Assembly (NCBI GenBank): GCA_963822445.1
Contig: CAWGHO010000003.1
Location: 192,001-256,000 of the forward strand
Reading direction: 5' to 3'
DNA length: 64,000 nucleotides
Source of the DNA: an uncultured Acidobacteriota bacterium
GTDB taxonomy: Bacteria; Acidobacteriota; Thermoanaerobaculia; Gp7-AA8
Positions 1-64,000 of this stretch are shown piece by piece (position 1 is the first letter of the stretch; the number at the start of each line of letters is the position of its first letter). The position numbers were made by a program, and so were the translations under genes. The notes under the pieces are model-generated. The model did no database searches and was not told the DNA's origin. It saw only the letters and a program-made list of their open reading frames with translations.

Positions 1-1
1 G

Positions 2-2161
2 TTTTCGCTCGAGGCCCAGGTTGCCGGCGCGTTCTGCGCGGGCATCACCGGCAAAGAGCTCGTCAATCCCGGCGAGATCGTCGGCGGCGGCGGTTTCCTC
101 CGCGGCCTCATCGACCTCGGCGTCGAAGCCCGCAGCGTCACCTACTACCAGCCGTCGACCGTCAAGAAGACACCTCCCGCCGCGGGCGGCTATGTCTGCG
201 TGAAGCCGACGCTGCGCGCCTACCAGGGCTATCAGGGCTGGAGTCTCGATCCGAAGAACCGGGTCACCGTCGTCGGCACGTCAGGTCCCGGCCCCACGCT
301 GCGCGCGAAAGTCGGCGACAAGATCGAGCTGATCTTCCTCAATCGCGTCGACCGCGCGAAGTTCAACCAGACCTCGCTGACGAGCATCAAGAGCGCGCCG
401 AACAAATGCGACACGGTCCTGAACACGGATGGCACCGAGGCTTATCCGGCGAATGACAAAGCGCGGTTTCCGAACTGCTTCCACGCTTCGAACACCAGCA
501 ACCTCCATTTCCACGGCACGCACACCACGCCGGGAACCTTCGGCGACAACGTTCTGATCGGCGTCCTGCCGCATCCCGGGATGAACCCGACCAACGCCAT
601 CGACACCGCGAAGCGGGCCTATGCCGACTGGGACGCCGGCAAGGACCCCACCAAGTGGCTCATCGAGGACGCGATGGCCAACCTTCAGGTGATGCTCGCC
701 GCGGCCGAAGCGGCGAAGGACGACGCGCTGGCGACGCAACTCCGCGACGCCATCAACACCAACGAGACCAACCTCGCCCACGGCGAGTGGCCGCAGTACT
801 GGCCGGGCTTCTATCCCCACTTCTTCGACCTTCCGATCTGGAGCGGCAGCCTGCAGAAGTTCCCGAAGATGGGGCAGTCGCCGGGAACGCACTGGTATCA
901 CTGCCATCAGCACGGCTCGACCGCGCTGCAGCTCATCAACGGCATGGGCGGCCTGTTCATCATCACCGGCGATTACGACGATCAGATCCTGCGCATCGGC
1001 GCGGCCACGCCCGACAAGCCGAAGTACAAAGAAAAGGTCATGATCTTCCAGATCTTCGGCGAGCAACCGCAGCAGATCCAGGCCAGCCCCACCACCAACC
1101 AGATCACCGTCAACGGCCAGGTCGTCCCCACCATCAGCATGAAGAAAACGGAAGTGCAGTGGTGGCGTATCGGCGACGCGGCCATGAAAGCGCACGGCGT
1201 CGGCGAGTTCGCGTTCCTCGACGAGCAGACCTACAACTACTACGTCAACAACCCCACCGCGCTGCAGGTGCCGGCGCAGGCCGGCAGCCCGACCATGGCG
1301 CCGCTGCCGGCGATCGATCCCGCCAAGGTCCCGAATCTCTACCAGACCGCGCAGGACGGCGTGCAGCTCGACTGGACCAACTTCACGCGCCTTTCGAAGA
1401 TGACCTCGACCATGCAGGCGCCGGGCAATCGCGCCGATTTCCTGGTCAAGGCGCCGGCCAACGCCGCCACGAGCTACCTCGTGTTCTGGTTCGCGGAGAA
1501 GGGTCCTCCCGCGCCGGCGGACATCCGCCTGAACCTCGTGGCCAAGATCGTGACGGCCGGTGATCCGGTCGGCGTCAACACGACCCTGCCCACCACCGAA
1601 GAGGAGTATCCGAAGCAGCCCGATTTCCTCACCGACGTCACCGACGAGGAGATCGAAGGCCGCCATCGCACGCTCGTCTTCAGCATGGAAGGCGGGATCG
1701 GTACCCAGCCGGTCTTCAAAATCGACGGCAAGCAGTTCGAGGAGGGGGTCATCGACCAGCTCATGCTCCTCGGCAATGCCGAAGAGTGGACCGTGGAGAA
1801 CATCTCCGGACGCTCGGTGATGCATCCGTTCCACATCCACATCAACCCGTTCCAGGTCACGGAGATCTTCGATCCGCTGACCATGAAAGAGCCGCTGAAG
1901 CTTCCGGCGCCGTGGGTCTGGTGGGACACCTTCCCGATTCCCGCGGGCGTGCAGAAGATCGCCAACGGCAAGTTCCAGTTCGACCCTGTGACGAACTTAC
2001 CGGTTCTCGAAGGACCTCCCGGTCACATCAAGATCCGCACGCGGTTCGTCGACTACCCCGGCACTTACGTTCTGCACTGCCACATCCTCGGCCACGAAGA
2101 CCGCGGAATGATGCAGCTCGTCAAGGTCATGGACAACAAGACCGTCGTCAAGCATCACTGA
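2..2161 (+). CDS. Multicopper oxidase (laccase-like), 5' end lies outside the window
   Basis: Four Cu-binding motifs: HFHG, HWYHCHQHG, HPFHIH, HCHILGHEDRGMM. The frame of ORF 200..2161 is open back to position 2 (FSLEAQVAGAFCAG...), so the true start is upstream. Confidence 0.9.
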   Translation, partial: FSLEAQVAGAFCAGITGKELVNPGEIVGGGGFLRGLIDLGVEARSVTYYQPSTVKKTPPAAGGYVCVKPTLRAYQGYQGWSLDPKNRVTVVGTSGPGPTLRAKVGDKIELIFLNRVDRAKFNQTSLTSIKSAPNKCDTVLNTDGTEAYPANDKARFPNCFHASNTSNLHFHGTHTTPGTFGDNVLIGVLPHPGMNPTNAIDTAKRAYADWDAGKDPTKWLIEDAMANLQVMLAAAEAAKDDALATQLRDAINTNETNLAHGEWPQYWPGFYPHFFDLPIWSGSLQKFPKMGQSPGTHWYHCHQHGSTALQLINGMGGLFIITGDYDDQILRIGAATPDKPKYKEKVMIFQIFGEQPQQIQASPTTNQITVNGQVVPTISMKKTEVQWWRIGDAAMKAHGVGEFAFLDEQTYNYYVNNPTALQVPAQAGSPTMAPLPAIDPAKVPNLYQTAQDGVQLDWTNFTRLSKMTSTMQAPGNRADFLVKAPANAATSYLVFWFAEKGPPAPADIRLNLVAKIVTAGDPVGVNTTLPTTEEEYPKQPDFLTDVTDEEIEGRHRTLVFSMEGGIGTQPVFKIDGKQFEEGVIDQLMLLGNAEEWTVENISGRSVMHPFHIHINPFQVTEIFDPLTMKEPLKLPAPWVWWDTFPIPAGVQKIANGKFQFDPVTNLPVLEGPPGHIKIRTRFVDYPGTYVLHCHILGHEDRGMMQLVKVMDNKTVVKHH

Positions 2162-2188
2162 CGAGTAGGTTCGTAGAGGAGAACGGTC

Positions 2189-4714
2189 ATGCGGAAGCTC
2201 CTGCTGTGGCTCATCGTAATCATCGTGGTTGTCATCGCCGGTCTGTGGATCTGGAAGCTCCTCGAAAAAGACGAAGACAAACCGGTAGCCGGCCAGGTCC
2301 TCGATGAGGCGAAGCTGGCCGGACGCGACGCGGCGAGCATGCCCGGCGCGGACGAGGACTACTACGCCGACATGGATTACGGCGTGACCAAAGATCCCGC
2401 GCTGATGCATGCGCGGCTCTCGCCGTACGTTCCGGGAATCACGCCGCAGGACGCGGTGCGCCGCGCCGCCATCGGCCGCAACAACTGGGTCGTCTGGACC
2501 GCGGGCAACGATCGTCTGTGGGACATCCTCTCGGTCAGCAGCTTCGGCAATCTCGATCTGCTCAAGACCGTCTCCAACCATCCCAATCTCAAGTTCAGCC
2601 GCGACACGCGCTGGCAGTACCTCGGCCTGGTGAACGAGCCCTGCTACAAGAAGAGCACCGCGCCGCGCGCCGACCGTTTCGGCCTCTGGCTCGATGAGCG
2701 GGTCACCGGCGGCGACTGCAAACCCGATCCCTTCGAGAACGAGCAGAAGTATCCCGGCGTGAAGTACGGCGCGCGCGGAACGGGCAAGCTGCCGGTCGGC
2801 TCGTACTACGGCTACGGCACGGGCATCGTCGGCCTGCGTCTCTTCCCGAATCCGAACTTCGACGAGAAGGCCGCGGCGGCGTGGGACCCGGTGCGCTACT
2901 ACACCGATCCCGCGTACTACCAGAGCGACAAGCTGGTGAAGCCGTATCGCGTGGGCATGTCCTGCGGCTTCTGCCACGTCGGCCCCAATCCCTCGAATCC
3001 TCCCGCCGATCCCGAGAACCCGAAGTGGGAAAACCTGAACAGCAACCCCGGCGCGCAGTACTTCTGGATCGATCGCATCTTCCAGTGGGAGCCCGACCAG
3101 GGCAACTTCATCTTCCAGCTCTTCCACACCTCCCGTCCCGGCGCGCTGGACACGTCGCTGGTCTCCTCCGACCAGATCAACAACCCGCGCACGATGAACG
3201 CGATCTACAACCTGCAGGGACGCCTGGACATCTCCCGCCGCTGGGGTCAGGAGAAGCTCGGTCCGGGATCGAACGACAACAAGCAGCTCAATGATTACGT
3301 CCCCGCCGGCACGCCGCTGACGCAGTACTTCGAGAAGCCGGACACGGTTTACACGACACACGTGCTCAAGGACGGCGCGGACTCGGTCGGCGCACTGGGC
3401 GCGCTCAATCGCGTCTACCTGAACATCGGCCTGTTCAGCGAAGAATGGCTCCTCCACTTCGTTCCGCTCCTTGGCGGACGGGACATCACGCCGATTCCCA
3501 TCGCCGCCGCGCGCAAGAACTCGACGTACTGGAACGCGAACGAGATGCAGACGCCCGATCTGGCGCTCTTCTTCCTCGCCAGCGCCACTCCCGATTACCT
3601 GGCGAAGGCGCCGGGTGGTGCGGCCTTCATGGCTGACGCGCCGCTCATCCCGCAAGGCAAAAAGGTCTTTGCCGAGCGTTGCGCGCGCTGCCACTCGAGC
3701 AAGCTGCCCGAGAAGACTCTCGCCAATCACTTCAAACCCGGCTGCGTCGGCCCGGACTACATGAAGTGCTGGAACGACTACTGGCAGCACACCAAGACGC
3801 CGGAGTTCAAGACCGAGATGACGGCCATGGTCAACGACCCGACGTTCCTCGACGGCAACTTCCTGTCGAACGACGTCCGCGTTCCGGTGACGCTGCTGCA
3901 GACCAACGCCTGCAGTCCTCTGGCGACGAACGCGATCCGCGGCGACATTTGGGACAACTTCTCCTCCGAGTCGTACAAGAACCTTCCCTCGGTCGGAAAG
4001 GTGATGATCCACCATCCGTACACCGGCGAGCCGTCCTGGTACGAGCTGCCGGACGGCGGACGCGGATTCACCCGCCCCGCGTCGCTGGTCAGCCTCTGGT
4101 CGACCGCGCCGTTCCTGCAGAACAACTCCGTCGGACCGTTCGAGTGGACCGGATCGGTCGCCGGCCGCATGAAGTCGTTCGACGCGTCGATCATCGAAAT
4201 GCTCTGGCCGGAGAAGCGCCAGGGAAGCAAGAGCTATCAGACCGCGTCGGGCAAAGCCCATCCGGGCGTCATCGACGTCACCACCGCGACGGCCTACCTC
4301 AAGGTTCCGAAAGGCTATCTGCCGAAGGACCTCCAGGGCCTGACCGGAATCCTGGGCTGGTTCCTCCCGAACGCGTTCCACGACGACAGCCTGCAGGTCG
4401 GTCCGATTCCGAAGGGAACGCCGGTCAACCTGCTGTCGAACATCAATCTGAAGACGCCGACCCCGCAACTGCTCAGCCTCGGCAAGACCCTGATCAAGGA
4501 CCTCAAGAAACTGCCGCGCAATGCGACCGACGACGATGCGCGAAAGGCATTCGCGAACGCGGTTCCCAAGCTGCTGGCGGCATCGAAGTGTCCCGATTTC
4601 GTGGTCAACCGCGGTCACTACTTCGGCACGGACTTCCTGCCCGCGAGCGAAGGGGAGCCGGGCCTGACCGACGCGGACAAGCAGGCTCTCATCGCGTATC
4701 TGAAGACGTTCTGA
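2189..4714 (+). CDS. Membrane-anchored di-heme c-type cytochrome (RoxA/cytochrome c peroxidase-like C-terminus)
   Basis: N-terminal TM anchor. Two CXXCH motifs (CGFCH, CARCH). SLWSTAPFLQNNSV and the terminal ALIAYLKTF resemble RoxA/CCP-type motifs. RBS GAGGAG upstream. Confidence 0.75.
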   Translation: MRKLLLWLIVIIVVVIAGLWIWKLLEKDEDKPVAGQVLDEAKLAGRDAASMPGADEDYYADMDYGVTKDPALMHARLSPYVPGITPQDAVRRAAIGRNNWVVWTAGNDRLWDILSVSSFGNLDLLKTVSNHPNLKFSRDTRWQYLGLVNEPCYKKSTAPRADRFGLWLDERVTGGDCKPDPFENEQKYPGVKYGARGTGKLPVGSYYGYGTGIVGLRLFPNPNFDEKAAAAWDPVRYYTDPAYYQSDKLVKPYRVGMSCGFCHVGPNPSNPPADPENPKWENLNSNPGAQYFWIDRIFQWEPDQGNFIFQLFHTSRPGALDTSLVSSDQINNPRTMNAIYNLQGRLDISRRWGQEKLGPGSNDNKQLNDYVPAGTPLTQYFEKPDTVYTTHVLKDGADSVGALGALNRVYLNIGLFSEEWLLHFVPLLGGRDITPIPIAAARKNSTYWNANEMQTPDLALFFLASATPDYLAKAPGGAAFMADAPLIPQGKKVFAERCARCHSSKLPEKTLANHFKPGCVGPDYMKCWNDYWQHTKTPEFKTEMTAMVNDPTFLDGNFLSNDVRVPVTLLQTNACSPLATNAIRGDIWDNFSSESYKNLPSVGKVMIHHPYTGEPSWYELPDGGRGFTRPASLVSLWSTAPFLQNNSVGPFEWTGSVAGRMKSFDASIIEMLWPEKRQGSKSYQTASGKAHPGVIDVTTATAYLKVPKGYLPKDLQGLTGILGWFLPNAFHDDSLQVGPIPKGTPVNLLSNINLKTPTPQLLSLGKTLIKDLKKLPRNATDDDARKAFANAVPKLLAASKCPDFVVNRGHYFGTDFLPASEGEPGLTDADKQALIAYLKTF

Positions 4715-4740
4715 ACGGCGTTTGAGCTGGGGGGAAACGA

Positions 4741-6645
4741 ATGGCGAGTGATGCGACCCGTTCTGCCGAGTATGAGTACGTCGTAGTTGGATCGGGAGCC
4801 GGCGGCGGGACGCTCGCCGCACGGCTCGCCGAATACGGGCACAAGGTGTTGTTGCTCGAGGCCGGCGGCGATCCGATGAAGTTGCAGGGATCGGATCCCG
4901 CCTACCCGGACAAGGAACGGTTACCCGAGGATTACGAGGTACCGGTCTTCCATCCGTTTGCTTCTGAAAACTCGGCGATGTCGTGGGACTTCTTCGTCCG
5001 CCACTACACCAATCAGCAGCTGCAGGAAAAAGATCCCAAGTGGGTCAAGGACTTCGACGGCAAGCCGGTCAACGGCGTCCTCTATCCACGCGCCGGCACG
5101 CTCGGCGGCTGCACCGCGCACAACGCGCAAATCATGGTTTACCCCCAGAACGACGACTGGAAGTTCATGGAGACCCTCACCGGCGACAGCTCCTGGTCGC
5201 CGGAGAACATGCGCCAGTACTTCGTGCGGATGGAGAACTGCCGCCACCGCCCGGGCTGGCGCTTTCTGTACAACTTGCTGCGCATCAATCCCACGAAGCA
5301 TGGTTTCCGAGGATGGCTGAGCACGGAAAAGGCGCTACCTGAGGCGGCGCTCGAGGACAAGGGGATCCAGGAGTTCATTGCCGAGACCATCGCCGCGGAG
5401 ATCGAAGACGAAGGCTCGTCGCTTGCCGAGCGTCTGAAGTGGCAGGTCCGCGGCCACGCCGATCCCAACGACTGGCGTCTGGTCAAAGACGAATCGACGG
5501 GCCTCCGTTACCCGCCGCTCTCCACGCACAAACATCGCCGGATCGGTGCGCGCGAGCGGGTAATCGACGTCGCCGCGAAACATCCCGACAAGCTGACCGT
5601 GGAGCTCGACGCGCTCGTGTCGCGCGTTCTTTTCGACGATCAGAACCGCGCCATCGGCGTCGAATACATCAAAGGCGCACGGCTCTATCGCGCCAGCCGC
5701 AAGCCCAATCCCGATCCCGGCCAGGTCAAACAGGTCTACGTCTCGGGCGAGGTCATTCTCTGCGGTGGTGCGTACAACACGCCGCAGATGCTGATGCTCT
5801 CCGGCATCGGGCCGAAGGAACATCTCGAGAAATTCAACATCCCCGTGCGCGTCGACCTGCCGGGCGTCGGCTCCAACCTGCAGGACCGCTACGAGGTCGG
5901 CGTCGTCAATCGGATGAACTTTCCGGAATGGTGGTGCCTCAAGGGCGCCAACTTCGAGAAGGGCGATCCGCAATACGAGCAGTGGACGAAGGGGAAGGGC
6001 GTCTACACGACCAACGGCGCGGTTGCGGCGATCATCAAACGATCCGCCAAAGAACGCCCGACGCCGGACCTGTTCATCTTCGCCCTCCTCGGATTTTTCC
6101 GCGGCTACTTCCCCGGATATTCGAAGATCTTCAAGGAAAAGAAGAACTACCTGACCTGGGCCATCCTCAAGGCCCAGACCCAGAACTGCGCCGGTCAGGT
6201 GCGGCTGCTCTCCAACGATCCGCGCGACGTGCCGTACATCGACTTCTGCTACTTCACCGAAGGCAACGACGTCGAGGGAACCGATCTCGCCTCGGTCGTC
6301 GAGGGCATCAAGTTCGTGCGCAAGCTGACCGAGAAGATGCGCAAGGAAGGCTTCATCGCCGCCGAAGAGCTGCCCGGTCCGGACGTCAACACCGATGAGG
6401 AGATCGCCGACTTCGTGCAGACCCACGCCTGGGGCCATCACGCGTCCTGCAGTTGCCCGATGGGCGTCCGTGACAAGGGCGGCGTGGTCAACACCAACTT
6501 CCAGGTCTACGGAACGAAGGGTCTGCGGATCGTCGACGCCTCGATCTTCCCGAAGATCCCCGGCTTCTTCATCGTCACCTCGGTCTATATGATCGGCGAG
6601 AAGGCCGCGGACGTGATTCACGCCGCGTCAGGGAAGGCATCGTAA
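4741..6645 (+). CDS. GMC family FAD oxidoreductase (choline dehydrogenase-like)
   Basis: VVGSGAGG dinucleotide-binding motif, [56 protein letters not shown]. Confidence 0.92.
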
Positions 6646-7763
6646 TGCGATCGACTGTTGCGCTCTGTCTCGTGTTGTTCGCATTTGGCGCCTTCGCGTC
6701 CGATCACGCCGATCCGGCCGTGCTCGCGACCAAAGAGGCCGGCCTGACCGATCTCTTCTTCTATCCGAACGGCGACGAGTACATCCTGATGCTCTGCGTG
6801 CGGCCGGCACTCACCGCAAACCCGCCGTACAACCTCGAGCCCTTCACCTACAAGATCAACTTCGATCTGCACACCGGTCTCTCCTTCGACAACGCCGCGG
6901 ACAAGGCCCGCTACGGCGGCACGGTCATCAACCCGTCGAGCATCAAGCCGGACGTGACCATCACCTACACGCTCAACAACGACGCCACGCTCAAGTCGAA
7001 GACCATCACCGGCCTCACCAATCCCGAGCGCATCAGGGTCTACACCGGCGTGCGCGACGATCCGTTCATCTTCCCGAAATTCTTCGGCAAGAACACCATC
7101 GCCGCGGTCTTCTCCATCCCCAAGTCGTCGTTCCCGGCCGCACAGGAGAACTTCATCATCTACGGCGAGGCCTGGGAGCATGGCGACGAGCTGGTGGACA
7201 CCGTCGGCCGCTCGAATCGCAGCCAGAACGGCCGCTATCAGTTCCTGACCACCGTGCCCGTTCCGAAGCAGGTCGCGAAGCTGAAGGAGGAGTACGACAA
7301 GACCACGAAGATCTTCAACTTCCTCAATCGCGAAACGAAGACCCAGGGTCTGGCCGCGGCGTATCACAACCTGCTGCAGCTCTATCCCTACGACCTGACC
7401 AATCCCGACGTGATGATCTTCACCACGAAGTTCCCACCGGGATATCCGAATGGCCGCCTGCTGACCGACGACGTGGCCTACATCAGCTGTCAGTACGGCG
7501 ACTGCGCGCTCATGTCGCTGTCCTACGCCGAGAGTCCGCAGTTCCCGCGCGCGACGGTGAACGACAAGCCGTTCATGCCCGACTTCCCCTTCCTCGCCGA
7601 TCCCTGGCCGCCGTCCCCCGCGCCGCCGATGAAGGGTTTCGGCTGCACCACCATCCTCTGGATCGCGCTGATCCTGACCGTGGCCCTGGTGATCGTGTTG
7701 TGGATCGTGTCGCGGAAGAAGTGGAAGCACCAGTATCCGACGGTCGATCCCGCGAAGCTTTAA
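6645..7763 (+). CDS. DUF4331-like secreted protein with C-terminal TM anchor
   Basis: Signal peptide followed by SDHAD, GVRDDPF and GYPNGRLLTDDV. C-terminal hydrophobic helix with basic tail. Start overlaps the upstream stop (TAATG). Confidence 0.7.
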   Translation: MRSTVALCLVLFAFGAFASDHADPAVLATKEAGLTDLFFYPNGDEYILMLCVRPALTANPPYNLEPFTYKINFDLHTGLSFDNAADKARYGGTVINPSSIKPDVTITYTLNNDATLKSKTITGLTNPERIRVYTGVRDDPFIFPKFFGKNTIAAVFSIPKSSFPAAQENFIIYGEAWEHGDELVDTVGRSNRSQNGRYQFLTTVPVPKQVAKLKEEYDKTTKIFNFLNRETKTQGLAAAYHNLLQLYPYDLTNPDVMIFTTKFPPGYPNGRLLTDDVAYISCQYGDCALMSLSYAESPQFPRATVNDKPFMPDFPFLADPWPPSPAPPMKGFGCTTILWIALILTVALVIVLWIVSRKKWKHQYPTVDPAKL

Positions 7764-7838
7764 TGCCGTAGGACGATTACGTCTTGCGCCGCGGAGCGCG
7801 GGCGCGATAGAAGTGCCTCTGAAAAGAGGCAGTTCGTC

Positions 7839-10800
7839 ATGTCGTTATTTTTCAGATATTTGTGTGTCTTTGCCTTCTTCTGTTCTTGGGATGTCGCCGC
7901 CCAGCAGGCAGATCTCGCGGTCGTGAAAACCGGCACGACCAAGGCCAGCCGTGGCGAGCAGGTGTCCTACAACGTCCTGCTGACGAACGAAGGTCCGAAC
8001 GATGCCATCTCCGTCACGATGGTCGATCAGATTCCCGACGGCATGACGTTCGTCTCGGCGACCCAGAATGACGGACCGGCCTTCAACTGCCCCCTGCCGC
8101 CTGTGGGCTCGACGGGCTCGATCAATTGCACGAACGTGCTCTTCGCCGCAGGCGCCTCGGCCACGTTCACCTTTGTCTTCGCCATCGATGAGAACGTGGC
8201 CCTCGGCACGATTTTCACCAATATCGCCACGGCCAGCTCGCAAACACCCGATCCCGACAACTCCAACAACTCCAGCGAGGCCGTCACGGTGATGCCGGCC
8301 GCTGACCTGGAGGTGATCAAGACCGGTCCCGCGACTGCTTCAGCGGGGAGCGACGTCACCTACATGATCGAAGTGACCAACGACGGTCCCGATGAAGCGG
8401 TGTCCGTTGTGCTCGATGATGACATTCCCGCTGGTATGACCTTCGTCTCGGCGACCGCGCCCGCGGGATTCTCCTGCACCGACCCGGGCGTGGGACTCGG
8501 CGGCACCGTCACCTGCACAGCCACGACGCTGGGCATCGGTGCAAGTGCGACGTTCACGTTCGTGTTCAACATCGACGGGGCCACGCCGCCCGGCACGATC
8601 TTCAGCAATGTCGCCGAGGTTGCGAGCAAGGAGGAGGACGAACCGGTGATGTTCGATCCGAACGAGGAGAACAACTCCTCGGTCGTCGTGACCGTCGTTC
8701 CCTTTCCTCCCCAGGCCGACCTCGGCGTGATGAAGTCCGGGCCTGGCGCGGCCGGGCCGGACACCGATGTCACGTACACGATTTCGCTGACGAACGGCGG
8801 ACCCGCTGCAGCGACGAATGTCTCCCTCACGGACACGCTTCCGGGGACCATGACTTTCGTCTCGCTCGCCCAGACCGGCCCGGCGCTGAACTGCACCACT
8901 CCCGCGGTCGGCGCTGGCGGCACGGTGACCTGCACCGCCGCGAGCTTCCCGGCCGGGCAGACGGCGACGCTCACGCTCATCGCGCACATACCGGCGGACA
9001 CGCCTTCCGGCACGGAGTACTCGAACCAGGCCGTCGTGAATTCGGACCAGGACCCGAACGAAGAGAACGACGTCGCCACCGCCGCGACGATCGTCTCGGC
9101 GGTGGACATCTCCGTGGTCAAGAGCACCGCGGCGACCGCGGTCAATGCGGGAGACACCATCAGCTACACGATCAACGTCGCGAACGCCGGTCCTGATGCG
9201 GCGTTGACGGTGACGCTCGTCGATCAGCTTCCGCCGGGGACGACCTTTGTTTCGTTCATACAGAACAACGGCCCGTTCGCGGAGTGCACCCGGCCTCAGG
9301 TGGGCGCGTCCGGCACGGTCCAATGCACGTTCCCCATGGGCATTGGCGGCACCGCACAATTCACGCTGCAGATCCTCGCCGGCGACACGACGTCCATCAC
9401 CAACACCGCCGTGGTGACGACGGAAAACTTCGACGTCGACAACTCCGACAACAGCTCGAGCGTCACCACTCCCGTGACGCCGCAGGCGAATCTCGCCGTG
9501 GCGAAGAGCGGTCCGGCGACGATCACCGCCGGCACGGACGTGACCTACACAGTCACGCTCACCAACAACGGGCCGTCGACCGCGTCGAATGTCGCGCTGA
9601 CTGACGACGTGCCGGCTGGCATGACGTTCGTGTCCGCGACGCAGAACACCGGACCGACCTTCATCTGCGGCGGGGGAGCGACGATCACCTGCACGATCGG
9701 GACGTTCGCTCCGAGCGCGACGGCGACGTTCACCTTCGTCATGCACGTCGCGCCGTCGGCCACGGGATCGATTGACAACGTCGCCACCGTTGCGGCCACG
9801 ACCGCCGATCCCGCGGGCGGCAATAACACGTCAACTGTTTCGTCGACCGTCACGACGAGCGCGAATCTCGCGGTGGTGAAGAGCGGTCCGGCCTCCGCGG
9901 TCGCCGGTGAAACGGTGACGTACACCATCACCGCGAGCAATGCCGGTCCGTCCACGGCGGTGAATGTGACCGTCTCGGACATCCTGCCGCCGAACACCAC
10001 GTTCGTCTCCGCCACTCCGAATTGCAGCGAGGCCGCCGGTACGATTACCTGCACCATCGCCTCGTTCGATCCATCCGCGACAGCGACGTTCACATTCGTA
10101 TTTGCCGTCTCGCCGACGGCGACCGGCTCCGTCGTCAACACCGCCTCGATCACGTCCCCGACTCCTGACCCGGCGCCCACGAACAACAGTTCAACGACCA
10201 CGGCCAGCCTGAGCTCGAGCGCGGACGTGAGCGTGACCAAGAGCGGACCGGCTGCCGTCGCGGCCGGATCGAACGCGACCTACACCGTCACAGTTGCCAA
10301 CGCCGGTCCGTCGACCGCGTCGAACGTCACACTCACTGACACGCTCCCGCCAAATGCCACGTTCGTCTCCGTGGAACAGACCGCCGGTCCCACGTTCAAC
10401 TGCACGCCGCCCGCTGTGGGAACGACCGGTCAGCTCGTCTGCACGATCGCCGCGCTCGCTCCGGCGGCTCCGGCGACCTTCACCATCGTCGTGAACGCGA
10501 ACGCCGGCGCGTCGGGCACGGTCGACAACACCGCCACCGTGTCCTCGTCGACCGCCGATCCGAATGCGGCGAACAACACCGCGACGTCGAGCGCCGGTAT
10601 CGATCCCGGACCGACCGACCTCACCATCACCAAGACCGCGAGCGGCGACCGCTTCGGCGCGGGCAGCGCGGTGACCTACACCATCGCCGTCACGAACAAC
10701 GGCCCGAGCGTCGCCTTCGGCACGACGGTCACCGATGTTCTTCCCGCCGGAACCACCCTGCTCTCGGCGACCCCGAGCCAGGGCACCTGCACCGGCACGA

Positions 10801-11063
10801 CAACCGTCGTCTGCACCCTCGGCACACTGGCGCCGTCATCGTCGGCGACGGTGATTCTCGAGGTCCGGCTGCCGCTCACCATGGGCTCGGTCTCCAATAC
10901 CGCGAGCGTCTCCGCGGCGAACCTCGACACCAACGGCGCGAACAACGCTTCCACTACGGCTCTGGCCGTCGTCTCCGAGATTCCGTCGTTGTCCGAGTAC
11001 GGACTGATGCTGCTGGCTATGATGCTTGCGATGATTGGGATGGTGACCCTGCGGATCAGATAG
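7839..11063 (+). CDS. DUF11-repeat cell-surface protein with IPTL-CTERM-like sorting signal
   Basis: Eight ~130-aa repeats (xDLxVxKxG...TYT...NxGP...DxLP...NxAxV...DP..NN). Signal peptide. Ends IPSLSEYGLMLLAMMLAMIGMVTLRIR. Confidence 0.9.
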   Translation: MSLFFRYLCVFAFFCSWDVAAQQADLAVVKTGTTKASRGEQVSYNVLLTNEGPNDAISVTMVDQIPDGMTFVSATQNDGPAFNCPLPPVGSTGSINCTNVLFAAGASATFTFVFAIDENVALGTIFTNIATASSQTPDPDNSNNSSEAVTVMPAADLEVIKTGPATASAGSDVTYMIEVTNDGPDEAVSVVLDDDIPAGMTFVSATAPAGFSCTDPGVGLGGTVTCTATTLGIGASATFTFVFNIDGATPPGTIFSNVAEVASKEEDEPVMFDPNEENNSSVVVTVVPFPPQADLGVMKSGPGAAGPDTDVTYTISLTNGGPAAATNVSLTDTLPGTMTFVSLAQTGPALNCTTPAVGAGGTVTCTAASFPAGQTATLTLIAHIPADTPSGTEYSNQAVVNSDQDPNEENDVATAATIVSAVDISVVKSTAATAVNAGDTISYTINVANAGPDAALTVTLVDQLPPGTTFVSFIQNNGPFAECTRPQVGASGTVQCTFPMGIGGTAQFTLQILAGDTTSITNTAVVTTENFDVDNSDNSSSVTTPVTPQANLAVAKSGPATITAGTDVTYTVTLTNNGPSTASNVALTDDVPAGMTFVSATQNTGPTFICGGGATITCTIGTFAPSATATFTFVMHVAPSATGSIDNVATVAATTADPAGGNNTSTVSSTVTTSANLAVVKSGPASAVAGETVTYTITASNAGPSTAVNVTVSDILPPNTTFVSATPNCSEAAGTITCTIASFDPSATATFTFVFAVSPTATGSVVNTASITSPTPDPAPTNNSSTTTASLSSSADVSVTKSGPAAVAAGSNATYTVTVANAGPSTASNVTLTDTLPPNATFVSVEQTAGPTFNCTPPAVGTTGQLVCTIAALAPAAPATFTIVVNANAGASGTVDNTATVSSSTADPNAANNTATSSAGIDPGPTDLTITKTASGDRFGAGSAVTYTIAVTNNGPSVAFGTTVTDVLPAGTTLLSATPSQGTCTGTTTVVCTLGTLAPSSSATVILEVRLPLTMGSVSNTASVSAANLDTNGANNASTTALAVVSEIPSLSEYGLMLLAMMLAMIGMVTLRIR

Positions 11064-11073
11064 GAGATCAATC

Positions 11074-11781
11074 ATGCTCGCACTCGTTCTCAGCTCGCTG
11101 CTCGCATTTGCACCGCCGGCAGATGCTGCCGCTGCGGATCTCACCGGCGCGTGGAAGCACGTCCGCGAAGACGGCGCGACCGGTGTCTGGATCCTCACCG
11201 GCGACCATTTCTCGATCGCCTGGTACAAGAGCGATCCGGCAAAGTTCATCTACACCGAAGGCGGGAGCTGGTCGAAGAGCGACGACGGGATCTCGCTGAC
11301 CTACGAATTCGATACCGCCACTCCTGCACGCGTCGGAACCTCGCGCACGATCGTCGTCAAAGCATCGGCCGATCGCATGACCGCCGACGGCGCGAACTGG
11401 ACGCGCATCGACAAAGGCGTGCCCGGCGCACTCGAAGGCGCGTGGCTGATGACCGGTCGCAAACGCAACGGCGAGATCACCACCCGCAAACCGGGCGCGC
11501 GCCGGACGATGAAAATCCTTTCCGGCACGCGCTTCCAGTGGATCGCCTACAACGTCGAGACGAAAGAGTTCTTCGGGAGCGGGGGAGGGACGTACAGCAC
11601 CGCCGACGACGGCAAGTACACCGAGAACATCGAGTTCTTCTCGCGCGACGACGCCAAAACCGGCCGCAGTCTCGAATTCCAGTACGACATGGTCGAAGAG
11701 GCGTGGCATCACATCGGGAAGAGCACCGCCGGCGAGCCGATGCACGAGGTCTGGAACCGCCGCGAAAAACTCGGCATCTAG
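11074..11781 (+). CDS. Secreted protein with two lipocalin-like beta-barrel halves
   Basis: Signal peptide, duplicated LTGAW/LEGAW strands, RBS GGAG. Confidence 0.65.
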   Translation: MLALVLSSLLAFAPPADAAAADLTGAWKHVREDGATGVWILTGDHFSIAWYKSDPAKFIYTEGGSWSKSDDGISLTYEFDTATPARVGTSRTIVVKASADRMTADGANWTRIDKGVPGALEGAWLMTGRKRNGEITTRKPGARRTMKILSGTRFQWIAYNVETKEFFGSGGGTYSTADDGKYTENIEFFSRDDAKTGRSLEFQYDMVEEAWHHIGKSTAGEPMHEVWNRREKLGI

Positions 11782-12612
11782 ATGTGCCCCGTCTGCGGAG
11801 GAGAGCGGTTCGCGTCGTCGACGATCGCCGGACTCGATCTTCGCCGCTGCCGCACTTGCGGATTGCGCATCAGCGCGATCGCCGGCGGAGCGGGAACGAA
11901 TTACGCCGACGTCGATGACGAGGCGTACCTCCAGTCGATTGGCCGCGTGCGCCGCGAGCAGGGCCAGGCGATCGTCGCCTTCGTTCGCGAGCATGAGCGC
12001 GGCGGCGAATGGCTCGACGTCGGCTGCGGCTTCGGTTACGTGCTCGAAGCCGCGCGCGCGGCAGGCTTTCGCGTTCGCGGTCTCGAGCCCGATGCGAAAG
12101 CAGCGAAGGCCGCGCGCGACCGCGTCGGCAACGTCGAACAGGGAGTGCTGGACGAACGCACTCCCGCCGCCGACATCCTCTCCACCCTCGATGTCATCGA
12201 ACATCTTCACGACCTCAACGCCTTCGCCGAACTGGTGAAACGGAAAGCGCGCGCGATGTGGGTGATCAAAGTCCCGTCCAGCGAAGGCGCGTTCTTCCGC
12301 ATCGCCCACGCCCTGCGCATCGGCAGGGCGGTGAAGCGCCTCTGGCAATCCGAGTACGAGCATCCGCACCGCGTCTACTTCGATCAACCGTCGCTCACCC
12401 GATTCCTCACCAGACACGAATTCGAGGTCGTCGCCGTCCGCTATCTCCCGGAGATGCCGACGAGCACCGTCGTCGATCGCCTGACCCTCGACGGACGCGT
12501 CCCGCGGTGGAAAGCGCGACTCGCGCTGCCGCTCTTCTTCGCCGTGAATCTCCTCGAGCGCATGCGAGGGAAATCGGACGCGATCGTAGTCCTCGCCGTC
12601 AGACGCGTTTGA
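11782..12612 (+). CDS. Class I SAM-dependent methyltransferase with N-terminal Zn ribbon
   Basis: CPVC..CRTC, WLDVGCGFG motif I, DVIEHL. Confidence 0.85.
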   Translation: MCPVCGGERFASSTIAGLDLRRCRTCGLRISAIAGGAGTNYADVDDEAYLQSIGRVRREQGQAIVAFVREHERGGEWLDVGCGFGYVLEAARAAGFRVRGLEPDAKAAKAARDRVGNVEQGVLDERTPAADILSTLDVIEHLHDLNAFAELVKRKARAMWVIKVPSSEGAFFRIAHALRIGRAVKRLWQSEYEHPHRVYFDQPSLTRFLTRHEFEVVAVRYLPEMPTSTVVDRLTLDGRVPRWKARLALPLFFAVNLLERMRGKSDAIVVLAVRRV

Positions 12613-14134
12613 CCGGCAACCGCACCTCGATGCGCGCACCGCGCGGTTCGAGATTCACCGCACGGATGCTTCCGCCGTAGCCTTCGACGACAGCGAGGGC
12701 GATGGCTAGTCCGAGGCCGTCGTGGTTGGCGCGGTCTTCGTGGTCGGGGCGGAACGAGAAGAAGCGGTCGAACACACGATCGAGATGCTCCGGTGGAATG
12801 CCCGGCCCTTCATCGTCGACGTGAATGACAGCCTCGGCACCCTGTTCCCGCACGGTGATGAGTACGCGACCGGGCGAAAAACTCACCGCGTTGTCGAGGA
12901 TGTTGCCGAAGGCTTGAGCCAGGTGATCTTCCGACGCGGCGATCACGATTGGTGTCGCCGGCATGGCCAGCTCCACATTCGCCCGCGTTTGTGCGAGCTC
13001 CGCCAGCACCGAATTCAGGTCGACCGGCGTCGCGGCCTCGGTATCGAGCGCGGCGTCGATCTTCGAGACCTCGCGAACGGCGTTGAGCAGGCGGTTCAGC
13101 CGCGTCACTTCCTTCTCGATCGTCCCGCCGAGCTGTTCCCGCTCTTCGGGATCGGACGTATGCGGCAGCAACTCCGCGGCGCTGCGAATCGACGCCAGCG
13201 GGTTCTTGAACTCGTGCGATACGTCTGCGGAGAAGCTCTCCACGAACACGAGATGCCGCTCCAGCCGCGCCGTCAGTTTCTCCAGCGCGCGGGTCAGATC
13301 GCCGATCTCGTCGCGGCGGTGCGATCCGCGAAACGTCTTCTTCAACCGGCCGCGGTGATCGAGCAGATCGTCGGCTTCGTCGCGCAGGCGAACCAGCGGC
13401 CTGGCGATCGTCGCGGCCATTAAAAGACTGAGCACGATCGCCGCGACGACGGAGAGCGCGAAAACGTTGATGGTGTCGAGCCGCACCCGCCACAGCGCGC
13501 GCAGAATTCGCGAAGTCGACTGCGAGACCATCACCGCGCCGATGACCTCGCCGTTTCCGCCGGCGCGAACGGGAAGCGCGCCGTAAAGTGTCAACGAGCG
13601 CTGGCCCGAGCTCTCGCGTAACGCCGCGCCATAACGTCCCGCCAGCGCTTTGCTGATGACATCGCGCGGCGTGACATCGGCGGTATCCGAGCTTGAAGAC
13701 CGTGGGGCGGGCTCGATGAAGTCGCGAACGGCGTTGAACGCCTTCCACAGCGCGACGCCGATTTTGTAGAGCAGACGTTTGCGCGACGCGACATCCGCTT
13801 CTTCGTACGCGTCCACGGTCTCGATCGTTCGCGGCCGGATCGTCGCCGAGTCCGCAAGCACCACACCCCGGCGATCGACGACGCGAATCCGCGCCTCGGA
13901 ATGGCCGCCGAGGCGTTCGATCAGGCCGCGGGCGGCTTCGGGGGTCAGGGCGGTGTGCTGAGAAAGCGCGGCCGAGACCAGACGGCCCTGCTGCACCATC
14001 GACCGCTCCTGCAAATCGAGAAGTTGCCGCTCCAGGCTGCGCAGCGAAAACAGACCGGCGATGGGGAGGAACACGAGCAGGACGTTGAACAGCAGCAGCC
14101 GCAGCGCGATCGGCGAGAGCCACTTGCGGATCAA
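12599..14134 (-). CDS. Sensor histidine kinase (CreC/ChvG-like)
   Basis: Two TM helices, HAMP (RDEIGDL), HisKA (DVSHEFKNPL), HATPase (NILDNA, DEGPGIP, GLGLAI). Confidence 0.92.
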   Translation of the reverse strand: MIRKWLSPIALRLLLFNVLLVFLPIAGLFSLRSLERQLLDLQERSMVQQGRLVSAALSQHTALTPEAARGLIERLGGHSEARIRVVDRRGVVLADSATIRPRTIETVDAYEEADVASRKRLLYKIGVALWKAFNAVRDFIEPAPRSSSSDTADVTPRDVISKALAGRYGAALRESSGQRSLTLYGALPVRAGGNGEVIGAVMVSQSTSRILRALWRVRLDTINVFALSVVAAIVLSLLMAATIARPLVRLRDEADDLLDHRGRLKKTFRGSHRRDEIGDLTRALEKLTARLERHLVFVESFSADVSHEFKNPLASIRSAAELLPHTSDPEEREQLGGTIEKEVTRLNRLLNAVREVSKIDAALDTEAATPVDLNSVLAELAQTRANVELAMPATPIVIAASEDHLAQAFGNILDNAVSFSPGRVLITVREQGAEAVIHVDDEGPGIPPEHLDRVFDRFFSFRPDHEDRANHDGLGLAIALAVVEGYGGSIRAVNLEPRGARIEVRLPVKRV

Positions 14135-14847
14135 GGTTCCACCCGGAAGCGGTAGCCGAGTCCGTGGACCGTCTCGATCGGATCCGAATCCGGCCTCGCG
14201 TCGGCGAGCTTCTTCCGCAGACGCTTGATGTGCGTGTCGATCGTGCGCTCGGCGACGTGCACGTCGTGCGGGTAAGACTCGCGAAGCAACTGGCCTCGCG
14301 ACTTCACGATGCCCGGCCGGCGCGCGAGGGATTCCAGCAGGTTGAACTCGGTGAGCGTGAGCGGCAGCGTTTGCGAGTGCCAGCGCGCCTCGAAGCGGCG
14401 GAGGTCGAGACGAAGGTTTCCTGACTCGACGATCTGATCCTCAGCTCCTTCTTCGGGCTGCTGCCGCAGGCGCGCGCGCCGCAGCAGTGCTTTCACGCGG
14501 GCGATCAGCTCGCGCAGCGCGAACGGTTTGCACAGGTAATCGTCGGCGCCGAGCTCGAGACCGATCACGCGATCGAGCTCCTCGTCCTTCGACGACAGAA
14601 TGAGGATCGGCAGGTGCTCGCTCCGCGCGCGAAGACGGCGGCAGAGCTCCAGACCGTCGAGGCGGGGCATGACGATGTCGAGGATGGCCAGATCGGGCAG
14701 CCCTCGCTCGAAGCGCGTCATGGCCTGCAGGCCGTCGGCGAACGTCTCCACGCGGAACCCGTCGCGCTGCAGGGCCAGGGCGACGGTCTTGCGCAGACTT
14801 TCCTCGTCGTCGACGAACGCAACGAGTGCTCCGGGCACGCTGCTCAT
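14131..14847 (-). CDS. OmpR-family response regulator (ChvI/CreB-like)
   Basis: REC domain (FVDDEE, LDIVMP, GADDYLCKPF) plus winged helix (RTIDTHIKRLRKK, ETVHGLGY). Start placed at MSSVPG. Confidence 0.9.
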   Translation of the reverse strand: MSSVPGALVAFVDDEESLRKTVALALQRDGFRVETFADGLQAMTRFERGLPDLAILDIVMPRLDGLELCRRLRARSEHLPILILSSKDEELDRVIGLELGADDYLCKPFALRELIARVKALLRRARLRQQPEEGAEDQIVESGNLRLDLRRFEARWHSQTLPLTLTEFNLLESLARRPGIVKSRGQLLRESYPHDVHVAERTIDTHIKRLRKKLADARPDSDPIETVHGLGYRFRVEP

Positions 14848-14888
14848 GACTCGCGAATCTAATCCAGAACGCCGCGGATCGAGGCCGT

Positions 14889-14904
14889 GCCACGAAATCG
14901 CCAC
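14889..14904. promoter_or_regulatory. GCCAC-N6-GCCAC direct repeat, candidate response-regulator box
   Basis: Pentamers 11 bp apart in the divergent gap between the regulator and creD. Same geometry as the cre-tag TTCAC-N6-TTCAC. Confidence 0.45.
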
Positions 14905-14987
14905 ATCTCTCCTTCGGAATGCCTCACATCGTTCGCGCGCGCGCAACGTCGTCGGGGCAACCTCGTCGAAGAAAAAGGAGAGCAATC

Positions 14988-16358
14988 ATGAGCTCAAACG
15001 AAGGGTTTCAGGGCGGACGGCGGCTTCGGTATCCGGCGATGGTCGAGCTGGCGATTCTCGCCGGCCTCGCCGTCGTGCTGGTCATCGCGTTGTGGATGAT
15101 CCGGTCGCTCGTCGACGAGCGCTCGGAACGCGCGCAGGCGGCGCAGCGCGAAATTGCGGCGAGCTGGGGCCAGAGCCAGAAGATCGGCGGACCGGTGCTG
15201 ATCGTCCCGTACGTCGTTCGTTTCATCGACACATCCGGCAGACATCAGGCCGCGGTGCATCGCGCGCGATTCCTGCCCGATCAATTGAAAATCGGCGGGA
15301 AGCTTCTTCCGGAGCGGCGTCACCGCGGGATTTTCGAGACCGTTCTCTATCGCTCCGATCTCACGGTGCAAGGGCGGTTCTCGAGACCCGATTTCTCGAC
15401 CTGGAAGATCCCGGCCGAGGACATTTTGTGGGGCGATGCGGTCGTGACGATGGCTATCACCGATCTGCGCGGCGTTCGCGGAACCTCGCTGAAGTGGCGC
15501 GGACGGCCGCTGCCGCTTTCCGGCGGCAGCGCCGATGTGAGCCTCTGGCCGAGCGGGCTGACCGCGACGACACCGCTTGCCGCCGATCCCGCCGCGGAAG
15601 ACGGCTACCCGTTCTCGCTCGACCTTCAGCTCAACGGAAGCGAAGGCATCACGTTCTATCCGCTCGGCGGCGAGACGACCGTCGAGCTAATCTCGACTTG
15701 GCCCGATCCCGGATTCTCCGGCGCGTTTCTTCCCGAGTCGCGGGCCCTGTCGGCGTCGGGCTTTACGGCGCGCTGGGCGGTTTCATCGCTCGCTCGCGGC
15801 TATCCGCAGCGCTGGCGCGATCTACCGGAAGAAAACACGAACGCTGTGGCCCTCGTCGCCGCGTCCGCATTCGGCGTCGGCCTCGTCAATCCCGCGGGTC
15901 ACTATCAGAAGACCGAACGGTCGATGAAGTACGGCGCGCTGTTCATCATCCTCACGTTCCTGACGTTCTTCCTGTACGAGCTGCTCAGCCCCGTCACGCT
16001 GCATCCGGTGCAGTACTTCCTCGTCGGCGGCGCGCTCTGTCTTTTCTATCTGCTGCTGCTCAGCATCTCCGAGCACGCGCCGTTCGGCGTGGCCTACGCC
16101 ATTGCCACGGTTGCGACGGTGAGTCTGATCTCGTCCTACGGCGCCGCGTTGCTGCGCAGCGTGCCGCGAGTGCTCGGACTGGCCGGCGTTCTGGCGTTGC
16201 TCTACGGATATCTGTACGTGTTGCTGCAACTCGAGGACTGGGCACTGCTCATGGGATCGATCGGCCTGTTCCTGATCCTGGCGCTGGTGATGTACACGAC
16301 CCGGCGCGTGGACTGGGGATCGGCGCACCTCGGCCGAATTCGAGAAGCGGGGGCCTAG
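14988..16358 (+). CDS. creD: Cell envelope integrity inner-membrane protein CreD
   Basis: EIAASWGQSQKIGGP, RHRGIF, WPDPGFSGAFLP, YQKTERSMKYG, HPVQYFLVG, LEDWALLMGS, TRRVDW. RBS AAGGAG before ATG 14988. Confidence 0.93.
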   Translation: MSSNEGFQGGRRLRYPAMVELAILAGLAVVLVIALWMIRSLVDERSERAQAAQREIAASWGQSQKIGGPVLIVPYVVRFIDTSGRHQAAVHRARFLPDQLKIGGKLLPERRHRGIFETVLYRSDLTVQGRFSRPDFSTWKIPAEDILWGDAVVTMAITDLRGVRGTSLKWRGRPLPLSGGSADVSLWPSGLTATTPLAADPAAEDGYPFSLDLQLNGSEGITFYPLGGETTVELISTWPDPGFSGAFLPESRALSASGFTARWAVSSLARGYPQRWRDLPEENTNAVALVAASAFGVGLVNPAGHYQKTERSMKYGALFIILTFLTFFLYELLSPVTLHPVQYFLVGGALCLFYLLLLSISEHAPFGVAYAIATVATVSLISSYGAALLRSVPRVLGLAGVLALLYGYLYVLLQLEDWALLMGSIGLFLILALVMYTTRRVDWGSAHLGRIREAGA

Positions 16359-19255
16359 GACTCCACCCGATCGCGACCTGCCGACTTCGCGCGATACAGC
16401 GCGGAGTCGGCAGCAGCGATCAGCGACGCGGGCGTCGGCGCGGTTGTTCCGTTGCTTGCTGCTACGCCGAGGCTTGCTGTGACGATTCCAGATTCCGTGG
16501 CGGTGTGGCGGATCGCGGCATCGCGCACCATCAACCGGAACCCCTCCGCCTCGGCACGCGCCGCATCCATCGCAACACCCGGAAGCAGCCACGCGAACTC
16601 CTCGCCGCCGATGCGCGCGGCAAGTCCACCGCGAGTTTCCGTGCGTTGCGCGAGCAGCGTTGCCACCGCGCGCAACGCCTCGTCACCGTCCTGATGCCCC
16701 TGCGAGTCGTTGAGCCGCTTGAAATGATCGAGATCGATCAGCACCAGCGACACCGGCTGACCTCCGGTTCGAGCCGCATCGCATGCTTCGGCGAGCGCCT
16801 CGTCGAAACGGCGGCGATTCGCGACACCAGTCAGGCCGTCGATGTAGGACAGGCCGCGCAGCCGTTCGTTGGCGATGGCGAGCTCGCCGGCCATGCGATT
16901 CACATCTTCATACGCACGGTGCAGTTTCGCAGCGAGACGCAACTGCACCGCGGCCCAGATCGCGGCGGCAATGACGGCGATCGCAAGCAGGCGCGCCCAC
17001 CAGGTCTCATACCAGCGTGGATCGACGGTGACGCCGAGGCGCGCGTCGCCTTCGCTGCGCACGCCGTCTTCGTTCGTGGCCATCACCCGGAACGTGTAAT
17101 CGCCCGGCTCGAGCTTCGTGTAATGCGCGACGCGTGCGGTGCCGGCATCGACCCAATCGCGGTCGTAGCCATCGAGGCGATAGCGAAACGTCACGCGCTC
17201 GGGAGCGCGAAGACTCGAAGCGGTGTAACGCAACTCCAGACGTTGCGCGGCGGGCGGGACGCGCAATGGCCGCGCGGTTGCCGGCGTGCCGTCGATGAGC
17301 ACCTCTTCGATGTGCACCGGAGGGCGCATCGTGTTGCGACCGGTCGCGAGCGGATCGATGACAGCGACTCCGCGCGCCGTTCCGACCCAGAGGTGCCCGT
17401 TCCGCGCACGGATCGCCGCGGGGAAGGCGGCGTTGGTCTCCTTCGAGGGCATGCCTTCGGTCGTGCTGTAGACGATGCCGGAGAGATCCGGTTTCGCACC
17501 GTTCATCGCCGCGAGCACGCGGTCGCGGCTGACGCGATACAGCCCGCGGTTGCTGGTCATCCAGAGATCGCCGCCCGGCCCCTGATCGACGACCTGGAAC
17601 ACGACGTCGTCGAACAATCCGTTGCGGCGCGTGACGGACCGCACGGAGTTGTCGCGGAGATCGAGCCGCGCCAATCCACCGCCCGAGGTTCCGATCCAGA
17701 TGCCACCGCCCACGGCGTCCGCGGCGAGGCTGAACACGCGATCGCTCTTCAGACCGCGGCCCGTTTTCGCGATGAGCGTCGCCTTCGCACCATCCTCGGT
17801 CACGCGCCAGAGTCCCGCGCCATCGGTTCCGACGAGCAGTGTTCCATCGGCCAACGCGAGGAGGGGACGGAGCTGGCGATCCTCGAGCTCTTTGACGCGC
17901 GATGTCTTCCCATCGCGAATGCGCGCGAGCCCGGCGGTCGTGCTCACCCACAGCGTTCCGTCAGCCGTCTCGACCAGCGCGCGTACGCGATCGTTCGGCA
18001 GACCGCGTCGCGTGTCGATCGTCTCGACGACGCGTCGCTCGCGCAAACGCACCACGCCTCCGCCATCGGTGCCGGCCCACAGGCTGCCGTCGCCGCTCGA
18101 AGCCAGCGCGTAAACGGTGTCGTGCGGCAGTCCGTTGACCTTCGTCAGGCAATGCACCGATCCGGGTTGAATCTCGCAGAGCCCGCCGCCTTCCGTTCCA
18201 ACCCAGATCCGTCCATTGCGATCTTCGACGACCGCGCGGATCGAGTCGGCGGACATCCCTTCCTTCCGCGTGAACGAGAGGAAGCGCGTGTCGCTCATCC
18301 GCGCCAGCCCGCCCGTGGTGCCGACCCACAGCGAGCCCTCGCGATCCTCGATCACCGCGCGGACAGTCGGACTGGGAAGACCTTGCGCGGTTCCGAAAGA
18401 CTCCGCACGCGTTCCGCGCCAGCGCGCCAGGCCGCCGTCGGTTCCGATCCAGAGACTTCCGTCGCTGTCGCGTTGCAGCGCGCGAATGAGATTGCTCGGC
18501 AGTCCGTCGCGCGCCGTCACTGTGCGCACGACCGCGCCATCGCGCCACGCGACGACACCACCGCCATCCGTTCCGATCCAGAGCGTGCCGTCCGGATCGC
18601 GCAGAAGTGCGCGCGCGTGATCGCTGGGAAGACCGTCGCGCACGCTGATCTGCTGCTGAACGCGCGAGTCCTTCCAGCGAACCACGCCGCCGCCGTGCGT
18701 CGCGACCCAGAATCCGCCGGCGCCGTCGTCCTCCAGCGCCCAGATGCGGTCGGTCGGCAATCCATGACGCATGGTGAAGCGCGTCACCTTCTCGCCGTCG
18801 ATGCGCAGCAATCCACCGCCGGCTGTCGCCGCGAACAAAACCCCACCGGCGACGTGCATCTCGCGAATGCGATCCGATCCGAGGATGTCCGGGCGAAATG
18901 GCTCGATCCGTCCGTTGCGCATTCGCGCCAGGCCACCGCCATACGTGCCGATCCACAACGTTCCATCGGCCGCTTCGAACAGCGACGAGATGAACGAGCT
19001 TCGCAGCGCCGGTGATGTCTGCCGGTCAGTCACGACGAACCGCACGCCGTCGAACCGCACCAGCCCTTCCTCGGTCCCGATCCAGAGATAGCCGTCGCGG
19101 GTCTGCACGATCGCGTCGATGGTGTTCTGCGGCAGGCCGGTCTCGCTGGTCCAGACGGACACGCGCGCCTGGGTGAGTGCCCGCGCGGGATCGAGCGCGA
19201 ATGCGCGGCTTGCGAGCAGGATTGCTACGACGACGCTCGACCAGAATCGATGCAC
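16355..19255 (-). CDS. Sensor diguanylate cyclase: beta-propeller (Reg_prop) + Y_Y_Y + GGDEF
   Basis: Many DGxLWIGTxGG repeats, YRLDGYD..YTKLEPGDYTF, a TM helix, DGLTGVANRR, DLDHFKRLND, RIGGEEF. GTG start inferred before the signal peptide. Confidence 0.9.
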   Translation of the reverse strand: MHRFWSSVVVAILLASRAFALDPARALTQARVSVWTSETGLPQNTIDAIVQTRDGYLWIGTEEGLVRFDGVRFVVTDRQTSPALRSSFISSLFEAADGTLWIGTYGGGLARMRNGRIEPFRPDILGSDRIREMHVAGGVLFAATAGGGLLRIDGEKVTRFTMRHGLPTDRIWALEDDGAGGFWVATHGGGVVRWKDSRVQQQISVRDGLPSDHARALLRDPDGTLWIGTDGGGVVAWRDGAVVRTVTARDGLPSNLIRALQRDSDGSLWIGTDGGLARWRGTRAESFGTAQGLPSPTVRAVIEDREGSLWVGTTGGLARMSDTRFLSFTRKEGMSADSIRAVVEDRNGRIWVGTEGGGLCEIQPGSVHCLTKVNGLPHDTVYALASSGDGSLWAGTDGGGVVRLRERRVVETIDTRRGLPNDRVRALVETADGTLWVSTTAGLARIRDGKTSRVKELEDRQLRPLLALADGTLLVGTDGAGLWRVTEDGAKATLIAKTGRGLKSDRVFSLAADAVGGGIWIGTSGGGLARLDLRDNSVRSVTRRNGLFDDVVFQVVDQGPGGDLWMTSNRGLYRVSRDRVLAAMNGAKPDLSGIVYSTTEGMPSKETNAAFPAAIRARNGHLWVGTARGVAVIDPLATGRNTMRPPVHIEEVLIDGTPATARPLRVPPAAQRLELRYTASSLRAPERVTFRYRLDGYDRDWVDAGTARVAHYTKLEPGDYTFRVMATNEDGVRSEGDARLGVTVDPRWYETWWARLLAIAVIAAAIWAAVQLRLAAKLHRAYEDVNRMAGELAIANERLRGLSYIDGLTGVANRRRFDEALAEACDAARTGGQPVSLVLIDLDHFKRLNDSQGHQDGDEALRAVATLLAQRTETRGGLAARIGGEEFAWLLPGVAMDAARAEAEGFRLMVRDAAIRHTATESGIVTASLGVAASNGTTAPTPASLIAAADSALYRAKSAGRDRVES

Positions 19256-19277
19256 GGTGTGGGCGTATCTTAAAGCG

Positions 19278-20006
19278 CTACTCGACCTTGACCCAGCGGA
19301 TGTCGAGCCCTTCCCGACGATCGACGAAGCCGGTGATCGCACCGGCTTCGTCGCGTTGAAAGATCCGTCGCGTCCGCGGCTGTCCCGGCTGAAAAAACAC
19401 GTCCCGAACCTCGGCCTTGAACGTCGCCGCCTTCCGCCCCGTGCGCTCGGACGCCAGACCGTCGTCGGTGCAGCTCACCTTCGTCACGATCTCCGGCGTC
19501 AGCCGATACGTGCCGCTGTAGCCGCACAGGACTTCGCGAGAGAGCGCGATCGCCGGAGGATCCTCGAGGATCGCGAGCACTTGCGTGGCGATGAGCCGCC
19601 ATCCCGCGGCGGTCTTCAGCCAGGTGTCGGTCATGCGGAACTGGCTCTCGAGGACCTGCCCGAAGTAGTCGAGGCGCTCGTCGGCGACGTACGTGGTCAC
19701 GGCGACGTTTCCGTGCAGCTCCGCTCTGAACGCGCCCACTTCGAGATCGCCGACGAGACCTTTTGGAAGCGGCTGGAGCTCTTCGAGCAGTTTCGCCTTG
19801 GTCATCTCCTGATTCGCTTCGCTGACGTAGATCAGCCGGTCGTGCGTGTACTTTTTCCAGACCTCGGCGTTGCCCGGCCCGACGGCATCGAGCAGCTCGT
19901 TCGTCATCCGCTTCAGCTCCGCTTCGACTGTCGCCTTGTCCGCCGCACCGGCGTTGACGGGGAGTGCGGCGAGCACCGCAAGACCGGCTGCACAAAGAGC
20001 GAGCAT
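19278..20006 (-). CDS. Secreted DUF4440/NTF2-like protein with C-terminal accessory domain
   Basis: RBS AGGAGG before MLALCAAG. NTF2-like MTDTWLKTAAGWRLIATQ. Confidence 0.7.
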   Translation of the reverse strand: MLALCAAGLAVLAALPVNAGAADKATVEAELKRMTNELLDAVGPGNAEVWKKYTHDRLIYVSEANQEMTKAKLLEELQPLPKGLVGDLEVGAFRAELHGNVAVTTYVADERLDYFGQVLESQFRMTDTWLKTAAGWRLIATQVLAILEDPPAIALSREVLCGYSGTYRLTPEIVTKVSCTDDGLASERTGRKAATFKAEVRDVFFQPGQPRTRRIFQRDEAGAITGFVDRREGLDIRWVKVE

Positions 20007-20017
20007 GGAGTTCCTCC

Positions 20018-21487
20018 TTATGTCTTCGCCTGCACCACACCCCTGTAGCACTCGGCGAGCTTCGCGATTCCCGGTTCTATGTCCGATTCCGCGACGGTTG
20101 TGTAGCCGATGATCAGGCGAGCGTCGCGCGGTGCGGCCACGTGGTAGGGCCGCGCATCGTAGACGCGCACGCCGCGACGCAATGCCTCTGCGACGAGCGT
20201 GGACGCCGCGGCCGCTTTTACGTTCTTCAGGCGGAGATAAAGGTGAGTGCCGCTGCTTGCGCCCGAGATCACGATCTCGTGATGCGAGAAATGAGACTGC
20301 AGCGCGTTGAGCAGGATCTTCCGCTTCGCCGCCAACCGCCGCGCCATCCGCCGTCGCGCGCTCTCGTACGCACCCGATTCGATCAGCGTCGCCATCGCGT
20401 ACTGCCCGGTGAGAGGACTGCCGCGGTCGGCGAGCCACTTCACCGCGCGAAACGCGTCGACCAGCGCCGGAGGGACGACGACGTATCCGAGGCGGAGGGC
20501 GGGGAAGAAGGTGCGGGCGAAGGTGCCGATGTAGACGACGCGGCCACTGCCGTCGAGACCCTGCAGCGCCGGAATCGCACCGACGCCGTAACGGAACTCG
20601 CAGTTGTAGTCGTCCTCGACGATCCAGGCGTGATGTCGTTCCGCCCACTGCAGCAGTTTCAGGCGGCGCTCGACGGACATGATCGCGCCCGTCGGGAACT
20701 GATGCGACGGCGTGACGCAGATTGCCGCCGCACGCCGGAGCGCCTTTTCGTGGCGACCGACATCAAGACCATCGCCGTCGATGCCGCAGACGGCGAGACG
20801 AGCACCGGCCGCGGTGAAGATCGCCCGCGTGCCCTGGTAATGAGGATCTTCGATTCCGACGACCGTGCCGCGGTCGCAGAGCACCCGCGCCGTGAGATCG
20901 AGTGCCTGCTGCGAGCCGCTGACGATCAGCACGCGCTCCGGCTCGGCGATCACGCCACGTTCCTGACGGAGGTACTGCGCGAGCGCGGTACGAAGGCGCC
21001 ACGAGCCCGCGGGATCCGGATAACCGCGCGCGGCTTCCGCGACCGCGCCGCTCAGCGCCTTCCGCCAGATCGTCACCGTGCGCTCATCGAGCTCAGTGTC
21101 GCCGTAAGAGAAATCGATCGCCGCCGCGGCATCAGAACCGGTGGCGCTGTTCTGCGGCGCGACCGCGCGCGCCCGTTCGGCGTAGCTGGAGATCCGCCCC
21201 GGCGTGCGAGTGGTTCGCAGCCGGCGGTCATTCGCATCCGTGCGTTTCTGCTCCGGTTGCAGCGCGACGCGAGTGCCGGATCCCAGCTTCGCAACGACGT
21301 ACCCCTCGGCCGCAAGTTGCTCGAAGGCTGCGAGCACGACGATGCGCGAGACGCCGAGGTCGCGGGCGAGGGTGCGGGTGCCGGGGATGCGCGCGCCGGC
21401 GGAGAGCGAGCCGTCGAGGATGGCCGTCCGCATCGTGTCGTAGACCCGCCGGTACAAGGGCGCGTCCTGGCTTCCGGCGAGGATCAT
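20018..21487 (-). CDS. MocR/GabR-type GntR regulator with PLP aminotransferase domain
   Basis: wHTH (PGTRTLARDLGVSR..LAAEGY), VTPSHQFPTG, IVEDDY, YIGTFARTFFPALRLGY. Confidence 0.92.
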   Translation of the reverse strand: MILAGSQDAPLYRRVYDTMRTAILDGSLSAGARIPGTRTLARDLGVSRIVVLAAFEQLAAEGYVVAKLGSGTRVALQPEQKRTDANDRRLRTTRTPGRISSYAERARAVAPQNSATGSDAAAAIDFSYGDTELDERTVTIWRKALSGAVAEAARGYPDPAGSWRLRTALAQYLRQERGVIAEPERVLIVSGSQQALDLTARVLCDRGTVVGIEDPHYQGTRAIFTAAGARLAVCGIDGDGLDVGRHEKALRRAAAICVTPSHQFPTGAIMSVERRLKLLQWAERHHAWIVEDDYNCEFRYGVGAIPALQGLDGSGRVVYIGTFARTFFPALRLGYVVVPPALVDAFRAVKWLADRGSPLTGQYAMATLIESGAYESARRRMARRLAAKRKILLNALQSHFSHHEIVISGASSGTHLYLRLKNVKAAAASTLVAEALRRGVRVYDARPYHVAAPRDARLIIGYTTVAESDIEPGIAKLAECYRGVVQAKT

Positions 21488-21490
21488 CGA

Positions 21491-21540
21491 AGTGGTTATA
21501 CCAAAAGCGCGATAACTGGCTCTTTTCTGTAACCGGTTTG
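21491..21540. promoter_or_regulatory. Candidate MocR operator in the divergent promoter
   Basis: Palindrome TGGT-TAT-ACCA (21493-21503) and imperfect inverted AACTGG...CCGGTT between the regulator and its divergent operon. Confidence 0.45.
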
Positions 21541-21557
21541 ACTCGTACCATGCTCCG

Positions 21558-22325
21558 ATGCGATCACTGCGTCCGCTCGCCACCGCGCTTCTGCTTCTCT
21601 CAGCTTCGTGCACCACGACCAACGTTCGACCAAACACGACACCGATCGAGGTCACCTGGCTGGGACATGCGGCGTTCCAGGTCGTTTCGGCCGGAGGGAC
21701 GACGCTGCTCATCGATCCGTTCCTCACGGACAACCCGGCCACGCCGGCCGAGCTGAAGGATCTCTCGCGCTACAAACCGAGCTTCATCCTCGTCACCCAC
21801 TCCCACGGCGATCACCTCGGCAACGCCATCGAACTGTCCAAGCGCAATCAGGCGCCGATCGTGGCGGTGAACATGCCCGCGCTTTATCAGAAGGAGAATC
21901 TGCCCGAGGCGTTGATCCAGACGGTGAACGTGGGAGGGACCGTGCGGCTCGGCGACGTCACCGTTCACGTCGTGCCGGCGATGCATGGCAGCGAGCCCAG
22001 TGGCCGCCCGGTGGGCTTCGTCATCGCCTTCGCCGATGGCCGCTCGCTCTATCACCAGGGCGACACCTGGGTCTTCGGCGACATGGCTCTGATCCAGGAG
22101 TTCTATCGCCCGACGATCATCCTGCTGAACGTCGGCGGACGCGCTTACGGCCAGAGCCCGGAAATCGCCCTTCGCGGCGTCAATCGCTATTTCGATCCCG
22201 AGATCATCGTGCCGATGCATTACGCGTCGATGCCGACGATGTCGACCGAGGAGGAGGTTCGCGCCGCCCTCGGACGAGACCGGCGGGTGCGCTTCATGAA
22301 GGTGGGGGAGAAGGGACACTTCTGA
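21558..22325 (+). CDS. Metallo-beta-lactamase-fold metal-dependent hydrolase (UPF0173-like), probable lipoprotein
   Basis: TWLGHAAF, IDPF, THSHGDH, YHQGDT, PMHY. Lipobox-like LSASC. Confidence 0.88.
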   Translation: MRSLRPLATALLLLSASCTTTNVRPNTTPIEVTWLGHAAFQVVSAGGTTLLIDPFLTDNPATPAELKDLSRYKPSFILVTHSHGDHLGNAIELSKRNQAPIVAVNMPALYQKENLPEALIQTVNVGGTVRLGDVTVHVVPAMHGSEPSGRPVGFVIAFADGRSLYHQGDTWVFGDMALIQEFYRPTIILLNVGGRAYGQSPEIALRGVNRYFDPEIIVPMHYASMPTMSTEEEVRAALGRDRRVRFMKVGEKGHF

Positions 22326-22705
22326 TGAAAAACGCATCAGCGAAGCCGGAGACGATCGACGACTACATCGCCGGGTTTCCCGAGAACATTCAGAAGATCC
22401 TGAAGAAGATCCGCGCGACGATTCGACGTGCCGCGCCGGATGCGGAAGAGGCGATCAAGTATCAGATCCCGACCTTCACCCTGAATGGCAACCTCGTTCA
22501 TTTCGCCGCATTCAAGAACCACATCGGCTTTTATCCAGCGCCGAGCGGCACGGCGAAGTTCAAGAAGGAGCTCTCCGTTTACGAAGCCGGGAAGGGCTCG
22601 GTGCAGTTTCCGTTGGACGAGCCGATTCCTTACGACCTGATCACGAAGATCGTGGAGTTCCGCGTCAAGGAAAGCGCCGCTAAAGCAAAGGCGAAGAAGA
22701 AGTGA
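22325..22705 (+). CDS. DUF1801/YdhG-like protein
   Basis: TIDDYIAGF..EEAIKYQIPTF..FAAFKNHIGFYP..KGSVQFP. Start overlaps the upstream stop (TGATG). Confidence 0.85.
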   Translation: MKNASAKPETIDDYIAGFPENIQKILKKIRATIRRAAPDAEEAIKYQIPTFTLNGNLVHFAAFKNHIGFYPAPSGTAKFKKELSVYEAGKGSVQFPLDEPIPYDLITKIVEFRVKESAAKAKAKKK

Positions 22706-23169
22706 CTCTCGCGGGCGCGCTCGATTTCGATTTCCTCCATGGCCGATGGGACGTCGCGCACCGCAGACTGCGCGAGCGGCTGGCCGGATGTGATGAGTGG
22801 GTGGCGCTGACGGGGATTGCCGAGGTTCATCCCGTTCTGTGCGGGCTGGGCAATGTGGACCGCGTCACGTTTGACGGTCACGACCACGAAGGCATGACCT
22901 TGCGCCTCTTCGACGTGGACACGCACGTCTGGACCATTCACTGGGCCGATTCGCGCACCGGCCGTCTCGATCCGCCGATGAGCGGACGCTTCGAATCCGG
23001 CGTAGGCGTATTCTTCGGGGACGACACCCACGCCGGACGCGTGATCCGCGTCCGCTTCATCTGGCGTTCCACCGCCGCCGGGCCGCGGTGGGAACAGGCG
23101 TTCTCGAGCGACGGCGGCGTGACGTGGGAAACGAACTGGATCATGGACTTCACGCGGAGGAATGAATGA
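22702..23169 (+). CDS. DUF1579-like hypothetical protein
   Basis: DFDFLHGRW..RRL, RWEQAFSSDGGVTWETNWIMDF. GTGA overlap. Confidence 0.7.
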   Translation: MTLAGALDFDFLHGRWDVAHRRLRERLAGCDEWVALTGIAEVHPVLCGLGNVDRVTFDGHDHEGMTLRLFDVDTHVWTIHWADSRTGRLDPPMSGRFESGVGVFFGDDTHAGRVIRVRFIWRSTAAGPRWEQAFSSDGGVTWETNWIMDFTRRNE

Positions 23170-23441
23170 GTGACGAGAAAATCCTCACCAAACATCCCCA
23201 GGGCAAGAGCGGGAAGAACATCGATAAGAAGAAATACGACGCGATGTCGCGGGCGATCGGTTCCGTGTTGCGCGGCAAGGAGCTGACGCACACGGAACTG
23301 ATGGCGCGCGTCGACGAGAAGCTCGAGGGCAAGTTCGACGGCAACATCGGCTGGTATGCCGAGACGGTGAAGCTCGATCTCGAAGCGCGGCGCGTCATCG
23401 AGCGGACCGCATCGCGTCCGCAGCGCTACCGGCTGCGGTAG
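23166..23441 (+). CDS. Small winged-helix-like conserved protein (DUF6958-like)
   Basis: HPQGKSG.NI.K.KY..WYAETVKLDLEAR. ATGA overlap. Confidence 0.7.
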   Translation: MSDEKILTKHPQGKSGKNIDKKKYDAMSRAIGSVLRGKELTHTELMARVDEKLEGKFDGNIGWYAETVKLDLEARRVIERTASRPQRYRLR

Positions 23442-23449
23442 AACGTTCG

Positions 23450-24694
23450 TTATCGCCGCGGGGCAATCTTCCAGAGCTGTCCGTTCGATTCGTCGGTCAC
23501 CACGTAGAGCGCGCCGTCCGGACCCTGACGCACGTCGCGGATGCGCTGTCCGCGATCGGTCAGGAGATGTTCTTCGCCGGTCACGCGATTGTTCTTCAAC
23601 TCCAGGCGGACGAGCCGTTGCTCGCGGAGTGCGCCGATGAAGAGACTGCCCTTCCACGAGGGAAACGCGTTGCCGGTGTACACCTCCATGCCGGAAGGCG
23701 CGATGACGGGATCCCAGTAGTAGACCGGGTCGACGAAGCCGCTGCGCGTGGTGACGGAGCTCGCGATCGGATCGCCTGAATATTCTTCGCCGAAGGTGAC
23801 CAGCGGCCAGCCGTAGTTCTTCCCCTTCTCGATGAGGTTCAACTCGTCGCCGCCCTTCGCGCCGTGCTCGACGGTCCAGAGCCGTCCCTGCGGGTCGAAG
23901 ACCGCTGACTGGATGTTGCGATGGCCGAGGGACCAGATTTCCGGGCGGGCGTTGGTCTGGCCGGTGAAGGGATTGTCGTTGGGGGCGGTGCCGTCGGGAC
24001 GGATGCGAAGGACCTTGCCCATGTGGCTGTCGAGGTGCTGGGCCTGGGGGCGGATGACTTTGCTCGAGCGGTCGCCGGTGGTGACGTAGAGCATGCCGTC
24101 GCGTCCGAACATGAGGCGCGAGCCGAAGTGGGCCGCGCCGTCGAACGTCGGGAGCGCGCGGAAGATCACCCGGACGTTGTCGAGACGCGTGCGATCGGTG
24201 CTCAGCACGCCGCGGGCGACGCTCGTGGCATTGCCGCCGGTGCGCGGTTCGGAGTAGCTCCAGTAGATCGTCCGGTCGGTGGCGAAGGTGGGGCTGAGTG
24301 CGACGTCGAGCAGGCCGCCCTGTCCGCGATCGTCGACGTCCGGCACTCCCTGAATCGGTGCGCCGATGGTGCCGCTCGCGCTGACGATGCGCATCGTCCC
24401 CGGCTTTTCGGTGATGAGGAGATCGCCGCCGGGCAACGGCTCGACCGCCCAGGGACTGTCCAACCCCCTCGCCACCACGGTGACGTCGAACGCAACGCTG
24501 GATTTCACACCGCACGCGCGGGTCTGTCCGGCAAAGGTCGGGCGCTGGTCGGGAACGTTCGCCCGCCCGGTCTCGAGCGGCTTGCAGTCCGCGGATTTCG
24601 CCGCCGTCGCGTTCGCGTCATTGGCCACCGCCGACTGCTGCCCGCAGGCGACGAGTGCCAACCCGGCGACGATGCTGAAAAGTGCTGCGCGCAT
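23450..24694 (-). CDS. PQQ-dependent glucose/sorbosone dehydrogenase family lipoprotein
   Basis: Lipobox LVAC, GQGGLLDVAL, HFGSRL, EIWSLGHRN, EHGAKGGDELN, NYGWP, IAPSG, RIRDVRQGPDG. Confidence 0.92.
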   Translation of the reverse strand: MRAALFSIVAGLALVACGQQSAVANDANATAAKSADCKPLETGRANVPDQRPTFAGQTRACGVKSSVAFDVTVVARGLDSPWAVEPLPGGDLLITEKPGTMRIVSASGTIGAPIQGVPDVDDRGQGGLLDVALSPTFATDRTIYWSYSEPRTGGNATSVARGVLSTDRTRLDNVRVIFRALPTFDGAAHFGSRLMFGRDGMLYVTTGDRSSKVIRPQAQHLDSHMGKVLRIRPDGTAPNDNPFTGQTNARPEIWSLGHRNIQSAVFDPQGRLWTVEHGAKGGDELNLIEKGKNYGWPLVTFGEEYSGDPIASSVTTRSGFVDPVYYWDPVIAPSGMEVYTGNAFPSWKGSLFIGALREQRLVRLELKNNRVTGEEHLLTDRGQRIRDVRQGPDGALYVVTDESNGQLWKIAPRR

Positions 24695-24743
24695 GAGGTC
24701 TCCTTGGGGGAGGGATGGTGCAAGGGGCGTGCGGGAGCGCGGC

Positions 24744-24829
24744 GGTTACGGGATTACGAGGTTTCGGGGTTACGAGGCATTTGAAAACGTACTTCTTTCC
24801 ACCTCGTAACCCCGTAACCCCGTAACCTC
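24744..24829. repeat. Inverted repeat built from tandem 8-mers (GGTTACGR)n ... (YCGTAACC)n
   Basis: Left arm GGTTACGG GATTACGA GGTTTCGG GGTTACGA GG. Right arm CC TCGTAACC CCGTAACC CCGTAACC TC. Spacer ~24 nt, intergenic. Confidence 0.8.
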
Positions 24830-25367
24830 AACGTCCCCTCACCCTCCGCCGCACCCCCGCCCAGTAAATGACGTAGTAACCCAGCACCGCCGCGCCCGCG
24901 CCCATCGAGCCGGCCGCGCCGGACGATGCGATCCAGGACTCGCCGGCAGGCGTGGTCTGCCAGGCGTGCCAGGCGCGCCAGAAGCCGTAGAAAATCCGCG
25001 CGGTCACGATCAGGGTGATGATCAGGATCAGCCAGCGATTCGGCGTGTAGTGCAGGCCCTGATGCGACGTCTCCCAGCGGCTCAAAGCCAGTCCGAGGAA
25101 GCCCAGCGCGTAGCCGCAGGCGGAGCCGATGAGCGCGTAGCGGAACGCGTTCGGAATCCAGGCGTTGCTGATCGCCGCCGTCACGAGCAGGACAGTCGAT
25201 GACAGCAGCGCCGCGAACAGGTTCAGCGAGATCAGCCAGCCCCACGCGCGCCGCCGCGTCGATCCCGCGCGAAAGCGCATGGCGATCGACAGCGGCAGCA
25301 TGACCACCATGAAAACGAACACGCCGGCGATCACCGCGGCGACGGCAAGTAAAGGCACGCCCCGCAC
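24828..25367 (-). CDS. Membrane protein (DUF1453-like)
   Basis: Five hydrophobic helices, RFRAGSTRRRAWGW, LHYTPNRWL. Confidence 0.7.
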   Translation of the reverse strand: MRGVPLLAVAAVIAGVFVFMVVMLPLSIAMRFRAGSTRRRAWGWLISLNLFAALLSSTVLLVTAAISNAWIPNAFRYALIGSACGYALGFLGLALSRWETSHQGLHYTPNRWLILIITLIVTARIFYGFWRAWHAWQTTPAGESWIASSGAAGSMGAGAAVLGYYVIYWAGVRRRVRGR

Positions 25368-25375
25368 TGGAGCAA

Positions 25376-28300
25376 TTACTCGGCCGGGTTTGCTGCGTCC
25401 GCCGTGTTGTCCTCCGGCTTGCGATCGAGCAGGGTGTGATCGGGATCGATGGCCGCGCTCGCGGGCTTGCGCGCCGACGTCACGATCACCGTGATCGTCT
25501 GCGTTCCCGACCGGATGCGATGCGGGTTACGGTAGATCGATTTTCCGCCGTCATCGAACACAGCGACTTCGATCGCGTCGTTCATCGGCACCGGCTTCTC
25601 TTTCCCCATCGCGTTGCCTTTGAGCTTCTGCGCCTCGACTTCCAGCTCAACTCGATAAGTCCCGTTGACCGCCGCCCGCACATCGACCTTCTTCGTCTTC
25701 AGATCCCAGAAGGTGATCTCCTCGAACAGTTCCTTGAGCAGGTAGTGCATGTCCGGCGGCGTAGCCGCACGAAGCTCGGCGTAGAGATCGAGCGAGGTCG
25801 CGAACGGCGGCCGTTGCGGATCGAACTTCGCCAGCAGATTGCGCAATGCGCCGTTGACGCGATCCACGCCGGCCAGCTCGCGCAGCGCGTACATCGCGAA
25901 CGGACCGGTGCGATAGGCATCGAGGCGGTCCCACGCGCGAAGCAGCGGAACCTCGCGGGTCTGGTGCGGAGCCATGTACTCGCGCCGCATGATCCGCAGA
26001 AGCCGATCGAGATGGTCGCGGCCGTAGGTCTGTTCGACGACGAGCATCGCGCTGTACCAGGCCAGGCTCTCGCTCAGAATCGGCGCGCCCTCGACCACGG
26101 CCGGCACGAGCTGGTGACCCCACCACTGATGCCCCATCTCGTGCGCCATGACCGCAAACGGGAAATCGATCTTCCGTTCATCATCCTCGACGCGAACCAG
26201 CGCGAACCCCTCCGAATACTCGATCATCCCCGGGAACGACGTCAGTCCCAGTCCGCGGCCGGTGCTCGGGTATTCGACGAGCCGCAACTGCTTATGCGGA
26301 TACGGGCTGTAGTGGCGCGTGTGATAGTCGAGCGAGGCCCTGGTGCTCTGCAGCATCCGCTCGAGGTTTCGGGTGTGCGGCGGATGATGGAGGATCTCGA
26401 TGTGGACGTCCTTCCACTTCGCCCGATGGACCGCGTACTTTGCCGAATAGATCGCATACGAGTTGGCGATCGGCAGGTCGGTCACATAGTGAAAGTAGCG
26501 GCGGCCGTTCTCGGTCCAGGTGCGTTGTAGTTGACCGGGAGCGACGCCGGTTTGATTCGCGTCCGTCCCGATGATCGTCTCCAGCTCGATCTTCTCGCGG
26601 CCCCGCTGCACGCTCCGCGCGGCCACGTCCTCGAGCGCGGGAATCGAGCGCTGCTTCGGGAGCCCGTGCCGCTTGCGCGGAGCGTCGTACTGCAGCTCGC
26701 GGCTCGGTTGATAGCCGACGAACGGAAGCCATTGCCGGTCGCCGTGATTGTGATCGGCGCGATGTTGAATCCAGGAGCCGTTGCCGGTCACGCTCGGAAT
26801 CCAGCCGTTGTTCCCGAATCCGCGCGGCGCGGAGACGATCTCGAAATTCATCCGCACCGACTCGCCGGGCTGCACCGGTTTGCCGAGCGCGTAGATGTGG
26901 TAGCCATGTTCTTCGTCGGTGAGGACATTGCGCGACGGGCGATCGAACGACACGTCGTTCGTCTCGACCTCCGGATACACGACGAGATGAATCGCGTCGA
27001 TGGCGGCGGTGCTCCGGTTCTCCAGTCGATAGCTGCCACGAATCGTGGCCGCCTTCTTCTCGGGATAGAAATCGACCTGCAGTTTCGTCGCGGCCAGCAG
27101 CGGTTGCGCGAGCGATCGATACTTGCCATACCGCCGCTCATACTCCGCGCGGTGCTCGTCGCGCTCGGCGTCGGTCCAGTAGGGGTTCAGGACGTTCGTG
27201 TTGTAGAAAACGAAGCCGCCCGCGCCGGCGATGATCGCCAGCGCGACCGCGGCAATCACCGAAGGCCACCGCGTCAGCCGCCGCCGCGCGAGCGAAGCAC
27301 GCCAGCGAAGGGCGCGCTCTTCCCCGCGCATCCAGAACAGATACGCCACGACGCCGCACAGCAACGCCCAGCCCAACCAGTACGACGTGAACCAGAGCCA
27401 CGGCCCGACCTGCGCGCCGAATCCGCTCATCTGCGAGTATGCCGGTTCGGGTGCGCTGCCGTAGAGCAGGAGGTTGTGCTCGATGCCGAGCTCGCGCGCC
27501 AGCTGCATGCCGATGTAGGCCAGCACGGCCACGACGTTGCCGACGTACTTCTGATTCACCAGAACGTGAATCAGCATCGCCAGCGCCGCGAACAGCAGGT
27601 AGCCGCTGAGCTGGAAGCCGAAGAGCATCTTCAGGTAGAGCCCGAGCTCGATGTCGTGGAAACCGAGCATCGCCTGCACCGTCACGCCGGACGCGAGAAA
27701 GATCACCTCGGTGATGACGAGCATCAGGCCGAGGGCCAGGAACTTGCCAAGGAAGGAGACCCATTCGGGGACTGGCGCCACGTCGGCGATGGCGTTCACG
27801 CGTGCGTCGCGCTCCCGCCAGACCAGCGTTCCCGCGGAGAACGCGACCAGGATCGCGACGAGTCGCGCGAGCTCGCCCGCGGCGAAGACGTCGGCCACCC
27901 GCGCGGTCGTCGCCGCCCCCGGCGTCCCCAACTCGACCTCGAGCACCTCCGCCGTCGTGGCGATGAAGAGGATCGCCGTGAACGGCACGATCAGCCACGC
28001 CCGGCCCTTGTGGAGGTTTTGCAGAGATGCGACGGCAACCGCGAACAGTTGCCGCATGCGCGTGCGGACGCCGAACGTGCGCCGGGCTGTGGGAACTGTG
28101 ATGCCGGTCCAGCGGACGGTGGGCACGTCGTCGATTGTCGCCTTGCGTCCCCAGCTCCATCCGCGGCTGCCCGCGGCAACCGCGGCGAATCGAAAGCGTG
28201 CATGCGCGATCGCGAGCACGACCAGCGCGACGCCGAGCCAGAGCAGGCGGTTCGAGAGGAGCGGGCCTTCGAACGCGATCGCCATCGTGTTTTTCTGCAG

Positions 28301-28978
28301 CGGGTTGTAAGTCCGCCAGAGCGAGACCAGTGCGGTGTAGCCGAGGGGATCGAGGAGCCTGGCCAGGGGCCAGTTGTGGAGGCGGCCGGCGATGAAACCC
28401 TGGGCGATGAACGCGGAGAAGAAGAGGACCACCGCGCCCGCGTAGGCCGCGCCGGCGCGACGGCTGAGCGTCGCCAGCGAGAAGAGCACCGCCGTGGCCA
28501 CGAACGCATTCGGCAAAGCCAGGAAGAAGTAAGCCGTCAAATACCCCTCGGCACGAAAGGGCCCGAGCAGCTCCGGCCCCATGCCCGGCATCCACGTCGC
28601 CATGAGCAACGCCAGCGGAACCGCGCCGAGAAGGAGCGCGTTGACGGCGAACGCGCCGAGAAAGCGGCCGCTGACGTACAAGCCTTTGCGCAGAGGCGTG
28701 GTGTAGAGGAGTGAGTCGAGACGCAATTCGCCATCGCGCGTCGCGGCGTCACTGGCGACTGCCGCCGTGACCAGCAGCGACAGCATGCTGGCGATGATGG
28801 TGATCAGGCCGATGACGACCGGTGCGTTGAAGAAGTAACCGTCATCGCGCGCGTCGAGGAAGATGATGAAGTCCAGCGCCAGCGCGAATCCAAAAAAGAT
28901 CGCGAAGTAGATCCGCGTCGAGATGCGGCTGACCTGATAACCGAGCTCGAAGCGGAAGACCTCCCAGGTCTTCGTCAT
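25376..28978 (-). CDS. ABC-2 type permease fused to M1-family zinc aminopeptidase
   Basis: Two permease-like multi-TM halves followed by a gluzincin motif AHEMGHQWW...LSESLAWYS. Confidence 0.9.
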   Translation of the reverse strand: MTKTWEVFRFELGYQVSRISTRIYFAIFFGFALALDFIIFLDARDDGYFFNAPVVIGLITIIASMLSLLVTAAVASDAATRDGELRLDSLLYTTPLRKGLYVSGRFLGAFAVNALLLGAVPLALLMATWMPGMGPELLGPFRAEGYLTAYFFLALPNAFVATAVLFSLATLSRRAGAAYAGAVVLFFSAFIAQGFIAGRLHNWPLARLLDPLGYTALVSLWRTYNPLQKNTMAIAFEGPLLSNRLLWLGVALVVLAIAHARFRFAAVAAGSRGWSWGRKATIDDVPTVRWTGITVPTARRTFGVRTRMRQLFAVAVASLQNLHKGRAWLIVPFTAILFIATTAEVLEVELGTPGAATTARVADVFAAGELARLVAILVAFSAGTLVWRERDARVNAIADVAPVPEWVSFLGKFLALGLMLVITEVIFLASGVTVQAMLGFHDIELGLYLKMLFGFQLSGYLLFAALAMLIHVLVNQKYVGNVVAVLAYIGMQLARELGIEHNLLLYGSAPEPAYSQMSGFGAQVGPWLWFTSYWLGWALLCGVVAYLFWMRGEERALRWRASLARRRLTRWPSVIAAVALAIIAGAGGFVFYNTNVLNPYWTDAERDEHRAEYERRYGKYRSLAQPLLAATKLQVDFYPEKKAATIRGSYRLENRSTAAIDAIHLVVYPEVETNDVSFDRPSRNVLTDEEHGYHIYALGKPVQPGESVRMNFEIVSAPRGFGNNGWIPSVTGNGSWIQHRADHNHGDRQWLPFVGYQPSRELQYDAPRKRHGLPKQRSIPALEDVAARSVQRGREKIELETIIGTDANQTGVAPGQLQRTWTENGRRYFHYVTDLPIANSYAIYSAKYAVHRAKWKDVHIEILHHPPHTRNLERMLQSTRASLDYHTRHYSPYPHKQLRLVEYPSTGRGLGLTSFPGMIEYSEGFALVRVEDDERKIDFPFAVMAHEMGHQWWGHQLVPAVVEGAPILSESLAWYSAMLVVEQTYGRDHLDRLLRIMRREYMAPHQTREVPLLRAWDRLDAYRTGPFAMYALRELAGVDRVNGALRNLLAKFDPQRPPFATSLDLYAELRAATPPDMHYLLKELFEEITFWDLKTKKVDVRAAVNGTYRVELEVEAQKLKGNAMGKEKPVPMNDAIEVAVFDDGGKSIYRNPHRIRSGTQTITVIVTSARKPASAAIDPDHTLLDRKPEDNTADAANPAE

Positions 28979-29886
28979 CGCGCGGCCTGAAGCGCCGGGA
29001 TCTGCAGACCGTAGTGGCCGTTCATCACGCTGAAGTAGACGTCCTGCAGATCAGGCTCCACGGCGTGGAATGCCGGCGACGGCGCGTGATCGCTCCACAT
29101 CCGCACGAGCGTGCGGCCGGAGAGGAGCTTGGTCGAGAGCATGGCGTGCTCCTGTTCGACGGCCGGCAGTTCTTCTTTGGTCACGACCCGTTCCCACACG
29201 CGTCCGCGCATTTCCTCGACCGCTGCGAGCGGCTCGGCCTCGAGGAGAATCCGCCCCTTGTCGATGATGGCCATGCGGGTGCAGAGCTCAGAGACGTCTT
29301 CGACGATGTGCGTGGAGAGGATGACCACGCTGTTCTCCCCGAGCTCGCTGAGCAGATTGAGAAAGCGGACGCGCTCCGCGGGATCGAGGCCGGCGGTCGG
29401 CTCGTCGACGATCAGCAGCTTCGGGTTGCCGAGGAGGGCGATGGCGATGCCGAAGCGCTGGCGCATGCCGCCGGAGTAGCCGCCGAGCTTCTGCTTGCGC
29501 ACGTCCCAGAGGTTGGTCTGCTTGAGCAACGCTTCGACGACGGCGCGGCGCTCGCCGCGATCGGCGATGCCTTCGAGAATGGCGAAGTGCTCGAGCAGTT
29601 TTTCGGCGGTGACGTGGCGATACACGCCGAAGTCCTGGGGCAGATAGCCGAGCGTCTCGCGTACGGCAGCTTTCTGGCGGACGACGTCGATGTCCCCGAG
29701 GTGGATCGTGCCTTCATCCGGTTCCTGAAGCGTGGCCAGGATGCGCATGAGCGTCGACTTGCCGGCGCCGTTCGGCCCGAGGAGTCCGAACATGCCCGCC
29801 GGGATGGTGAGGCTGACGTTCTGCAGTGCCTTGACGCCGTTCGGATAGGTTTTGGACAGGTTGTCGATGCGGAGATCGAGGGCCAT
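28975..29886 (-). CDS. ABC transporter ATP-binding protein
   Basis: GPNGAGKST, YSGGMRQR, LIVDEPTAGLD, LSTH. Confidence 0.95.
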   Translation of the reverse strand: MALDLRIDNLSKTYPNGVKALQNVSLTIPAGMFGLLGPNGAGKSTLMRILATLQEPDEGTIHLGDIDVVRQKAAVRETLGYLPQDFGVYRHVTAEKLLEHFAILEGIADRGERRAVVEALLKQTNLWDVRKQKLGGYSGGMRQRFGIAIALLGNPKLLIVDEPTAGLDPAERVRFLNLLSELGENSVVILSTHIVEDVSELCTRMAIIDKGRILLEAEPLAAVEEMRGRVWERVVTKEELPAVEQEHAMLSTKLLSGRTLVRMWSDHAPSPAFHAVEPDLQDVYFSVMNGHYGLQIPALQAAR

Positions 29887-29975
29887 TGCCGGGTTATTAC
29901 GTGCGGGGAAGGAAAAGGTGCACAGGGGCAAAAGCGCTGCCGCGTTGGCGCGGTGCGCTCACAGGCGATGGTGCT

Positions 29976-32900
29976 TCATGGTCGATGATTCGCGGCCCCC
30001 AGCACCGCGAAAGCTGCCCAGCGACGGATCTCCCGATTACCGCCGAGTGCTTCGAGTTGTGCGGCGCGAAGTGCTTCAGATGGCGCTACACCCCGCGACA
30101 GGTGTTTGTGAAGTGCGGTGACCAACGGGGCAGCTTCCCGGTCATCGATGTCCCAGAGTGTGCCGATGACCGCTGAGGCGCCGGCTACGAGGAATGCACG
30201 CGAGAGGCTCGATACACCCTCCACCGCGGCGTTGCGGCCGGTCATGGTGCTACATGCAGCCAGGACGACCCAGGGATGACGGCTCAACTTCAATTGTGCG
30301 ATCTGCCGTGAGGTCACGGTGTCGCCCGATGCGCAGATCAGGGCGGAGCGAGCCGGCTCGTGCTTATCGACGACTGCGTGGCCGGCGAAGTAAATGACCT
30401 GATGACTGGCTGCCATTGCGGTAAAGCGGGCCGCCGTCGCTTCTTTGCCAGCGAGAAGATCTGATCGTTGGTAATTGCGCGCCGCTTCGCGCGCTTCGGC
30501 CTCCGCAACATGTAGGGACGGGTAACGCTCGCCCGCGAGCGGATTCGCGTAGATGAGGGCCGACGCAGGTCGATAATTACCGCCGGCCGACAGGCGATCG
30601 ACAATTGCGGCGAAAATAGAGGCGCTCGGCGCCGTCGCGAGGGTGACCCGCTCGATCAGATACGCGCCTGACCTCGGATCGAGTAAAGCGGCAAACGGTA
30701 CGCGTTGCAGGACGTCGTCAGCAACGATCGTCACCGCGCGCACACCCGACAGTTCCGCTCGGATCGGTTCGATCACCAGTTCGTGCAGCTCCACAGACGC
30801 CGCGCGAGCGACGTGATCATCGCGACGTTCGGACAGAGCGTCGACGAACCTCAGTGCCGTTTGCGCAACGCGGTCGCGCGAAGCCAGCACGATGCGGTGA
30901 TTGAGGTGATCCTGCGTGATCACGAAGATGACTAACCGGTCCGTGAGAGCTACGTACTCGAGCAGTACCGCACCGGGCGCGAGACGACGCTGCACCTCAG
31001 CCAGCGGAGCGATTGGAGGCGCATCGGCATCTTCGATCTGCTCGAGCGCCGTCCGGGCGCGGCCCCGCTCGACGTACGCGAGCGCCGTCGCTGGATCGTT
31101 CCGGTGCAGGTGGAGCGCCACGGCCTCCTCGAACAGATCCGATGCGTCGTCGAAAATGCCTGGACGGATCTCGGCATCGCGGATGGTTGTCCGTTGCCGC
31201 TCGAGCTCACGGATGCCCTCGTCGAAGTCGTGGTGCGCCGCTTCCAACGCGCCCGAAGCGAGGTGAATGCGACCTCTGGCGAGGTGTAGCTCCGGAAGGA
31301 GGATTGGCCGCGACGCATGCTTCTGATACGCGATCGCCGAGGTGAGGAGAGTAGCCGAGCGCCGTGGGTTTATCCGCCGGAGGATCATGCCCTCCACGGC
31401 ATCGATGTCTGACAAGAGCGTGTAGCGCAAGTGGTTCGCAGCGATTCGCACGGCCGAAGCGCGCGCACGAAGAAGCGCCTCTGCTGCCAGCCTCCGGTTC
31501 CCGAGATGTGACTCCGCCGTCGCGTCACGCAGGAATAGGTCGGCGTCCAAGCCGTCGTCCTTCTGCACGTGAATGAGCGCCGCCTCGAGACGCTGAACGG
31601 CGCGTGCCCACGTCCAGCGGTGACCTCTTAACTCGGTGCGCGAAAGTGCAGCGAGGATCACTCGTACGCGATCGAGATCTCCCGCAGCGGACGCATTTCG
31701 AAGCGCGGAGAAGCAGTGGCGCCTCGCCGTCGCCGCCTGACCGACGAAGTCGTAATCCTCGCAGAGGATTGCTTCAGCCGCAGCGACGTTTCCGCGCTCG
31801 CCGAGGGAGCGGGAGATGACCACAGATTCAGCAGCCGCGTCGAGAGATGCGGACCAATGTCCCTGCACTGCCTCGGCCAGCGCAATCTCGAGTTGAATAC
31901 GTGCCATTAATGCCTTATGTGTCCCGCCGGCTCGCCGTTCGTCTGCGAGAAGCCGCCTCTGAATCTCGAGGGCCTCGTTGGGGCGACCCATCTTCAGCGT
32001 TGCCGCCGCGGCGAAATGGCGTGCCCACGCGGCCATCGGACTTCCGGCACCGGCAAACGAGCGTTCCGCCCTGCGAAGCAATCGTTCTGCTTCAACCGCA
32101 TCGTGGCGTGCATAGGCGAGCCGGCCCTCCTTGTAATCGAGATGACCGCGCACCAGAAGGTCGCGACTCGAGGAGCGATCGATGGCCTCGACGGCGTCGG
32201 CGACCATCGAGTCGCCGCGGTCACGCAGGACCCCGCCAATTACCCGAGCGCGGTCTATCAGCTGTTGCGCCGCTTCATGATCGCCGTTCGCGGTGCGGTC
32301 CGCCCAGAATGAGAGATACGGCCCTTCGGCGAAGGCGCGGGCCTGCTGCGGCAAGTCGCGCGTCAACGTGCGGAGCTGAGCAGGCGTGACCTCATCGATG
32401 TTGGCCGTCGAGTTTTGCCATGCCTGCCGGTCTGGGATGAATTGCGCCGAAAGATGCGTGCGTACGATGGAGCTCCAGGGGGAGATGGCGTCCGCGGCAA
32501 GTGCTCTCTTCCAGGGTCCTCGCGCGATCACGAAAACGCCGAACGCCTCCACGATCTTGGCTCGATTGAACGCCGCTTCCGCGTGCAGCGGCTGCAGCGC
32601 GAGTGCCCGGTCGGCGGCGTCGAGAGCAGCGAGCCGGTCGGATTCGACATCGCTCTGATCGGCGATCACCGCGTGCGCGGCGGCGAGGTCATTCCATGTC
32701 GAAGCATCTCGGGAGCTCTCGGGGATCGATTTCAATGCCGTTACTGCGTTCGCCGGTTCGCCAGCGAGAAGGTGCGCCGTCGCTGCTGCTTGTAAGGCTT
32801 CCTTGCCAGCCGCGTCACGCGACAGCCGAAGCAATTCGCTTGCGACACCAAGTCGATTATGGGACCGCGCCGACCGTGAGACAGCCGCTGCCGCGGCACC

Positions 32901-33083
32901 CGCCGGCCGCGTCAAGCGCAGGCCAAGAACCTTCGGATCATCCGCTGCATGACGCGCACGGGCCAACGCGATGGCGAAGTGGGCGCGATCCAGCGTGGCG
33001 CCCATCTTCGGCCAGGCGAAAGATCCAACAGCTACCGCGACCGCGACACCGATCGCGGCGAGATGCCCTGGTCGTAATCGCAT
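29976..33083 (-). CDS. TPR-CHAT domain protein (caspase-clan protease) with N-terminal membrane anchor
   Basis: TPR-like helices. CHAT motifs LQRVPFAAL, YFAGHA (His), VVLAACST (Cys), SLSRAFLVAGASAVIGTLW.IDD, ALRAAQL, WAAF. Confidence 0.9.
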   Translation of the reverse strand: MRLRPGHLAAIGVAVAVAVGSFAWPKMGATLDRAHFAIALARARHAADDPKVLGLRLTRPAGAAAAAVSRSARSHNRLGVASELLRLSRDAAGKEALQAAATAHLLAGEPANAVTALKSIPESSRDASTWNDLAAAHAVIADQSDVESDRLAALDAADRALALQPLHAEAAFNRAKIVEAFGVFVIARGPWKRALAADAISPWSSIVRTHLSAQFIPDRQAWQNSTANIDEVTPAQLRTLTRDLPQQARAFAEGPYLSFWADRTANGDHEAAQQLIDRARVIGGVLRDRGDSMVADAVEAIDRSSSRDLLVRGHLDYKEGRLAYARHDAVEAERLLRRAERSFAGAGSPMAAWARHFAAAATLKMGRPNEALEIQRRLLADERRAGGTHKALMARIQLEIALAEAVQGHWSASLDAAAESVVISRSLGERGNVAAAEAILCEDYDFVGQAATARRHCFSALRNASAAGDLDRVRVILAALSRTELRGHRWTWARAVQRLEAALIHVQKDDGLDADLFLRDATAESHLGNRRLAAEALLRARASAVRIAANHLRYTLLSDIDAVEGMILRRINPRRSATLLTSAIAYQKHASRPILLPELHLARGRIHLASGALEAAHHDFDEGIRELERQRTTIRDAEIRPGIFDDASDLFEEAVALHLHRNDPATALAYVERGRARTALEQIEDADAPPIAPLAEVQRRLAPGAVLLEYVALTDRLVIFVITQDHLNHRIVLASRDRVAQTALRFVDALSERRDDHVARAASVELHELVIEPIRAELSGVRAVTIVADDVLQRVPFAALLDPRSGAYLIERVTLATAPSASIFAAIVDRLSAGGNYRPASALIYANPLAGERYPSLHVAEAEAREAARNYQRSDLLAGKEATAARFTAMAASHQVIYFAGHAVVDKHEPARSALICASGDTVTSRQIAQLKLSRHPWVVLAACSTMTGRNAAVEGVSSLSRAFLVAGASAVIGTLWDIDDREAAPLVTALHKHLSRGVAPSEALRAAQLEALGGNREIRRWAAFAVLGAANHRP

Positions 33084-33120
33084 CCCTGGTCTCGTTTGCG
33101 GAATGCCGGAAGATTAGCGC

Positions 33121-33151
33121 AAAACGAAGGAGGGCCGGCAAGCGGCCCTCC
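33121..33151 (-). terminator. Intrinsic terminator between the metacaspase and CHAT genes
   Basis: Perfect 9-bp stem GGAGGGCCG/CGGCCCTCC with 5-nt loop, followed on the minus strand by TTCGTTTT. Confidence 0.7.
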
Positions 33152-33160
33152 ATGAGCATG

Positions 33161-34810
33161 CTAGGGCCATCCGGCGGGTGAACAGAAGTTCACCGGAACG
33201 GAGACGATCCATGGCAAGGGCGGGTCGCTTGGAACCGTCGATGGTCTTGCGAGCAAGTAGAACAGCGGGAAATGTTCGCGCGGGTTTTCGGAGGAAAGCG
33301 GATCCTGGAGTATGTCCTGTTCCCGCGCGTTTCCGATGAGCACCGAAGCGTATGGCTTGAGATAAATCATGGTCTCTTCCGATCCTTTGGTGATCCGGAT
33401 CGTCGCGGCAGCCGTCGTGAGTGGTAGACGCAGCTCTGCGTACTCTGCGGTGCGGCGATGCCATGTGCCCGGAACGCCGGCTTTGTTGGTAAACATGACG
33501 ATCTTCTGATCGATCGTTCCGGCGTCGAGGATGCCCGCATACAGATCGACGTGTGCCGCGACGATGGCCTCCGGCGGAGGGTCGAGATAACAAGTCGCGT
33601 CGGGTAACGGGTCGAGCGACGGCAGAATGTCCTTTTGCATGCCGGGAACGTAACGCTCGTAGGCCGCCGTCGTCGCTAGGCCGCCGGTCACGTCGACATT
33701 CAGGAACTCGATCCGATGACCCTGAAGATGCCAGCGCAGAAAATCGATTCCGCCACCAACGTGCGGTTTCGCGATCGGGTCGACGCCCGTCCATTGTTCA
33801 ACCTGATCCTCGCCGAACTCGATGAACGCGATGTGTTTTTTGTCGACGTCGGAACGCGAGTCGTATGGCAGGAGAACCCGCTTCGCGAAGGTACTGCCGG
33901 AGTTCGGGTCCGCGAAGCAGGTGATGCCCGTGAACCTCACTGCAATCGATGCTGCAGCGAGCCGCGCCGTTGCCGTCTTGGCGATCTCTGTTGCAACGTC
34001 AGATTCAGAGAGGGTAGGAGCGTCAGTTGGCTCGCCGGGAAAGAACTCGTCCGCGCCCGAGAGATCTCCGCGAAGTTCCGGCGTCTGCGGAATTCCCTTC
34101 AGCAAGGGCTGGATGCCGGCCAGCAGATCCCTGAACGTACCATCGTAGATCCGCAGCCAGTCCAGGGCTCGCGAGCTGAAGAGGGCGCGCGGCTCTCCGT
34201 CGATCTCGAGCTGAACGGCCTGCTCCTTGCGCCCGCAGGCGGCGACGATCAGCGGACCACCAATCGCGGCTTCTCCTCTGCCGAGCGATCCGAACGCGCG
34301 AACGTTCGTCAGATCGAGTGCGCCATCGATGGTCGATTGGATGAAAAGCCGTTTCGCACCCGGTGGAAGGTCGATATCGAAACCGCCCGAGAAGCACGTT
34401 TCGAGAATCAACGTCGTATCGGCATCCTCCGGAAGATGTGCGTCGCGAAACATCGCAGCGAGGTCGCTGTCCGTGATCACGGAGTCCCGTGGCGTGCTGC
34501 CGGGATGCGGAAATGCGCAGAATGCTTCCTCGAGGGTGTAGCCGGTGGACGTTTTGACCGCCGTCACCGTGCCGTGGCCCGAGAGGACAAGCATGAGTTG
34601 ATAGTTGTCTTCTGCTCCCTTCAACAAGCGTTCGACCTCTCTGCGGATGTCTTTCACCGTAGCGTCCTTGTCGGTGAGGAGCTCGGTTGCATAGCCGTAC
34701 TTTTCCCTCAGGAGTTTCTCCCAGCGCCGCGCTTCCGGAACCGCTGCTTCGAGGTCCGCGGCGTATCCGCGGTAGTTCCCCACGCCTACGATCAAGGCTT
34801 TTTTCTCCAT
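33161..34810 (-). CDS. Metacaspase (peptidase C14) fused to an uncharacterised C-terminal domain
   Basis: KKALIVGVGNY, LLTDKDAT, LSGHG (His), LETCFSGG (Cys), AACGRKEQA, QTPEL. RBS AAGGAG before ATG 34810. Confidence 0.85.
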   Translation of the reverse strand: MEKKALIVGVGNYRGYAADLEAAVPEARRWEKLLREKYGYATELLTDKDATVKDIRREVERLLKGAEDNYQLMLVLSGHGTVTAVKTSTGYTLEEAFCAFPHPGSTPRDSVITDSDLAAMFRDAHLPEDADTTLILETCFSGGFDIDLPPGAKRLFIQSTIDGALDLTNVRAFGSLGRGEAAIGGPLIVAACGRKEQAVQLEIDGEPRALFSSRALDWLRIYDGTFRDLLAGIQPLLKGIPQTPELRGDLSGADEFFPGEPTDAPTLSESDVATEIAKTATARLAAASIAVRFTGITCFADPNSGSTFAKRVLLPYDSRSDVDKKHIAFIEFGEDQVEQWTGVDPIAKPHVGGGIDFLRWHLQGHRIEFLNVDVTGGLATTAAYERYVPGMQKDILPSLDPLPDATCYLDPPPEAIVAAHVDLYAGILDAGTIDQKIVMFTNKAGVPGTWHRRTAEYAELRLPLTTAAATIRITKGSEETMIYLKPYASVLIGNAREQDILQDPLSSENPREHFPLFYLLARPSTVPSDPPLPWIVSVPVNFCSPAGWP

Positions 34811-34886
34811 CTCGTTCTCCTTCTGCTGGTCTGCGAATGTCTCGATCCCCAGCTGAATGTCGAAGACGGACGGGCAGGAAAATTTC

Positions 34887-35708
34887 TCAGCGAATGTGTT
34901 CGAGAATTTCGATCCGCTGCCTGATTTCGCTGGTCCATGCGGATCGGGGAGCGGAAGCAAGCGCGCGACGGTAGGCCTCGCCCGCCGAATGGCGTTGCCG
35001 AAGATGCTCGAGAGCAACGCCGCGGTTGAAGGCAGCAGATGAAAGATCGGGGGCGAGGGCAAGCGCGCGGTCCGCGGCGGCGACGGCCTGTTGATAGGCA
35101 TACGGATCGCCAGACGCAGCGCCGGCAGCCACGTACGCCACAGCCAGGTCGTTCCAGTAAGCGGCACGTTCGGGGGAGGAGCGCGCGGCGTGGACGAAGT
35201 TGGCGATCGCTTTCGGGGTGTCGCCGAGGAGTAGAAAGGCCACTCCGCGGGCGTGCACGGTAGCTGGATGGTCACCGCGCAACCGACTGGTCTCCTCGGC
35301 CGCTGCGCGGAGCTCGAGCTCCGGCCCCGAAGCCTTTTGCGAGCGGATTGAATTGAACGGCTTCCACGCGAAGCCGTGGAGATTTCCTTCCACGTGCCGA
35401 TTATCGGCCACCACGGCCGCGTCTCGGACTTGCGCCAGAGGATCCGAGGTCCCTGCACGCCAGAGAACGAGCGAGATTGCGATGGCTGTCAGCGCGGCGG
35501 CGACGGCTGATCGGCGCCACCCCCACGCCGGCCTCTGCTTTTCGCTCTCGCCGAGGAACCTGATCGTCTCGCCGATTACGATTGCGCATTCCGAGCAATT
35601 GGCCGCATGCCGTACGACGTCGGAATGGTGTTCCGCATCGAGGAAACCCTCCGCGAACTCGGCCAGGAGTGCCGGATCGGGGCAGCCGCGCACCGGTCTT
35701 TCGGTCAC
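34887..35708 (-). CDS. zf-HC2 anti-sigma factor with TM helix and TPR domain
   Basis: CPD..LAEFAEG.L..HAANCSEC (HxxxCxxC), a TM helix, TPR-like WNDLAVAY..AAFNRG. Overlaps the sigma gene stop. Confidence 0.85.
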   Translation of the reverse strand: MTERPVRGCPDPALLAEFAEGFLDAEHHSDVVRHAANCSECAIVIGETIRFLGESEKQRPAWGWRRSAVAAALTAIAISLVLWRAGTSDPLAQVRDAAVVADNRHVEGNLHGFAWKPFNSIRSQKASGPELELRAAAEETSRLRGDHPATVHARGVAFLLLGDTPKAIANFVHAARSSPERAAYWNDLAVAYVAAGAASGDPYAYQQAVAAADRALALAPDLSSAAFNRGVALEHLRQRHSAGEAYRRALASAPRSAWTSEIRQRIEILEHIR

Positions 35709-36583
35709 TCTCGTTCCTCTCTCTCTGCCTGGTTCTTGTCCGTGGACAGAAATCCGAAGTCCAGATCACGGTGCCGGCTCGCCAGGACGCTGGCCGCGTC
35801 CGCCGCCGTGATGCCCGCTGCTTCGAGACGAGCGCGAAGCAGGACCAGCATCCGCTGCAGCTGCCGGTAGAGAGGCTTCTGTTCGATTCGCAGCGTTCGC
35901 GAGATGTCCGCCACGCTCATTCCTCCTTCGAAGCGTAGACGGAAGATGAGTCGATCCATGTCACGGAGGTCGCGCATCGTCGCACGAACGATGTCCTCGA
36001 TCCGGCTGGACACGTCACGCCAATATGAAGCGAATACCACTTCGTCGACACGATCATCGGCGGCGATTGCGTCGCGGGCATAGTCGATGTCGACCGGTCT
36101 GGGACGCGCCGTCCGGGTGGGAAGCTTCGTGGAGATTGTTTCTACACGCTGCCGTGTGAGATCAGGCCAGCGGCGGGTGAGAGACGGAAGAATTTCGTCG
36201 ATCGTTCGCCCATCACGGAACAGCAGAGCCTCGATGGTGATCGCCGGTTCTCCAAGGCGCCGAGCCGTTGCCGACGCATGCCACTTTCCCCACTGAGAGA
36301 TCCGATAATCGAGCAGCAACCGCTGCACGACGATGGAGATGAACGCCGCGAACGTCGATCGCCGCTGATATTTGCGGATGATGGCATAGCTGTCGTCGAT
36401 GAGTCTCAGTTTCACGTACGACGCGAAATCGTCAGCGTCGTGGGGTTGCATTCGGCCGCGACGGCACGCAAAGCGGATGGCGCGATCGATCGTCGAGAGC
36501 TCCCGGACAAACAGTGATTCCGGCTGTGTGCCGTCGGCGTCCGAGCACGCGTTGCCACCGTCGTTGTCCCGTTGCGACCCCAC
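35705..36583 (-). CDS. ECF-type sigma-70 factor with insertion between regions 2 and 4
   Basis: Region 2-like DADDFASYVKLRL..STFAAFISIVV.RLLLDY and region 4 DRLIFRLRFEGGMSVADISRTL..LYRQL. Confidence 0.85.
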   Translation of the reverse strand: MGSQRDNDGGNACSDADGTQPESLFVRELSTIDRAIRFACRRGRMQPHDADDFASYVKLRLIDDSYAIIRKYQRRSTFAAFISIVVQRLLLDYRISQWGKWHASATARRLGEPAITIEALLFRDGRTIDEILPSLTRRWPDLTRQRVETISTKLPTRTARPRPVDIDYARDAIAADDRVDEVVFASYWRDVSSRIEDIVRATMRDLRDMDRLIFRLRFEGGMSVADISRTLRIEQKPLYRQLQRMLVLLRARLEAAGITAADAASVLASRHRDLDFGFLSTDKNQAEREERE

Positions 36584-36709
36584 TCATCAAAGGAGTGCCG
36601 TTGCGCCAGCGATCCACACCCCAACGTGGCTGGATGCCAGCACGATATCCACAGCAACGTCCGGCAGTGCTTTCCGCTTTGCTGCATAATCGCCGAGGAG
36701 GAAATCCAT

Positions 36710-36964
36710 ATGGCGTTGAAAGTGAACGCGGCCCAGCTCAGTCTCGAAGGTCTCCTGAAACTTCTCGGTGGATCCGCCAGCGATCGTCTGCGGTTCTGGG
36801 AAATCCTCAAGGGGATCACCACGCCCGCCGAAGCGCAGCTGATCAATCAGAACCTCAACACCATCAACGTCCTCGCGAAACAGACCGCGGCGAACCTCAA
36901 AGGTCTTCAGACCACCGCCGGCCAGATCAACAAGAGAATTGCCAAAGGGAAGAACGTCCGCTGA
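36710..36964 (+). CDS. 84-aa small protein, candidate YcaO substrate/precursor peptide
   Basis: Strong RBS GAGGAGG before ATG 36710. Ends 7 nt before the inferred YcaO start. Sequence MALKVNAAQLSLEGLLKLLGG...KGKNVR. Confidence 0.75.
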   Translation: MALKVNAAQLSLEGLLKLLGGSASDRLRFWEILKGITTPAEAQLINQNLNTINVLAKQTAANLKGLQTTAGQINKRIAKGKNVR

Positions 36965-36971
36965 CAGAGCG

Positions 36972-38678
36972 GTGGAAATCGATCTGAAGAAGGCGTTCGG
37001 CGCATCCCGCCGGACGCCTTCTGATTTTGCGGCCGCATTTTTCGAGGCCGGCGACGACCGCCGGCGCTGTGCGTTCGAGTCGCAAACGCATCGAGACGGC
37101 GTCTCCTCGCTGATCGCTTCAGCGGATGCCGATCGGGCGCTGATCGGGCCGCTCTCGCTCCCCGGAAGAGCGGGCTGCGCGCACTGCGCCCACGAGCGGA
37201 TCCGGGCGGCGGCGGCAGTCCATGACCCGCGCCGCCCGGCCACGCAACGCGCTCGTGCGGTGGCGCGGCGCGTGATGGAGCGCGAGGCTCAGGCGATCGC
37301 GGATGGCGGCACGGCGCTGCTCGATCACGTGCTCGCGGTCGATGTGCGCACGGGCGCGGAGTCGCTGCATCGCGTCATTCCGCTTTCGCGATGCCCGGTG
37401 TGCGGCGGCGCCGCGGATGCTCCCCTGATTGCTTCAGCGGCCGAGTCGCTCGACGGCTGGGTCGATCCGGTGACGGGCGTCATCAGCGCGATTCACCTCG
37501 ATCCCGAGACCGAACTGCCGTTCATCGTCACCGCGGCGCCTCCGCATGTCGTGCGGAACGATGGGACGCTGCAGCAATTGCCGATCGGATGGGGCAAGGG
37601 CCTCACCCTTCCCGACGCGGTGCTGTCGGCGGTGGGGGAGACGATCGAGCGGTACTCGGCGTCGTTCCCCGATGAATCACGCATTGTCTGGCGCCGGCCG
37701 CGCGATCTCGAAGGCGACGTTCTCGATCCGCGCGACTTTCCGCTTTACGCCGAACGGCATTACCGGCGGAAGAGCTTCCCGTATGCGCGGTTCAACGCGG
37801 CGATCCGGCATCCCTGGGTGCAGGGCACGTGGCTCGCCGGCGGCGGCGAGGTCTGGGTGCCGGCGGTGTTCGCGTTCCTCTCGCTGAAACTGCACGCGGA
37901 ACAGTTGTTCGTGCGGGAGACCTCGAACGGCCTCGCATCGTGGACGGAGCGCGACCCGGCCGCGTTGCGCGCGGTTCTCGAGCTGGTCGAGCGCGACGCG
38001 TTTCTCTCCGCGTGGATGACGGCAACGCCGGGACGCGCGGTCACGCTCGATGACGCGCTCGACCCTCGTCTCCGGCGCGTTTTCGATGCTGTCGAAACCC
38101 TTGGCGCAGCGATCGAGATCTTCACACTTCCCACGAGTGCGTGCGGGACGACGGTGCTGTGCGTCGCTCGCGGAGATGGTGAGCGCTATCCCGGCGCGAC
38201 CATCGCGCTCGCCGCCGATCTCGATCCGGCCGCGGCGCTGCAGGGCGCGATCCTCGAGCTCGGCCAGACCGCGCCTCACCTCCGGCGGATGATGCAAACG
38301 GGGGCAATCGCCATCCCCGCACGCGACACCGGCGTGCACGGGATGCTCGATCACGCCGCGTACTACTTTTCCGCCGATCGCGCGGCGGCGTTCGATTTCC
38401 TGCGCGGCGGCGGATCGATTTCCGTCCGCGCGCTGACAAGCCGCACCCGCCGGCGAACGCTCGCCGCCTGCACCGCCGCGCTCCGAAAAGCGAATGTGCG
38501 TGTCGCGCTCGTCGATGTCACCGCACCCGACGTCGCCACCGGACCGTTCCGGGTGATTCGCGCCGTGAGCCCTGACCTTCAGCCACTCTCGTACGGCTAC
38601 GGATTCGAGCGCCTTCCGGTCGAACGTGTTCGCCGGCGCGGCGTCGCGACAGGCGTACCCGTGCATCCAGTCTGGTAG
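36972..38678 (+). CDS. YcaO-family cyclodehydratase with truncated E1-like/TOMM N-terminal domain
   Basis: IGPL..PGRAGCAHC and HRVIPLSRCPVCG. YcaO ATP motifs GWGKG..SAVGETIERY and TSNGLAS..ELVERDAF. Pro-rich C-terminus PVHPVW. GTG start inferred. Confidence 0.88.
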   Translation: MEIDLKKAFGASRRTPSDFAAAFFEAGDDRRRCAFESQTHRDGVSSLIASADADRALIGPLSLPGRAGCAHCAHERIRAAAAVHDPRRPATQRARAVARRVMEREAQAIADGGTALLDHVLAVDVRTGAESLHRVIPLSRCPVCGGAADAPLIASAAESLDGWVDPVTGVISAIHLDPETELPFIVTAAPPHVVRNDGTLQQLPIGWGKGLTLPDAVLSAVGETIERYSASFPDESRIVWRRPRDLEGDVLDPRDFPLYAERHYRRKSFPYARFNAAIRHPWVQGTWLAGGGEVWVPAVFAFLSLKLHAEQLFVRETSNGLASWTERDPAALRAVLELVERDAFLSAWMTATPGRAVTLDDALDPRLRRVFDAVETLGAAIEIFTLPTSACGTTVLCVARGDGERYPGATIALAADLDPAAALQGAILELGQTAPHLRRMMQTGAIAIPARDTGVHGMLDHAAYYFSADRAAAFDFLRGGGSISVRALTSRTRRRTLAACTAALRKANVRVALVDVTAPDVATGPFRVIRAVSPDLQPLSYGYGFERLPVERVRRRGVATGVPVHPVW

Positions 38679-38703
38679 TGTCAGGCGCGCACGGGAGGGA
38701 ACC

Positions 38704-39342
38704 ATGATCATCGGCATCCCGATCTTTCAGAAAGTCGACCTGCTCGACGTCGCCGCGGCGGTCGAGGTGTTCACTTCCATGAAATCGTACGCGCCGCAGC
38801 TCGGCGCGGAGATCTGGCTGATCGCCGAAGATGACTGCGACGTGGTCACGCGCGTGGGAGTGACCCTCAAGCCGCAGAAGTGCTTCGAGGAAGTGCCCGT
38901 GGTCGATGTGCTGTGGGTTCCGGGCGGCGATCCGTCGGCGCTGAATGCACTGATGCACGATCCGAAGCGGACGTACCTCGACTTCCTGATCACCCGCAGC
39001 GCCGGTGCACGATACGTGACCTCGGTTTGTGAAGGCGCGTTGCTGCTGGCGCAGGCCGGACTGCTCGACGGCTACCTCGCCACGACGCACTGGGCATTCG
39101 TTCCCTGCCTGAAACGCTTCAAGTCAGTCAAAGTGGCGGAAGGCTATCCGCGCTTCGTCGTCGACCGGAATCGCGTGACCGGCGGCGGGATTTCATCGGG
39201 CCTCGACGAATCGCTGAAGATCGTCGAGCTGCTCGCCGGCTACGAAGTCGCGCAGCAGGTGCAGCAGTTCACGCAGTACTACCCGGCCCCGCCCGTGGCC
39301 AGCATCATCCCCGACGCCACCGGCTGCCCGCTCGATGGGTAG
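38704..39342 (+). CDS. DJ-1/PfpI family protein (isonitrile hydratase-like)
   Basis: LLDV..EVF, DVLWVPGG, TSVCEGALLL (nucleophile Cys), ATTHW, GGGISSGLD, QYYPAPP. Confidence 0.88.
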   Translation: MIIGIPIFQKVDLLDVAAAVEVFTSMKSYAPQLGAEIWLIAEDDCDVVTRVGVTLKPQKCFEEVPVVDVLWVPGGDPSALNALMHDPKRTYLDFLITRSAGARYVTSVCEGALLLAQAGLLDGYLATTHWAFVPCLKRFKSVKVAEGYPRFVVDRNRVTGGGISSGLDESLKIVELLAGYEVAQQVQQFTQYYPAPPVASIIPDATGCPLDG

Positions 39343-39385
39343 GGAAAACTCTTCCAGCTGACTCTCCTGAAATATCAACTCCCAT

Positions 39386-39799
39386 AAAAAAATCGATCAC
39401 GCTGTTCTCCGGCGGACGCCGTCGACGCGAGCAGAGACGCTTCTTCTCGTCTGGGCGGCGGTAGCCGCGCTGCTCCCCAAGTGTCCTCTCTGTTTCCTGG
39501 CGCTCCTCGGCGCGACGGGAGCGCTGGGGACGGCTGGCTCGGCCTGGGCTGCGTGGATGCCGGCCGTCATGGTCGGCTCGCTTCTGATCTCGGTCACCGC
39601 GGTCTCCATTCGAGCGCACATGGAGCGCCGGTACGGGCCCGCGATCGTCGCCCTGATCGCCGCGGTCACGATCGTCTTGGGCAGATTCGTCTTTCACTCG
39701 ACCGCCGTCGTTTACGTCGGCGCGGCGACGCTTTTCGGCGCCGCGATCTTTCATTTCGCAATGGAGAGGATCCGATGGCACAAACCGCTGGTGTCGTGA
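39386..39799 (+). CDS. MerC-like CxxC membrane protein; start codon missing or non-canonical
   Basis: The frame of ORF 39557..39799 is open from 39371 and encodes LLLVWAAVAALLPKCPLCFLALLG plus further TM helices. No ATG/GTG/TTG occurs before the motif. Confidence 0.6.
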   Translation, partial: KKIDHAVLRRTPSTRAETLLLVWAAVAALLPKCPLCFLALLGATGALGTAGSAWAAWMPAVMVGSLLISVTAVSIRAHMERRYGPAIVALIAAVTIVLGRFVFHSTAVVYVGAATLFGAAIFHFAMERIRWHKPLVS

Positions 39800-41853
39800 C
39801 CCGGTATGAACGTGTGGTCGAGATTCTCGACCGCGCTGCGGCGAACAGCGACGCCGATTACGGCGGCGCCGGACGCTTCTGGTTTCCGCTCGCCAATCTG
39901 TTGCAGGCGCGCGTCCACGGCGTCCGGATGATCGCCCCCGAAGAGCCGGCGGAGCAGGCCTGCCCTTGCTGCGTGCCGGCGTCCGGCGATGGCCCGCCCT
40001 TCCCCGAGCGGGGCGCGAAGTCCGGCCTGGTGCGTGGGCTTCGCGGTCAGGCTCCGTTCGACGGAACACAGTTTCCCCGTCTGCCGTGGGGCGGCAGCCC
40101 TGTCGCGCCGGACGACATCGAGCTGATCTCGTCCTGGATCGACGATGGTTGTCCCGATCCGCAGCACGAGATCTCGCTCCAGGCGGTCGCGCAAACGTCG
40201 GCGACGAGCGTCGAGGCCATCCCGGAGGGCAACACCGAGAGCGAAACGCGGACGTGGCCTGTTTATGAAGGCTCCCCGAACGAGTACCGCTATCCCTACG
40301 GCGAGGTGAAGCAGCGGATGAACCTCGACTGCCTCCTGCCCGATCAACTGGCCCAGCTCCGTCGAGCCTTCCGGGAGATGTACCGGCTGAACAAGTGGCC
40401 CGAGGACCGGCGCAGTTACAACAACATGGCGTTGATTCACAAGAATCACTGCCAGCACGGGTGGGAGCGCTTCCTGCCGTGGCACCGCATCTACCTGTAC
40501 GAGTTCGAGCAGGTGATGCAGGACGTCTGCCCCGGCGTCACCATGCCTTACTGGGACTGGACTCTGACGCAGTATGTCCCCGAGCATCCGGAGACGGGCG
40601 CGATCATCCCGGAGTCGTTCAAGGGATTCATCACCGACGACTCGCTCGACTACCTGACGCACGCCACGCCGAAGCTGGGGGCGGCGGAAGCGAAGACGCT
40701 GTCGGAACAGGTGGTCGGCACACTGTACAGCTCCGTCACCAAATTTTTCGACGCGGTCGAGGCGGCGATCGGCAAGCCGTACACGCAGGGTGATCACCGC
40801 GATCGTTTCATCGACGCGCTCCTCGCGGCGAATTCGCTCTGGTATCCGCTGCGCTATTCGGCCGAGTTCCCGAAAGGAATCACCGGCGATCCCTTCCACT
40901 ATCACTACCCGACCGCCGAGGACATGCAGCAGATCATGGCGCTGCGCACCTTCCGCGACTTCGGCGGCGGAAGCCTCTACAACGACTCGTTCGGCTATCT
41001 CGACCAGAACCCGCACAACACGATGCACATCTGGACGGGCGGACTGAACCCGAATCCCGAGCCCGATCCCGAGTTCGGCGTGGCGCTGGGGCGCAACCGC
41101 AACCGCGCCACCAAAGCCGCCGCGCGCGTCTTCCACTCGCGTGAAGACATGTACACCCAGCCCGGCAGCGGCGACATGCTGAGCAATCTCACCGCCTCGT
41201 ACGACCCGATCTTCTGGCCCATCCACGCCAACATCGACCGCCTCTGGTCGGAATGGCAGCAGTGCAACCCGCACGCGAACCCCGCCGATCTCGACGCCGT
41301 GCTCACGCCGTGGAGCTACACCACTGCGGACACGCTCGACATGGCGCGCTTCGGCTACGAGTACGTCAAGTGCGCCTTCGTGGTGCCGGTTGGTCTCTCC
41401 GCGCCGGTGGGGCGCTTCGTCTCCCAGCCGATCGCCATTCCGAAGCCGGCGCGCAAGTCGTTCCGGCAGGTGGAGGTGCGGCTGCATCGGGTTCCGCAGC
41501 TTCCGCGCTCCTGCTTCATCCGCGTCTTCCTGAATCTGCCGGACGCAAACGCCTCCACGCCCATCGACCACGAGAACTACGCCGGTTACCTCGGCATCTT
41601 CGGCCACGGCGCATGCATCGGCGGCCCCGGGCACTGCGAGCTGCCGCCGTCGCGGGCGCGCGAGTACGACCTCCGCCCGCGCAGCCACAACACGCCGCGC
41701 AATCACCGCGTGAACGTCACCAGGACCGCCAAACGCCTGCTCGAAGGCGGTGCCGAATCGCTGCAGATCACGCTGTTGGTCATCGGCGCCGACTATCGCG
41801 AAGACAACGAGCTCCTGCGCGTCGACGGCGTCTCACTGGACTTCCTCGACTAG
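39775..41853 (+). CDS. Tyrosinase (type-3 copper protein) with extra N- and C-terminal domains
   Basis: CuA IHKNHCQHGWERFLPWHR, PYWDW, CuB PHNTMH..DPIFWPIHANIDRLW. C-terminal FIRVFLNLPDAN..ENYAG resembles the polyphenol-oxidase shielding domain. Confidence 0.92.
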   Translation: MAQTAGVVTRYERVVEILDRAAANSDADYGGAGRFWFPLANLLQARVHGVRMIAPEEPAEQACPCCVPASGDGPPFPERGAKSGLVRGLRGQAPFDGTQFPRLPWGGSPVAPDDIELISSWIDDGCPDPQHEISLQAVAQTSATSVEAIPEGNTESETRTWPVYEGSPNEYRYPYGEVKQRMNLDCLLPDQLAQLRRAFREMYRLNKWPEDRRSYNNMALIHKNHCQHGWERFLPWHRIYLYEFEQVMQDVCPGVTMPYWDWTLTQYVPEHPETGAIIPESFKGFITDDSLDYLTHATPKLGAAEAKTLSEQVVGTLYSSVTKFFDAVEAAIGKPYTQGDHRDRFIDALLAANSLWYPLRYSAEFPKGITGDPFHYHYPTAEDMQQIMALRTFRDFGGGSLYNDSFGYLDQNPHNTMHIWTGGLNPNPEPDPEFGVALGRNRNRATKAAARVFHSREDMYTQPGSGDMLSNLTASYDPIFWPIHANIDRLWSEWQQCNPHANPADLDAVLTPWSYTTADTLDMARFGYEYVKCAFVVPVGLSAPVGRFVSQPIAIPKPARKSFRQVEVRLHRVPQLPRSCFIRVFLNLPDANASTPIDHENYAGYLGIFGHGACIGGPGHCELPPSRAREYDLRPRSHNTPRNHRVNVTRTAKRLLEGGAESLQITLLVIGADYREDNELLRVDGVSLDFLD

Positions 41854-41863
41854 AAAGGCAGCG

Positions 41864-44458
41864 ATGAGAATTCCTATCTACCGCATCCATCCCGGCATCG
41901 GGGTCGCCCGCCTGGGCAACAGTCCCGACTCGTTTTACATCGGTCCGCAGCAGCGGGCCGAGCTGCCGATCGAGTGCGACGCGCTCGGCAATCCGATGCT
42001 CTCTCCGGACGGCATGACCGTGCAGCGCGTGGCCACGTTCAAGGATGCCGAGGGGCGCATCCGGCGGCAGGCGGCGCGATTCGAAGTGTGGGTGTACGAC
42101 GATGAATCGCCCGACGGACGCCCACTCCGCCGCGGAGATCCCATCGAAGGCGGCGGGAACGCCGGCGCGCTCGTCGACATCCAGTGGCGGGTCTGGCTGG
42201 CGAACAAGAAAGCGAGCTGGTACCAGTTCGATCAGCTCGAAGGGGAGCATGGATACGCGGACAACCATCCGCTGCGGAACTCCGACATCACCGACCCTGA
42301 CGCGCGGCAGCGGCTGATCATCGATCCCGGACCGCGCACGGTCGATGGATCGACGCGGCGGCGGGCCAGCTTCGACCGGGACGGCGGCGAGAACTATTCG
42401 CCGACCTTTCCGCCGCCGCTCGAGCCGTGGGCCATCGACACGCTCGGCGATCTGCTCACCGACAACGAGGGACGGCTCCTCGTCCTCGGCGGCCACGGTC
42501 ACTCCGGCTCCTATCTCTTCGACGAGTTCGGCCAGCCGCGCATCGTCGACTACGCGAACAACGACGGCTGGTTCGACGACACCTCCGACGGCCCGGTCAT
42601 GGCGCGGCTGGTCATGTTCTCCGACCTCGTCGGCGAGGTCCGCTTCATCGACGTCGAGGCGCCATCCTGGGTCATCTGCGCCTACCCGCGCTACGTTCCG
42701 GAGGTGCTCGACGTCGTGACCATGGACGACGTGATCGACGACCTCGCCATCACCGAGTTCGCGGAGCGGACCGACATCTACGGCACGGCGGGAACGTTCG
42801 GCGATCCGCCGTACATCGCGCCGACGGACACCGACGCGCTGATTCACTGGCGTGCCGGCCGGCTGCGCTGGAACCCCGACTACAAACCGTGGTTCTACCG
42901 CGACGTCTGGTCGATCCTCTTCCGCCCCGACCAGTTCACCTACCTCTGCAACATCCTCGGGCAATCGAATTTCCCGCACAACTACTCCACGCGCGGCACG
43001 TTCGATCCGGCGAAACTCTCGGTGCCGCCGCAGATCTTCTGGGCCGGCGTGCGGAAATGCGAGGCGCGCTGCATGCGCCGCCACCACGACGGCGAGCTGT
43101 TCGTCGAGACGCTCGCGCCGCTGTACCTCGTACTGCAGAAACAGATCGGCCGCGAGCTGAAGGAAAGCGGCAGGTCCCTTCCTCCCGACGGCGTCCTCAC
43201 CACGGAAATGTCCGACGCGATGCAGGAAGCGCTGAAGACATTCGGCGACGCGGTCATCGGCGCGCCGAAGGACGGCGACGACTTCGATGGCTATCTCGCG
43301 CGCTGGCGCAGCTCCTCCCAGGATCCGGAAGCGGCCGCGGCGCGCGGGGCGCTGGAGGAGCGGTTCGCGGAGATCGTCGACGGCTTCAGCGCTGGACTGA
43401 GCGACCAGCTGAAGAGCGACCTTCGGCGCCTCACCGCCGAACATCTCCGCAAGCACACCATCGGCAAGCTCCTCGACGACTGCCGGGCCACGTGCATCGC
43501 CGCGAACACCTACGATCCGTATCGCCCCGATCGGCTCTTCCTTTTCAGCTTGTTGAGGCAGCCGGGGGAGGAGAACGATTTCTTCCTTTCCGGCAAGCCG
43601 AGCTCCCGCGTGCACAACCTGCCGCTCATGCCGCTGCTGGCCGGCGACAACCCGATCTCCAACACCCTGCCGTCGAAATTTCTGCGGCTGACCGAGTACC
43701 AGTACTACGTGCTGCGGCAGTGGGCGAACGGGATCTTCTTCAACGAAGAGCTCGAAGGCTGGCCGTATCCGAATCCGTGGTGGCCGTACGACGAGACCGC
43801 CGTCCAGACCGGACGCGATCTCGACCGCGGCGCGCTGGCCAGCGTCCTCGGCGGCTCGTTCTGTCCCGGCGCGGAGGTGGGATGGGTCATGCGCAATCCC
43901 GCGATCTGGCGCGAGCCGTATCGCATCAAAGCCGATCCCGGCTACTACGAGTTCGGCCAGACCGCGGCGCAGGCGAACGCGAACCACGGCCGCATTCCGG
44001 AAATCGACTACTCCTCGTACTCGACGAACGACCTCAGTCAGAAGAGCAACTTCGACGTCGGCCTGCAGCCCGGCGACCTCACCAAGTCGATGTCCGTGCC
44101 GTGGCAGAGCGACTTCAACGAGTGCACCACGCAGCCTATCGACATCACGTACGAAGAGTGGAACACCATCAATCCCGATGAGCCGGCCGACGCGCTGATG
44201 GCGCGCGAGCAGAAGGTCTGGGAGACGCTCTGGTGGCCGGCCCACCGGCCGACGCAGACGAGCGAAGCCACGTCAGCCGGCAACATCACCTGGCTCGATT
44301 GGACGCCGGGTGTTCCGCAGACGAACGCCGGCGATCTGAAGATGGTGACCGAGTGGTGGCGGCTGCCGTTCGTCACCCGCAACGCGGCCTACGACTTCAC
44401 GTTGCCGCCGCCCCAGAACCCGCCGCCGTACGTCAGCAAGGAGCGCACGAAGCGCTGA
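41864..44458 (+). CDS. LodA/GoxA-family CTQ-dependent amino acid oxidase
   Basis: YRIHPGIGVARLGNS, RQAARF, ANKKASWY, LGDLLTD..GRLLVLGG.G, NNDGWFDDTSDGPV, GGSFCPG.E, PGDLTKSMSVPWQSDFNEC (Asp/Cys), WWPAHRP (Trp). Confidence 0.93.
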   Translation: MRIPIYRIHPGIGVARLGNSPDSFYIGPQQRAELPIECDALGNPMLSPDGMTVQRVATFKDAEGRIRRQAARFEVWVYDDESPDGRPLRRGDPIEGGGNAGALVDIQWRVWLANKKASWYQFDQLEGEHGYADNHPLRNSDITDPDARQRLIIDPGPRTVDGSTRRRASFDRDGGENYSPTFPPPLEPWAIDTLGDLLTDNEGRLLVLGGHGHSGSYLFDEFGQPRIVDYANNDGWFDDTSDGPVMARLVMFSDLVGEVRFIDVEAPSWVICAYPRYVPEVLDVVTMDDVIDDLAITEFAERTDIYGTAGTFGDPPYIAPTDTDALIHWRAGRLRWNPDYKPWFYRDVWSILFRPDQFTYLCNILGQSNFPHNYSTRGTFDPAKLSVPPQIFWAGVRKCEARCMRRHHDGELFVETLAPLYLVLQKQIGRELKESGRSLPPDGVLTTEMSDAMQEALKTFGDAVIGAPKDGDDFDGYLARWRSSSQDPEAAAARGALEERFAEIVDGFSAGLSDQLKSDLRRLTAEHLRKHTIGKLLDDCRATCIAANTYDPYRPDRLFLFSLLRQPGEENDFFLSGKPSSRVHNLPLMPLLAGDNPISNTLPSKFLRLTEYQYYVLRQWANGIFFNEELEGWPYPNPWWPYDETAVQTGRDLDRGALASVLGGSFCPGAEVGWVMRNPAIWREPYRIKADPGYYEFGQTAAQANANHGRIPEIDYSSYSTNDLSQKSNFDVGLQPGDLTKSMSVPWQSDFNECTTQPIDITYEEWNTINPDEPADALMAREQKVWETLWWPAHRPTQTSEATSAGNITWLDWTPGVPQTNAGDLKMVTEWWRLPFVTRNAAYDFTLPPPQNPPPYVSKERTKR

Positions 44459-44471
44459 AGAAGGAGACGCA

Positions 44472-44900
44472 ATGAAGCACGACAATCCGTTCGTCGGGAC
44501 GTGGAGCTACCGCAGTCTGAACAATGACCCTGATCTCTCCATCGCGTTCAACGACCTGCAATTCGGGATCGGCACGATCAAGATCACGGCCGACTCCTTC
44601 GACAGGCTCGGAGGAACGATCGGCGGGCAGGGGTGGTCGCTCAACCTGCGCGGCTCGTTCGGCTACGGTTCGCCGATGCAGATCCGCTTTCAAGGCAAAG
44701 GCGTGGTCGGTCCGGCGGAATGGATCTACGACTACATCGGCTGGCTGGTGCCGGTCTGGCCGAACAGCAACGACCAGCTGGAGCGGTCTTCGATCGTCGG
44801 CTCCATCGTGCGAACCGTCCCGCATCAGAGCGAAACGGGCACCGGTCCGATTCACCCGGCCGGCGTGGTCGCGTCCTGGTACGCCGTGCGCGCAAAGTGA
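44472..44900 (+). CDS. Small beta-barrel-like hypothetical protein
   Basis: RBS AAGGAG. GTWSYRS..WIYDYIGW..IVGSIVRTVPH..AGVVASW. Lies between the lodA-like and lodB-like genes. Confidence 0.75.
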   Translation: MKHDNPFVGTWSYRSLNNDPDLSIAFNDLQFGIGTIKITADSFDRLGGTIGGQGWSLNLRGSFGYGSPMQIRFQGKGVVGPAEWIYDYIGWLVPVWPNSNDQLERSSIVGSIVRTVPHQSETGTGPIHPAGVVASWYAVRAK

Positions 44901-45997
44901 TGCGTGTCGATGTCGCAATCGTCGGCGCCGGCCCGGCCGGAAGTGCGTGCGCGATCTCGCTGCGCGCGCACGCGCCTTCGCTTTCGGTCGCACTGATCGA
45001 AGCCTCGCCCTTCGACGCGGCGCGACCCGGTGAGACGCTTTCGCCCGCGGCGCGCCCGCTCCTCGAGCACCTCGGCGTCTTCGCCGCGTTTCGCGTCGCG
45101 GGACACGCGGAAGTACATGGAACGACCGCGTCGTGGGGCAACGATTCAGCGGAGGACAACGACTACATCTTCAACGCGCGTGGACCGGGCTGGCATCTGG
45201 ACCGAGCTCGCTTCGACGCCATGCTCGCCGAGCACGCCGCCTCGCGCGGCGCGGCACTGCTCGTCGGCGCAAAAGTGCGCGACGCCGACGGCGCCTGGCG
45301 TCTGCATCTCGCCGATGGACGAATCGTCGAAGCAGGTTTCGTCGTCGATGCGACCGGCAGCGCGGAACTGGCCAGGCGATTCCGTGCGGCGCGAGCCACG
45401 GCGTTCGATCATCTGGTCAGCTTCGGGAAATTCTTCGATGACCACTCGGACGGCGATCCGCGCACGGTCGTCCAGGCATTCGCGGATGGCTGGTGGTACA
45501 CCGCGGCGCTTCCGCGGCAGCGCCGCTTCGTCGCCTGCATGACCGACAGCGCCGTCGCCCGCCGCCTGCGTCTCAGCGACACGGCCACCTGGAGCCGGAT
45601 GCTCGAAGAGATGCCGCTGGTCGCCCGCGTCGCGCGCGGGGCGAATGCCTGCGGCCCGCTGGTCGCGCGTCCCTGCGGCTCGCGGCGGCTCGACCCGGCC
45701 GCGGGCGCCGATTGGATCGCCGCCGGCGATGCCGCGTCGCGGTACGATCCGCTTTCTTCCCAGGGAATCACCAAGGCGCTGCGCTCCGGCATCTTCGCGT
45801 CGTACGCGATCGGCGACCGACTGACCGGCGGCGACTCACGAGGACTCCGCCGCTATCATCGTTTCATCCGGTCCGAGTTCGACCACTACCTGCGCACCCG
45901 GGCGCAGGTCTATCGCGAGGAGCGGCGTTGGCCGGAGAGCGAGTTCTGGCTGAAGTTCGGAAACGACAACCCCATCCAAGACGAGCAGCAGGATTAG
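44900..45997 (+). CDS. LodB/GoxB-like FAD-dependent oxidoreductase (CTQ maturase)
   Basis: VAIVGAGPAG, GETLSP, GWHLDRARFD, VVDATG, GWWY, AGDAA..DPLSSQGI. Start overlaps the upstream stop. Confidence 0.88.
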   Translation: MRVDVAIVGAGPAGSACAISLRAHAPSLSVALIEASPFDAARPGETLSPAARPLLEHLGVFAAFRVAGHAEVHGTTASWGNDSAEDNDYIFNARGPGWHLDRARFDAMLAEHAASRGAALLVGAKVRDADGAWRLHLADGRIVEAGFVVDATGSAELARRFRAARATAFDHLVSFGKFFDDHSDGDPRTVVQAFADGWWYTAALPRQRRFVACMTDSAVARRLRLSDTATWSRMLEEMPLVARVARGANACGPLVARPCGSRRLDPAAGADWIAAGDAASRYDPLSSQGITKALRSGIFASYAIGDRLTGGDSRGLRRYHRFIRSEFDHYLRTRAQVYREERRWPESEFWLKFGNDNPIQDEQQD

Positions 45998-46012
45998 AGA
46001 GGAGAGAACGTC

Positions 46013-46393
46013 ATGCCCGACTGGTCGATCAAGATCGTTCAATGCAGCACCGGCGAAGGCGCCGAATTCGTCCCTGACCTCAAAGGAAAGGTCGCCGGCG
46101 ACCCGCTGGAGTGCATGGTGGACGACCTGGTGACGTGGAACAACTGCACCACCGAGGAGCACCAGCCGTGGCCGGCCGACGACACGTACACGGCGCTTCC
46201 CAACGATCAGGTGCTCCCGCGGGGAGGCCCGAACTACCTGTCCGACATCATTCCCGCCGGAGGATCCTCGCAACCCAGTTACGACGTCGCCCAACCGTCC
46301 GCCGCGCCCGCGCAGTGGACCGTCCATTACATCTGCGTGCTCCATCCCTACGTGGAAACCGAGCGCGGAACCATCATCGGAAACGCGTACTGA
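46013..46393 (+). CDS. Small cupredoxin-like protein
   Basis: D.VTW.N....HQ and C-terminal YICVLHP..GTI resemble the plastocyanin His...Cys-x2-His pattern. No axial Met. RBS GAGGAG. Confidence 0.6.
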   Translation: MPDWSIKIVQCSTGEGAEFVPDLKGKVAGDPLECMVDDLVTWNNCTTEEHQPWPADDTYTALPNDQVLPRGGPNYLSDIIPAGGSSQPSYDVAQPSAAPAQWTVHYICVLHPYVETERGTIIGNAY

Positions 46394-46404
46394 GGAGCCA
46401 TGAC

Positions 46405-48915
46405 ATGCGCATCAATCGAATGAACCTGTTTCTGCTCACCCTTCTGTTGATCGCGGCCGTCCCGGCCACGGCGCAGTGGATTCCATGTCTGGGAGACTCC
46501 ACGACCGGCGGCGCCTGGACCGCGCCCGACCTTCCGACGATTCCCGAGCTCATTTCCAGCGGCGGCAAGCTGCGGGCCACGCTCATGCTCGTCGACGAGC
46601 AGCAGCGCATGACGTTCAAGACCCCTCCCGGCGCGGCGCCGTCGGACACGAACGTGATCAAGTGCGCGCCGCAGTACGTGCGCGCGTTCAAAGGCTTCGG
46701 CGCCACGCCTCCGCTGCCGAAACCGACCAGCGACTATCCCGATCCGATGCCCGGTCCGACCCTTCGGGCCCGCCTCGGCGACATGGTCGAGCTCACCTTC
46801 CTCAACCAGGTCAACCCTGCCAACTTCGGCAACTCCATCGACCGCGGCGACTCGAAGACCGGCACCGGCTGCGATGAGAGCAGCAACGGCTATCCGAACA
46901 AGGCCGGCGGCGGGAAGGACACGTATCCGGACTGCTTCCACGGCTCGAGCACCGCGAACATCCACTTCCACGGCACCCATACCAATCCCAACTCCACCGG
47001 TGACAACGTCTTCATCGAGATCCGCCCATCGCCTCGCAGCGGCGGGAAGCCCACCGTCACCAGGGAGACGTTCGCGAGCGCCTTCAGCGATTTCTTTCAG
47101 CGCTGCGAAGCGCAGCTCGGCCCCAACGTCCTCAGCCTCTGGCCGCACAAATGGGAAGACCTGCCCGACGCGTATACCGAGAAACAGAAGTCGCTGCTTC
47201 AGGCGTATGACATGACGCCGGACATCAAGAAGCTCTGGCCGGTGAATGCGGAGCAGATCGCGCGCGGCGACTGGCCGCAGTACTACATCGGCGCCTATCC
47301 CTACTGCTGGCAGATCCCGAAGTACACGGCGACGGTCTTCCCGCCGCCCCCTTCGACGACCGAGCACACCGGCCACACCGGCGGACCGCTCGACCCGCCG
47401 CCGCAAAAGCCGCTGCAGATGGGACAGGCGCCTGGTCTGCACTGGTATCACGCGCACAAGCATGGCTCGACGGCCATCAACGTCGGCAACGGGATGACCG
47501 GTGCGTTCGTGATCGAAGGGCAGTACGACGACGATCTCGACGCTTTCTACGGAACGGGCTGGACGCGCCGTCAGCCGGTGCTGGTGGTGAACCAGCTCGG
47601 CGTCACGCCCAATCTCATGCGCGGAGGAAGCGGCAGAACCGACAAGGGTCCCAACTTCTCCGTCAACGGCCGCATGCGCCCGGTGATGAAGATGCAGCCC
47701 GGCGAAGTGAAGCTGTGGCGGATCGTGAATACCTCCGGCCGCGCCGGAACGTTCGTGGTGGGGATGTACAACGCCGCCGGCCAGCCCGCCGTCGACGCGA
47801 GCAATAAGCCGCTGTTCACCTGGTATCAGATCGCCCAGGACGGCGTGCAGTTCAGCCCTGCCAACTTCGGGAGTCCCGGGTTCACGAACAACAAGTTCCT
47901 GCTCGCCGCCGGCAACCGCGCCGACCTTCTGGTTCAGGCGCCGCTGACGAAGGGCGTCTACAGCCTTCGCGTACAGAACGAGGTCGATCCGCAGGACCTC
48001 GCCACGCAGAACCTGGTCACGCTGTTCTCGGTGAACGTCACCGGCGCTCAGGCCACCGGCAATCTCGCCAAGCTGACCACCACCGCGCCGTCATTCCCCC
48101 CGTTCCTGACCGACATCAAACCGGAAGAGGTGAAGGGGACGAAGGAAGTGACGTTCTCCACCGGACCGACCTTCGGCGAGCATCGGATCAACCACAAGAA
48201 GTTCGACGGCGAGGTAGGGGAGCTCGTCCTCCTCAACACGGTTGAAGAGTGGAAGGTCGTGAACGAGACCTATGGCCCGCCGATCTCGCATCCGTTTCAC
48301 ATCCACATCAATCCGTTCCAGATCACGGAGATCTTCGATCCGAATGCGGTCCTGAGCACGGCGGACGGCGGCGGAACGTTGAGCACGACGAACAACAGCG
48401 CCGTCGTGACCGGCTCCGGTGCGACGAACTTCACGACCGTGCTGCGCCCCGGCTGGGTCCTCAACATCGCCGGTCAGGGTCTCGTCACGGTGCTCAGCAT
48501 CCAAGACGACACCCATCTCACGCTCACCGGCGTCGCCGGCACGACAGCCACGGGGCTGACGTACACGGTCAACACGCCGCAGTACGTGTTCCTCAACACG
48601 CCCGCACCGCTGGCAGGGCAGTGCTATCTCGATCCCGGGGACAAAACGACCTGGAAGCCTTGCGCATCCGTGCCGCAGCCGCCGGCCAAGGACAACATCT
48701 GGTGGGATGTCTTCCCGATTCCGTCAGGCGTCAGCGTGACGTGGGCCGGCGCGGCCAAGCCGCCGAACGTGCCCGGGTACTTCAGGATGCGCAGCCGCTT
48801 CGTCGACTACTCCGGCTACTACGTCATTCACTGCCACATCCTCGCGCACGAGGACCGCGGCATGATGACCGTCGTCGAAGTGGCGCCGGCGGCGTCGCCC
48901 TATTCGCACCATTGA
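46405..48915 (+). CDS. Secreted multicopper oxidase (paralog of the gene at the window start)
   Basis: Signal peptide. HFHG, HWYHAHKHG, HPFHIH, HCHILAHEDRGMM. RBS GAGGAG. Confidence 0.92.
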   Translation: MRINRMNLFLLTLLLIAAVPATAQWIPCLGDSTTGGAWTAPDLPTIPELISSGGKLRATLMLVDEQQRMTFKTPPGAAPSDTNVIKCAPQYVRAFKGFGATPPLPKPTSDYPDPMPGPTLRARLGDMVELTFLNQVNPANFGNSIDRGDSKTGTGCDESSNGYPNKAGGGKDTYPDCFHGSSTANIHFHGTHTNPNSTGDNVFIEIRPSPRSGGKPTVTRETFASAFSDFFQRCEAQLGPNVLSLWPHKWEDLPDAYTEKQKSLLQAYDMTPDIKKLWPVNAEQIARGDWPQYYIGAYPYCWQIPKYTATVFPPPPSTTEHTGHTGGPLDPPPQKPLQMGQAPGLHWYHAHKHGSTAINVGNGMTGAFVIEGQYDDDLDAFYGTGWTRRQPVLVVNQLGVTPNLMRGGSGRTDKGPNFSVNGRMRPVMKMQPGEVKLWRIVNTSGRAGTFVVGMYNAAGQPAVDASNKPLFTWYQIAQDGVQFSPANFGSPGFTNNKFLLAAGNRADLLVQAPLTKGVYSLRVQNEVDPQDLATQNLVTLFSVNVTGAQATGNLAKLTTTAPSFPPFLTDIKPEEVKGTKEVTFSTGPTFGEHRINHKKFDGEVGELVLLNTVEEWKVVNETYGPPISHPFHIHINPFQITEIFDPNAVLSTADGGGTLSTTNNSAVVTGSGATNFTTVLRPGWVLNIAGQGLVTVLSIQDDTHLTLTGVAGTTATGLTYTVNTPQYVFLNTPAPLAGQCYLDPGDKTTWKPCASVPQPPAKDNIWWDVFPIPSGVSVTWAGAAKPPNVPGYFRMRSRFVDYSGYYVIHCHILAHEDRGMMTVVEVAPAASPYSHH

Positions 48916-48929
48916 GATTTGGGTTCAAG

Positions 48930-48959
48930 GAGGTCGTCGCGGGAACCCGCGACGGCCTC
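48930..48959. terminator. GC-rich hairpin between convergent genes
   Basis: Stem GAGGTCGTCGCGG/CCGCGACGGCCTC (one G-U pair) with loop GAAC. Confidence 0.6.
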
Positions 48960-48969
48960 ACTCGGCGGC

Positions 48970-49675
48970 TCACACTGGCTCGTGCCGCACGAGGACTGGC
49001 AAAGGACGCCGGCGGCGAACCCTCCATAACCAATAGAACATCGCACCGAACAGCACCAGGATCGGCAGCGCGCGCATCGGGCCGGTGGTGAACAGCTCGG
49101 GAAGGATTCTCGCGACCCGCTCGCGGATCGAGAAGAACGATCCCGCCGCGATGAACAGTGCGAAGCACATCCGCCACAGATGGCGCGCCAGGCGCGGTCC
49201 GCCTCGGGGCATGCCCGATCGCATGACCCGCACGTCGCCGGCCGCTGCCAGAAGAAGGACGGTGGCGAGGATGAAGGACATCACGCCGATCGTGCGAAAG
49301 GGAACTCCGCCCGACGAAAGGCCAGGGTTGTTGATGGCCTTGGCGCCGCCGGCGATTGAGGCGAGCGCGAGTCCGACTGCGACGGTCAGCGCGGCAATGT
49401 TGATCGCGCGCGTCCATCGCGACGGCGGGCGGACCGTCGTCAGCGCGGTGCCGACAAAATACATCGACAGGACCGCGGCAGCCACATTCGCCATGTCGGC
49501 TCGATGGAGAAACTCCAGGATCGACGCGGTCGTGCCCATCATCAGCATCGCGTAGACGAACAGCATCCCGCTGCGGCGGTGGATCGTTCCACCTTTCTTG
49601 ACGAACAGAGCGGCGAAGCCGAGACACAATCGCGAGCCCGCCGGCGACAACGTGAATGGGTAGAAGGGTCTGCAT
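48970..49675 (-). pseudogene. DUF2306-like membrane protein with a +1 frameshift near 49625
   Basis: MQTLLPIHVVAGGLAIV is in one frame and LGFAALFVKKGGTIHRRSG..RLARHLWRMC in another. Removing one T joins them. Confidence 0.7.
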
Positions 49676-49699
49676 GGTGACCAGCCTGCCGAGGCTCTG

Positions 49700-49739
49700 C
49701 TGAACTGAACCTGAACCGGGCCGTTCAGCGGTCGTTCAG
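49700..49739. promoter_or_regulatory. Bidirectional OmpR-family operator: CTGAAC x3 then GTTCAG x2
   Basis: CTGAAC at 49700, 49705 and 49711; GTTCAG at 49723 and 49734. Two pairs with 11-bp spacing in opposite orientation between divergent genes. Confidence 0.65.
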
Positions 49740-49763
49740 GAGCGACGCCCTAGCCTGCACGGC

Positions 49764-50171
49764 ATGACCAAACACAATCCACTCCTCACTGTGACCTCTC
49801 TTCTGGCCATCCTCTTCCTCTCGATTCACGTGACCGACGACATCATTCGCGGATACGAAAAATGGGGTTTCGAAAAACTCAGTTTCCTGCTGATCCTGGT
49901 CGTCTGGCTGTACGGAACGCTGGTGTTGTCCGAGCGGCGAGCAGGTCGCGTCATCATGATCCTCGGGGGACTGCTGGCGGCGCTCATACCCGCTGTCCAC
50001 ATGAGGGGCACGGGCTCTTTCGTCAAGTCCAGCGGGGCCTTCTTCTTCATCTGGACGCTCTTCGCGCTCGGCGCCACCGGAGCCCTTACCGTGATCCTCG
50101 CCGCGCGCGGACTGCGGAGGGGGAAGATAATGACCGCGGTCGAGCATGAGAGTCCTGATCGTCGAGGATGA
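49764..50171 (+). CDS. Small 4-TM membrane protein
   Basis: Four hydrophobic segments, conserved-looking HVTDDI and VHM.G. First gene of the two-component operon. Confidence 0.7.
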   Translation: MTKHNPLLTVTSLLAILFLSIHVTDDIIRGYEKWGFEKLSFLLILVVWLYGTLVLSERRAGRVIMILGGLLAALIPAVHMRGTGSFVKSSGAFFFIWTLFALGATGALTVILAARGLRRGKIMTAVEHESPDRRG

Positions 50172-50808
50172 GTCACTGCTGGCCAGCCGGCTGGCCGCCA
50201 CACTCGGAGAACGCGGGTATGCCGTCGACGTTGCGGCGGACGGAGAGCGCGGCGACTTTCTCCTCGGCACCGAGACCTACGACGCGGTCATCCTCGACCT
50301 CGGGTTGCCGCGGATCGACGGGCTCACGCTGCTCGAACGCTGGCGCGCCGCCGGAATCGCGGTGCCGATCCTGGTTCTCACCGCCCGCGGAAGCTGGTCG
50401 GAAAAAGTCCGCGGCATCGACGGGGGCGCGGACGACTACCTGACCAAGCCCTTTCAGGTCGAGGAGCTGCTGGCGCGGCTCCGCGCTCTGATCCGGCGGT
50501 CGAGCGGACAGCTCACGCCCGAATTGCGGTGCGGCGCCGTGGTGCTCGATCCGAGGACGTCGCAGGTCACTCTCGATGGACAGCCGGTGAAGCTGACCAG
50601 TCATGAGCTGCGCGTGCTCTCGTATCTCATGCACCACCGCGGCCGCGTCGTTTCGCAGGGCGAGCTGACCGAGCACATCTACGCGCAGACGTTCGACCGC
50701 GACTCGAACACCGTCGAGGTCTTTATCGCGCGTCTTCGACGGAAGCTCGGCGCGTCAGCGATCGAGACCGTACGCGGACTCGGATATCGCATGCGGGCGG
50801 AATCGTGA
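50146..50808 (+). CDS. OmpR/PhoP-family response regulator
   Basis: LIVEDE, LDLGLP, GADDYLTKPF, DSNTVEVFIARLRRKLG, ETVRGLGY. Confidence 0.93.
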   Translation: MRVLIVEDESLLASRLAATLGERGYAVDVAADGERGDFLLGTETYDAVILDLGLPRIDGLTLLERWRAAGIAVPILVLTARGSWSEKVRGIDGGADDYLTKPFQVEELLARLRALIRRSSGQLTPELRCGAVVLDPRTSQVTLDGQPVKLTSHELRVLSYLMHHRGRVVSQGELTEHIYAQTFDRDSNTVEVFIARLRRKLGASAIETVRGLGYRMRAES

Positions 50809-51792
50809 AGGGCTCTCTCCGCGCGCGCCTGTTCGTCGGAGCATTCGTCTGGATGATCGCGGTGCTTGATCGCGGTCATTGCCGCGGTGGTCAAGCTTGA
50901 CCCGGAACCATCCCGAGCTGGCGATGCGCCACGGGACGCACTTCGTGATGGCATCGCCGCCGTAGCCTTTCTCGTGGGGGGCTGGTTCCTCATCCGAAGA
51001 GCGGTTGCGCCGTTTCGGAGCCTTCGCGCCGGTCTGTCTTCGGGTTCGCGACGGACGCAGCCAGCGAATCGAAGGGGACTATCCGAGCGAAGTGCAGCCG
51101 CTCGTGGATGATCTGAATGCGCTGCTCGAGGATCGCGAGCGTGCGGTCGCGCGCGCCCTCACCACCGCAGGAGATCTCGCGCATGGATTGAAGACGCCGC
51201 TTGCCGTGCTCGCGCAGGAGGCGGAACAGGCCGGCGGCCGCGGGCCATCACGAACTCGCGGCGACGCTCCGTCAACTGGTCGAGCGGATGCAGCGGCAGA
51301 TCGAGTATCACCTCGCTCGAGCGCGTGCGACCGCGATCGTCGCATGCCGCGCCGGGACTGCGCTGCGCTGTCCTTCCGTCCGTCGAAGGTCTCGTGCGCA
51401 CGATGCGTCGTCTGCACGCGGCCCGGGAGTTGATGATCGACGTCGACGTATCGCCGTCGCACGAGATTCGCGGCCGCAGGGAAGACCTCGACGAGATGCT
51501 GGGCAATCTGCTCGACAACGCGTGCAAGTGGGCGCGCTCGCGCGTCGCTGTCTCGTCAATCATCGACGGCGCCGAGGTCTCGATCGCCGTGGATGACGAC
51601 GGCCCCGGCCTCGATCCGTCGATGCGCGCGCAGGTCCTGCAGCGGGGCGTGCGCGCCGACCAGCAGGTCCGCGGCTCCGGCCTGGGCCTGGCCATCGTCA
51701 GCGACCTCGCCGAGTTGTACGGCGGTTCGGTGACGCTGGAGACCTCGCCGCTGGGCGGAACGCGCGCGCGGCTGAAACTTCCGCGGCCTTGA
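50805..51792 (+). pseudogene. PhoQ/FeuQ-like sensor histidine kinase broken by about four frameshifts
   Basis: TM, HAMP (PSEVQPLVDDLN), HisKA (DLAHGLKTPL), RQIEYHLARAR and HATPase (NLLDNACKW, DDDGPG, GSGLGL) are spread over different frames. Confidence 0.8.
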
Positions 51793-51849
51793 TGTTCAGT
51801 CATCGCAGCGGCCGACAGAGACCATCGCCGGCCAGGAAATCCGTGGCGT

Positions 51850-52260
<411 letters not shown>

Positions 52261-52498
52261 GAGCTCATTGGCGCGACGTGATCACGACCGCGGCGCCATT
52301 GTTGCGCCGAGATCCTCGATAAGTGCTTGCCAGTCGTGGGCGAGCCTTCGGATCGCTTGCGCCTTCGTGAGGAGCGCGTACCAGAGTTAGGAGGCCGATC
52401 GACGTGTGCTTGATCCCGTCAGCTGACCAAGGCTCCTCGCAGAGGAATAGATGAAACGTTACTGCCGAGAACGTCACTACACAAGAGGAGGATAGCTT

Positions 52499-53359
52499 AT
52501 GAGGCACATAGCGTTAACCGTGACAATTCTTGTTACATCTATGATCTCGGTTCCTGCGATCGGACAAGGTTGGTCCGTGGCGATCGAGGAAAATGCGGCA
52601 GTAACGACATGCGGGAACAACAAGAACATACCGGTCGCCGGAGCGACTGATTGCGACACCGCCAAGAAAGCTGCGTGGGATCTGCTCAAACTACTCCAGG
52701 CGGGTGGTTGTGTCACACCATGTCCCGGTGGAACGGCGATCACCCCTGGCGTCGCAACATGCAAATACGATCCGTACACGCGCCCGAATGGTTCGAAGGC
52801 GAACCGGTGGCAGATCAACTGGACGTGGGCTTGCGCGCCGCCCATAGCACCGGGTTGCTGCAAGTGTTTGGGCGAAACGTCGAGCGTTGATCTAAACACG
52901 GGTCAGGCGAGTCCGATCGATCTGCGCTGGAAGGTGAATGGCGGCAATGCTTACACTACACCGCCATTTTCCGGCTGGATTTCCACGTTAACACCCGCCA
53001 AGTGGATTCAGCCAGTCCCTTCTCCGACGCCGAGCGCAAACGTGCCGGCGAACACGGTATTCAAGTACACGTTACAGTTCGCCGTTCCGAAGTGCACCAT
53101 CCCTATGGATGTGCGGTTGGTGGGATCATTTGCCGCGGACAATAGCGCGAAGGCCTTTCTCGACGGCGTTCAGATCGCGTCGTGTACGGGGCCGAAGTGC
53201 TTTGCCCCGACACAGTCTGGCGGGCAGGCACCCGTCAGTCTCAACGTTCCGTCAATCGCGCCGGGTAATCACACGCTCGAAATACAGGTCGCGAATATCA
53301 GCGGTCCGTCAGGTCTCATCGTCAATGCTCAACTGAAGATAGCCTGTAAGAAGGACTGA
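52499..53359 (+). CDS. Secreted Cys-rich protein with C-terminal beta-sandwich (lectin-like) domain
   Basis: RBS GAGGAGG, signal peptide, 13 Cys, AKWI..FAADNSAKAFLDG..GNHTLEIQVAN..GPSGLIV. Codons visibly more A/T-rich than the flanks. Confidence 0.7.
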   Translation: MRHIALTVTILVTSMISVPAIGQGWSVAIEENAAVTTCGNNKNIPVAGATDCDTAKKAAWDLLKLLQAGGCVTPCPGGTAITPGVATCKYDPYTRPNGSKANRWQINWTWACAPPIAPGCCKCLGETSSVDLNTGQASPIDLRWKVNGGNAYTTPPFSGWISTLTPAKWIQPVPSPTPSANVPANTVFKYTLQFAVPKCTIPMDVRLVGSFAADNSAKAFLDGVQIASCTGPKCFAPTQSGGQAPVSLNVPSIAPGNHTLEIQVANISGPSGLIVNAQLKIACKKD

Positions 53360-53439
53360 AACACCCAGGGAGTTTCGTAGGCTACATACGCGGTGTTGTC
53401 ACCTTTGGGCCGCGGTAACACAATCTTGTCGTAACGACG

Positions 53440-53473
53440 GCGCAGATCAGAGGGCCATTCCTCTGGTCTGCGC
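53440..53473. terminator. 14-bp hairpin between convergent genes
   Basis: GCGCAGATCAGAGG-GCCATT-CCTCTGGTCTGCGC (one G-U pair). Confidence 0.6.
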
Positions 53474-53616
53474 ATCCGGCAGTTGCCTGCAAGACGTTCA
53501 ACTCGCCGGCCGGCGCTTACCTACTGCCAGAAGCTGGCACGGCCCGGCTTCGGCCCGGCGGCCGAGCCGCGGCCGAGCCGCCTACTCCGTCGCAACTGGC
53601 GTGCCTCGCGCGGCGG

Positions 53617-55623
53617 TCAGTGGACAGCGGTCCGTAGGGCTTCGACGTCGCTTGCTCGGATCCATTCCCCCGGATTGATCGCGCTCGCCGTAAAACCGCG
53701 CGCGATACCCAGTTTACTGAGCGCCGCGTCGAGCCGTTGGCGTAACTGCGAGACATGAATCGCCTTCACCGGTGTAGATCCGGCAATCAGCGTCGCGTCG
53801 GTGAACGATCCTCCGGAGATCGACGCCACGGCTTCGATAGCCAGGACGCTGGTTCGCAACTGATCGATGTGGTTTTTCTTGATCACCATACCCGGTAGCG
53901 ACGGGTCTTCGAAGCCGATCGGAACTGCGACGTCGGCGGCGCTGAACGCGGAGGGCAGCAACCGAGGCGCGCTCGCTCGTACGCGATACAGATACGCTTT
54001 GGTCGGGTCGAGGCCGGAATCGACGTAGGAGGTGCCGCTGGCGAAGGTGAGGCTCTCCCATTCACCGCCGGCAGAGCGGCGAAAGATCTCGTACTGCGAG
54101 GTGCCGGACAGGGGATCCCATTGCACCAGCGCCGATCCGTGGCTGCCGTCGGAACGCACGTTGACCGGAGCACCGAAAGCGGGAAGATCGCGGCCGATCG
54201 CCGTGCCGAAGTTGATGATTGCAGGCGCGCCCCCGTACAGATCCGCGCCGCCGCCGAACTTGGGCGTTCCACTGAGCTCGAAGTGATTGTTGAACGTGAC
54301 GAAGAGCCGCCGGTGGAGCTCGTCATAGCCGCAGTAGAAGTTGTGAAATGTGCCGATGGCCATGCTGTACATCGACGCGGGATCCTCGGTCACTGGATCG
54401 CCGTTCGACACGAAGTACTGGAGGTAATAGCCGGGTGTGGAATTGACCACTTGATAGTTGGTCATGCCTTTCGGCGCCCACATCCCGCAGTACGTCTCGA
54501 GGTCAGCCTCTGCAGTGAGGCCGAGGAGACGCCAGTAATAGGCGGCTTTGCACAGCGACGCGGCACGCGGCGCGTCGGCGCGATCCCACTTGTCGGCCGT
54601 GCAGGGGAAGTCCGCGTGGTCCTTACAGACGATCTTCAGGACGTTGGTCGTTGCCGGATCATCCCACCACGCCCAAGTGATAGGCGGTACCCGCATCTTG
54701 TCGATCGTCGGGTCGAAGCCGGCCGCGAAGAAGTAGGCCTGAAGTGTGTCGCGGGCGGCTTGGAGGTAATCGTCGTTGCCGGTTGCTGCATGAGCCATGA
54801 GGAGCATGATCACGACGTCGCCGAAGTAGCCCGCGTACGCGTCTGTATGGCAATCGCTATTGTCTTCCGCCTCATTCGTACAGAGCGCCAGGGCCTGATG
54901 GCGCCCGCCGGTCAGAAGGAGTTCGACGTTGCGGCCGCGCAGGTTGAACGTCGTGTGGGCGAAGTCATGCTGCAGGATAGCCGCTGCGAGCTCATTGGCG
55001 ACGGCGAGGTACTGCGCGCGTCTCGCCGCATCGAACGCGGCAGAGCGCGCCGCCGTGTAAAGCGCGATTGCGCTGCGCGCGCTACCGTCCGTCGCGTCGT
55101 TGTCGGAAACCGTGCGACTGACGGTGGTGTTGTTGCCGTCGAAGTCGACACGGGCCACCCAGACGGGCAGCAGCTTCGAATCGACGCCGTCGTTCATACC
55201 GGCGCCACGCAGGATCTGCAGCGTGTTGAACCAGGCGTGAAAGCGGTCGGTATTCGTGCTGCCGCGCGCCATCGACAGGATCATGCCCGCGAGCGAAAAT
55301 TCATCGGTGACGAGGCATCGCGCATCGGGATCGCCGACGGCGGCGCAGACCTCGAGGTCTGCCGAGCCGTTCAACATCTTCGCGACCAGGAGGCAATCGT
55401 TCGCACCGCCTGGACATGGGACCGTCTTCACGGGATTCCCGGCCAGATTCATGATCGCCTCCGCCAGGAGCTCGTAGGTGATAGCAATCTGCGGATTGTC
55501 TTTCGACAGAAACGTCGTCGATTCGGGCAGGCGCGAAGCGGATGTGGCCACGCTGCACGGGATCTCCGCCGCCGCGGGCACGCAGAGCATGAGGAACAGC
55601 GCTGCGGCGATCGGCTTCGGCAT
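53617..55623 (-). CDS. Secreted protein: helical GH8-like domain + FN3 + triple C-terminal repeat
   Basis: Signal peptide, DNDATDGSAR motif, FN3 (VQWD..YEIFR..YVDSGL..YLYRVRA), three F.D..L...IK..H..QLR-type repeats. Confidence 0.65.
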   Translation of the reverse strand: MPKPIAAALFLMLCVPAAAEIPCSVATSASRLPESTTFLSKDNPQIAITYELLAEAIMNLAGNPVKTVPCPGGANDCLLVAKMLNGSADLEVCAAVGDPDARCLVTDEFSLAGMILSMARGSTNTDRFHAWFNTLQILRGAGMNDGVDSKLLPVWVARVDFDGNNTTVSRTVSDNDATDGSARSAIALYTAARSAAFDAARRAQYLAVANELAAAILQHDFAHTTFNLRGRNVELLLTGGRHQALALCTNEAEDNSDCHTDAYAGYFGDVVIMLLMAHAATGNDDYLQAARDTLQAYFFAAGFDPTIDKMRVPPITWAWWDDPATTNVLKIVCKDHADFPCTADKWDRADAPRAASLCKAAYYWRLLGLTAEADLETYCGMWAPKGMTNYQVVNSTPGYYLQYFVSNGDPVTEDPASMYSMAIGTFHNFYCGYDELHRRLFVTFNNHFELSGTPKFGGGADLYGGAPAIINFGTAIGRDLPAFGAPVNVRSDGSHGSALVQWDPLSGTSQYEIFRRSAGGEWESLTFASGTSYVDSGLDPTKAYLYRVRASAPRLLPSAFSAADVAVPIGFEDPSLPGMVIKKNHIDQLRTSVLAIEAVASISGGSFTDATLIAGSTPVKAIHVSQLRQRLDAALSKLGIARGFTASAINPGEWIRASDVEALRTAVH

Positions 55624-55685
55624 GATGTGCGGATTCTGACGCACGCCAGGCCGCTTGAGCCATAATCCGAGCCGGTCCTTCAGAC

Positions 55686-56329
55686 ATGACAGTCGTTTCG
55701 GCCGGCACCCGCCTCGGTCCCTATGAAGTCGTCTCGCGCGTTGGCGCGGGAGGAATGGGGGAGGTCTGGAAAGCGCGGGACACGCGGCTCGATCGCAGTG
55801 TGGCCATCAAGATCCTTCCGCCCGGGCTCGCGGCGGACGCGCAGTTCAGGCAGCTCGTGCACGCCGACCGCAAGGACACCGGGACCGACGTCGAGATCAT
55901 GGATGGGAGCGGGAAGTTGCGCTCCTTCGTGCGATCGGACGCGGATGACCAGCCCGGTTCGTACTCGCCGGACGGAAAGTGGATCGCCTACTGGCCGGAC
56001 GAGTCGGGCCGCAACGAAGTGTACGTACGACCGCGGAGCGGCGCCGCAGGCCGATGGCAGATCTCGAATCGGGGCGGCACGATGCCCCGCTGGGTGCTCG
56101 ACGATGAGATCGCCTACCTCAACGGGACGAAGAGATCATGACCGTTCCGGTGAAGACGTCTCCGGTCTTCACCGCAGGCGCGCCGCGCGTTCTTCTCGAC
56201 GCAAACGCCTCCGACTTCGACCTTACCCGCGGTGGCCGGGTGTTGATCGTGGAAGCGCTCGATCCAGCCGCGGCGCAGGGGCGCTTGAACGTAGTGGTGA
56301 ACTGGTTCGAAGACATCCGGCGAAAGTGA
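55686..56329 (+). pseudogene. Ser/Thr kinase-PD40 gene with a large internal deletion and a frameshift
   Basis: LGPYEV..GAGGMGEVWKARDTRLDRSVAIK is joined directly to SPDGKWIAY..DESGRNEVYV. The tail LNVVVNWFE is in another frame. No HRD/DFG. Confidence 0.8.
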
Positions 56330-59151
56330 ACGGACACTTCCCCCTCCTGCTGCGCGTGCTCGTCGTCAGCGCTGTCCTGACGTCGTTGGCTCTGCCGTCC
56401 AGCGCCCTCGATCCACGGAAGCAGATGTCGCAGTATGTCCACGACACGTGGAACACGAACGGAGGCCTTCCGCAGGACTCGCCCAACGCCATCGCCCAGA
56501 CGCCGGACGGATATCTCTGGATTGCGACACAGGAAGGGCTGGCGCGCTTCGACGGGATGAGCTTCACGACGTTCGACTCGCACACGACGCGCGGCGCGCT
56601 GCAGAACTATGTGTATGCGCTGTTCACCGACCGCAAGGGCACGCTGTGGGTCGGCGCGTCGGGAGGTTTGCTCCGCTACGAGGGGCACGGCCGCTTCTCG
56701 CGGACGGAAAGCGAGGAGGCGTGGCCCGGACCGTCGGCGAAACAAGTCACCGAGGATGCGGACGGGACGCTGTGGATCGGGTTGGGAAGTGACGGCACGA
56801 GCGGCGCGAAGGGACTGGTCCGGTATCGCGGCGGCGTACGCGCGGTGCTGCGAACGAAGGACGGACTCTCTTCGGATGTCGTGTCGTACACAGCCTTCGA
56901 TCGCAACGGCAACCACTGGCTCGCGACGTCAAAAGGCATCGACGTCCTGGCCAAAGGAAAGGTCGTTCGCTCGTACACGACCGCCGACGGCCTGGCCAGC
57001 GACATCGTCCGCGTGGTGCTCGTCGATCGCGCCGGGACGGTGTGGGCGGGGACGGAAAGCGGCCTCAGTTTCCTGAAAAACGGCCGTTTTTCGACATTCA
57101 CCACCCGCGATGGACTGACTGACGACACGATCCTGCACCTCCTGGAGGACCGCGACGGGATTCTCTGGGTCGCGACGAGCCGGGGACTGAACCGGGTTGT
57201 GGACGGAAGGATCGAAACCGCACCGCCGCTCACGGGACTGGACGACCATCAGATCAGCACGCTGTTCGAAGACCGCGAAGGGAGTCTCTGGATCGGCACG
57301 CGGGCGGGTGGGCTGCACCGCCTGCGCAGCGCGAGGTTCACCGTCGTCGGGCAGCAGGAAGGACTCCTCGGAGAGATCGCCAACGGGTTGTTCGAGGATC
57401 GCTCAGGGCGGATCTGGGTCGGCGTATCGCCCGGCGGCGTGAACGTCTTCGAGGGCGGACGCTTCCGCGCGCTGCCGGCAGTTCTGCCGAATGGAGCGCG
57501 CACTTTTCACGAAGACGCTGACGGCACCATGTGGCTTGGCTCGCGCGCCGGTGTTCATGTTCTGCGGCAGGGCAGACTCGAAACCTTTCCTCTGGCGGAG
57601 GGAAGTCACGTCACGTTTCGCGATCGGCGCGGCGTGGTCTGGGTCGGAACGGGACGCGGCCTGCTGCGTTTCGAGAACGGGACGTTTGTCAAGGTTCCCA
57701 CGCCGCGTGGATTCCCGGGCGGGGTCCGGCTGATCTTCGAAGATCGCCGCGGGCGGCTCTGGTTCGCGGGAGGCGAGGGGCTGGCCTTTCAGGACGGCGC
57801 AGGGTTTCAGGTCGACCCGCGGTTCGCGAAGGCGAACCTGATGTCGGTCAGCGAAGACGCGGACGGCACGCTCTGGTTCGGCACGTGGAGTCAGGGGCTG
57901 CATCGTCTGCGCGATGGCCGCGTGACGCGATACACGACCGCGAGCGGCCTCTACGACGACGTCGCGTGGTCGGTGCTCGACGACGGGCGTGGTTATCTAT
58001 GGATGGGAAGCAATCGCGGGATCTATCGCGTGGCGAAGAAGGATCTCGACGACTATGCGGTGCGTCGCATCACCACGATCGCGTGCAAGGTCTACGGAAT
58101 TGCGGACGGCATGCGCCGGCGCGAGACGAACTGGGGAAATCCGGCGGCGATCCGCGCACGCGACGGGCGGCTGTGGTTCGGCACGACCGGCGGAGTGGTG
58201 ATCGTCGATCCGGCCGCCGTGGGGATCAATCGCAATCCGCCGCCGGTCGTGCTCGAGCGATTCGTTGCCGACGATGCCGAGGTGCCGATGGGGAAGCGGG
58301 CCGTGCTCGCGCCGGGAACGCGCAACCTCGAGATTCATTACGCGGGCCTGAGCCTCGTTGCGCCCGACAAGATCCGCTATCGCTATCGCCTCGACGGCTA
58401 CGACGAGCGATGGATCGACGCGGGCTCGCGGCGGACCGCGTTCTACACGAACGTTGCACCGGGCACGTATCGCTTCCAGGTCATCGCAGCGAACGAGGAC
58501 GGCGTGTGGAACGAGACCGGCGCGTCGCTGGAGTTCCGTCTGAAGCCGTACTTCCGGCAGACGGGCTGGTTCTACGCGCTCGTGGTCGCCGCGCTGATCC
58601 TCTTCGGCGTCGCGTTGAACGCCTTGCGCGAGCGCCAGCGCCGCATTCGCCATCAGGCGTTCCACGATCCGCTCACCGGCCTGCCGAACCGCATGGAGCT
58701 CGATCGGCGCGCGACGCTCGCCCTCGGGGCGGCGCAGAAGCAGCGGCGATCGATCGCCATCCTCTTCCTCGACCTCGACGGCTTCAAGCGCGTCAACGAC
58801 ACCTACGGCCACGCCAGCGGAGATCGTCTTCTGCAACTGGTGGCGGCGCGCTTTCGCAGTTGTCTCCGCGACGCCGACGTGCTCGCGCGCATCGGCGGCG
58901 ACGAGTTCGCGGTGCTCGTCGATGCGATCGAGCATCGAGCCACCGCGTCCGACATCGCGTGCCGCGTCATCGACGCCGTTCGCGAACCATTCGTCGTCGA
59001 TGGCCATCCTGCCGCGATCGGCGTGAGCATCGGCATCGCCCTCCATCCCGGCGACGGCGACGACGTACGAACGATCCTGCTGGCCGCCGACCGCGCGATG
59101 TATCGCGCGAAGGTGGTCGGGAACACGTTCCGGTTCCACTCGGAAGAGTGA
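56326..59151 (+). CDS. Sensor diguanylate cyclase: beta-propeller + Y_Y_Y + GGDEF
   Basis: Signal peptide from GTG 56326, Reg_prop repeats, YTNVAPGTYRF, a TM helix, HDPLTGLPNR, DLDGFKRVND, RIGGDEF. Confidence 0.92.
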   Translation: MNGHFPLLLRVLVVSAVLTSLALPSSALDPRKQMSQYVHDTWNTNGGLPQDSPNAIAQTPDGYLWIATQEGLARFDGMSFTTFDSHTTRGALQNYVYALFTDRKGTLWVGASGGLLRYEGHGRFSRTESEEAWPGPSAKQVTEDADGTLWIGLGSDGTSGAKGLVRYRGGVRAVLRTKDGLSSDVVSYTAFDRNGNHWLATSKGIDVLAKGKVVRSYTTADGLASDIVRVVLVDRAGTVWAGTESGLSFLKNGRFSTFTTRDGLTDDTILHLLEDRDGILWVATSRGLNRVVDGRIETAPPLTGLDDHQISTLFEDREGSLWIGTRAGGLHRLRSARFTVVGQQEGLLGEIANGLFEDRSGRIWVGVSPGGVNVFEGGRFRALPAVLPNGARTFHEDADGTMWLGSRAGVHVLRQGRLETFPLAEGSHVTFRDRRGVVWVGTGRGLLRFENGTFVKVPTPRGFPGGVRLIFEDRRGRLWFAGGEGLAFQDGAGFQVDPRFAKANLMSVSEDADGTLWFGTWSQGLHRLRDGRVTRYTTASGLYDDVAWSVLDDGRGYLWMGSNRGIYRVAKKDLDDYAVRRITTIACKVYGIADGMRRRETNWGNPAAIRARDGRLWFGTTGGVVIVDPAAVGINRNPPPVVLERFVADDAEVPMGKRAVLAPGTRNLEIHYAGLSLVAPDKIRYRYRLDGYDERWIDAGSRRTAFYTNVAPGTYRFQVIAANEDGVWNETGASLEFRLKPYFRQTGWFYALVVAALILFGVALNALRERQRRIRHQAFHDPLTGLPNRMELDRRATLALGAAQKQRRSIAILFLDLDGFKRVNDTYGHASGDRLLQLVAARFRSCLRDADVLARIGGDEFAVLVDAIEHRATASDIACRVIDAVREPFVVDGHPAAIGVSIGIALHPGDGDDVRTILLAADRAMYRAKVVGNTFRFHSEE

Positions 59152-59163
59152 GCCGCGCCGGTC

Positions 59164-61095
59164 TCAATCACGGAACGCCGTGGCCCCGTTGGCGAGCGAC
59201 AACATCGCCGCGGCCAGAACGAGCCCGTGTGCGGGCGCCTGATACGACGGGGTGAAGACGAAGAAAGCGGTCACGTCGATGATGGAGAGGATCATCGCTC
59301 GCGCCGCGACCGCGGCGAGAAGTCCGATGACGACGAGCATCAGCGTTGAACCGCGTCTCCACGGTGCGCTCAGGCAGAACAGAAGCATGGCCGCCACGAA
59401 GAAGATGGGGCAGGTCCACTGGTAGGCGCGACCGATCATCGCCAGCGCGCGCATGCGGAACGAATCCATGGGGTGAAGAGCGGGTGGGCCGGATACCGCG
59501 ACGGAGTATCGCTCCACCGACATCCGCATCTCGGGGCTCACCGCGACGGGCGACTCGATTTTCAGCGGAATCCTCTCGATGCGCCGGCCCCGCAGCGAAA
59601 CGACGAGGTAGTGATGGTGCGCCGGCACGCGGAGCTCGAATCGCGTCGAACGATCCGGACTCGCGAGGCGCGCGATTCTCGCCTCGGGGACGGCGCGGCC
59701 ATCCTCGGCTTCGATGATCAGTTCGACCGGGCCCTCGCGGTGAAACAGGGAGCCGGTGAGGTGCAGGGTCACGGTCTCCTCTCTCGGCGCGAGCGGCGTG
59801 TGCGTGAGCTCGTAGTCGCGGAGCTCCACCGGCAGGCCCTGGGTGTAGTGACGGGCCAGCACGAAGTCGGCGAAGGCGACGATGCGATACAGCGCGCGGG
59901 CCCACGTTCGTGCGATCTGCCTTCGCTGCCCTTTGAGGACGGGAGGCATGAGCGTGGCGCGGACGCCTCGCGTCTCGAGTCGTCCCGCACGGCTCGCTGC
60001 CTCGACCTCACGCGTGATGCGATCGTAGTACGCGCGAACCGCGGAGCCGCCGCGATCGTAGTAGCCGGCCTTCTGCACGGCCTCGCGGAATGCCCACATG
60101 AACGATGACCCGCCGATGTCGCCATCTCCCAGTTCGCCGGAGACGCGCGCCCAGCGTTCGCCGACCTCCCCTTCGAGGAAGGGCCGAAGCTCGCCGAAGG
60201 CAGGGCTGACCGCGTACACGCGTTCGCGAGTCTCCCTGGGCATCGGCATCCGTGGCCGCGTCGGATACTGGCGCACTCCGGTCATCGTTCCGTATGCGCG
60301 GACGAATGACGTCTCCTTGAACTCGACGACTGCCCAGATCCCGTAGCGCATTCCGTTCGCTACGACCAGTGCCCCGTGCGCGAGCGCGAACATCGCCACC
60401 GGAACGCTCGCCATCACGAGCGTTCGCTTCCATCCGGCACGCAGCAGAAGGGCGAGCAGCACGCAGGCCGCGAAGGGCACGATCCACACGCCTTCTTCGC
60501 GGATGTGCCAAAAGACGGCGAGCGCGACACCGCAGAGAATCAACCAGGGGACAACTCGCGCGGTGGGACGGTCGATCCGGAACAGCGCCCCGGCCGCGCC
60601 GGCGACGATCAGCAGCGCCATCGAGGAGGTGAAATGCTCGCGCGACACGATGCTCGGCAGATCGTCCGCAAAGGTCATGGGGTTGAACACCACGACCACG
60701 AACAGCGCCAGCCTCCAAAGCGGGGAGCGAATCAACGGCGCGACCGCCCTGACGAGGATGAAGGCAGCGATCACGTACAACACCTGTTGAGCAAAGAGCA
60801 GCGGAACGTGCAGTGACGACGTGAACGCGATCCACAGCGGATAGGCCGGACCCTTGATCAGCGTCAGGTGGTCGTACGGTCCGAGCCAGTGCCCATCGAG
60901 GATGGAGCGGGCTTTCCGCAGGAACCAGAGGTCGTCGTAACCGGCGAAGCTGAAGGCGGCGACGCGCCAGAATGCGACGAGCCACAACTTCGTGATCGCG
61001 GCGGCGACGATGCCGAGGATCTCGAAACGCCGCGCGGCGGAGCTCACGGGCAGGAGTATAGAAGCGGGACCGCGGCGGCCTTGTGGCCGAATCAC
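59164..61095 (-). CDS. Polytopic membrane protein, possible GT-C glycosyltransferase
   Basis: TM1 followed by a YDD acidic motif, TLIKGPAYP, multiple TM helices, IREEG.W and a large periplasmic loop. Confidence 0.6.
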   Translation of the reverse strand: MIRPQGRRGPASILLPVSSAARRFEILGIVAAAITKLWLVAFWRVAAFSFAGYDDLWFLRKARSILDGHWLGPYDHLTLIKGPAYPLWIAFTSSLHVPLLFAQQVLYVIAAFILVRAVAPLIRSPLWRLALFVVVVFNPMTFADDLPSIVSREHFTSSMALLIVAGAAGALFRIDRPTARVVPWLILCGVALAVFWHIREEGVWIVPFAACVLLALLLRAGWKRTLVMASVPVAMFALAHGALVVANGMRYGIWAVVEFKETSFVRAYGTMTGVRQYPTRPRMPMPRETRERVYAVSPAFGELRPFLEGEVGERWARVSGELGDGDIGGSSFMWAFREAVQKAGYYDRGGSAVRAYYDRITREVEAASRAGRLETRGVRATLMPPVLKGQRRQIARTWARALYRIVAFADFVLARHYTQGLPVELRDYELTHTPLAPREETVTLHLTGSLFHREGPVELIIEAEDGRAVPEARIARLASPDRSTRFELRVPAHHHYLVVSLRGRRIERIPLKIESPVAVSPEMRMSVERYSVAVSGPPALHPMDSFRMRALAMIGRAYQWTCPIFFVAAMLLFCLSAPWRRGSTLMLVVIGLLAAVAARAMILSIIDVTAFFVFTPSYQAPAHGLVLAAAMLSLANGATAFRD

Positions 61096-61222
61096 TCCGG
61101 GGAGAGTTCTCGACGCCTTGCCCGGATTCGCGACAACAAGACTTCGTTACCGGGTCGTGACGCTCAAGGCGAGTCCAAACCAGCTACCGTCGTCCGAAGC
61201 CGCGATCTTCGGGACAAACGAA

Positions 61223-62280
61223 ATGACTCGAGCACTCCTCGCCCTGCTTCTCATCCTCGGACAATTTCCTGTCGCCGCCGCCACGCGCCGGCGAGCGGTG
61301 CAACATCCGTCACCGCCCGTCCCGCCAGCGGCCATCGTGGCGGCCGCAACTCAGGTCGCCGAAGCTGCATTGAAGGCGGGCGTTCCGGCGGTTCAGATCG
61401 CGGTGTCCGAGCGCGGACGGATCATCTACTCAGAAGCATTCGGCCTGACCGACAAACTCAGTGCGACCGCGGCAACACCGAAATCCGTGCTGCAGATCGG
61501 CTCGATCACGAAGCAATTCACTGCAGCGGCGATTCTCCGGCTGGCCGAGCGCGGGGCTCTGACCCTCGACGATCGCATCGAGAAACACCTTCCGGAGTTC
61601 AACCCCCGAGGAGCGACGATCACGCTGCGGCAGCTCCTCACTCACACTTCGGGAGTTCGTCGCGAGTGGTTCCCACCCGGGCCGCCGGGGATCAACCTCA
61701 TTGCGCCGGTCACCCGTGAGCAGACCATCCAGGGCCTGAACAGCGGGCAACTGCTCGATTCCACGCCCGGCACGAAGTGGAGCTACAGCAACGCCGGCTT
61801 CATGCTGCTCGGCCTGGCGATCGAATCGATCACGGGTACGTCGTACGCCGATTTCATCCATACCGAGTTCGCGTTGCCGCTCGGGCTCCTCGACACCGGC
61901 GTGTGCGGAACGTCCAACCTGCCGGTGCCTGAAGGTTACGGCCTGTCCGGAGCGACGTGGACGCGAATGCCGGCGTTCCATCCGACGGTGATCCTGTTTT
62001 CCGGTTCGCTTTGCTCGACTGCATCCGACCTCGCCCGCTGGGCGCACCTCCTCGCAACCGGCCAAGCCATCCTGCCTGATTCGTACGCGAAGATGATCAC
62101 CCCCGCACGGCTCGCGAACAACGTCAACGTGCTTTACGGACTCGGCCTGGACGTGAAGAACGTGCTCGGGCGTCCGGCCGCGGCGCACGGCGGCTCCGTG
62201 TGGGGCTTCGAGAGTTTTCTCCTCTATTTCCCCGAACAGGAGATCGCCGTGGCGGTCATCACGAATGCGTTCCCCGGACC
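61223..62280 (+). pseudogene. Serine hydrolase (beta-lactamase class C/PBP family), 5' part, interrupted by IS110
   Basis: Signal peptide, IGSITK (SxxK), LLTHTSG, YSN, HGG. The frame continues at 63734 after the IS. Confidence 0.88.
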
Positions 62281-62366
62281 AGATGAGATGAGAAGGCCAA
62301 CCTCCCACGCAGTCGCAGGAATCTGCGCTGCAAGGAATGCGTCGAGCGCAAGAAAGGAGATTGGCC

Positions 62367-63473
62367 GTGAAAAAGTCTACCAGCGTCGTCACGTGTACGA
62401 GCATGCAGAGCAATATCCGTGAAGCCGAGGTGATCGGGATCGATCTTGGAGATCGCGCATCGCACTTCGTGGGTCTGAACAGAAGCGGCGAAGTAGTGGC
62501 CACAGGAAGGGCGACGACGACAGCGACGGCGATCGCCAACGAGTTCGGCGCGATCGGACCAAAGTTGATCGCCATCGAGACAGGTACCCACTCTCCTTGG
62601 GTCTCGAGACTGCTCACGCAGTTGGGCCATCGCGTAGTCGTGGCCAACTCCCGAAAGCTTCGTCTGATCTACGAAAACCGCCGCAAGAACGACCGCGTTG
62701 ACGCCGAGTACCTGGCACGGCTGGTGAGGATGGACCCGAAACTGCTCGAGCCGATCACGCATCGTTCCGAGCGCGACCAGCAGCATCTGGCACTTCTGCG
62801 TTCGCGCGACAAGCTGGTGCGGACTCGCACAGGTCTGATTACGCATGTTCGGGGCACGGTCAAGTCGATCGGTCTGCGGCTGCCGGCTTGCTCTGCAGAG
62901 GCGTTCGTAAGTCGGGCGATGCCTCTGATCCCGAAAGAGCTGAAAGCTGCTCTTGACCCTGTTCTTCGCAACGTCGAGCAGCTGAACAAAGACATCGCCG
63001 GCTACGACCGCAAGATCGAGCAACTCGCCAGGACCGAGTACCCGGCCGCGAAGCTGCTCATGCAGATCACCGGTGTGGGACCCGTGACGTCGGTGGCGTT
63101 CGTGGTCACGGTGGGCGACCCGGGCCGGTTCAGGAAAAGTCGCACGGCGGGAGCGTGGGTCGGTCTCACGCCGGGCCAATCCGCCTCGGGTCAGCAGGAC
63201 CCCCAGATGAGGATCACCAAAGAAGGAGACAACTATCTGCGACGGCTACTGGTCAGTTGCGCGCAGTACATCCTCGGGCCGAATCGACCAGACTCGGATC
63301 TGCGCCGGCACGGGTTGGCGCTGGCGGCGCGAGGCGGAAAGAACGCGAAGAAACGAGCCGTGGTCGCGGTCGCACGAAAACTCGCGGTGCTCATGCACAG
63401 GCTGTGGCGTACGGAAGGCGTGTACGAACCTCTGTTCAACGCCAACAGGAGTGCCGAGCACTCAGCAGCTTGA
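62367..63473 (+). CDS. IS110-family DEDD transposase/recombinase
   Basis: GIDLG, AIETG, KNDRVDA (DEDD RuvC-like) and ITGVGP, GLTPGQSASG, KEGDNYLR, AVARKL (Tnp20). RBS AAGGAG before GTG. Confidence 0.95.
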   Translation: MKKSTSVVTCTSMQSNIREAEVIGIDLGDRASHFVGLNRSGEVVATGRATTTATAIANEFGAIGPKLIAIETGTHSPWVSRLLTQLGHRVVVANSRKLRLIYENRRKNDRVDAEYLARLVRMDPKLLEPITHRSERDQQHLALLRSRDKLVRTRTGLITHVRGTVKSIGLRLPACSAEAFVSRAMPLIPKELKAALDPVLRNVEQLNKDIAGYDRKIEQLARTEYPAAKLLMQITGVGPVTSVAFVVTVGDPGRFRKSRTAGAWVGLTPGQSASGQQDPQMRITKEGDNYLRRLLVSCAQYILGPNRPDSDLRRHGLALAARGGKNAKKRAVVAVARKLAVLMHRLWRTEGVYEPLFNANRSAEHSAA

Positions 63474-63730
63474 GAACCAGGTAGAACCGATCAGCAAAGA
63501 AAGAAACTCGACTCGATCCCTCATCCGGGTGACTGCGAGCGGCGGCTTGGTCGGCAGCGATGCCAGACCGTGGACCAGATGGCAGCACCCAGTTGAATCG
63601 GACCTCAGCATGCACCGAGCTCGATCGAGCTCACCAAGAGTGCGAATGGAAGCAAGGTCAGGACGAGCGGCGAGAGACAAAGGAGGGCGGCGCCACGTCG
63701 CCGCCCCTTGACAGGATCAGGCCTTCTCAT
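63474..63730 (+). ncRNA. Putative bridge/seek RNA region of the IS1111-type element
   Basis: ~255-nt non-coding region downstream of the transposase. Contains matches to both strands of the target (GGCGGCT 63541, GGACCAG 63572) and of the donor junction (CTCATC 63520, ATGGAAG 63646). RNA boundaries unknown. Confidence 0.75.
63708..63713 (+). promoter_or_regulatory. Outward-facing -35 hexamer TTGACA at the IS right end
   Basis: Consensus TTGACA 20 nt from the right end, in the position expected for a circle-junction promoter. The junction -10 is weak (GAAGAT). Confidence 0.6.
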
Positions 63731-63733
63731 GGA

Positions 63734-63797
63734 AGCCGCCTACAGGCCACACCTCCTGGCCGCCGCCGTGGCGCAAGCCGCGCTCCCCGCGCAGTAG
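63734..63797 (+). pseudogene. 3' remnant of the IS-interrupted serine hydrolase
   Basis: Joining 62280 to 63734 reads ...NAFPGP-AAYRPHLLAAAVAQAALPAQ* in frame. Confidence 0.85.
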
Positions 63798-63821
63798 CGA
63801 CCATTAGCACGGGAATCGCGC

Positions 63822-64000
63822 ATGACTGCCATGGACGTTTTCTCGATCCGATCGCTCTCCCGGTGCTTCGCTATGGCGCTCGCCGCGACGATCGTCGCCG
63901 GCTCCGCGCTCGCGGATCAGCGAGTCATCGTTCTCCTTCAGCCATCGCAAGGCGCGCGATCGCAAGCCGCAACGATCGATCGCAACGCGCCGCGCATCTA
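63822..64000 (+). CDS. Partial secreted protein running off the window end
   Basis: MTAMDVFSIRSLSRCFAMALAATIVAGSALA-DQRVIVLL: signal peptide, open to the end of the window. Confidence 0.55.
   Translation, partial: MTAMDVFSIRSLSRCFAMALAATIVAGSALADQRVIVLLQPSQGARSQAATIDRNAPRI

Follow-up and report, generated by a model that had tools for sequence, protein, structure and literature searches.

The cassette of four genes encoding a sigma factor, an anti-sigma factor, a metacaspase and a CHAT protein is not a new kind of system: sequence profile comparison showed its family to be homologous to DdvA. Taken as a whole, it is probably, if not securely, explained as a split member of the DdvS/DdvA class in which the CHAT protein cuts the anti-sigma factor in trans. 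DdvS/DdvA of Myxococcus xanthus comprises an ECF sigma factor and a transmembrane ZAS-TPR-CHAT anti-sigma factor, with structures 8ROT, 8RW5 and 8RLZ (PMC11506125, PMC6061681), 8ROT being that of DdvA-DdvS (PMC11506125). The features of the cassette within the window (the whole 64-kb stretch of DNA analysed) are:

36592..36621, minus strand: GGGTGTGG-N16-CACTCC, putative promoter of ECF type under autoregulation, with 8 nt between its end and the sigma start codon
35705-36583, minus strand: sigma factor, 292 aa
34887-35708, minus strand: anti-sigma factor, 273 aa
35343..35399, minus strand: juxtamembrane linker motif of the anti-sigma factor, R104-x2-E107-x2-L110-x2-F113...R122, candidate site-1 cleavage or recognition segment
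34911..35258, minus strand: periplasmic TPR stem of the anti-sigma factor (residues 151-266), whose paralogue in the CHAT protein is residues 97-211
33161-34810, minus strand: metacaspase, 549 aa
34001..34810, minus strand: C14 (caspase) domain of the metacaspase; His79 at 34574-34576, Cys139 at 34394-34396
33164..33958, minus strand: Cdom, the C-terminal 265 residues of the metacaspase, a cytoplasmic all-beta domain and third component of the module
33129..33151, minus strand: GC-rich hairpin resembling a terminator (stem of 9 bp, 8 of them GC), with UUCGUUUUGC after it, in the space from the metacaspase stop to the CHAT start
29976-33083, minus strand: CHAT protein, 1035 aa, TM-TPR-CHAT without a zinc anti-sigma domain

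The four genes are co-oriented, as the preliminary description had it, and the GTG start of the anti-sigma gene overlaps the sigma stop by 4 nt. The longest ORF for the metacaspase, of 765 aa, was rejected; the true start is the ATG at 34810, which follows an AAGGAG Shine-Dalgarno sequence. All four motifs quoted for the His-Cys dyads of the two proteases are present: SGHG at residue 77 (His79) and ETCFSG at 137 (Cys139) in the metacaspase, and AGHA at residue 900 (His902) and AACS at 942 (Cys944) in the CHAT protein. Hydropathy likewise bore out the membrane helices, with one TM-grade segment each in the anti-sigma factor (67-87) and at the N-terminus of the CHAT protein (5-26), and none in the metacaspase, as claimed, or in the sigma factor. 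The gene order of the window was seen again in four complete related loci from different genomes (L002, L003, L005 and L007), and up to the contig end in L004; because of this repetition, the arrangement is not due to chance.

A scan of genome contigs kept 80 of 200 relatives, from Acidobacteriota and Gemmatimonadota. The DdvA architecture, one fused ZAS-TM-TPR-CHAT protein encoded after the sigma gene, occurs in 41 of these 80 loci; 9 are split, 2 have a CHAT protein without the ZAS motif, 8 have a short ZAS protein and no downstream CHAT gene, 8 are cut by the contig end, 11 have none and 1 is too short. The usual form of the family was shown to be three genes, which encode the sigma factor, the fused protein and Cdom, a small beta-rich protein of the cytoplasm. 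In an 81-row tree of the sigma factors, the window groups with L001-L005 and L007 (SH-aLRT 92; 97 at an inner node), and this group is nested in one of 61 rows (98) with mostly fused loci. The clade of the window is derived, and in it the anti-sigma/CHAT protein is divided. Here the fused protein was shown to be replaced by two membrane proteins with a common periplasmic TPR stem, and Cdom, fused or adjacent to a C14 caspase domain, to lie between them. The anti-sigma factor keeps the zinc domain, helix, linker motif and first stem; the CHAT protein has its own stem and a degenerate motif.

That the split is instead a functionless remnant of a fused gene in decay, or an assembly artefact, is very improbable. 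Some loci have this appearance: the L003 metacaspase is without the His region at its N-terminus, the L003 CHAT domain is frameshifted at its end, and the 'split' loci L008, L017 and L038, all from one MAG, resemble frameshift errors. In the window, however, all four ORFs and both dyads are intact, each chain has a TM helix of its own and a whole gene lies between them. In addition, the order recurs in the different genomes named above, and split loci of the window type form one clade.

The sigma factor is divergent and, judged by its sequence, ECF-like. It matches TIGR02937 over residues 34-251 at 38.2 bits (cutoff 42.9; E 1.1e-9) and Sigma70_r4_2 weakly, scoring under the curated ECF cutoffs; 355 relatives of about 280-300 aa were found at E ≤ 1e-5. 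In the 21-row alignment A1, a long conserved segment is visible by eye between the sigma-2-like and sigma-4 regions, and a DLDFGF motif is conserved at the C-terminus. Against the PDB, profile A1 matches only the sigma-4 regions of SigF, SigK, SigW and SigL and does not retrieve DdvS, from which the cassette sigma factor differs in its length of about 290 aa and its long conserved middle segment.

In the window and in 13 loci, the sigma gene has upstream of it a two-box motif of fixed spacing (25-26 nt from GGT to CTCC), which is probably a promoter. Its relaxed pattern has 24 matches in the 80 loci (1.19 Mb), 14 of them directly upstream of the sigma gene. The corresponding DdvS motif is GTAA-n16-CGT, as opposed to GGGTGTGG-N16-CACTCC here (PMC11506125, PMC6061681). 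The 126-bp head-to-head gap reported upstream of the cassette is correct, and is followed by an 84-aa peptide ORF (ATG 36710, GGAGGA Shine-Dalgarno) and then YcaO. Control of this YcaO cluster by the cassette, suggested earlier, was not borne out: the strict promoter pattern matches the window once (0.07 expected), before the sigma gene itself, and homologues of YcaO, DJ-1, tyrosinase and LodA were found in none of the 80 related loci.

The anti-sigma factor comprises a CHCC zinc domain, one TM helix, a juxtamembrane motif and a periplasmic TPR stem. Its HxxxCxxC is HAANCSEC (residues 34-41) and, together with Cys9 (residue 10 of the translation is Pro), this makes the zinc site CHCC-type. The name zf-HC2 given to it earlier is only partly apt: the Pfam zf-HC2 match fell short of E 0.01, but the family profile matches the N-terminal zinc domains of ChrR, RsiW and DdvA (profile A8; E 3.3e-7 for DdvA 8rot_B, with a further match to 8rlz, an NMR structure of the DdvA N-terminus). 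All 273 residues align with the fused ZAS-TM-TPR-CHAT proteins, over the first ~320 columns of these (alignment A5). TPR matches cover residues 150-266, and the stem is 38% identical to that of the CHAT protein over 119 residues (BLASTP, E 2e-5), both stems being in register in A5.

The linker motif aligns to DdvA residues 104-127 (profile A8) and was scored against the fused-family consensus R.VE.RL.G.F.WAP..G..R. The match is 0.86 in fused proteins, 0.52 in short anti-sigma factors and 0.21 in split CHAT proteins of the metacaspase clade. Cleavage of the anti-sigma factor may occur at this motif.

In the CHAT protein the TM helix is followed by a stem (97-211) and a CHAT domain (763-1029) that matches Pfam CHAT at E 5e-50, with dyad codons at 30378-30380 (His902) and 30252-30254 (Cys944). 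Across a 24-row family alignment His902 does not vary and Cys944 hardly does (at least 90%), the L003 row being disrupted around the CHAT Cys. Family profile A5 matches DdvA (8rot_B/8rw5) at E 2.1e-43 over profile positions 11-605, which upholds the earlier view of a CRISPR-independent transmembrane ECF sigma/anti-sigma module with a CHAT-bearing sensor. By homology to the cryo-EM topology of DdvA, the CHAT domain is predicted to be periplasmic.

The system shares with DdvS/DdvA a sigma gene directly followed by an anti-sigma factor with a CHCC zinc domain and single TM helix, a conserved juxtamembrane linker, a periplasmic TPR scaffold, a CHAT domain with a His-Cys dyad and several paralogous modules per genome. 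Unlike DdvS/DdvA, the cassette has its anti-sigma factor in two pieces, both of them membrane proteins, with the stem duplicated, and a CBASS or CRISPR neighbourhood was not found around it. The host phylum of the cassette is Acidobacteriota-like, and Acidobacteriota are absent from the rows shown of Table S7 (PMC11506125).

Most likely, a periplasmic CHAT protease would cut the anti-sigma linker in trans and so release the sigma factor. The cytoplasmic zinc domain of the short anti-sigma factor would hold the sigma factor, and the anti-sigma factor and CHAT protein would pair stem to stem in the periplasm, like the two protomers of the DdvA dimer. A periplasmic signal may then make the His902/Cys944 dyad active; as a site-1 protease it would cut the juxtamembrane linker (R104-R122) in trans, and an RseP-type site-2 protease and cytoplasmic proteolysis would free the sigma factor. 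This would transcribe its own operon (sigma, anti-sigma and caspase-Cdom) from the putative promoter, and caspase-Cdom, on the cytoplasmic side, might serve in disposal of the zinc-domain fragment, modulation of the sigma factor or output. In DdvA the linker Q95-S143, inside which the aligned segment 104-127 lies, is flexible and turned towards the other protomer's CHAT dyad, DdvA cut back to residue 128 or 140 undergoes RseP-dependent degradation, and regulated proteolysis is proposed and partly shown (PMC11506125).

It is unlikely that the CHAT protein acts only as a sensor or steric shield and that another periplasmic protease makes the site-1 cut. In the published account CHAT-mediated cleavage of DdvA is unproven: the dyad is in resting geometry, as long as cells are unperturbed the H862A and C907A mutants behave as the wild type does, and phage Mx4 elicited no DdvA autoproteolysis (PMC11506125). 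Furthermore, short ZAS anti-sigma factors can exist without an adjacent protease, as in L020 (about 1.5 kb of contig left beyond the sigma gene), L045, L067, L071, L072 and L074, where no CHAT gene lies downstream. However, the conservation of the CHAT His and Cys, with only one disrupted copy in the 24 rows, argues for catalysis, and the linker motif, which the ZAS chain retains and the CHAT chain has lost, fits a division into substrate and enzyme.

The metacaspase is a caspase domain fused to Cdom, a previously unnamed companion of nearly all such systems. The caspase domain matches Peptidase_C14 (PF00656; E 1e-11, 45.4 bits, cutoff 21.4), and the best Foldseek matches of its AF2 model (pLDDT 79.7) are Arabidopsis metacaspases 4 and 9, GSU0716 and MALT1 (E 2e-13 to 1e-10). 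GHG and xxC are retained in 10 of the 11 family rows covering this domain, L003 being without the His region. The metacaspase and its relatives start straight at the first caspase strand and have no signal peptide.

Cdom matched no family in Pfam or NCBIfam. Its AF2 model, from 58 sequences, is a confident all-beta fold (pLDDT 93.2, pTM 0.90) for which Foldseek gave no match at E ≤ 0.001 in PDB or BFVD. At E ≤ 1e-3 there are 232 Cdom representatives, stand-alone or after an N-terminal domain, and the form without any peptidase domain is common (83 of 148 fetched representatives have 230-360 aa). Stand-alone forms start at the first conserved strand, so that a signal peptide would have no space. 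Across 95 Cdom sequences His326 never varies and Cys543 is 96% conserved. Cdom and CHAT are encoded side by side in 40 of 49 assessable loci (48 after one profile iteration).

The view of the metacaspase as an independent second protease was not supported: the conserved third component of the module makes up its C-terminal half, and its caspase domain is an add-on confined to the clade. The preliminary description had named lack of conservation of the metacaspase gene in related cassettes as a refutation; the gene is conserved within the 7-row clade (five of five assessable loci) and absent from the wider family. A clade HMM found nothing related to the window's caspase domain in the 41 fused loci, so the core module works without this caspase; proteins of L064/L065 have only a weak, unrelated C14-like region. 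C25 peptidases belong to clan CD. A further likeness to DdvS/DdvA is that an extra gene of unknown function and a gene for a clan-CD-type peptidase are part of the unit (PMC11506125, PMC6061681).

A cascade in which the CHAT protein activates the metacaspase, and this cleaves the anti-sigma factor, the sigma factor or other proteins, would mirror SAVED-CHAT/PCaspase/PCc-sigma/PCi of Haliangium ochraceum, and is quite improbable here. In that system a putative sigma factor is cleaved by a C14-type caspase, which a CHAT protease has activated (bioRxiv 10.1101/2023.06.23.546230), and in the window both dyads are intact, with metacaspase and CHAT genes adjacent in five cassettes (window, L002, L003, L005 and L007). 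However, the TPR-CHAT protein is periplasmic by DdvA homology and the metacaspase has neither signal peptide nor TM helix. The direct cascade between two caspase-clan proteases put forward in the preliminary description is therefore unlikely, because the proteins are in different compartments. Neither a SAVED nor another nucleotide-sensing domain was found in the CHAT protein by domain search, and in the fused loci, as noted, no window-type caspase was found with the clade HMM. The type III-B system of H. ochraceum resembles the cassette in encoding a CHAT protease, a C14-type caspase and a sigma factor together and in its proteolytic link to transcription control. It is wholly cytoplasmic, cA3-triggered via SAVED and attached to cmr genes (bioRxiv 10.1101/2023.06.23.546230), whereas the cassette CHAT domain comes after a TM helix and TPRs, and a SAVED domain, cyclase or cas gene was not found.

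It is possible, but rather doubtful, that caspase-Cdom is the sigma-driven output and no part of the relay: release of the sigma factor would increase the amount of a cytoplasmic caspase through the operon, causing broad proteolysis that leads to dormancy, death or remodelling, with Cdom regulating or targeting the caspase. The gene lies in the putative autoregulated unit, after the sigma and anti-sigma genes and before the terminator-like hairpin. This hairpin comes from a consensus scan and RNA folding, with a whole-region z-score of only -1.0; strong hairpins occur at the equivalent position in L002 and L003, not in L005, and as a putative terminator it is a lead. As it parts the CHAT gene from the first three genes, co-regulation of all four is not assured. 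Other hydrolases are encoded after Cdom in L062 (a C39-like peptidase and an S8 subtilase) and L079 (S8), and after the CHAT gene in L053 (S8), L003 (M36) and L005 (lipase_3); in L053 and L003 another ORF lies between. Activated PCaspase is abortive in the H. ochraceum system (bioRxiv 10.1101/2023.06.23.546230). On the other hand, Cdom is so commonly free of a peptidase domain that a protease output is not general, and defence genes were not found in the window.

The defence role proposed earlier likewise gained no support, since the 64 kb yielded neither a PADLOC system nor a CRISPR array nor a cas/CBASS gene. Most rows shown of Table S7 are annotated as without flanking CBASS or CRISPR-Cas (PMC11506125).

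Type III-E craspase (Cas7-11, Csx29; PMC10028731) also has a TPR-CHAT protease associated with putative anti-sigma targets (PMC11506125). Against the NCBIfam Csx29 model the CHAT protein scores 24.2 bits (cutoff 300) and, unlike craspase, the cassette has no Cas7-11 gene or CRISPR array that could be found in the window. Csx30, Csx31 and RpoE are further components of the craspase system. Craspase itself is cytoplasmic and RNA-activated.

In the ECF54 context, CHAT, subtilase and carboxypeptidase genes lie near an ECF sigma gene without an anti-sigma factor (PMC8999054). Although the cassette differs in having an anti-sigma factor, it shares the conserved association of an ECF-type sigma factor with CHAT, and S8 subtilase genes come after the family loci L053, L062 and L079.

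Sigma, anti-sigma, metacaspase and CHAT genes lie head to tail on the minus strand (window 29976-36583), and the gene coordinates bear out both the four-gene cassette of the preliminary description and its limits.

Genes of the cassette
35705-36583, minus strand: sigma, 292 aa
34887-35708, minus strand: anti-sigma, 273 aa; start overlaps the end of the sigma gene by 4 nt
ATG at 34810, minus strand: metacaspase, 549 aa; gene 76 nt after the anti-sigma gene, AAGGAG box ahead of the ATG
29976-33083, minus strand: CHAT protein, 1035 aa; 77 nt after the metacaspase gene

The longest ORF at the metacaspase position (765 aa) was set aside, the credible start being ATG 34810 behind AAGGAG.

The metacaspase matched Peptidase_C14 (PF00656, E 1e-11, 45.4 bits against a cutoff of 21.4). 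In Pfam/NCBIfam searches the CHAT protein showed a CHAT domain (E 5e-50) with only a weak C50 match besides, and TPRs were detected in the anti-sigma. The sigma scored 38.2 bits against TIGR02937 (cutoff 42.9; E 1e-9 across residues 34-251) and 16.9 bits against Sigma70_r4_2 (cutoff 25.7). The SGHG, ETCFSG, AGHA and AACS motifs quoted earlier are all there and supply candidate catalytic dyads, His79/Cys139 in the metacaspase (kept in 10 of 11 family rows) and His902/Cys944 in the CHAT protein. H34-C38-C41 of the anti-sigma, plus Cys9 as read from the translation, form a putative zinc site. Hydropathy gave one TM-grade segment each in the anti-sigma (67-87) and at the CHAT N-terminus (5-26) and none in the sigma or the metacaspase, which agrees with the TM helices assigned previously.

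In relatives of the sigma, the stretch that joins the sigma-2-like to the sigma-4 region is long and well conserved (WGKWHAS...RDG...RWP.LTR...LP.R..RPR), and the C-terminus has a nearly invariant DLDFGF with an acidic tail behind it (sigma alignment A1); by judgement alone, both seem unusual among ECF sigmas. Third-position GC is 0.69 to 0.71 in the cassette genes against 0.73 to 0.85 in six neighbouring genes tested, with the adjacent ABC genes at 0.85; the lower value could reflect recent acquisition or low expression.

A profile of 32 anti-sigma/CHAT family sequences (A5) matched the DdvA-DdvS structure of Myxococcus xanthus in the PDB (8rot_B/8rw5, E 2.1e-43, profile 11-605 to chain residues 6-585; 8ROT is described in PMC11506125). 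The family profile was needed, as the window CHAT protein alone gave no match to the PDB. An N-terminal anti-sigma profile (A8) retrieved 8rlz (the NMR structure of the DdvA N-terminal domain), ChrR and RsiW, and a sigma profile searched against the PDB did not retrieve DdvS. In DdvA a single chain starts with a cytoplasmic zinc anti-sigma domain (ZAS), crosses the membrane by one TM helix and continues through a flexible linker into a TPR scaffold and a CHAT domain, the last in the periplasm; the dimer brings each CHAT dyad opposite the partner protomer's linker, and the authors of that study proposed signal-induced cleavage in trans, then RseP (PMC11506125). RseP-dependent degradation was shown for DdvA minus TPR-CHAT. 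By that account, DdvA is the only characterised TPR-CHAT anti-sigma, and trans self-cleavage across the dimer is still a proposal (PMC11506125).

Like DdvA, the window anti-sigma has a predicted zinc anti-sigma domain and then a single TM helix. Unlike in DdvA, the zinc domain (gene 34887-35708) and TPR-CHAT (gene 29976-33083) are encoded separately, and the metacaspase gene lies in between. When set against DdvS/DdvA, the window has a candidate sigma gene adjacent to, and by those 4 nt overlapping, the anti-sigma gene, and this sigma falls below curated ECF cutoffs. The dyad and linker motif of the DdvA class are conserved in the family, and release of the sigma by regulated proteolysis is predicted. 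As a kind, the membrane-spanning, protease-linked sigma switch is already in print (2018 and 2024). The earlier proposal of such a switch independent of CRISPR was right in kind, given the homology to DdvA and a window with no cas gene or array.

The SAVED domain and the type III CRISPR/CBASS link of SAVED-CHAT/PCaspase are both absent from the window CHAT protein and its neighbourhood. Against the Csx29 model of type III-E craspase (NF041237) the CHAT protein scored 24.2 bits (cutoff 300), and cas genes and an array are absent. ECF54 is described without an anti-sigma (PMC8999054), unlike the window sigma, which has one. The metacaspase has the caspase fold and His-Cys dyad of peptidase C14, and its activity is predicted.

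Sigma relatives numbered 355 at E ≤ 1e-5, nearly all of about 280 to 300 aa. A profile scan that took one genome for each species yielded 200 relatives, of which the best 80 were kept as loci (L001-L080), and therefore survey counts describe that sample only. The 80 loci come from 57 genomes and comprise 71 Acidobacteriota (51 Thermoanaerobaculia), 8 Gemmatimonadota and one oddly labelled 1.3-kb contig; the last (L050, 1296 bp) carries an Acidobacteriota-type sigma in a Patescibacteria-labelled bin, which is probably a binning error. Table S7 of the DdvA paper holds 144 Myxococcota rows and Comamonas, with Acidobacteriota and Gemmatimonadota absent (PMC11506125). The survey extends the DdvA class from Myxococcota to many Acidobacteriota and some Gemmatimonadota genomes. 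When all ORFs of the 80 loci were searched, the window anti-sigma as query had a match in 65 loci, the CHAT protein in 63 and the metacaspase in 5. Loci were classified by the gene after the sigma.

Architecture of the 80 loci
Fused ZAS-TM-TPR-CHAT, about 1035 to 1110 aa (DdvA form): 41
Split: 9
CHAT gene without recognisable ZAS motif: 2
Short ZAS protein, CHAT gene absent downstream: 8, including L001 and L004, whose contigs end too soon
Cut by contig end: 8
None of these architectures: 11
Too short to assess: 1

The window's gene order recurs in L002, L003, L005 and L007. Conservation of the metacaspase gene among sigma-homologue neighbourhoods, raised in the preliminary description, holds in part: the metacaspase is matched in 5 of 80 loci, with the window's order in 4, and the wider family is without it. 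True splits without a caspase are L012 and L079; in L008, L017 and L038 the ORF halves adjoin or overlap in a single MAG, and they look like frameshifted fused genes rather than true splits. The split cassette of L003 (11656-16169) looks damaged, with a metacaspase that lacks the N-terminal His region and a frameshift around the catalytic Cys at the end of the CHAT domain. Five Gemmatimonadota loci (L053, L055, L058, L078, L080) have a protein of about 300 aa without a Pfam match after the sigma, and a CHAT gene that lacks the zinc motif or lies on the other strand; L053 has an S8 subtilase and a Ser/Thr kinase in addition. Family genomes often carry several paralogues, and four genomes with a split cassette have fused or incomplete paralogues as well.

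The window, L001-L005 and L007 group together on a tree of 81 sigma sequences (SH-aLRT 92, inner node 97), nested within a larger group of 61 rows (98) that are mostly fused loci. Judged from these sequences, the split is a derived state. L012 and L079 lie elsewhere on the tree; therefore fission occurred more than once.

How the fused protein was divided can be followed in alignment A5. The short anti-sigmas, over their full length of about 270 aa, cover the first 320 or so columns of the fused proteins, namely the zinc domain, the helix, a juxtamembrane motif (fused consensus R.VE.RL.G.F.WAP..G..R) and the stem, that is, the first TPR block, which ends in a conserved DP.S.W..EAR.RL..L. The separate CHAT proteins, without the zinc domain, start with a helix of their own and have a second copy of the stem; the two window copies, anti-sigma 151-266 and CHAT protein 97-211, are 38% identical (E 2e-5). 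The juxtamembrane motif aligns to DdvA 104-127, within linker Q95-S143, and in the window it ends in a conserved Arg (R122). Separase cleaves after the Arg of an acidic-x-E-x-x-R motif (PMC11506125).

Juxtamembrane match to the fused consensus
Fused proteins: 0.86
Short anti-sigmas: 0.52
CHAT proteins of L012 and L079: 0.50
CHAT proteins of the metacaspase clade: 0.21

The sigma-holding chain retains the linker motif and the protease chain has lost it, so that a division of labour is readable from the sequences: we infer a substrate chain, the anti-sigma, and a protease chain, the CHAT protein. A complex prediction of anti-sigma 85-273 with CHAT 26-460 from separate alignments scored 0.00 against a mark of 0.32 and, being without controls, counts neither way. 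With substrate and protease in separate genes, the trans-cleavage proposal made for DdvA becomes directly testable, and the linker motif is a concrete candidate site.

The N-terminal 270 or so residues of the metacaspase are the caspase domain (AF2 pLDDT 79.7), for which the best Foldseek matches were Arabidopsis metacaspases 4 (E 2.4e-13) and 9, GSU0716 and MALT1. The C-terminal 265 residues (Cdom, residues 285-549) matched no family in Pfam or NCBIfam. With a profile built from five Cdom sequences, 1.84 billion proteins were searched; 232 representatives reached E ≤ 1e-3, and for 85 of these E was 1e-30 or lower. Among 148 representatives fetched, 46 are at least 480 aa long and 83 are 230 to 360 aa, and in the longer proteins among the matches listed Cdom is the C-terminus. 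A Pfam scan found Peptidase_C14 in 9 of 18 long Cdom proteins and a family in 0 of 23 short ones. The AF2 model of Cdom (58 sequences) is all-beta (pLDDT 93.2, pTM 0.90). Foldseek returned nothing at E ≤ 0.001 for it in the PDB and BFVD, the scores against the ESM Atlas (0.79 to 0.82) were at chance level, and the Cdom sequence profile gave a chance-level match only in the PDB. Across 95 sequences His326 is invariant and Cys543 is 96% conserved; Cys543 lies within the low-confidence C-terminal tail of the model.

It is with the CHAT gene that Cdom keeps company. Among the 49 loci that have a CHAT gene and at least 900 nt beyond it, Cdom follows this gene in 36 (within 220 nt in 35 of those) and precedes it, in the caspase-linked form, in 4. 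Cdom thus stands beside the CHAT gene in 40 of 49 loci, and in 48 upon one profile iteration, L053 being the sole exception. In L055 and L058, too, it follows the CHAT gene. The window has one copy, inside the metacaspase. In L005 and L007 caspase domain and Cdom are separate adjacent ORFs, and in L064 and L065 Cdom comes first, followed by a region weakly similar to C14 that contains SGH and AAC motifs; the latter is probably an independent fusion because the window-clade caspase profile has no match to that region. Peptidase genes come after Cdom in L062 (C39-like and S8) and L079 (S8). Stand-alone Cdom forms have nothing ahead of the first conserved strand and hence no space for a signal peptide. 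The occurrence of Cdom-peptidase links in more than one arrangement suggests that the module is functionally tied to cytoplasmic proteolysis. Models of these systems have so far ignored this conserved third gene.

The two proteases were at first placed in a protease-on-protease cascade; despite a precedent in Haliangium ochraceum (bioRxiv 10.1101/2023.06.23.546230), topology disfavours it. A transmembrane relay of the two caspases may be imagined instead, and we regard it as unlikely. The periplasmic CHAT protease would be the initiator and would cut the anti-sigma in trans; the released sigma would drive its own operon and thereby raise the amount of cytoplasmic, Cdom-tethered caspase. Cdom, with its invariant His and near-invariant Cys, would be the universal, unnamed partner of TPR-CHAT anti-sigmas. 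The target of the tethered caspase might then be the zinc-domain/sigma complex, once released, with the caspase serving as a dedicated third protease, or else cellular proteins, with the caspase as executioner. If true, the relay would give bacteria a counterpart of an extrinsic initiator-to-executioner pathway, one that needs neither CRISPR nor cyclic nucleotides.

Three things appear to be new. In the split form the anti-sigma consists of one substrate-like chain and one protease chain; the family is spread in Acidobacteriota and Gemmatimonadota; and Cdom is a near-universal third gene tied to peptidase domains or genes in several arrangements. Full-text literature searches found no description of them; subscription journals and supplements may hold more.

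On the 3' side and on the same strand come genes for an ABC ATPase and for an ABC-2 permease of 1200 aa that includes an M1-peptidase-like region (window 25376-29931, minus strand). A close homologue of the ATPase (E 6e-88) lies directly after Cdom in the fused locus L063 (14819-15490), and a permease homologue (E 4e-212) is found on the opposite strand in L060 (18622-20784). On the 5' side, the 126-bp head-to-head gap to the peptide-YcaO-oxidase cluster is present, and beyond it diverge a peptide ORF and YcaO, DJ-1/PfpI, tyrosinase-domain and LodA-like genes. The whole (36710-48915, plus strand) is a RiPP-like oxidative cluster of peptide, YcaO, DJ-1/PfpI, small ORF, tyrosinase-domain protein, LodA-like oxidase and multicopper oxidase.

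Small ORFs of the RiPP-like cluster
36710-36964, plus strand: peptide ORF, 84 aa, strong Shine-Dalgarno
39557-39799, plus strand: small ORF; by eye, a membrane segment with a CPLC motif

Control of this cluster by the cassette, as previously suggested, is without support, since an ORF search found homologues of YcaO, DJ-1, tyrosinase and LodA near related sigma genes in 0 of 80 loci.

A role in defence, also suggested, fared no better. PADLOC reported no defence system among 37 window proteins (generic caspase, CHAT and ABC-ATPase matches only), and neither a CRISPR-like array nor cas, CBASS or cyclase genes were found in the 64-kb window; no Rfam family was found in the window either. The defence-island control (CBASS/CRISPR-Cas) of the DdvA class is not seen in the window, and according to the Table S7 rows examined a CBASS/CRISPR-Cas flank is not general even in Myxococcota (PMC11506125). 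Elsewhere in the window, short ORFs at 51325-52227 and 62337-63473 are possibly truncated genes, with the ATPase part only of a histidine kinase (155 aa) and the lid and HTH only of a sigma-54 activator (125 aa); an IS110-family transposase is encoded beyond them.

A two-box motif, GGGTGTRG-N16-17-C[AT]CTCC, ends 8 to 25 nt before the sigma start with fixed spacing in the window and 13 loci. The strict motif has one match in the window (36592-36619, minus strand), against 0.07 expected, and 14 of 24 relaxed matches in 1.19 Mb of loci lie just upstream of a sigma gene; in L019 a relaxed match stands ahead of a different ECF sigma/zf-HC2 pair. Many other family loci have, by eye, a TATCCT-like box instead. 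The relaxed motif has two extra matches in the window, one antisense inside the anti-sigma gene and one at 39337-39367 (plus strand), the latter a one-mismatch copy (GGGTAGGG...GACTCTCC) between the DJ-1 stop and the tyrosinase-region genes. Both are chance-compatible, and a lead only, because shuffles average 0.6 matches per window. The -35 variant at 39337-39367 is the same as in L005's own site and in the site of L019's other ECF sigma.

The region between the metacaspase and CHAT genes resembles that of L002 by eye, a lead without clear backing from an alignment of these regions. Behind the metacaspase stop lies a hairpin that is rich in GC and has a U-rich tail (33129-33151); L002 and L003 have strong hairpins at the corresponding position. 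This hints at one unit of sigma, anti-sigma and caspase-Cdom, with separate expression of the CHAT gene.

Follow-up and report, generated by a model that had tools for sequence, protein, structure and literature searches.

Gene content of the locus

The analyzed window, a stretch of 64,000 nucleotides from an acidobacterium, contains ten plus-strand genes at positions 36710-48915 that are spaced by 7-31 nt or overlap slightly, as judged from ORF reading (Table 1). The original prediction had described ten co-oriented, closely spaced genes, and ORF and family matches identified all of them as described. Pfam/NCBIfam matches confirmed the assignments of YcaO, DJ-1/PfpI, tyrosinase, LodA/GoxA oxidase, LodB-like flavoprotein, and multicopper oxidase (MCO), and those of the beta-barrel and the cupredoxin were borne out by their folds (pLDDT 95.4 and 93.5, respectively). 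The predicted sigma gene is present and divergent, but its family match stayed below the threshold (TIGR02937, 38.2 bits versus a cut-off of 42.9); Pfam Sigma70_r4_2 (region 4) was matched with E 0.0049. The hairpin predicted after the MCO gene is real. It lacks a T-run and was absent from the output of the terminator scan; the stem-loop likely represents the operon end. An overlap of the YcaO gene with the peptide gene had also been assumed; the gene caller of the protein collection instead starts YcaO at 36972, leaving a gap of 7 nt (an alternative TTG start at 36939 would give 579 aa). Only 25 nt lie between the stop of YcaO and the start of DJ-1, and neither a terminator-like site nor a promoter was predicted in this gap.

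Table 1. Features at the locus, with positions in the window
Feature	Position	Strand	Length, matches and remarks
Divergent ECF-type sigma-like gene	35705..36583	-	longest ORF 292 aa
Peptide-YcaO cassette	36621..38693		2,073 bp; one related soil-metagenome contig has 78 other nucleotides instead
Conserved small protein, putative YcaO substrate	36710..36964	+	84 aa
Fused E1-like/YcaO enzyme	36972..38678	+	568 aa; PF02624, TIGR03604, TIGR03882
Eight-gene operon, DJ-1 to MCO	38704..48915		DJ-1, CxxC membrane protein, tyrosinase, LodA-like, barrel, LodB-like, cupredoxin, MCO
DJ-1/PfpI family protein	38704..39342	+	212 aa; PF01965 E 1.3e-13; first gene of conserved oxidase operon
Small membrane protein	39374..39799	+	KCPLC (CxxC) motif
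Tyrosinase	39775..41853	+	692 aa; PF00264 E 6.6e-35, residues 214-497
LodA/GoxA-family CTQ quinoprotein oxidase	41864..44458	+	864 aa; LodA_N, LodA_C
Avidin-like 8-stranded beta-barrel	44472..44900	+	142 aa; 'small gene' of group ID operons
LodB/GoxB-like flavoprotein, presumed CTQ maturase	44897..45997	+	366 aa
Cupredoxin-fold protein	46013..46393	+	126 aa
Multicopper oxidase	46405..48915	+	836 aa; Cu-oxidase_2, Cu-oxidase_3
Stem-loop 3' of MCO stop codon	48920..48972	+	dG -32.7 kcal/mol, z -4.95

Properties of the small protein and the YcaO enzyme

The 84-aa protein had no match in Pfam or NCBIfam. Its conservation extends over the full length, without a variable core, and it contains an LLGG motif (residues 18-21) and, in alignments of homologues, an invariant G35-I-T37-T-P motif, T37 being the sole invariant Thr. 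Cys and Tyr are lacking, as is a Cys/Ser/Thr-rich core after a leader, and the single Trp (W30) is kept in 36 of 54 sequences.

The adjacent enzyme matched PF02624 (E 2.2e-58) and TIGR03604 (219.5 bits versus a cut-off of 219.25), and its N-terminal part matched TIGR03882 (53.8 bits versus a cut-off of 36.9), a TOMM leader-binding-type domain. Four Cys are invariant in 20 homologues, as are S219, E223, E226, R227, E337, E340, and R341, which we take to be the ATP-site motifs. The best matches among solved structures were TruD, LynD, and MusD (E 1.1e-30 to 1.3e-23). Like these TOMM cyclodehydratases, the enzyme has an E1-like part fused to the YcaO domain; it is, however, approximately 200 residues shorter than TruD-type enzymes, and the N-terminal peptide clamp of TruD is unmatched. 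In contrast to cyanobactin systems, there is no protease or oxidase of that kind, and the partner protein has neither Cys nor a variable core. SagB-type dehydrogenases, proteases, and exporters were found neither among the ten genes, in line with the original prediction, nor in the scanned flanks or among the recurrent neighbors at 80 metagenome YcaO loci. Genome G033 from the same genus harbors a canonical TOMM cluster that is distinct from the cassette in the window; it comprises a Cys-rich precursor, followed downstream by an ORF that appears SagB-like by its sequence.

Distribution of the peptide-YcaO pair

The pair is common among soil bacteria (401 protein clusters at E<=0.001); the closest YcaO relatives are 83% and 81% identical. 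The gene immediately preceding YcaO encodes a peptide homologue in 67 of the 80 metagenome loci (48 with at least 1 kb and 21 with at least 3 kb of downstream sequence), and in one of them (L060) both share a single reading frame. No gene of the oxidase operon, be it DJ-1, tyrosinase, LodA, barrel, cupredoxin, MCO, or another member, was found at any of the 80 loci, and no oxidase gene lies alongside the copies in genomes G495 and G404. The original prediction had itself named this outcome, peptide-YcaO pairs without oxidase genes beside them in other genomes, as one that would refute it.

The flanks of the pair vary: 18 of 46 loci have dnaN upstream and 17 of 48 have recF downstream. A subset of the pairs lies among the replication genes dnaA, dnaN, recF, and gyrB. 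In one lineage the pair is fixed between dnaN and recF, within the gene cluster at the replication origin, and this position hints at a function in housekeeping. Genes for VWD and TIR proteins lie near the pair in G495, and genes for a PLP enzyme and a flavoprotein in G404. A soil contig of 1,697 nt (~90-95% alike) aligned to 35520-36620 and 38694-39212, skipping exactly the peptide-YcaO stretch; in this contig the sigma-like gene directly adjoins the DJ-1 gene, the join 36620/38694 being represented by one contig from one metagenome. Peptide and YcaO are a separate conserved pair forming a self-contained two-gene cassette, of which we found no description in the literature. The module boundary is at 38679-38703, between YcaO and DJ-1.

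Properties of the oxidase operon proteins

Cys109 of the DJ-1 protein lies within TSVCEGA, presumably at the catalytic nucleophile-elbow position; orthologues with 75-81% identity occupy the equivalent position in G458 and G494. The membrane protein has the predicted CxxC motif, but its ORF offers no ATG, GTG, or TTG ahead of the first helix; the open frame reaches back to 39374, with its first ATG at 39557. Its orthologues, located upstream of the tyrosinase gene in G036, G510, G458, G494, and G486, have an ATG or GTG start approximately 21 codons ahead of the KCPLC motif. Direct reading of the tyrosinase sequence revealed the His clusters, and the protein has an N-terminal extension of approximately 210 aa with a CPCC motif as well as a C-terminal domain.

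The LodA-like protein matched LodA_N (PF17990, E 4.5e-58) and LodA_C (PF18417, E 3.5e-41). In NCBIfam it scored 308.6 bits versus the LodA equivalog cut-off of 600 and 167.4 bits versus the GoxA cut-off of 750, and is therefore neither a LodA nor a GoxA orthologue. Cys755 (numbered on the translation of 41861-44458; Cys754 when counted from ATG) and Asp751, four residues ahead, align with residues that we take to be Cys516 and Asp512 of LodA, as counted on the 3WEU alignment. Cys755, the Asp, and the Trp of Trp792-Pro793 are invariant in 13 paralogues, and in this paralogue alignment Trp792 is the only invariant Trp C-terminal of Cys755. The LodB-like gene starts 439 nt 3' of the LodA-like gene, with the barrel gene in between; its product matched NF038171 (260.8 bits, E 1.9e-77) and NF038174 (237.8 bits), for which the cut-off of 400 was not reached in either case.

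No Pfam or NCBIfam match was obtained for the 142-aa protein, which was assigned from its predicted fold and fold searches as an 8-stranded up-and-down barrel. It had 423 homologue representatives at E<=1e-3, and the copies in rhizobial plasmid clusters are 56-73% identical. Seven long homologues were scanned: two have the architecture barrel-MCO-AhpC/TSA-tyrosinase, two barrel-MCO-AhpC/TSA, and one barrel-DUF4440-RidA-MCO-AhpC/TSA.

The 126-aa protein belongs to no Pfam family; its predicted cupredoxin fold gave 70 matches in the PDB at E<=1e-3, among them a purple cupredoxin, plastocyanin, and domains of MCOs. Across 32 sequences, the conservation of His50, Cys108, and His111 is 90% or higher; no axial Met was identified, and the invariant N-terminus MPDWSIKI contains no signal peptide. 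The cupredoxin gene is located upstream of an MCO gene at eight other loci. The MCO itself has a hydrophobic, signal-like N-terminus and, by direct reading, the four copper motifs HFHGTH, WYHAHKHG, HPFHIH, and HCHILAHEDRGM, including one of the HCHxxxHxxxxM type; its NCBIfam matches to CueO (47.5 bits versus a cut-off of 525) and CopA are weak. The tyrosinase and MCO genes lie on one strand with intergenic gaps of at most 15 nt.

Recurrence of the oxidase operon in other genomes

The eight-gene block from DJ-1 to MCO, without YcaO, is fully syntenic in G458 and G494 with 65-92% identity. The genes that precede the block there are unrelated: one genome has Ig-like repeats at this place, the other a glycosyltransferase. 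Subsets or reshuffled orders of the block occur at nine further loci. Seven of the eight genes are present in G486; the genes for membrane protein, tyrosinase, LodA, barrel, and LodB in G036 and G510; and those for tyrosinase, LodA, barrel, and LodB in G459, G448, and G507. G029 and G489b contain cupredoxin, MCO, tyrosinase, LodA, and barrel genes plus a convergent LodB gene, with DJ-1 in G489b only.

A survey of the barrel gene yielded 18 loci in 17 of the 124 genomes of the family, the window included. Tyrosinase, LodA, and LodB were jointly present at 11 of the 18 loci, cupredoxin and MCO at nine, and DJ-1 at five; peptide and YcaO were found in the window (1/18) and neither of them at the 17 other barrel loci. 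Because the block recurs in other genomes, the tyrosinase, LodA-like, LodB-like, barrel, cupredoxin, MCO, and DJ-1 genes belong together. What had been proposed as one oxidative system thus holds for the oxidase genes and DJ-1, whereas the peptide and YcaO stand outside the block. The original prediction had named a transcription break at the A/T-rich gap 39343-39395 as a possible sign of two unrelated operons; the boundary is not located there, because the DJ-1 and membrane protein genes adjoin in G458 and G494.

Comparison with known systems

The oxidase unit, which the original prediction had proposed as a candidate undescribed system, belongs to the 'group ID' LodA-like operons and has thus been described before: in the part of the 2015 report by Campillo-Brocal et al. 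considered here (PMC4417212), such operons, e.g. that of Bradyrhizobium japonicum USDA6, combine a lodA-like gene, a gene for a domainless protein of 138-142 aa, a lodB-like gene, and genes for a tyrosinase and an MCO. A Mesorhizobium huakuii plasmid likewise has the order LodA, barrel, FAD enzyme, together with tyrosinase and MCO. The proteins from the window are 52-54% (LodA), 67% (barrel), 56% (tyrosinase, group ID), and 42% (LodB) identical to those of this plasmid, and the barrel is 67-73% identical to the copies that plasmids of Mesorhizobium and Rhizobium carry between the genes for LodA and the FAD enzyme. In contrast to group ID, the operon in the window additionally contains DJ-1, the CxxC membrane protein, and the cupredoxin, and its MCO gene is last rather than first, with 26-36% identity in pieces. 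The group ID example is rhizobial, whereas the host of the window is an acidobacterium. In the literature, we found no LodA-containing version of the block that had been tested.

The trio of MCO, barrel homologue, and tyrosinase is also present in the cluster mcoA/C770_GR4pB024/mepA on plasmid pRmeGR4b of Sinorhizobium meliloti GR4. According to the sections of PMC7010606 used here, mcoA, the hypothetical gene, and mepA make copper-inducible melanin, and a mepA/mcoA double mutant is devoid of melanin. The barrel in the window is 56% identical to the product of the hypothetical gene between MCO and tyrosinase on pRmeGR4b, and the MCO is 27-36% identical in pieces to the Sinorhizobium protein. 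The GR4 cluster differs from the window in that the LodA/LodB pair, DJ-1, and the cupredoxin are missing. For the Sinorhizobium tyrosinase, a comparison with the S. medicae copy gave 22% identity and showed no counterpart of the N-terminal extension.

As in lodAB/goxAB of Marinomonas mediterranea, with the solved structures 2YMW/3WEU (LodA) and 6BYW (GoxA), LodA_N and LodA_C are combined with a Cys (aligning with LodA Cys516 in the window) and an Asp four residues earlier, and a flavoprotein maturase gene is close downstream; the barrel gene between the oxidase and maturase genes sets the window apart. PvdP, a pyoverdine-maturing tyrosinase acting on peptide-bound tyrosine, has an N-terminal streptavidin-like barrel. 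The window resembles it in associating an 8-stranded barrel with a tyrosinase (Z 9.5, rmsd 3.5 A over 114 residues; Foldseek E 1e-2), but its barrel is a separate protein (fused to MCO in relatives), the likeness is at the level of the fold (16% identity), and avidins and designed barrels gave higher values (Z 11-13.5).

Discussion

The array very probably consists of two independent units lying side by side. We consider it likely that the peptide-YcaO cassette is independent of an eight-gene operon of the group ID type that includes the melanin-core trio; for a melanin-type function of this operon, which is read from only distantly related enzymes (the Sinorhizobium tyrosinase and MCO), the chances appear about even. 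The 25-nt distance between YcaO and DJ-1 without a terminator-like site means that both units may be co-transcribed here, and a local functional link is possible.

In the cassette, the YcaO enzyme, of a type that activates backbones with ATP, would modify the 84-aa protein, most plausibly by cyclodehydration at the invariant Gly35-Ile-Thr37-Thr; that the 84-aa protein is its substrate is an evenly balanced assignment. More doubtful is a new YcaO system in which a heterocyclase-like enzyme modifies a three-helix cytoplasmic protein of ~85 aa at the Gly-Ile-Thr-Thr-Pro turn, with no exported RiPP. For the oxidase operon, we infer every chemical step of its working. The LodB-like protein would mature the CTQ cofactor of the LodA-like enzyme, which would convert an amine to a carbonyl and H2O2. 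Phenols would be oxidized by the tyrosinase and the MCO, the latter predicted to be exported, to quinones and radicals, and these products would polymerize to a melanin-type protective pigment. The barrel may bind a small ligand or the end of a peptide, the handling of copper or electrons may fall to the CxxC membrane protein and the cupredoxin, and DJ-1 may clear reactive by-products.

The original prediction joined all ten genes in one pathway, in which YcaO would activate a peptide backbone and the oxidases would oxidize or cross-link it as a new class of RiPP or protein cross-linking. Co-orientation, the short YcaO-DJ-1 gap lacking a predicted terminator or promoter, and the resemblance of the barrel to the N-terminal barrel of PvdP agree with this idea, but it is highly improbable: oxidase genes at none of the 80 metagenome loci or in G495 and G404, peptide or YcaO at none of the 17 other barrel loci, and a contig lacking exactly the cassette bring synteny close to refuting it, and the peptide offers no Tyr and an incompletely conserved Trp. 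Within the cassette, the 84-aa protein could instead be a partner or regulator of a YcaO enzyme that acts on another protein, as methanogen YcaO acts on McrA. Conservation over the whole length without a variable core, the lack of a protease, exporter, or dehydrogenase with the pair in the contexts examined, and the subset among dnaA, dnaN, recF, and gyrB would fit such a role. The TOMM leader-binding-type N-terminal domain, peptide heterocyclases as nearest solved relatives, and a pair that moves as a unit, with both parts in one frame in L060, make it unlikely.

For the oxidase operon, a role mainly as an H2O2 generator of the LodA/marinocine type, antimicrobial or for biofilm dispersal, with the copper oxidases as accessories, would account for LodA_N plus LodA_C, the LodB-like partner, and the conserved putative CTQ Cys, and known LodA and GoxA enzymes release H2O2, as stated in the cited part of PMC4417212. 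This role is quite unlikely, given that barrel, MCO, and tyrosinase occur without LodA in G026, G018, G488, and G115, on Sinorhizobium plasmids, and in fusion proteins, and that the LodA-like protein remains below both equivalog cut-offs. Copper homeostasis or resistance, with the MCO as cuprous oxidase, the cupredoxin and CxxC protein as copper handlers, and the tyrosinase as copper sink, could be read from the weak CueO/CopA matches, the CxxC motif, and the copper inducibility of S. meliloti melanin in the cited part of PMC7010606. It is very unlikely, as the CueO score is far below its cut-off, the genes conserved alongside encode a quinoprotein and its maturase, and no P-type ATPase, CopB/C/D, or CusCBA is encoded within the block.

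The result removes the tempting reading of a new RiPP-oxidase pathway and places an acidobacterial locus in a type of gene cluster that was noticed in 2015. It sharpens the question of what keeps the genes for a CTQ amine oxidase and its maturase together with those for a tyrosinase, a laccase-like MCO, and an avidin-like barrel. The avidin-like fold of the barrel and its fusions to MCO, peroxiredoxin, tyrosinase, and RidA domains contribute to this, as do the recurrent DJ-1, cupredoxin, and CxxC membrane protein and the link of the trio to a genetically proven melanin cluster. The peptide-YcaO pair emerges as a compact two-gene system and the less explored part of the array.

Gene layout and protein families of the array

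The ten plus-strand genes of the original prediction, running from 36710 to 48915 in a window of approximately 0.65 G+C, were borne out, with gaps of 7–31 nt or small overlaps between neighbours and 25 nt between the peptide–YcaO cassette and the oxidase operon. Pfam and NCBIfam searches returned the families that had been assigned by eye (YcaO, DJ-1/PfpI, tyrosinase, LodA_N plus LodA_C, LodB/GoxB-like flavoprotein and multicopper oxidase, MCO), and gave no family for the 84-aa peptide, the CxxC membrane protein, the 142-aa protein (barrel) and the 126-aa protein (cupredoxin). The YcaO protein matched PF02624 (Pfam, E = 2.2e-58) and, barely over the cut-off, TIGR03604 (NCBIfam, 219.5 versus 219.25 bits); its N-terminus matched the 'leader peptide-binding' model TIGR03882 (53.8 versus a cut-off of 36.9), and its start is probably at 36972, differing from the first reading. 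The LodA-like protein keeps a Cys aligned with Cys516 of LodA, together with an Asp located four residues N-terminal of that Cys and an invariant Trp-Pro, and scores under the LodA and GoxA equivalog cut-offs of NCBIfam.

The hairpin placed 3' of the MCO stop codon was recovered and is strong (ΔG −32.7 kcal/mol, z −4.95), and the divergent 'sigma' gene gave only a sub-threshold ECF-type match. As to the membrane protein, the gene itself stood, and a canonical start before the CxxC helix, where orthologues have ATG or GTG, did not. Translation might be initiated at a rare codon, for example ATC at 39392, or only at Met62, which would leave out the CxxC helix; alternatively, the gene may be in decay. 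A promoter scan yielded no promoter-like sites, a terminator scan yielded five terminator-like sites versus 7.7 expected, none of them at gene boundaries, and Rfam had no match within 35000–50000.

Features of the window, its genome and compared loci
Feature	Location	Strand	Remark
MCO paralogue	2-2161		cut by window edge
Cytochrome c peroxidase-like protein	2177-4714		weak di-haem match
GMC oxidoreductase	4726-6645		
Caspase-domain protein	33161-35458	-	765 aa, Peptidase_C14; adjoins sigma-like gene
Sigma-like gene, part matched by X1 contig	35520-36620		
Peptide–YcaO cassette	36621-38693		
84-aa peptide	36710-36964	+	
DJ-1 gene, part matched by X1 contig	38694-39212		
Oxidase operon	38704-48915	+	DJ-1 to MCO
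CxxC membrane gene	39374-39799	+	canonical start codon kept by orthologues is lost
OmpR-type response regulator	50146-50808		3' of operon; weak homologues lie close to some of the relatives' MCO loci
Sigma-54 activator, C-terminal part	51850-52281	-	3' of operon
LodA-like/LodB-like pairs of the window's genome	G000:C1:948019-949794; G000:C3:589456-590892		two more pairs, without barrel, tyrosinase or MCO
TOMM cluster of G033	L033:1219-5039		Cys-rich precursor, 796-aa fused cyclodehydratase, downstream ORF judged SagB-like by sequence alone
Peptide–YcaO ORF	L060:9680-11662		peptide in frame with YcaO; 1.5-Mb metagenome contig
Barrel, tyrosinase, MCO	L181 (G115:C4:339349-343700)		consecutive, rhizobial cluster type; genome from another family of the phylum

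The oxidase operon in related genomes

A profile of the barrel protein had matches in 17 of the 124 genomes from the same family and, across the phylum, in 2 of 401 sampled genomes. The 18 loci from the 17 family genomes (window included) were searched with all window proteins. Peptide or YcaO occurred in one of them, the window itself. In G458 and G494, the two genomes with the complete operon, the 3.9–4.2 kb 5' of DJ-1 carry genes for unrelated proteins, with Ig-like repeats in one genome and a glycosyltransferase in the second; thus, the conserved unit begins at DJ-1. At least three further MCO paralogues were also present in the window's genome. Some of the underlying tallies took in two genomes flagged as unpublished (G002 and G025), on which none of the conclusions depends.

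Gene content of barrel loci in genomes of the same family
Genomes	Genes	Remark
G458, G494	all eight: DJ-1, membrane protein, tyrosinase, LodA, barrel, LodB, cupredoxin, MCO	window's order; 65-92% identity
G486	seven of eight	without DJ-1
G036, G510	membrane protein, tyrosinase, LodA, barrel, LodB	
G459, G448, G507	tyrosinase, LodA, barrel, LodB	
G029, G489b	cupredoxin, MCO, tyrosinase, LodA, barrel	with DJ-1 in G489b only; LodB convergent
G026, G018, G488	cupredoxin, MCO, barrel	
G489a	DJ-1, barrel	
G498, G490, G492	barrel	alone within the sequence stretch examined

Distribution and neighbours of the peptide–YcaO pair

In a large protein collection, 401 relatives of the YcaO protein were found at E ≤ 0.001, with top identities of 83, 81, 62 and 60%; many more stand at about 50–55%, some of which carry the source names Pyrinomonadaceae or Luteitalea. 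YcaO matches were obtained in 4 of 401 phylum genomes (E ≤ 1e-30) and in 5 of 124 family genomes (E ≤ 1e-40), the sole orthologue among the latter being that of G495 (62%); the matches in G445 and G490 were 36% identical. The match in G033, a species of the same genus, was rejected as an orthologue (41%); it belongs to a canonical TOMM cluster, a system of another kind than the cassette in the window. A scan of genome contigs gave a single distant match (23% identity).

The metagenome scan revealed 80 YcaO loci (40–63% identity), with a peptide homologue directly 5' of YcaO in 67 of them. One subset shares the order dnaA, dnaN, [peptide, YcaO], recF, gyrB, and the remaining loci have different neighbours; dnaN lies 5' in 18 of the 46 loci whose flank reaches 1.5 kb or more, and recF 3' in 17 of 48. 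Soil metagenome loci with the pair inside this replication-origin cluster include L053, L059, L060, L062, L051, L077, L061, L040 and L043, and yidC was found further upstream of the pair in eight loci. The dnaN gene of the window's genome is on a different contig. No paper joining YcaO with dnaN and recF was found in the literature, and the titles and abstracts listed for YcaO together with precursor peptides in Acidobacteria do not describe the pair. In one origin-cluster locus, L060, the peptide is in frame with YcaO as one ORF, either a genuine fusion or perhaps an error of sequencing; no longer proteins that include the peptide turned up in a search, so that the single in-frame reading is unsupported.

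The peptide–YcaO pair as a separate cassette

The original prediction had joined all ten genes in one candidate undescribed system of oxidative protein modification, for which homologous YcaO–peptide pairs would be expected beside oxidase genes elsewhere. This expectation failed: matches to DJ-1, membrane protein, tyrosinase, LodA, barrel, cupredoxin and MCO were found in none of the 80 metagenome loci, of which 48 have at least 1 kb and 21 at least 3 kb of downstream sequence, and the peptide and YcaO genes of G495 and G404 lie in two additional contexts, both unrelated and free of oxidases. A weak LodB-like flavoprotein (25–27% identity) located 5–6 kb 3' of YcaO in 5 of the 80 loci lies beyond gyrB and was judged unrelated.

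The strongest single evidence for a separate cassette is one 1,697-nt contig from one soil metagenome run (X1), which matches the sigma-like gene and then DJ-1, with 78 other letters replacing the 2,073 bases that carry peptide and YcaO in the window. Third-position G+C of the peptide (0.75) and YcaO (0.79) genes is below that of six of the eight operon genes (0.83–0.89; LodB-like, 0.81). The cassette borders showed no convincing direct or inverted repeats. From these sequence comparisons, we infer that the peptide–YcaO pair is a separate cassette and the oxidase block a conserved unit starting at DJ-1. A single pathway lacks support as far as the YcaO half goes; the oxidase half is supported, though it was already published.

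Among solved structures, the YcaO enzyme is closest to the peptide heterocyclases TruD, LynD and MusD, and four N-terminal Cys residues as well as the YcaO motifs are invariant among its homologues. The peptide carries an LLGG motif and, between helices that are predicted, a G-I-T-T-P turn; L18, G35 and T37 are invariant. Since it is conserved over its whole length and has neither Cys nor a variable core, it does not look like a precursor of a classical TOMM. Tentatively, the peptide may be modified in an ATP-dependent manner at Ile36-Thr37. A complex prediction of YcaO with the peptide (score 0.00) was uninformative either way, and the ESM Atlas held no informative neighbour of the peptide.

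Relation of the oxidase operon to published clusters

The oxidase block is not undescribed, as had been supposed, because LodA-like operons of this kind were published in 2015 as 'group ID' (Campillo-Brocal et al. 2015, PMC4417212). In that paper, ten genomes have lodA-like and lodB-like genes with a gene for 138–142 aa without known domain lying between them, all such operons also hold tyrosinase and MCO genes, and the function is left unknown by its authors. The paper's list of group ID members includes one acidobacterium, and it was the only paper found on LodA-like proteins with tyrosinase, or on cysteine tryptophylquinone with both tyrosinase and multicopper oxidase.

On rhizobial plasmids, the barrel was found in 110 records. 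The annotated order on Mesorhizobium huakuii p_3 is MCO, tyrosinase, LodA/GoxA (split in two), hypothetical protein and FAD oxidoreductase, and on S. medicae pSMED03 and S. meliloti pRmeGR4b it is MCO, hypothetical protein and tyrosinase; the hypothetical proteins are 67% (p_3) and 56% (pSMED03/pRmeGR4b) identical to the window's barrel. The pRmeGR4b trio mcoA, C770_GR4pB024 and mepA is described as responsible for copper-inducible melanin, with pigment reduced by each single deletion and a double mutant that lacks melanin and shows increased sensitivity to predation by Myxococcus (Contreras-Moreno et al. 2020, PMC7010606). By the gene content that it shares with group ID and the rhizobial clusters, the window's operon belongs to a cluster type already known, here in extended form.

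Fold models and fusions of the barrel protein

AlphaFold2 models were built on alignments of homologues. For the 126-aa protein, the model shows a cupredoxin fold, with pLDDT 93.5 and, at E ≤ 1e-3, 70 PDB matches; His50, Cys108 and His111 are nearly invariant. The 142-aa protein was modelled as an eight-stranded up-and-down barrel (pLDDT 95.4) similar to avidins, to designed barrels and to the barrel at the N-terminus of the tyrosinase PvdP (Z 13.5 to 9.5; Foldseek E about 1e-2).

The barrel family comprises 423 representatives at E ≤ 1e-3. Representatives P0139, P0146, P0123, P0129 and P0136 are fusions of 900–1,750 aa that combine the barrel with MCO, AhpC/TSA peroxiredoxin and tyrosinase, one adding DUF4440 and RidA (L-PSP). 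A domain scan of seven long members gave the architectures barrel-MCO-AhpC/TSA-tyrosinase (two members, about 1,700 aa), barrel-MCO-AhpC/TSA (two), barrel-DUF4440-RidA-MCO-AhpC/TSA (one), barrel-AhpC/TSA (one) and barrel-DUF4440-MCO (one, partial). Their fusion in single proteins argues that barrel, MCO and tyrosinase serve one process, and the same fusions tie them to enzymes removing peroxide and reactive imines.

What the first reader, a model, noticed from the sequence alone, without database searches (positions are those of the whole stretch)
62272..63745. IS1111-type element with readable bridge-RNA guides for both target and donor
Seen: the reconstructed empty target is GGACC-AG-CCGCC and the circle junction is CATGGA-AG-ATGAG. 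The downstream non-coding region contains GGCGGCT (63541-47, reverse complement of AGCCGCC), GGACCAG (63572-78, target top strand), CTCATC (63520-25, reverse complement of GATGAG) and ATGGAAG (63646-52, donor top strand). The donor guides appear to enclose the target loop. Known: IS110/IS1111 recombinases use an element-encoded RNA that pairs with target and donor. Inference: an intact, probably recent, programmable recombinase with an AG core and a nested guide layout.
Basis: partly seen in the sequence, partly recalled or inferred. Interest (0 to 1): 0.8.

Follow-up and report, generated by a model that had tools for sequence, protein, structure and literature searches.

The report
IS1111-type insertion sequence with bridge RNA
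This is an intact, recently active IS1111-type mobile element whose own downstream RNA carries short guides matching its insertion site and its own ends: a clear new example of a known RNA-guided recombination system.

Summary
All four short matches sit at the stated coordinates, and the element is a 1453-bp IS1111-group insertion sequence (window 62283-63735). It is present in three 100%-identical copies in this genome.

The target guides are real. In 24 related elements with different insertion sites, the same two loop positions match each element's own flanks (11.2 of 14 positions against 5.7 for non-cognate pairs; 0 of 20000 permutations). An unoccupied repeat in the genome equals the flanks of one copy joined by a single AG, so there is no duplication and AG is the core.

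The left donor guide (AUGGAAG) is invariant. It changes to AUAGAAG exactly where the element end changes from CATGGA to CATAGA.

It is not conserved among relatives with the same end, is usually part of a helix, and arises by chance in 12% of shuffles. A better candidate is CUCAGCA (63604-10), just before the next hairpin, where two positions covary with the element's left end.

The layout is a three-way junction closed by an outer stem, as already predicted for IS1111 elements. This is a new member of a known kind.

The parts
62281..62282 (+). Left copy of the AG core (target side), preceded by the left target half CGGACC (62275-80)
   Evidence: AG precedes the left end in all 3 copies in this genome and in all close-family relatives.
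62283..63735 (+). The insertion sequence, 1453 bp counted with one AG (63734-35)
   Evidence: three copies 100% identical over query 4-1469; identity ends at these borders; an empty paralogous site carries a single AG.
62283..62287 (+). Left terminal extension ATGAG (right donor half in the circle junction)
   Evidence: Reads ATG(A/G)(G/A/T) in relatives.
62288..62298 (+). Left subterminal inverted repeat ATGAGAAGGCC
   Evidence: Reverse complement of 63720-30. Both repeats change together in distant relatives: AGTAGGCC with GGCCTACT, AGTCGGTC with GACCGACT.
62295..62366 (+). 5' UTR fold in which GGCCAACCUCC (62295-305) pairs with GGAGAUUGGCC (62356-66) and covers the ribosome-binding site
   Evidence: MFE -36.6 kcal/mol, z -3.08, 3 of 200 shuffles fold as well. 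Relatives show paired changes by eye, e.g. GGCCGGTCTCC with GGAGACCGGCC.
62367..63473 (+). Transposase gene (GTG start, 368 aa): DEDD RuvC-like domain plus Tnp domain with GLTPGQSASG
   Evidence: PF01548 E 5.9e-17, PF02371 E 2.2e-21; NF033542 228.9 bits, cut-off 140; IS621 8wt6 E 3.8e-7. The start is conserved as ATG/GTG-AAG-AAG-TCT after AAAGGAG in close relatives.
63507..63667 (+). Predicted bridge RNA (long seekRNA form), about 161 nt, closed by outer stem 63507-18 with 63656-67
   Evidence: outer stem, cognate -12.1 vs non-cognate -9.1 kcal/mol, 0/5000 permutations; 4 of 4 outer-stem pairs have changes on both sides. The length fits the published long seekRNAs of 148-172 nt (PMC13604230 Table 1).
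63520..63525 (+).
   Evidence: chance 604/5000; not conserved; this strand is helix P0 in many relatives (down to -13.9 kcal/mol) but weak here (-3.4).
63527..63590 (+). Target-binding arm: stem P1 (63527-36 with 63582-90) enclosing an internal loop and hairpin P2 (63549-69, GCGA loop)
   Evidence: P1 cells 94.4% paired, 3 pairs with changes on both sides. P2 cognate vs non-cognate 0/5000.
63541..63547 (+). Right target guide GGCGGCU (5' side of the loop); pairs with top strand AG-CCGCC
   Evidence: mean 6.25 of 7 identities to the cognate right flank in 24 lineages vs 3.46 non-cognate; 0/20000 permutations.
63572..63581 (+). Left target guide GGACC-AG (3' side of the loop) followed by AUG, which equals the first bases of the left end
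   Evidence: mean 4.96 of 7 vs 2.27 non-cognate; 0/20000. The AGAU that follows the guide is kept in nearly all relatives.
63604..63610 (+). Better candidate for the right donor guide, CUCAGCA, one base before hairpin P3 (the same geometry as the right target guide before P2)
   Evidence: in 25 distinct combinations it is complementary to core plus left end at 4-6 of 7 positions. Position 2 pairs with left-end base 4 in 24/25 (A:U 6, G:C 18). Position 3 pairs with base 3 in 25/25 (G:C 23, T:A 2); this column is the best of all aligned columns for left-end base 4 (27/28).
63612..63643 (+). Hairpin P3 (GCAC 63612-15 with GUGC 63640-43 and an upper stem)
   Evidence: 97.5% of cells paired; the base pairs do not vary, so this is conservation only.
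63645..63652 (+). Left donor guide A-AUGGA-AG; same sequence as the top strand of the right end, ATGGA-AG
   Evidence: 7.00 of 7 in 29 relatives, the top signal of the scan. AUGGA with end CATGGA, AUAGA with end CATAGA, in every combination where the end was read; this is one split in the tree.
63685..63706 (+). GC-rich hairpin (GGGCGGCG / CGCCGCCC) directly before the -35 box
   Evidence: Relatives keep a hairpin here with different sequences, by eye. Function not tested.
63708..63713 (+). TTGACA at a fixed distance from the right end: likely -35 of a junction promoter formed in the circle
   Evidence: TTGAC is conserved at the same spacing in most relatives. Junction promoters are known for this family (PMC12288879 introduction). 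The -10 would be GAAGAT across the junction, which is my reading and was not tested.
63720..63730 (+). Right subterminal inverted repeat GGCCTTCTCAT
63736..63740 (+). Right target half CCGCC
   Evidence: shared by all three copies.
60992..62282 (+). Host gene of the beta-lactamase/serine hydrolase family (PF00144), cut near its 3' end by this copy
   Evidence: E 2.2e-61; the frame continues for 19 codons after the element, to a stop.

Best explanation
The element is an autonomous IS1111-group insertion sequence of the IS110 family. It encodes a DEDD/serine recombinase and, downstream of that gene, a bridge RNA (seekRNA) of about 160 nt on the same strand.

The RNA folds into an outer stem that closes a three-way junction.

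- Target-binding arm. One branch has an internal loop. Its 5' side (GGCGGCU) pairs with the top strand of AG-CCGCC. Its 3' side (GGACCAG) pairs with the bottom strand of GGACC-AG.
- Donor guides. These lie in the junction strands. AUGGAAG, after hairpin P3, pairs with the bottom strand of the right end ATGGA-AG. Most likely CUCAGCA, before P3, pairs imperfectly with the top strand of (A)G-ATGAG.

The excised circle (right end, AG, left end) is recombined with the target at the AG core, without a duplication. The preferred target is a GC-rich REP-like repeat. The copy in the window hit a look-alike 13-mer inside a serine hydrolase gene.

Shown here: the borders, the copies, the protein family, guide-flank covariation, the helices, and covariation of the left donor guide.

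Inferred: that the RNA is made, which strand is transcribed, the circle and its promoter, the chemistry, and the right donor guide (about 55% for 63604-10).
For: - Protein: PF01548 and PF02371; NF033542 'IS110 family RNA-guided transposase' 228.9 bits against a cut-off of 140; the C-terminal domain aligns to IS621 with the serine of SG in place; the GL-P----SG motif is read.
- Copies: 3 copies at 100% identity, with flanks CGG(A/T)CC-AG ... AG-CCGCC.
- Empty site: it carries a single AG and lies in a REP-like repeat. The repeat occurs 47 times at 2 mismatches or fewer, against 18 for the control.
- Guides against flanks in 24 lineages: 11.2 of 14 cognate vs 5.7 of 14 non-cognate, 0/20000 permutations. 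The cognate site is the single best in 9 of 24 lineages, and the others are mostly tied with sister lineages that share the target.
- Natural retargeting: the 83%-identical relative L004 has loop CCGCCGGCU and flank CCGGCG, where the window has GCGGCGGCU and CCGCC.
- Structure: 86.5% of cells paired vs 26-45% when the partners are slid; covariation 0.266 vs 0.104; 0/500 shuffles.
- Left donor guide: 7.00 of 7 across 29 relatives, and AUGGA changes to AUAGA together with the end.
- Right donor guide candidate: 24/25 and 25/25 pairing at the two variable positions; best column of the alignment; A:U arises in at least 3 separate clades.
- Order of guides and RNA length agree with published IS1111 seekRNAs (PMC11187229 section 9; PMC13604230 Table 1).
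Against: - No RNA evidence: no listed sequencing run is RNA and Rfam has no matching family.
- The non-coding region as a whole does not fold better than shuffles (z -0.90).
- Wobble pairs do not tell the transcribed strand: 15 G.U against 17 A.C cells. The strand rests on analogy and on guide order.
- Guide matching is loose in some lineages. The five copies in G208 match the left guide at only 3 of 7. L017 matches the right guide at 3 of 7 and L035 at 4 of 7.
- Four perfect CGGACCAGCCGCC sites in the genome are empty.
- The covariation of the left donor guide is a single split in the tree.
- The right donor guide candidate is only 5 of 7 complementary here, does not pair with the first base of the core, has one counter-example lineage (L026/L049), and a 5-of-7 match is not significant on its own.
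- Helix P0 is not significant in the cognate-against-non-cognate test (1140/5000).
Confidence: 0.85

Rival explanations
1. One reading: the right donor guide is CUCAUC (63520-25), 5' of the target arm, and the left donor guide is 3' of it, so the two donor guides flank the target loop.
For: - CUCAUC is a perfect 6-nt complement of G-ATGAG.
- It lies one base before stem P1, a geometry like that of the other top-strand guide.
- In the window's subclade (L001, L004, L005, L009) helix P0 is weak (-3.0 to -5.2 kcal/mol), so this strand may be free in the junction.
- The variants CUCGUC and CUCGUU in L005 and L009 would still pair through G.T or U.G wobbles (my reading).
- Column 33 is the second-best column for left-end base 4 (22/28).
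Against: - Chance gives such a match in 604 of 5000 shuffles.
- Relatives with the identical left end read CCUGUC (L011), CUUGUU (L015) and an unrelated sequence (L028), while the rival site 63600-11 is identical in six of them.
- In most relatives this strand is paired in P0.
- No reverse-complement signal at these columns reached the top 40 of the family scan.
- Distant groups with other left ends show no match here (by eye).
Confidence: 0.2
2. The RNA selects only the target (a seekRNA in the narrow sense). The element's ends are recognised by the protein through the subterminal inverted repeats, and the donor-like motifs in the RNA are conserved for structure or protein binding.
For: - Siddiquee et al. 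describe only target matches and suggest that end recognition may differ between the families (PMC11187229 sections 6, 9).
- The left donor guide covaries in only one split of the tree.
- The right donor guide is imperfect.
- RNAalifold pairs CC of 63603-04 with GG of AUGGAAG inside the RNA.
Against: - AUGGAAG is the strongest signal of an unbiased scan and matches the end including the core.
- It changes with the end.
- Its position mirrors the left target guide: CG, six bases, AG, three bases, stem.
- Two positions of the candidate right guide follow the left end in the exact register predicted from the target loop.
- IS621 uses such pairing, with an interrupted right donor guide (PMC11208158 section 8).
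Confidence: 0.12
3. The matches are coincidences in a GC-rich 3' untranslated region, and site choice is made by the protein alone.
For: Each 7-mer alone arises by chance in 2-5% of shuffles. The target 13-mer is no more frequent in the genome than its reversed control (11 vs 10).
Against: Both target guides together arise in 5/5000 shuffles. Guide-flank covariation over 24 lineages gives 0/20000. The helices are conserved and covary.
Confidence: 0.01

Closest known systems
IS1111-group elements with seekRNA (ISEc11, ISPa11, ISKpn4, ISPst6; Siddiquee et al. 2024, PMC11187229; sections 6, 9, 12, 13 read)
   Same: - Subterminal inverted repeats with short terminal extensions.
- Long non-coding region downstream of the transposase gene.
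- GL-P----SG motif in the transposase.
- No target duplication.
- Two RNA segments that match overlapping halves of the target, the top-strand match 5' of the bottom-strand match.
- Short and long RNA forms of 82-96 and 148-172 nt, which fit the target arm (64 nt plus flanks) and the whole fold (161 nt) here.
   Different: - Different host phylum (relatives are Acidobacteriota records), different target and different ends.
- The transposase is 368 aa, against 330-350 aa quoted for the family.
- No experiment exists for this element.
- That paper does not describe donor guides.
IS621 bridge RNA (IS110 group; Durrant et al. 2024 PMC11208160, passages and section 12; Hiraizumi et al. 2024 PMC11208158, passages)
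   Same: - Each DNA is read on both strands around a 2-nt core.
- The bottom-strand guide covers the left half and the top-strand guide the right half.
- The right donor guide can be interrupted and imperfect.
- The recombinase has DEDD and serine domains.
   Different: - The RNA lies downstream, not upstream, of the gene.
- The guide order within the loop is reversed.
- The core is AG, not CT.
- The donor guides lie in a three-way junction that also carries the target arm, not in a second internal loop.
- Long subterminal inverted repeats are present.
- Only the C-terminal domain aligns by sequence (E 3.8e-7).
Predicted IS1111 bridge RNAs with donor-binding bases in a multi-loop (Durrant et al. 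2024, section 12 and legend of Extended Data Fig. 10; figures not visible to me)
   Same: The bridge RNA lies in the right end, and the donor-binding bases lie in a multi-branch loop rather than a simple internal loop.
   Different: I could not see the figures or supplements, so I cannot say whether the published layouts place the right donor guide before or after the target arm.
ISPpu9 / ISPpu10 of Pseudomonas putida (PMC12288879, passages)
   Same: Recombination at an AG dinucleotide, insertion into REP sequences, circular intermediates, and a structured 5' UTR that limits translation of the transposase.
   Different: Those elements belong to the IS110 group with the RNA upstream, and they carry extra small RNAs (Asr9, Ssr9) that were not looked for here.

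Membership tests
IS110 family (IS1111 group) | N-terminal DEDD RuvC-like transposase domain | tested here: met
   PF01548 E 5.9e-17, profile 1-153 of 155. The D, E, D, D motifs (IDLG, IETG, NDRVDA) are read in the translation. Assigning them as catalytic residues is recalled, not tested.
IS110 family (IS1111 group) | C-terminal PF02371 domain with GL-P----S(t)G motif | tested here: met
   PF02371 E 2.2e-21. GLTPGQSASG. The serine aligns with the SG of IS621. The motif is as defined in PMC11187229 section 6.
IS110 family (IS1111 group) | NCBIfam equivalog NF033542 above its cut-off | tested here: met
   228.9 bits, cut-off 140.
IS110 family (IS1111 group) | Subterminal inverted repeats of 7-17 bp | tested here: met
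   11 bp: 62288-98 and 63720-30. They covary in distant relatives.
IS110 family (IS1111 group) | Longer non-coding region downstream of the transposase gene | tested here: met
   84 nt upstream (62283-62366) and 262 nt downstream (63474-63735).
IS110 family (IS1111 group) | Site-specific insertion without target duplication | tested here: met
   Three copies share CGG(A/T)CC-AG / AG-CCGCC. The empty repeat has one AG.
seekRNA / bridge RNA systems | [quoted passage not shown] | tested here: met
   63541-47 then 63572-78. Covariation with flanks in 24 lineages.
seekRNA / bridge RNA systems | Donor-binding guides for both halves of the circle junction | tested here: inconclusive
   The left donor guide is clear. 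The right donor guide has two candidates: 63604-10 is favoured by covariation at two positions, and 63520-25 is not conserved.
seekRNA / bridge RNA systems | The RNA is made, binds the transposase and is needed for transposition | not testable with these tools
   No RNA run holds the stretch.
IS110 family (IS1111 group) | Circular intermediate with a junction promoter | not testable with these tools
   Only the conserved TTGACA at 63708-13, at fixed spacing from the end, was seen.

The most novel reading that the evidence does not exclude
In this Acidobacteriota clade the donor-binding site is a three-way junction from which the target arm grows, and the right donor guide lies between the target arm and hairpin P3.

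In the window's own subclade the helix at the base of the target arm (P0) has decayed. This frees a second hexamer (CUCAUC) that is perfectly complementary to the left end. The element may therefore carry two alternative right donor guides, used for example in different steps (excision against insertion) or as an evolutionary hand-over of the guide from one junction strand to the other.
Probability: 0.12. Interest if true: 0.6.

Novelty: new member of a known kind. Interest (0 to 1): 0.35.

Why it matters
This is a clean natural case. One conserved donor module (the same ends and the same left donor guide) is combined with at least a dozen different target specificities in related soil bacteria, including a close pair that differ by two guide bases and follow two variants of the same genomic repeat.

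That series is a ready-made test set for the rules of target programming in IS1111-type recombinases, which are far less studied than IS621. It also points to where the donor guides lie in their three-way junction.

For the genome itself, the element marks recent mobility, a REP-like repeat used as a landing site, and one truncated hydrolase gene.

Tried and rejected
- Rfam: no family matched; the best E-value was 1.6.
- Folding the whole downstream region alone: z -0.90, not informative.
- The look-up of sequencing runs: no RNA holder listed. The only hits were two soil-metagenome contig sets holding 0.10 and 0.05 of the words. I did not lay reads on them, so there is no evidence on circles or expression.
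- Transcribed strand from wobble pairs: 15 G.U vs 17 A.C cells in well-paired columns, undecided. UUCG and GCGA loops on the + strand in P2 of several relatives are a weak hint only (by eye).
- Helix P0, cognate against non-cognate: 1140/5000, not significant, because the strands are C-rich and similar across the family.
- Unanchored longest-common-substring scoring of guides: it picked up stem bases (GACCG), so I replaced it with core-anchored scoring.
- Handshake-type pairing:
  - The U after the right target guide (63548) could pair with the A before the core in the donor, but relatives have U or C there. Left as speculation.
  - The base after the left donor guide equals the first right-flank base in 13 of 29 lineages, including all three non-C cases, by eye. 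Not pursued.
- Rows dropped:
  - One search used the 24 distinct guide pairs that had both flanks of 12 nt or more. Elements at contig ends (L005/L010, L015, L019, L024, L031) and the broken L006 were left out.
  - One search dropped L020 (1-nt deletion in the left end) and L045 (left end not read).
  - One search used 55 of 62 rows. It dropped rows without a left end, L020, and L023, whose junction strand my pattern mis-anchored.
  - Seven distant or odd loci gave no pattern match: L018, L034, L067, L073, L074, L075, L077.
- Supplements and figures of the papers were not visible. The published IS1111 donor-loop drawings may already show the layout described here.
- Searches for prior work on IS1111 donor loops listed no dedicated study.
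Full report
**What is there.**
The window holds a 1453-bp element, 62283-63735, counted with one AG.
- An ORF of 368 aa runs from a GTG at 62367, seven bases after AAAGGAG, to 63473.
- It carries the two Pfam domains of IS110-family transposases: PF01548 at E 5.9e-17 and PF02371 at E 2.2e-21.
- It scores 228.9 bits against NCBIfam NF033542, 'IS110 family RNA-guided transposase', cut-off 140.
- Its C-terminal domain aligns to the IS621 recombinase of PDB 8wt6 (E 3.8e-7), with the serine of the SG motif in place.
- It reads GLTPGQSASG, the GL-P----S(t)G motif given for IS1111 transposases (PMC11187229, section 6).
- Eleven-base subterminal inverted repeats lie at 62288-98 and 63720-30.
- The non-coding region is 84 nt upstream and 262 nt downstream of the gene. 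This is the IS1111 arrangement (PMC11187229 section 6; PMC11208160 section 12).

**Copies, borders and target.**
The genome (3 contigs, 6.0 Mb) holds three copies, 100% identical over 1466 bases. Identity stops at the same bases in all three. The flanks read:
- CCCCGGACC-AG / AG-CCGCCTAC in the window;
- GGCGGACC-AG / AG-CCGCCGAG;
- GGCGGTCC-AG / AG-CCGCCGCA.

The pattern CGGNCCAGCCGCC occurs 11 times unoccupied, against 10 for the reversed control. Four of these are perfect CGGACCAGCCGCC sites. Several lie in a GC-rich repeat with two hairpins. One of them (L057) reads exactly as the two flanks of copy L002 with a single AG between them. So the empty-site reconstruction is right, there is no duplication, and AG is the shared core. 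The repeat with this centre occurs 47 times at 2 mismatches or fewer, against 18 for the control.

The copy in the window is not in the repeat. It hit the same 13-mer near the 3' end of a PF00144 serine-hydrolase-family gene, whose frame goes on for 19 codons after the element.

All four are at the stated coordinates. In 5000 dinucleotide-preserving shuffles of the downstream region, core-anchored matches as long as those seen arose as follows:
- left target guide: 243 times;
- right target guide: 114 times;
- left donor guide: 143 times;
- both target guides together: 5 times;
- a CTCATC-type match of 6 nt or more: 604 times.

The single sequence is therefore suggestive for the target guides only.

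**Relatives settle the target guides.**
A protein search of 401 genomes of the same class found the transposase in 51 at E of 1e-40 or below. Named records among the closest relatives are Acidobacteriota. The near family (50-84% identity) keeps almost the same ends, AG-ATG(A/G)(G/A)ATGAGAAGGCC and GGCCTTCTCATGGA-AG, but sits in many different sites.

In every one, the RNA region has the same frame: GACUGCG, a variable stretch, a hairpin, a second variable stretch, then AGAU-GCAGC. The first stretch is the reverse complement of core plus right flank. The second is a copy of left flank plus core.

Over the 24 distinct guide pairs with both flanks readable, cognate identity is 11.2 of 14 against 5.7 of 14 for non-cognate pairs. 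By guide this is 4.96 vs 2.27 of 7 for the left guide and 6.25 vs 3.46 of 7 for the right guide. None of 20000 permutations reached the observed sums.

The fit is not perfect:
- the G208 lineage (five copies) matches the left guide at 3 of 7;
- L017 matches the right guide at 3 of 7, and L035 at 4 of 7.

The 83%-identical relative L004 shows natural retargeting: CCGCCGGCU with flank CCGGCG, where the window has GCGGCGGCU with CCGCC. CCGGCG is also the commoner variant of the repeat in this genome.

The order, top-strand match 5' of bottom-strand match, is the one reported for all tested IS1111 seekRNAs (PMC11187229, section 9).

**Fold.**
RNAalifold on 30 relatives recovers an outer stem, stem P1 of the target arm and hairpin P3. 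With the helices that I read from the sequences (outer stem in two parts, P1, base of P2, P3), the results are:
- 86.5% of cells pair, against 26-45% when the partners are slid by 1-3 columns;
- the covariation score is 0.266 against 0.104 for shuffles (0 of 500);
- 11 pairs change on both sides.

Cognate strands of the outer stem and of P2 pair better than non-cognate ones (0 of 5000 each). Helix P0, at the base of the target arm, is strong in many relatives but fails this test (1140 of 5000) and is weak in the window's subclade.

In window coordinates:
- outer stem 63507-18 with 63656-67;
- strand J1 63519-26;
- P1 63527-36 with 63582-90;
- loop with GGCGGCU 63541-47;
- P2 63549-69;
- loop with GGACCAG-AUG 63572-81;
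- strand J2 63591-63611;
- P3 63612-43;
- strand with A-AUGGA-AG 63645-52.

The whole is about 161 nt, within the 148-172 nt of published long seekRNAs (PMC13604230, Table 1).

**Donor guides.**
A scan of every 7-nt window of the circle junction, in both orientations, against every alignment column gave AUGGAAG as the top signal, 7.00 of 7 in 29 relatives.

More distant relatives (38-43% identity) have the right end CATAGA, and all of them read AUAGA in the RNA. On the transposase tree this is one split, so it counts as a single event.

The guide sits in the same frame as the left target guide: CG, six bases, AG, three bases, stem.

By the same analogy, the right donor guide should lie one base before the inner hairpin. 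There the window reads CUCAGCA (63604-10), where perfect complementarity would give CUCAUCU. In 25 distinct combinations of core, left end and RNA, this stretch is complementary at 4-6 of 7 positions.
- The two positions opposite variable DNA bases follow them: 24 of 25 for left-end base 4 (A:U 6, G:C 18, one A:C) and 25 of 25 for base 3 (G:C 23, T:A 2).
- An unbiased scan finds this very column as the best partner of left-end base 4 (27 of 28; next best 22).
- The A:U state occurs in at least three separate clades; the T:A state occurs in one.

IS621 also has an interrupted right donor guide with flipped-out bases and a non-canonical pair (PMC11208158, section 8).

I rate this site at about 55%. 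A 5-of-7 match alone means little, and L026/L049 are a counter-example.

- Relatives with the same left end read CTCGTC, CTCGTT, CCTGTC, CTTGTT or unrelated sequence there.
- In most relatives the strand is paired in P0.
- The scan shows no signal at these columns among its top 40.
- In its favour: P0 is weak in the window's subclade, the two nearest variants differ by transitions that would keep wobble pairs, and column 33 is second best for left-end base 4 (22 of 28).

I give it about 20%.

So the donor guides do not flank the target loop. However, the target arm does sit inside the junction that carries them, which is the multi-loop arrangement noted for many IS1111 elements (PMC11208160, section 12; I could not see the figures).

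**What is not shown.**
- No RNA data exist here and Rfam has no model for this RNA.
- Wobble pairs do not tell the strand. The + strand is inferred from the published family behaviour, from the left/right logic of the guides and from the promoter layout.
- The circle and its promoter are inferred from a TTGACA (63708-13) kept at fixed spacing from the end.
- The 5' UTR folds so that the left end covers the ribosome-binding site (z -3.08). This would limit translation, as described for ISPpu9 (PMC12288879, passages).

**Verdict.**
This is a correct and careful observation of an ordinary but well-preserved member of a known system. The target guides and the left donor guide are confirmed, the proposed right donor guide is probably wrong, and the 'nested' layout is a known IS1111 feature. 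Its value lies in the family series rather than in novelty.

Noticed in passing
window 62295-62366: The 5' UTR pairs the left-end bases GGCCAACCUCC with GGAGAUUGGCC, directly before the GTG start, covering the ribosome-binding site (z -3.08). Relatives show paired changes (GGCCGGTCTCC with GGAGACCGGCC). This is likely translational control of the transposase.
   Followed up: partly
window 63685-63713: A GC-rich hairpin abuts a conserved TTGACA at fixed spacing from the right end. Relatives keep a hairpin there with other sequences. It may end the bridge RNA or mask the -35 box of the junction promoter.
   Followed up: no
own genome, e.g. L056, L057, L060 (G000:C3:169172, 175484, 666832): A REP-like repeat made of two GC-rich hairpins around CGGNCCAGCC(G/C)C(C/G)G occurs 47 times at 2 mismatches or fewer, against 18 for the control. 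It is the natural landing site of this element and, in its CCGGCG variant, of related elements in other genomes.
   Followed up: partly
window 60992-62282 and 63736-63794: A PF00144 (beta-lactamase/serine hydrolase family) gene is cut 20 codons before its stop by this copy. The ORF now runs on into the element for 47 further codons.
   Followed up: partly
L062 (G158:C153), upstream of the element: A short extra copy of target plus the first bases of the left end (GGTGCCAG-ATGGGATGAG) lies about 30 nt before the real left junction, among AAAAAGGTGCC repeats. It may be a remnant of an earlier insertion or excision.
   Followed up: no
L006 (G267:C5:720970-725075) and L067 (G345:C4:804100-806800): These are decayed copies. 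L006 has a stop inside the transposase gene and has lost its left end. In L067 the RNA region is cut after the target arm and unrelated sequence follows.
   Followed up: no
L064-L066, L072-L074 (G154, G346, G082, G182): A distant subgroup has TG, GG or CG instead of AG at the junctions and the left end ATTGG. Its RNA reads CG in the left donor guide and CCAACCA before P3. The core dinucleotide therefore differs within the wider family.
   Followed up: partly
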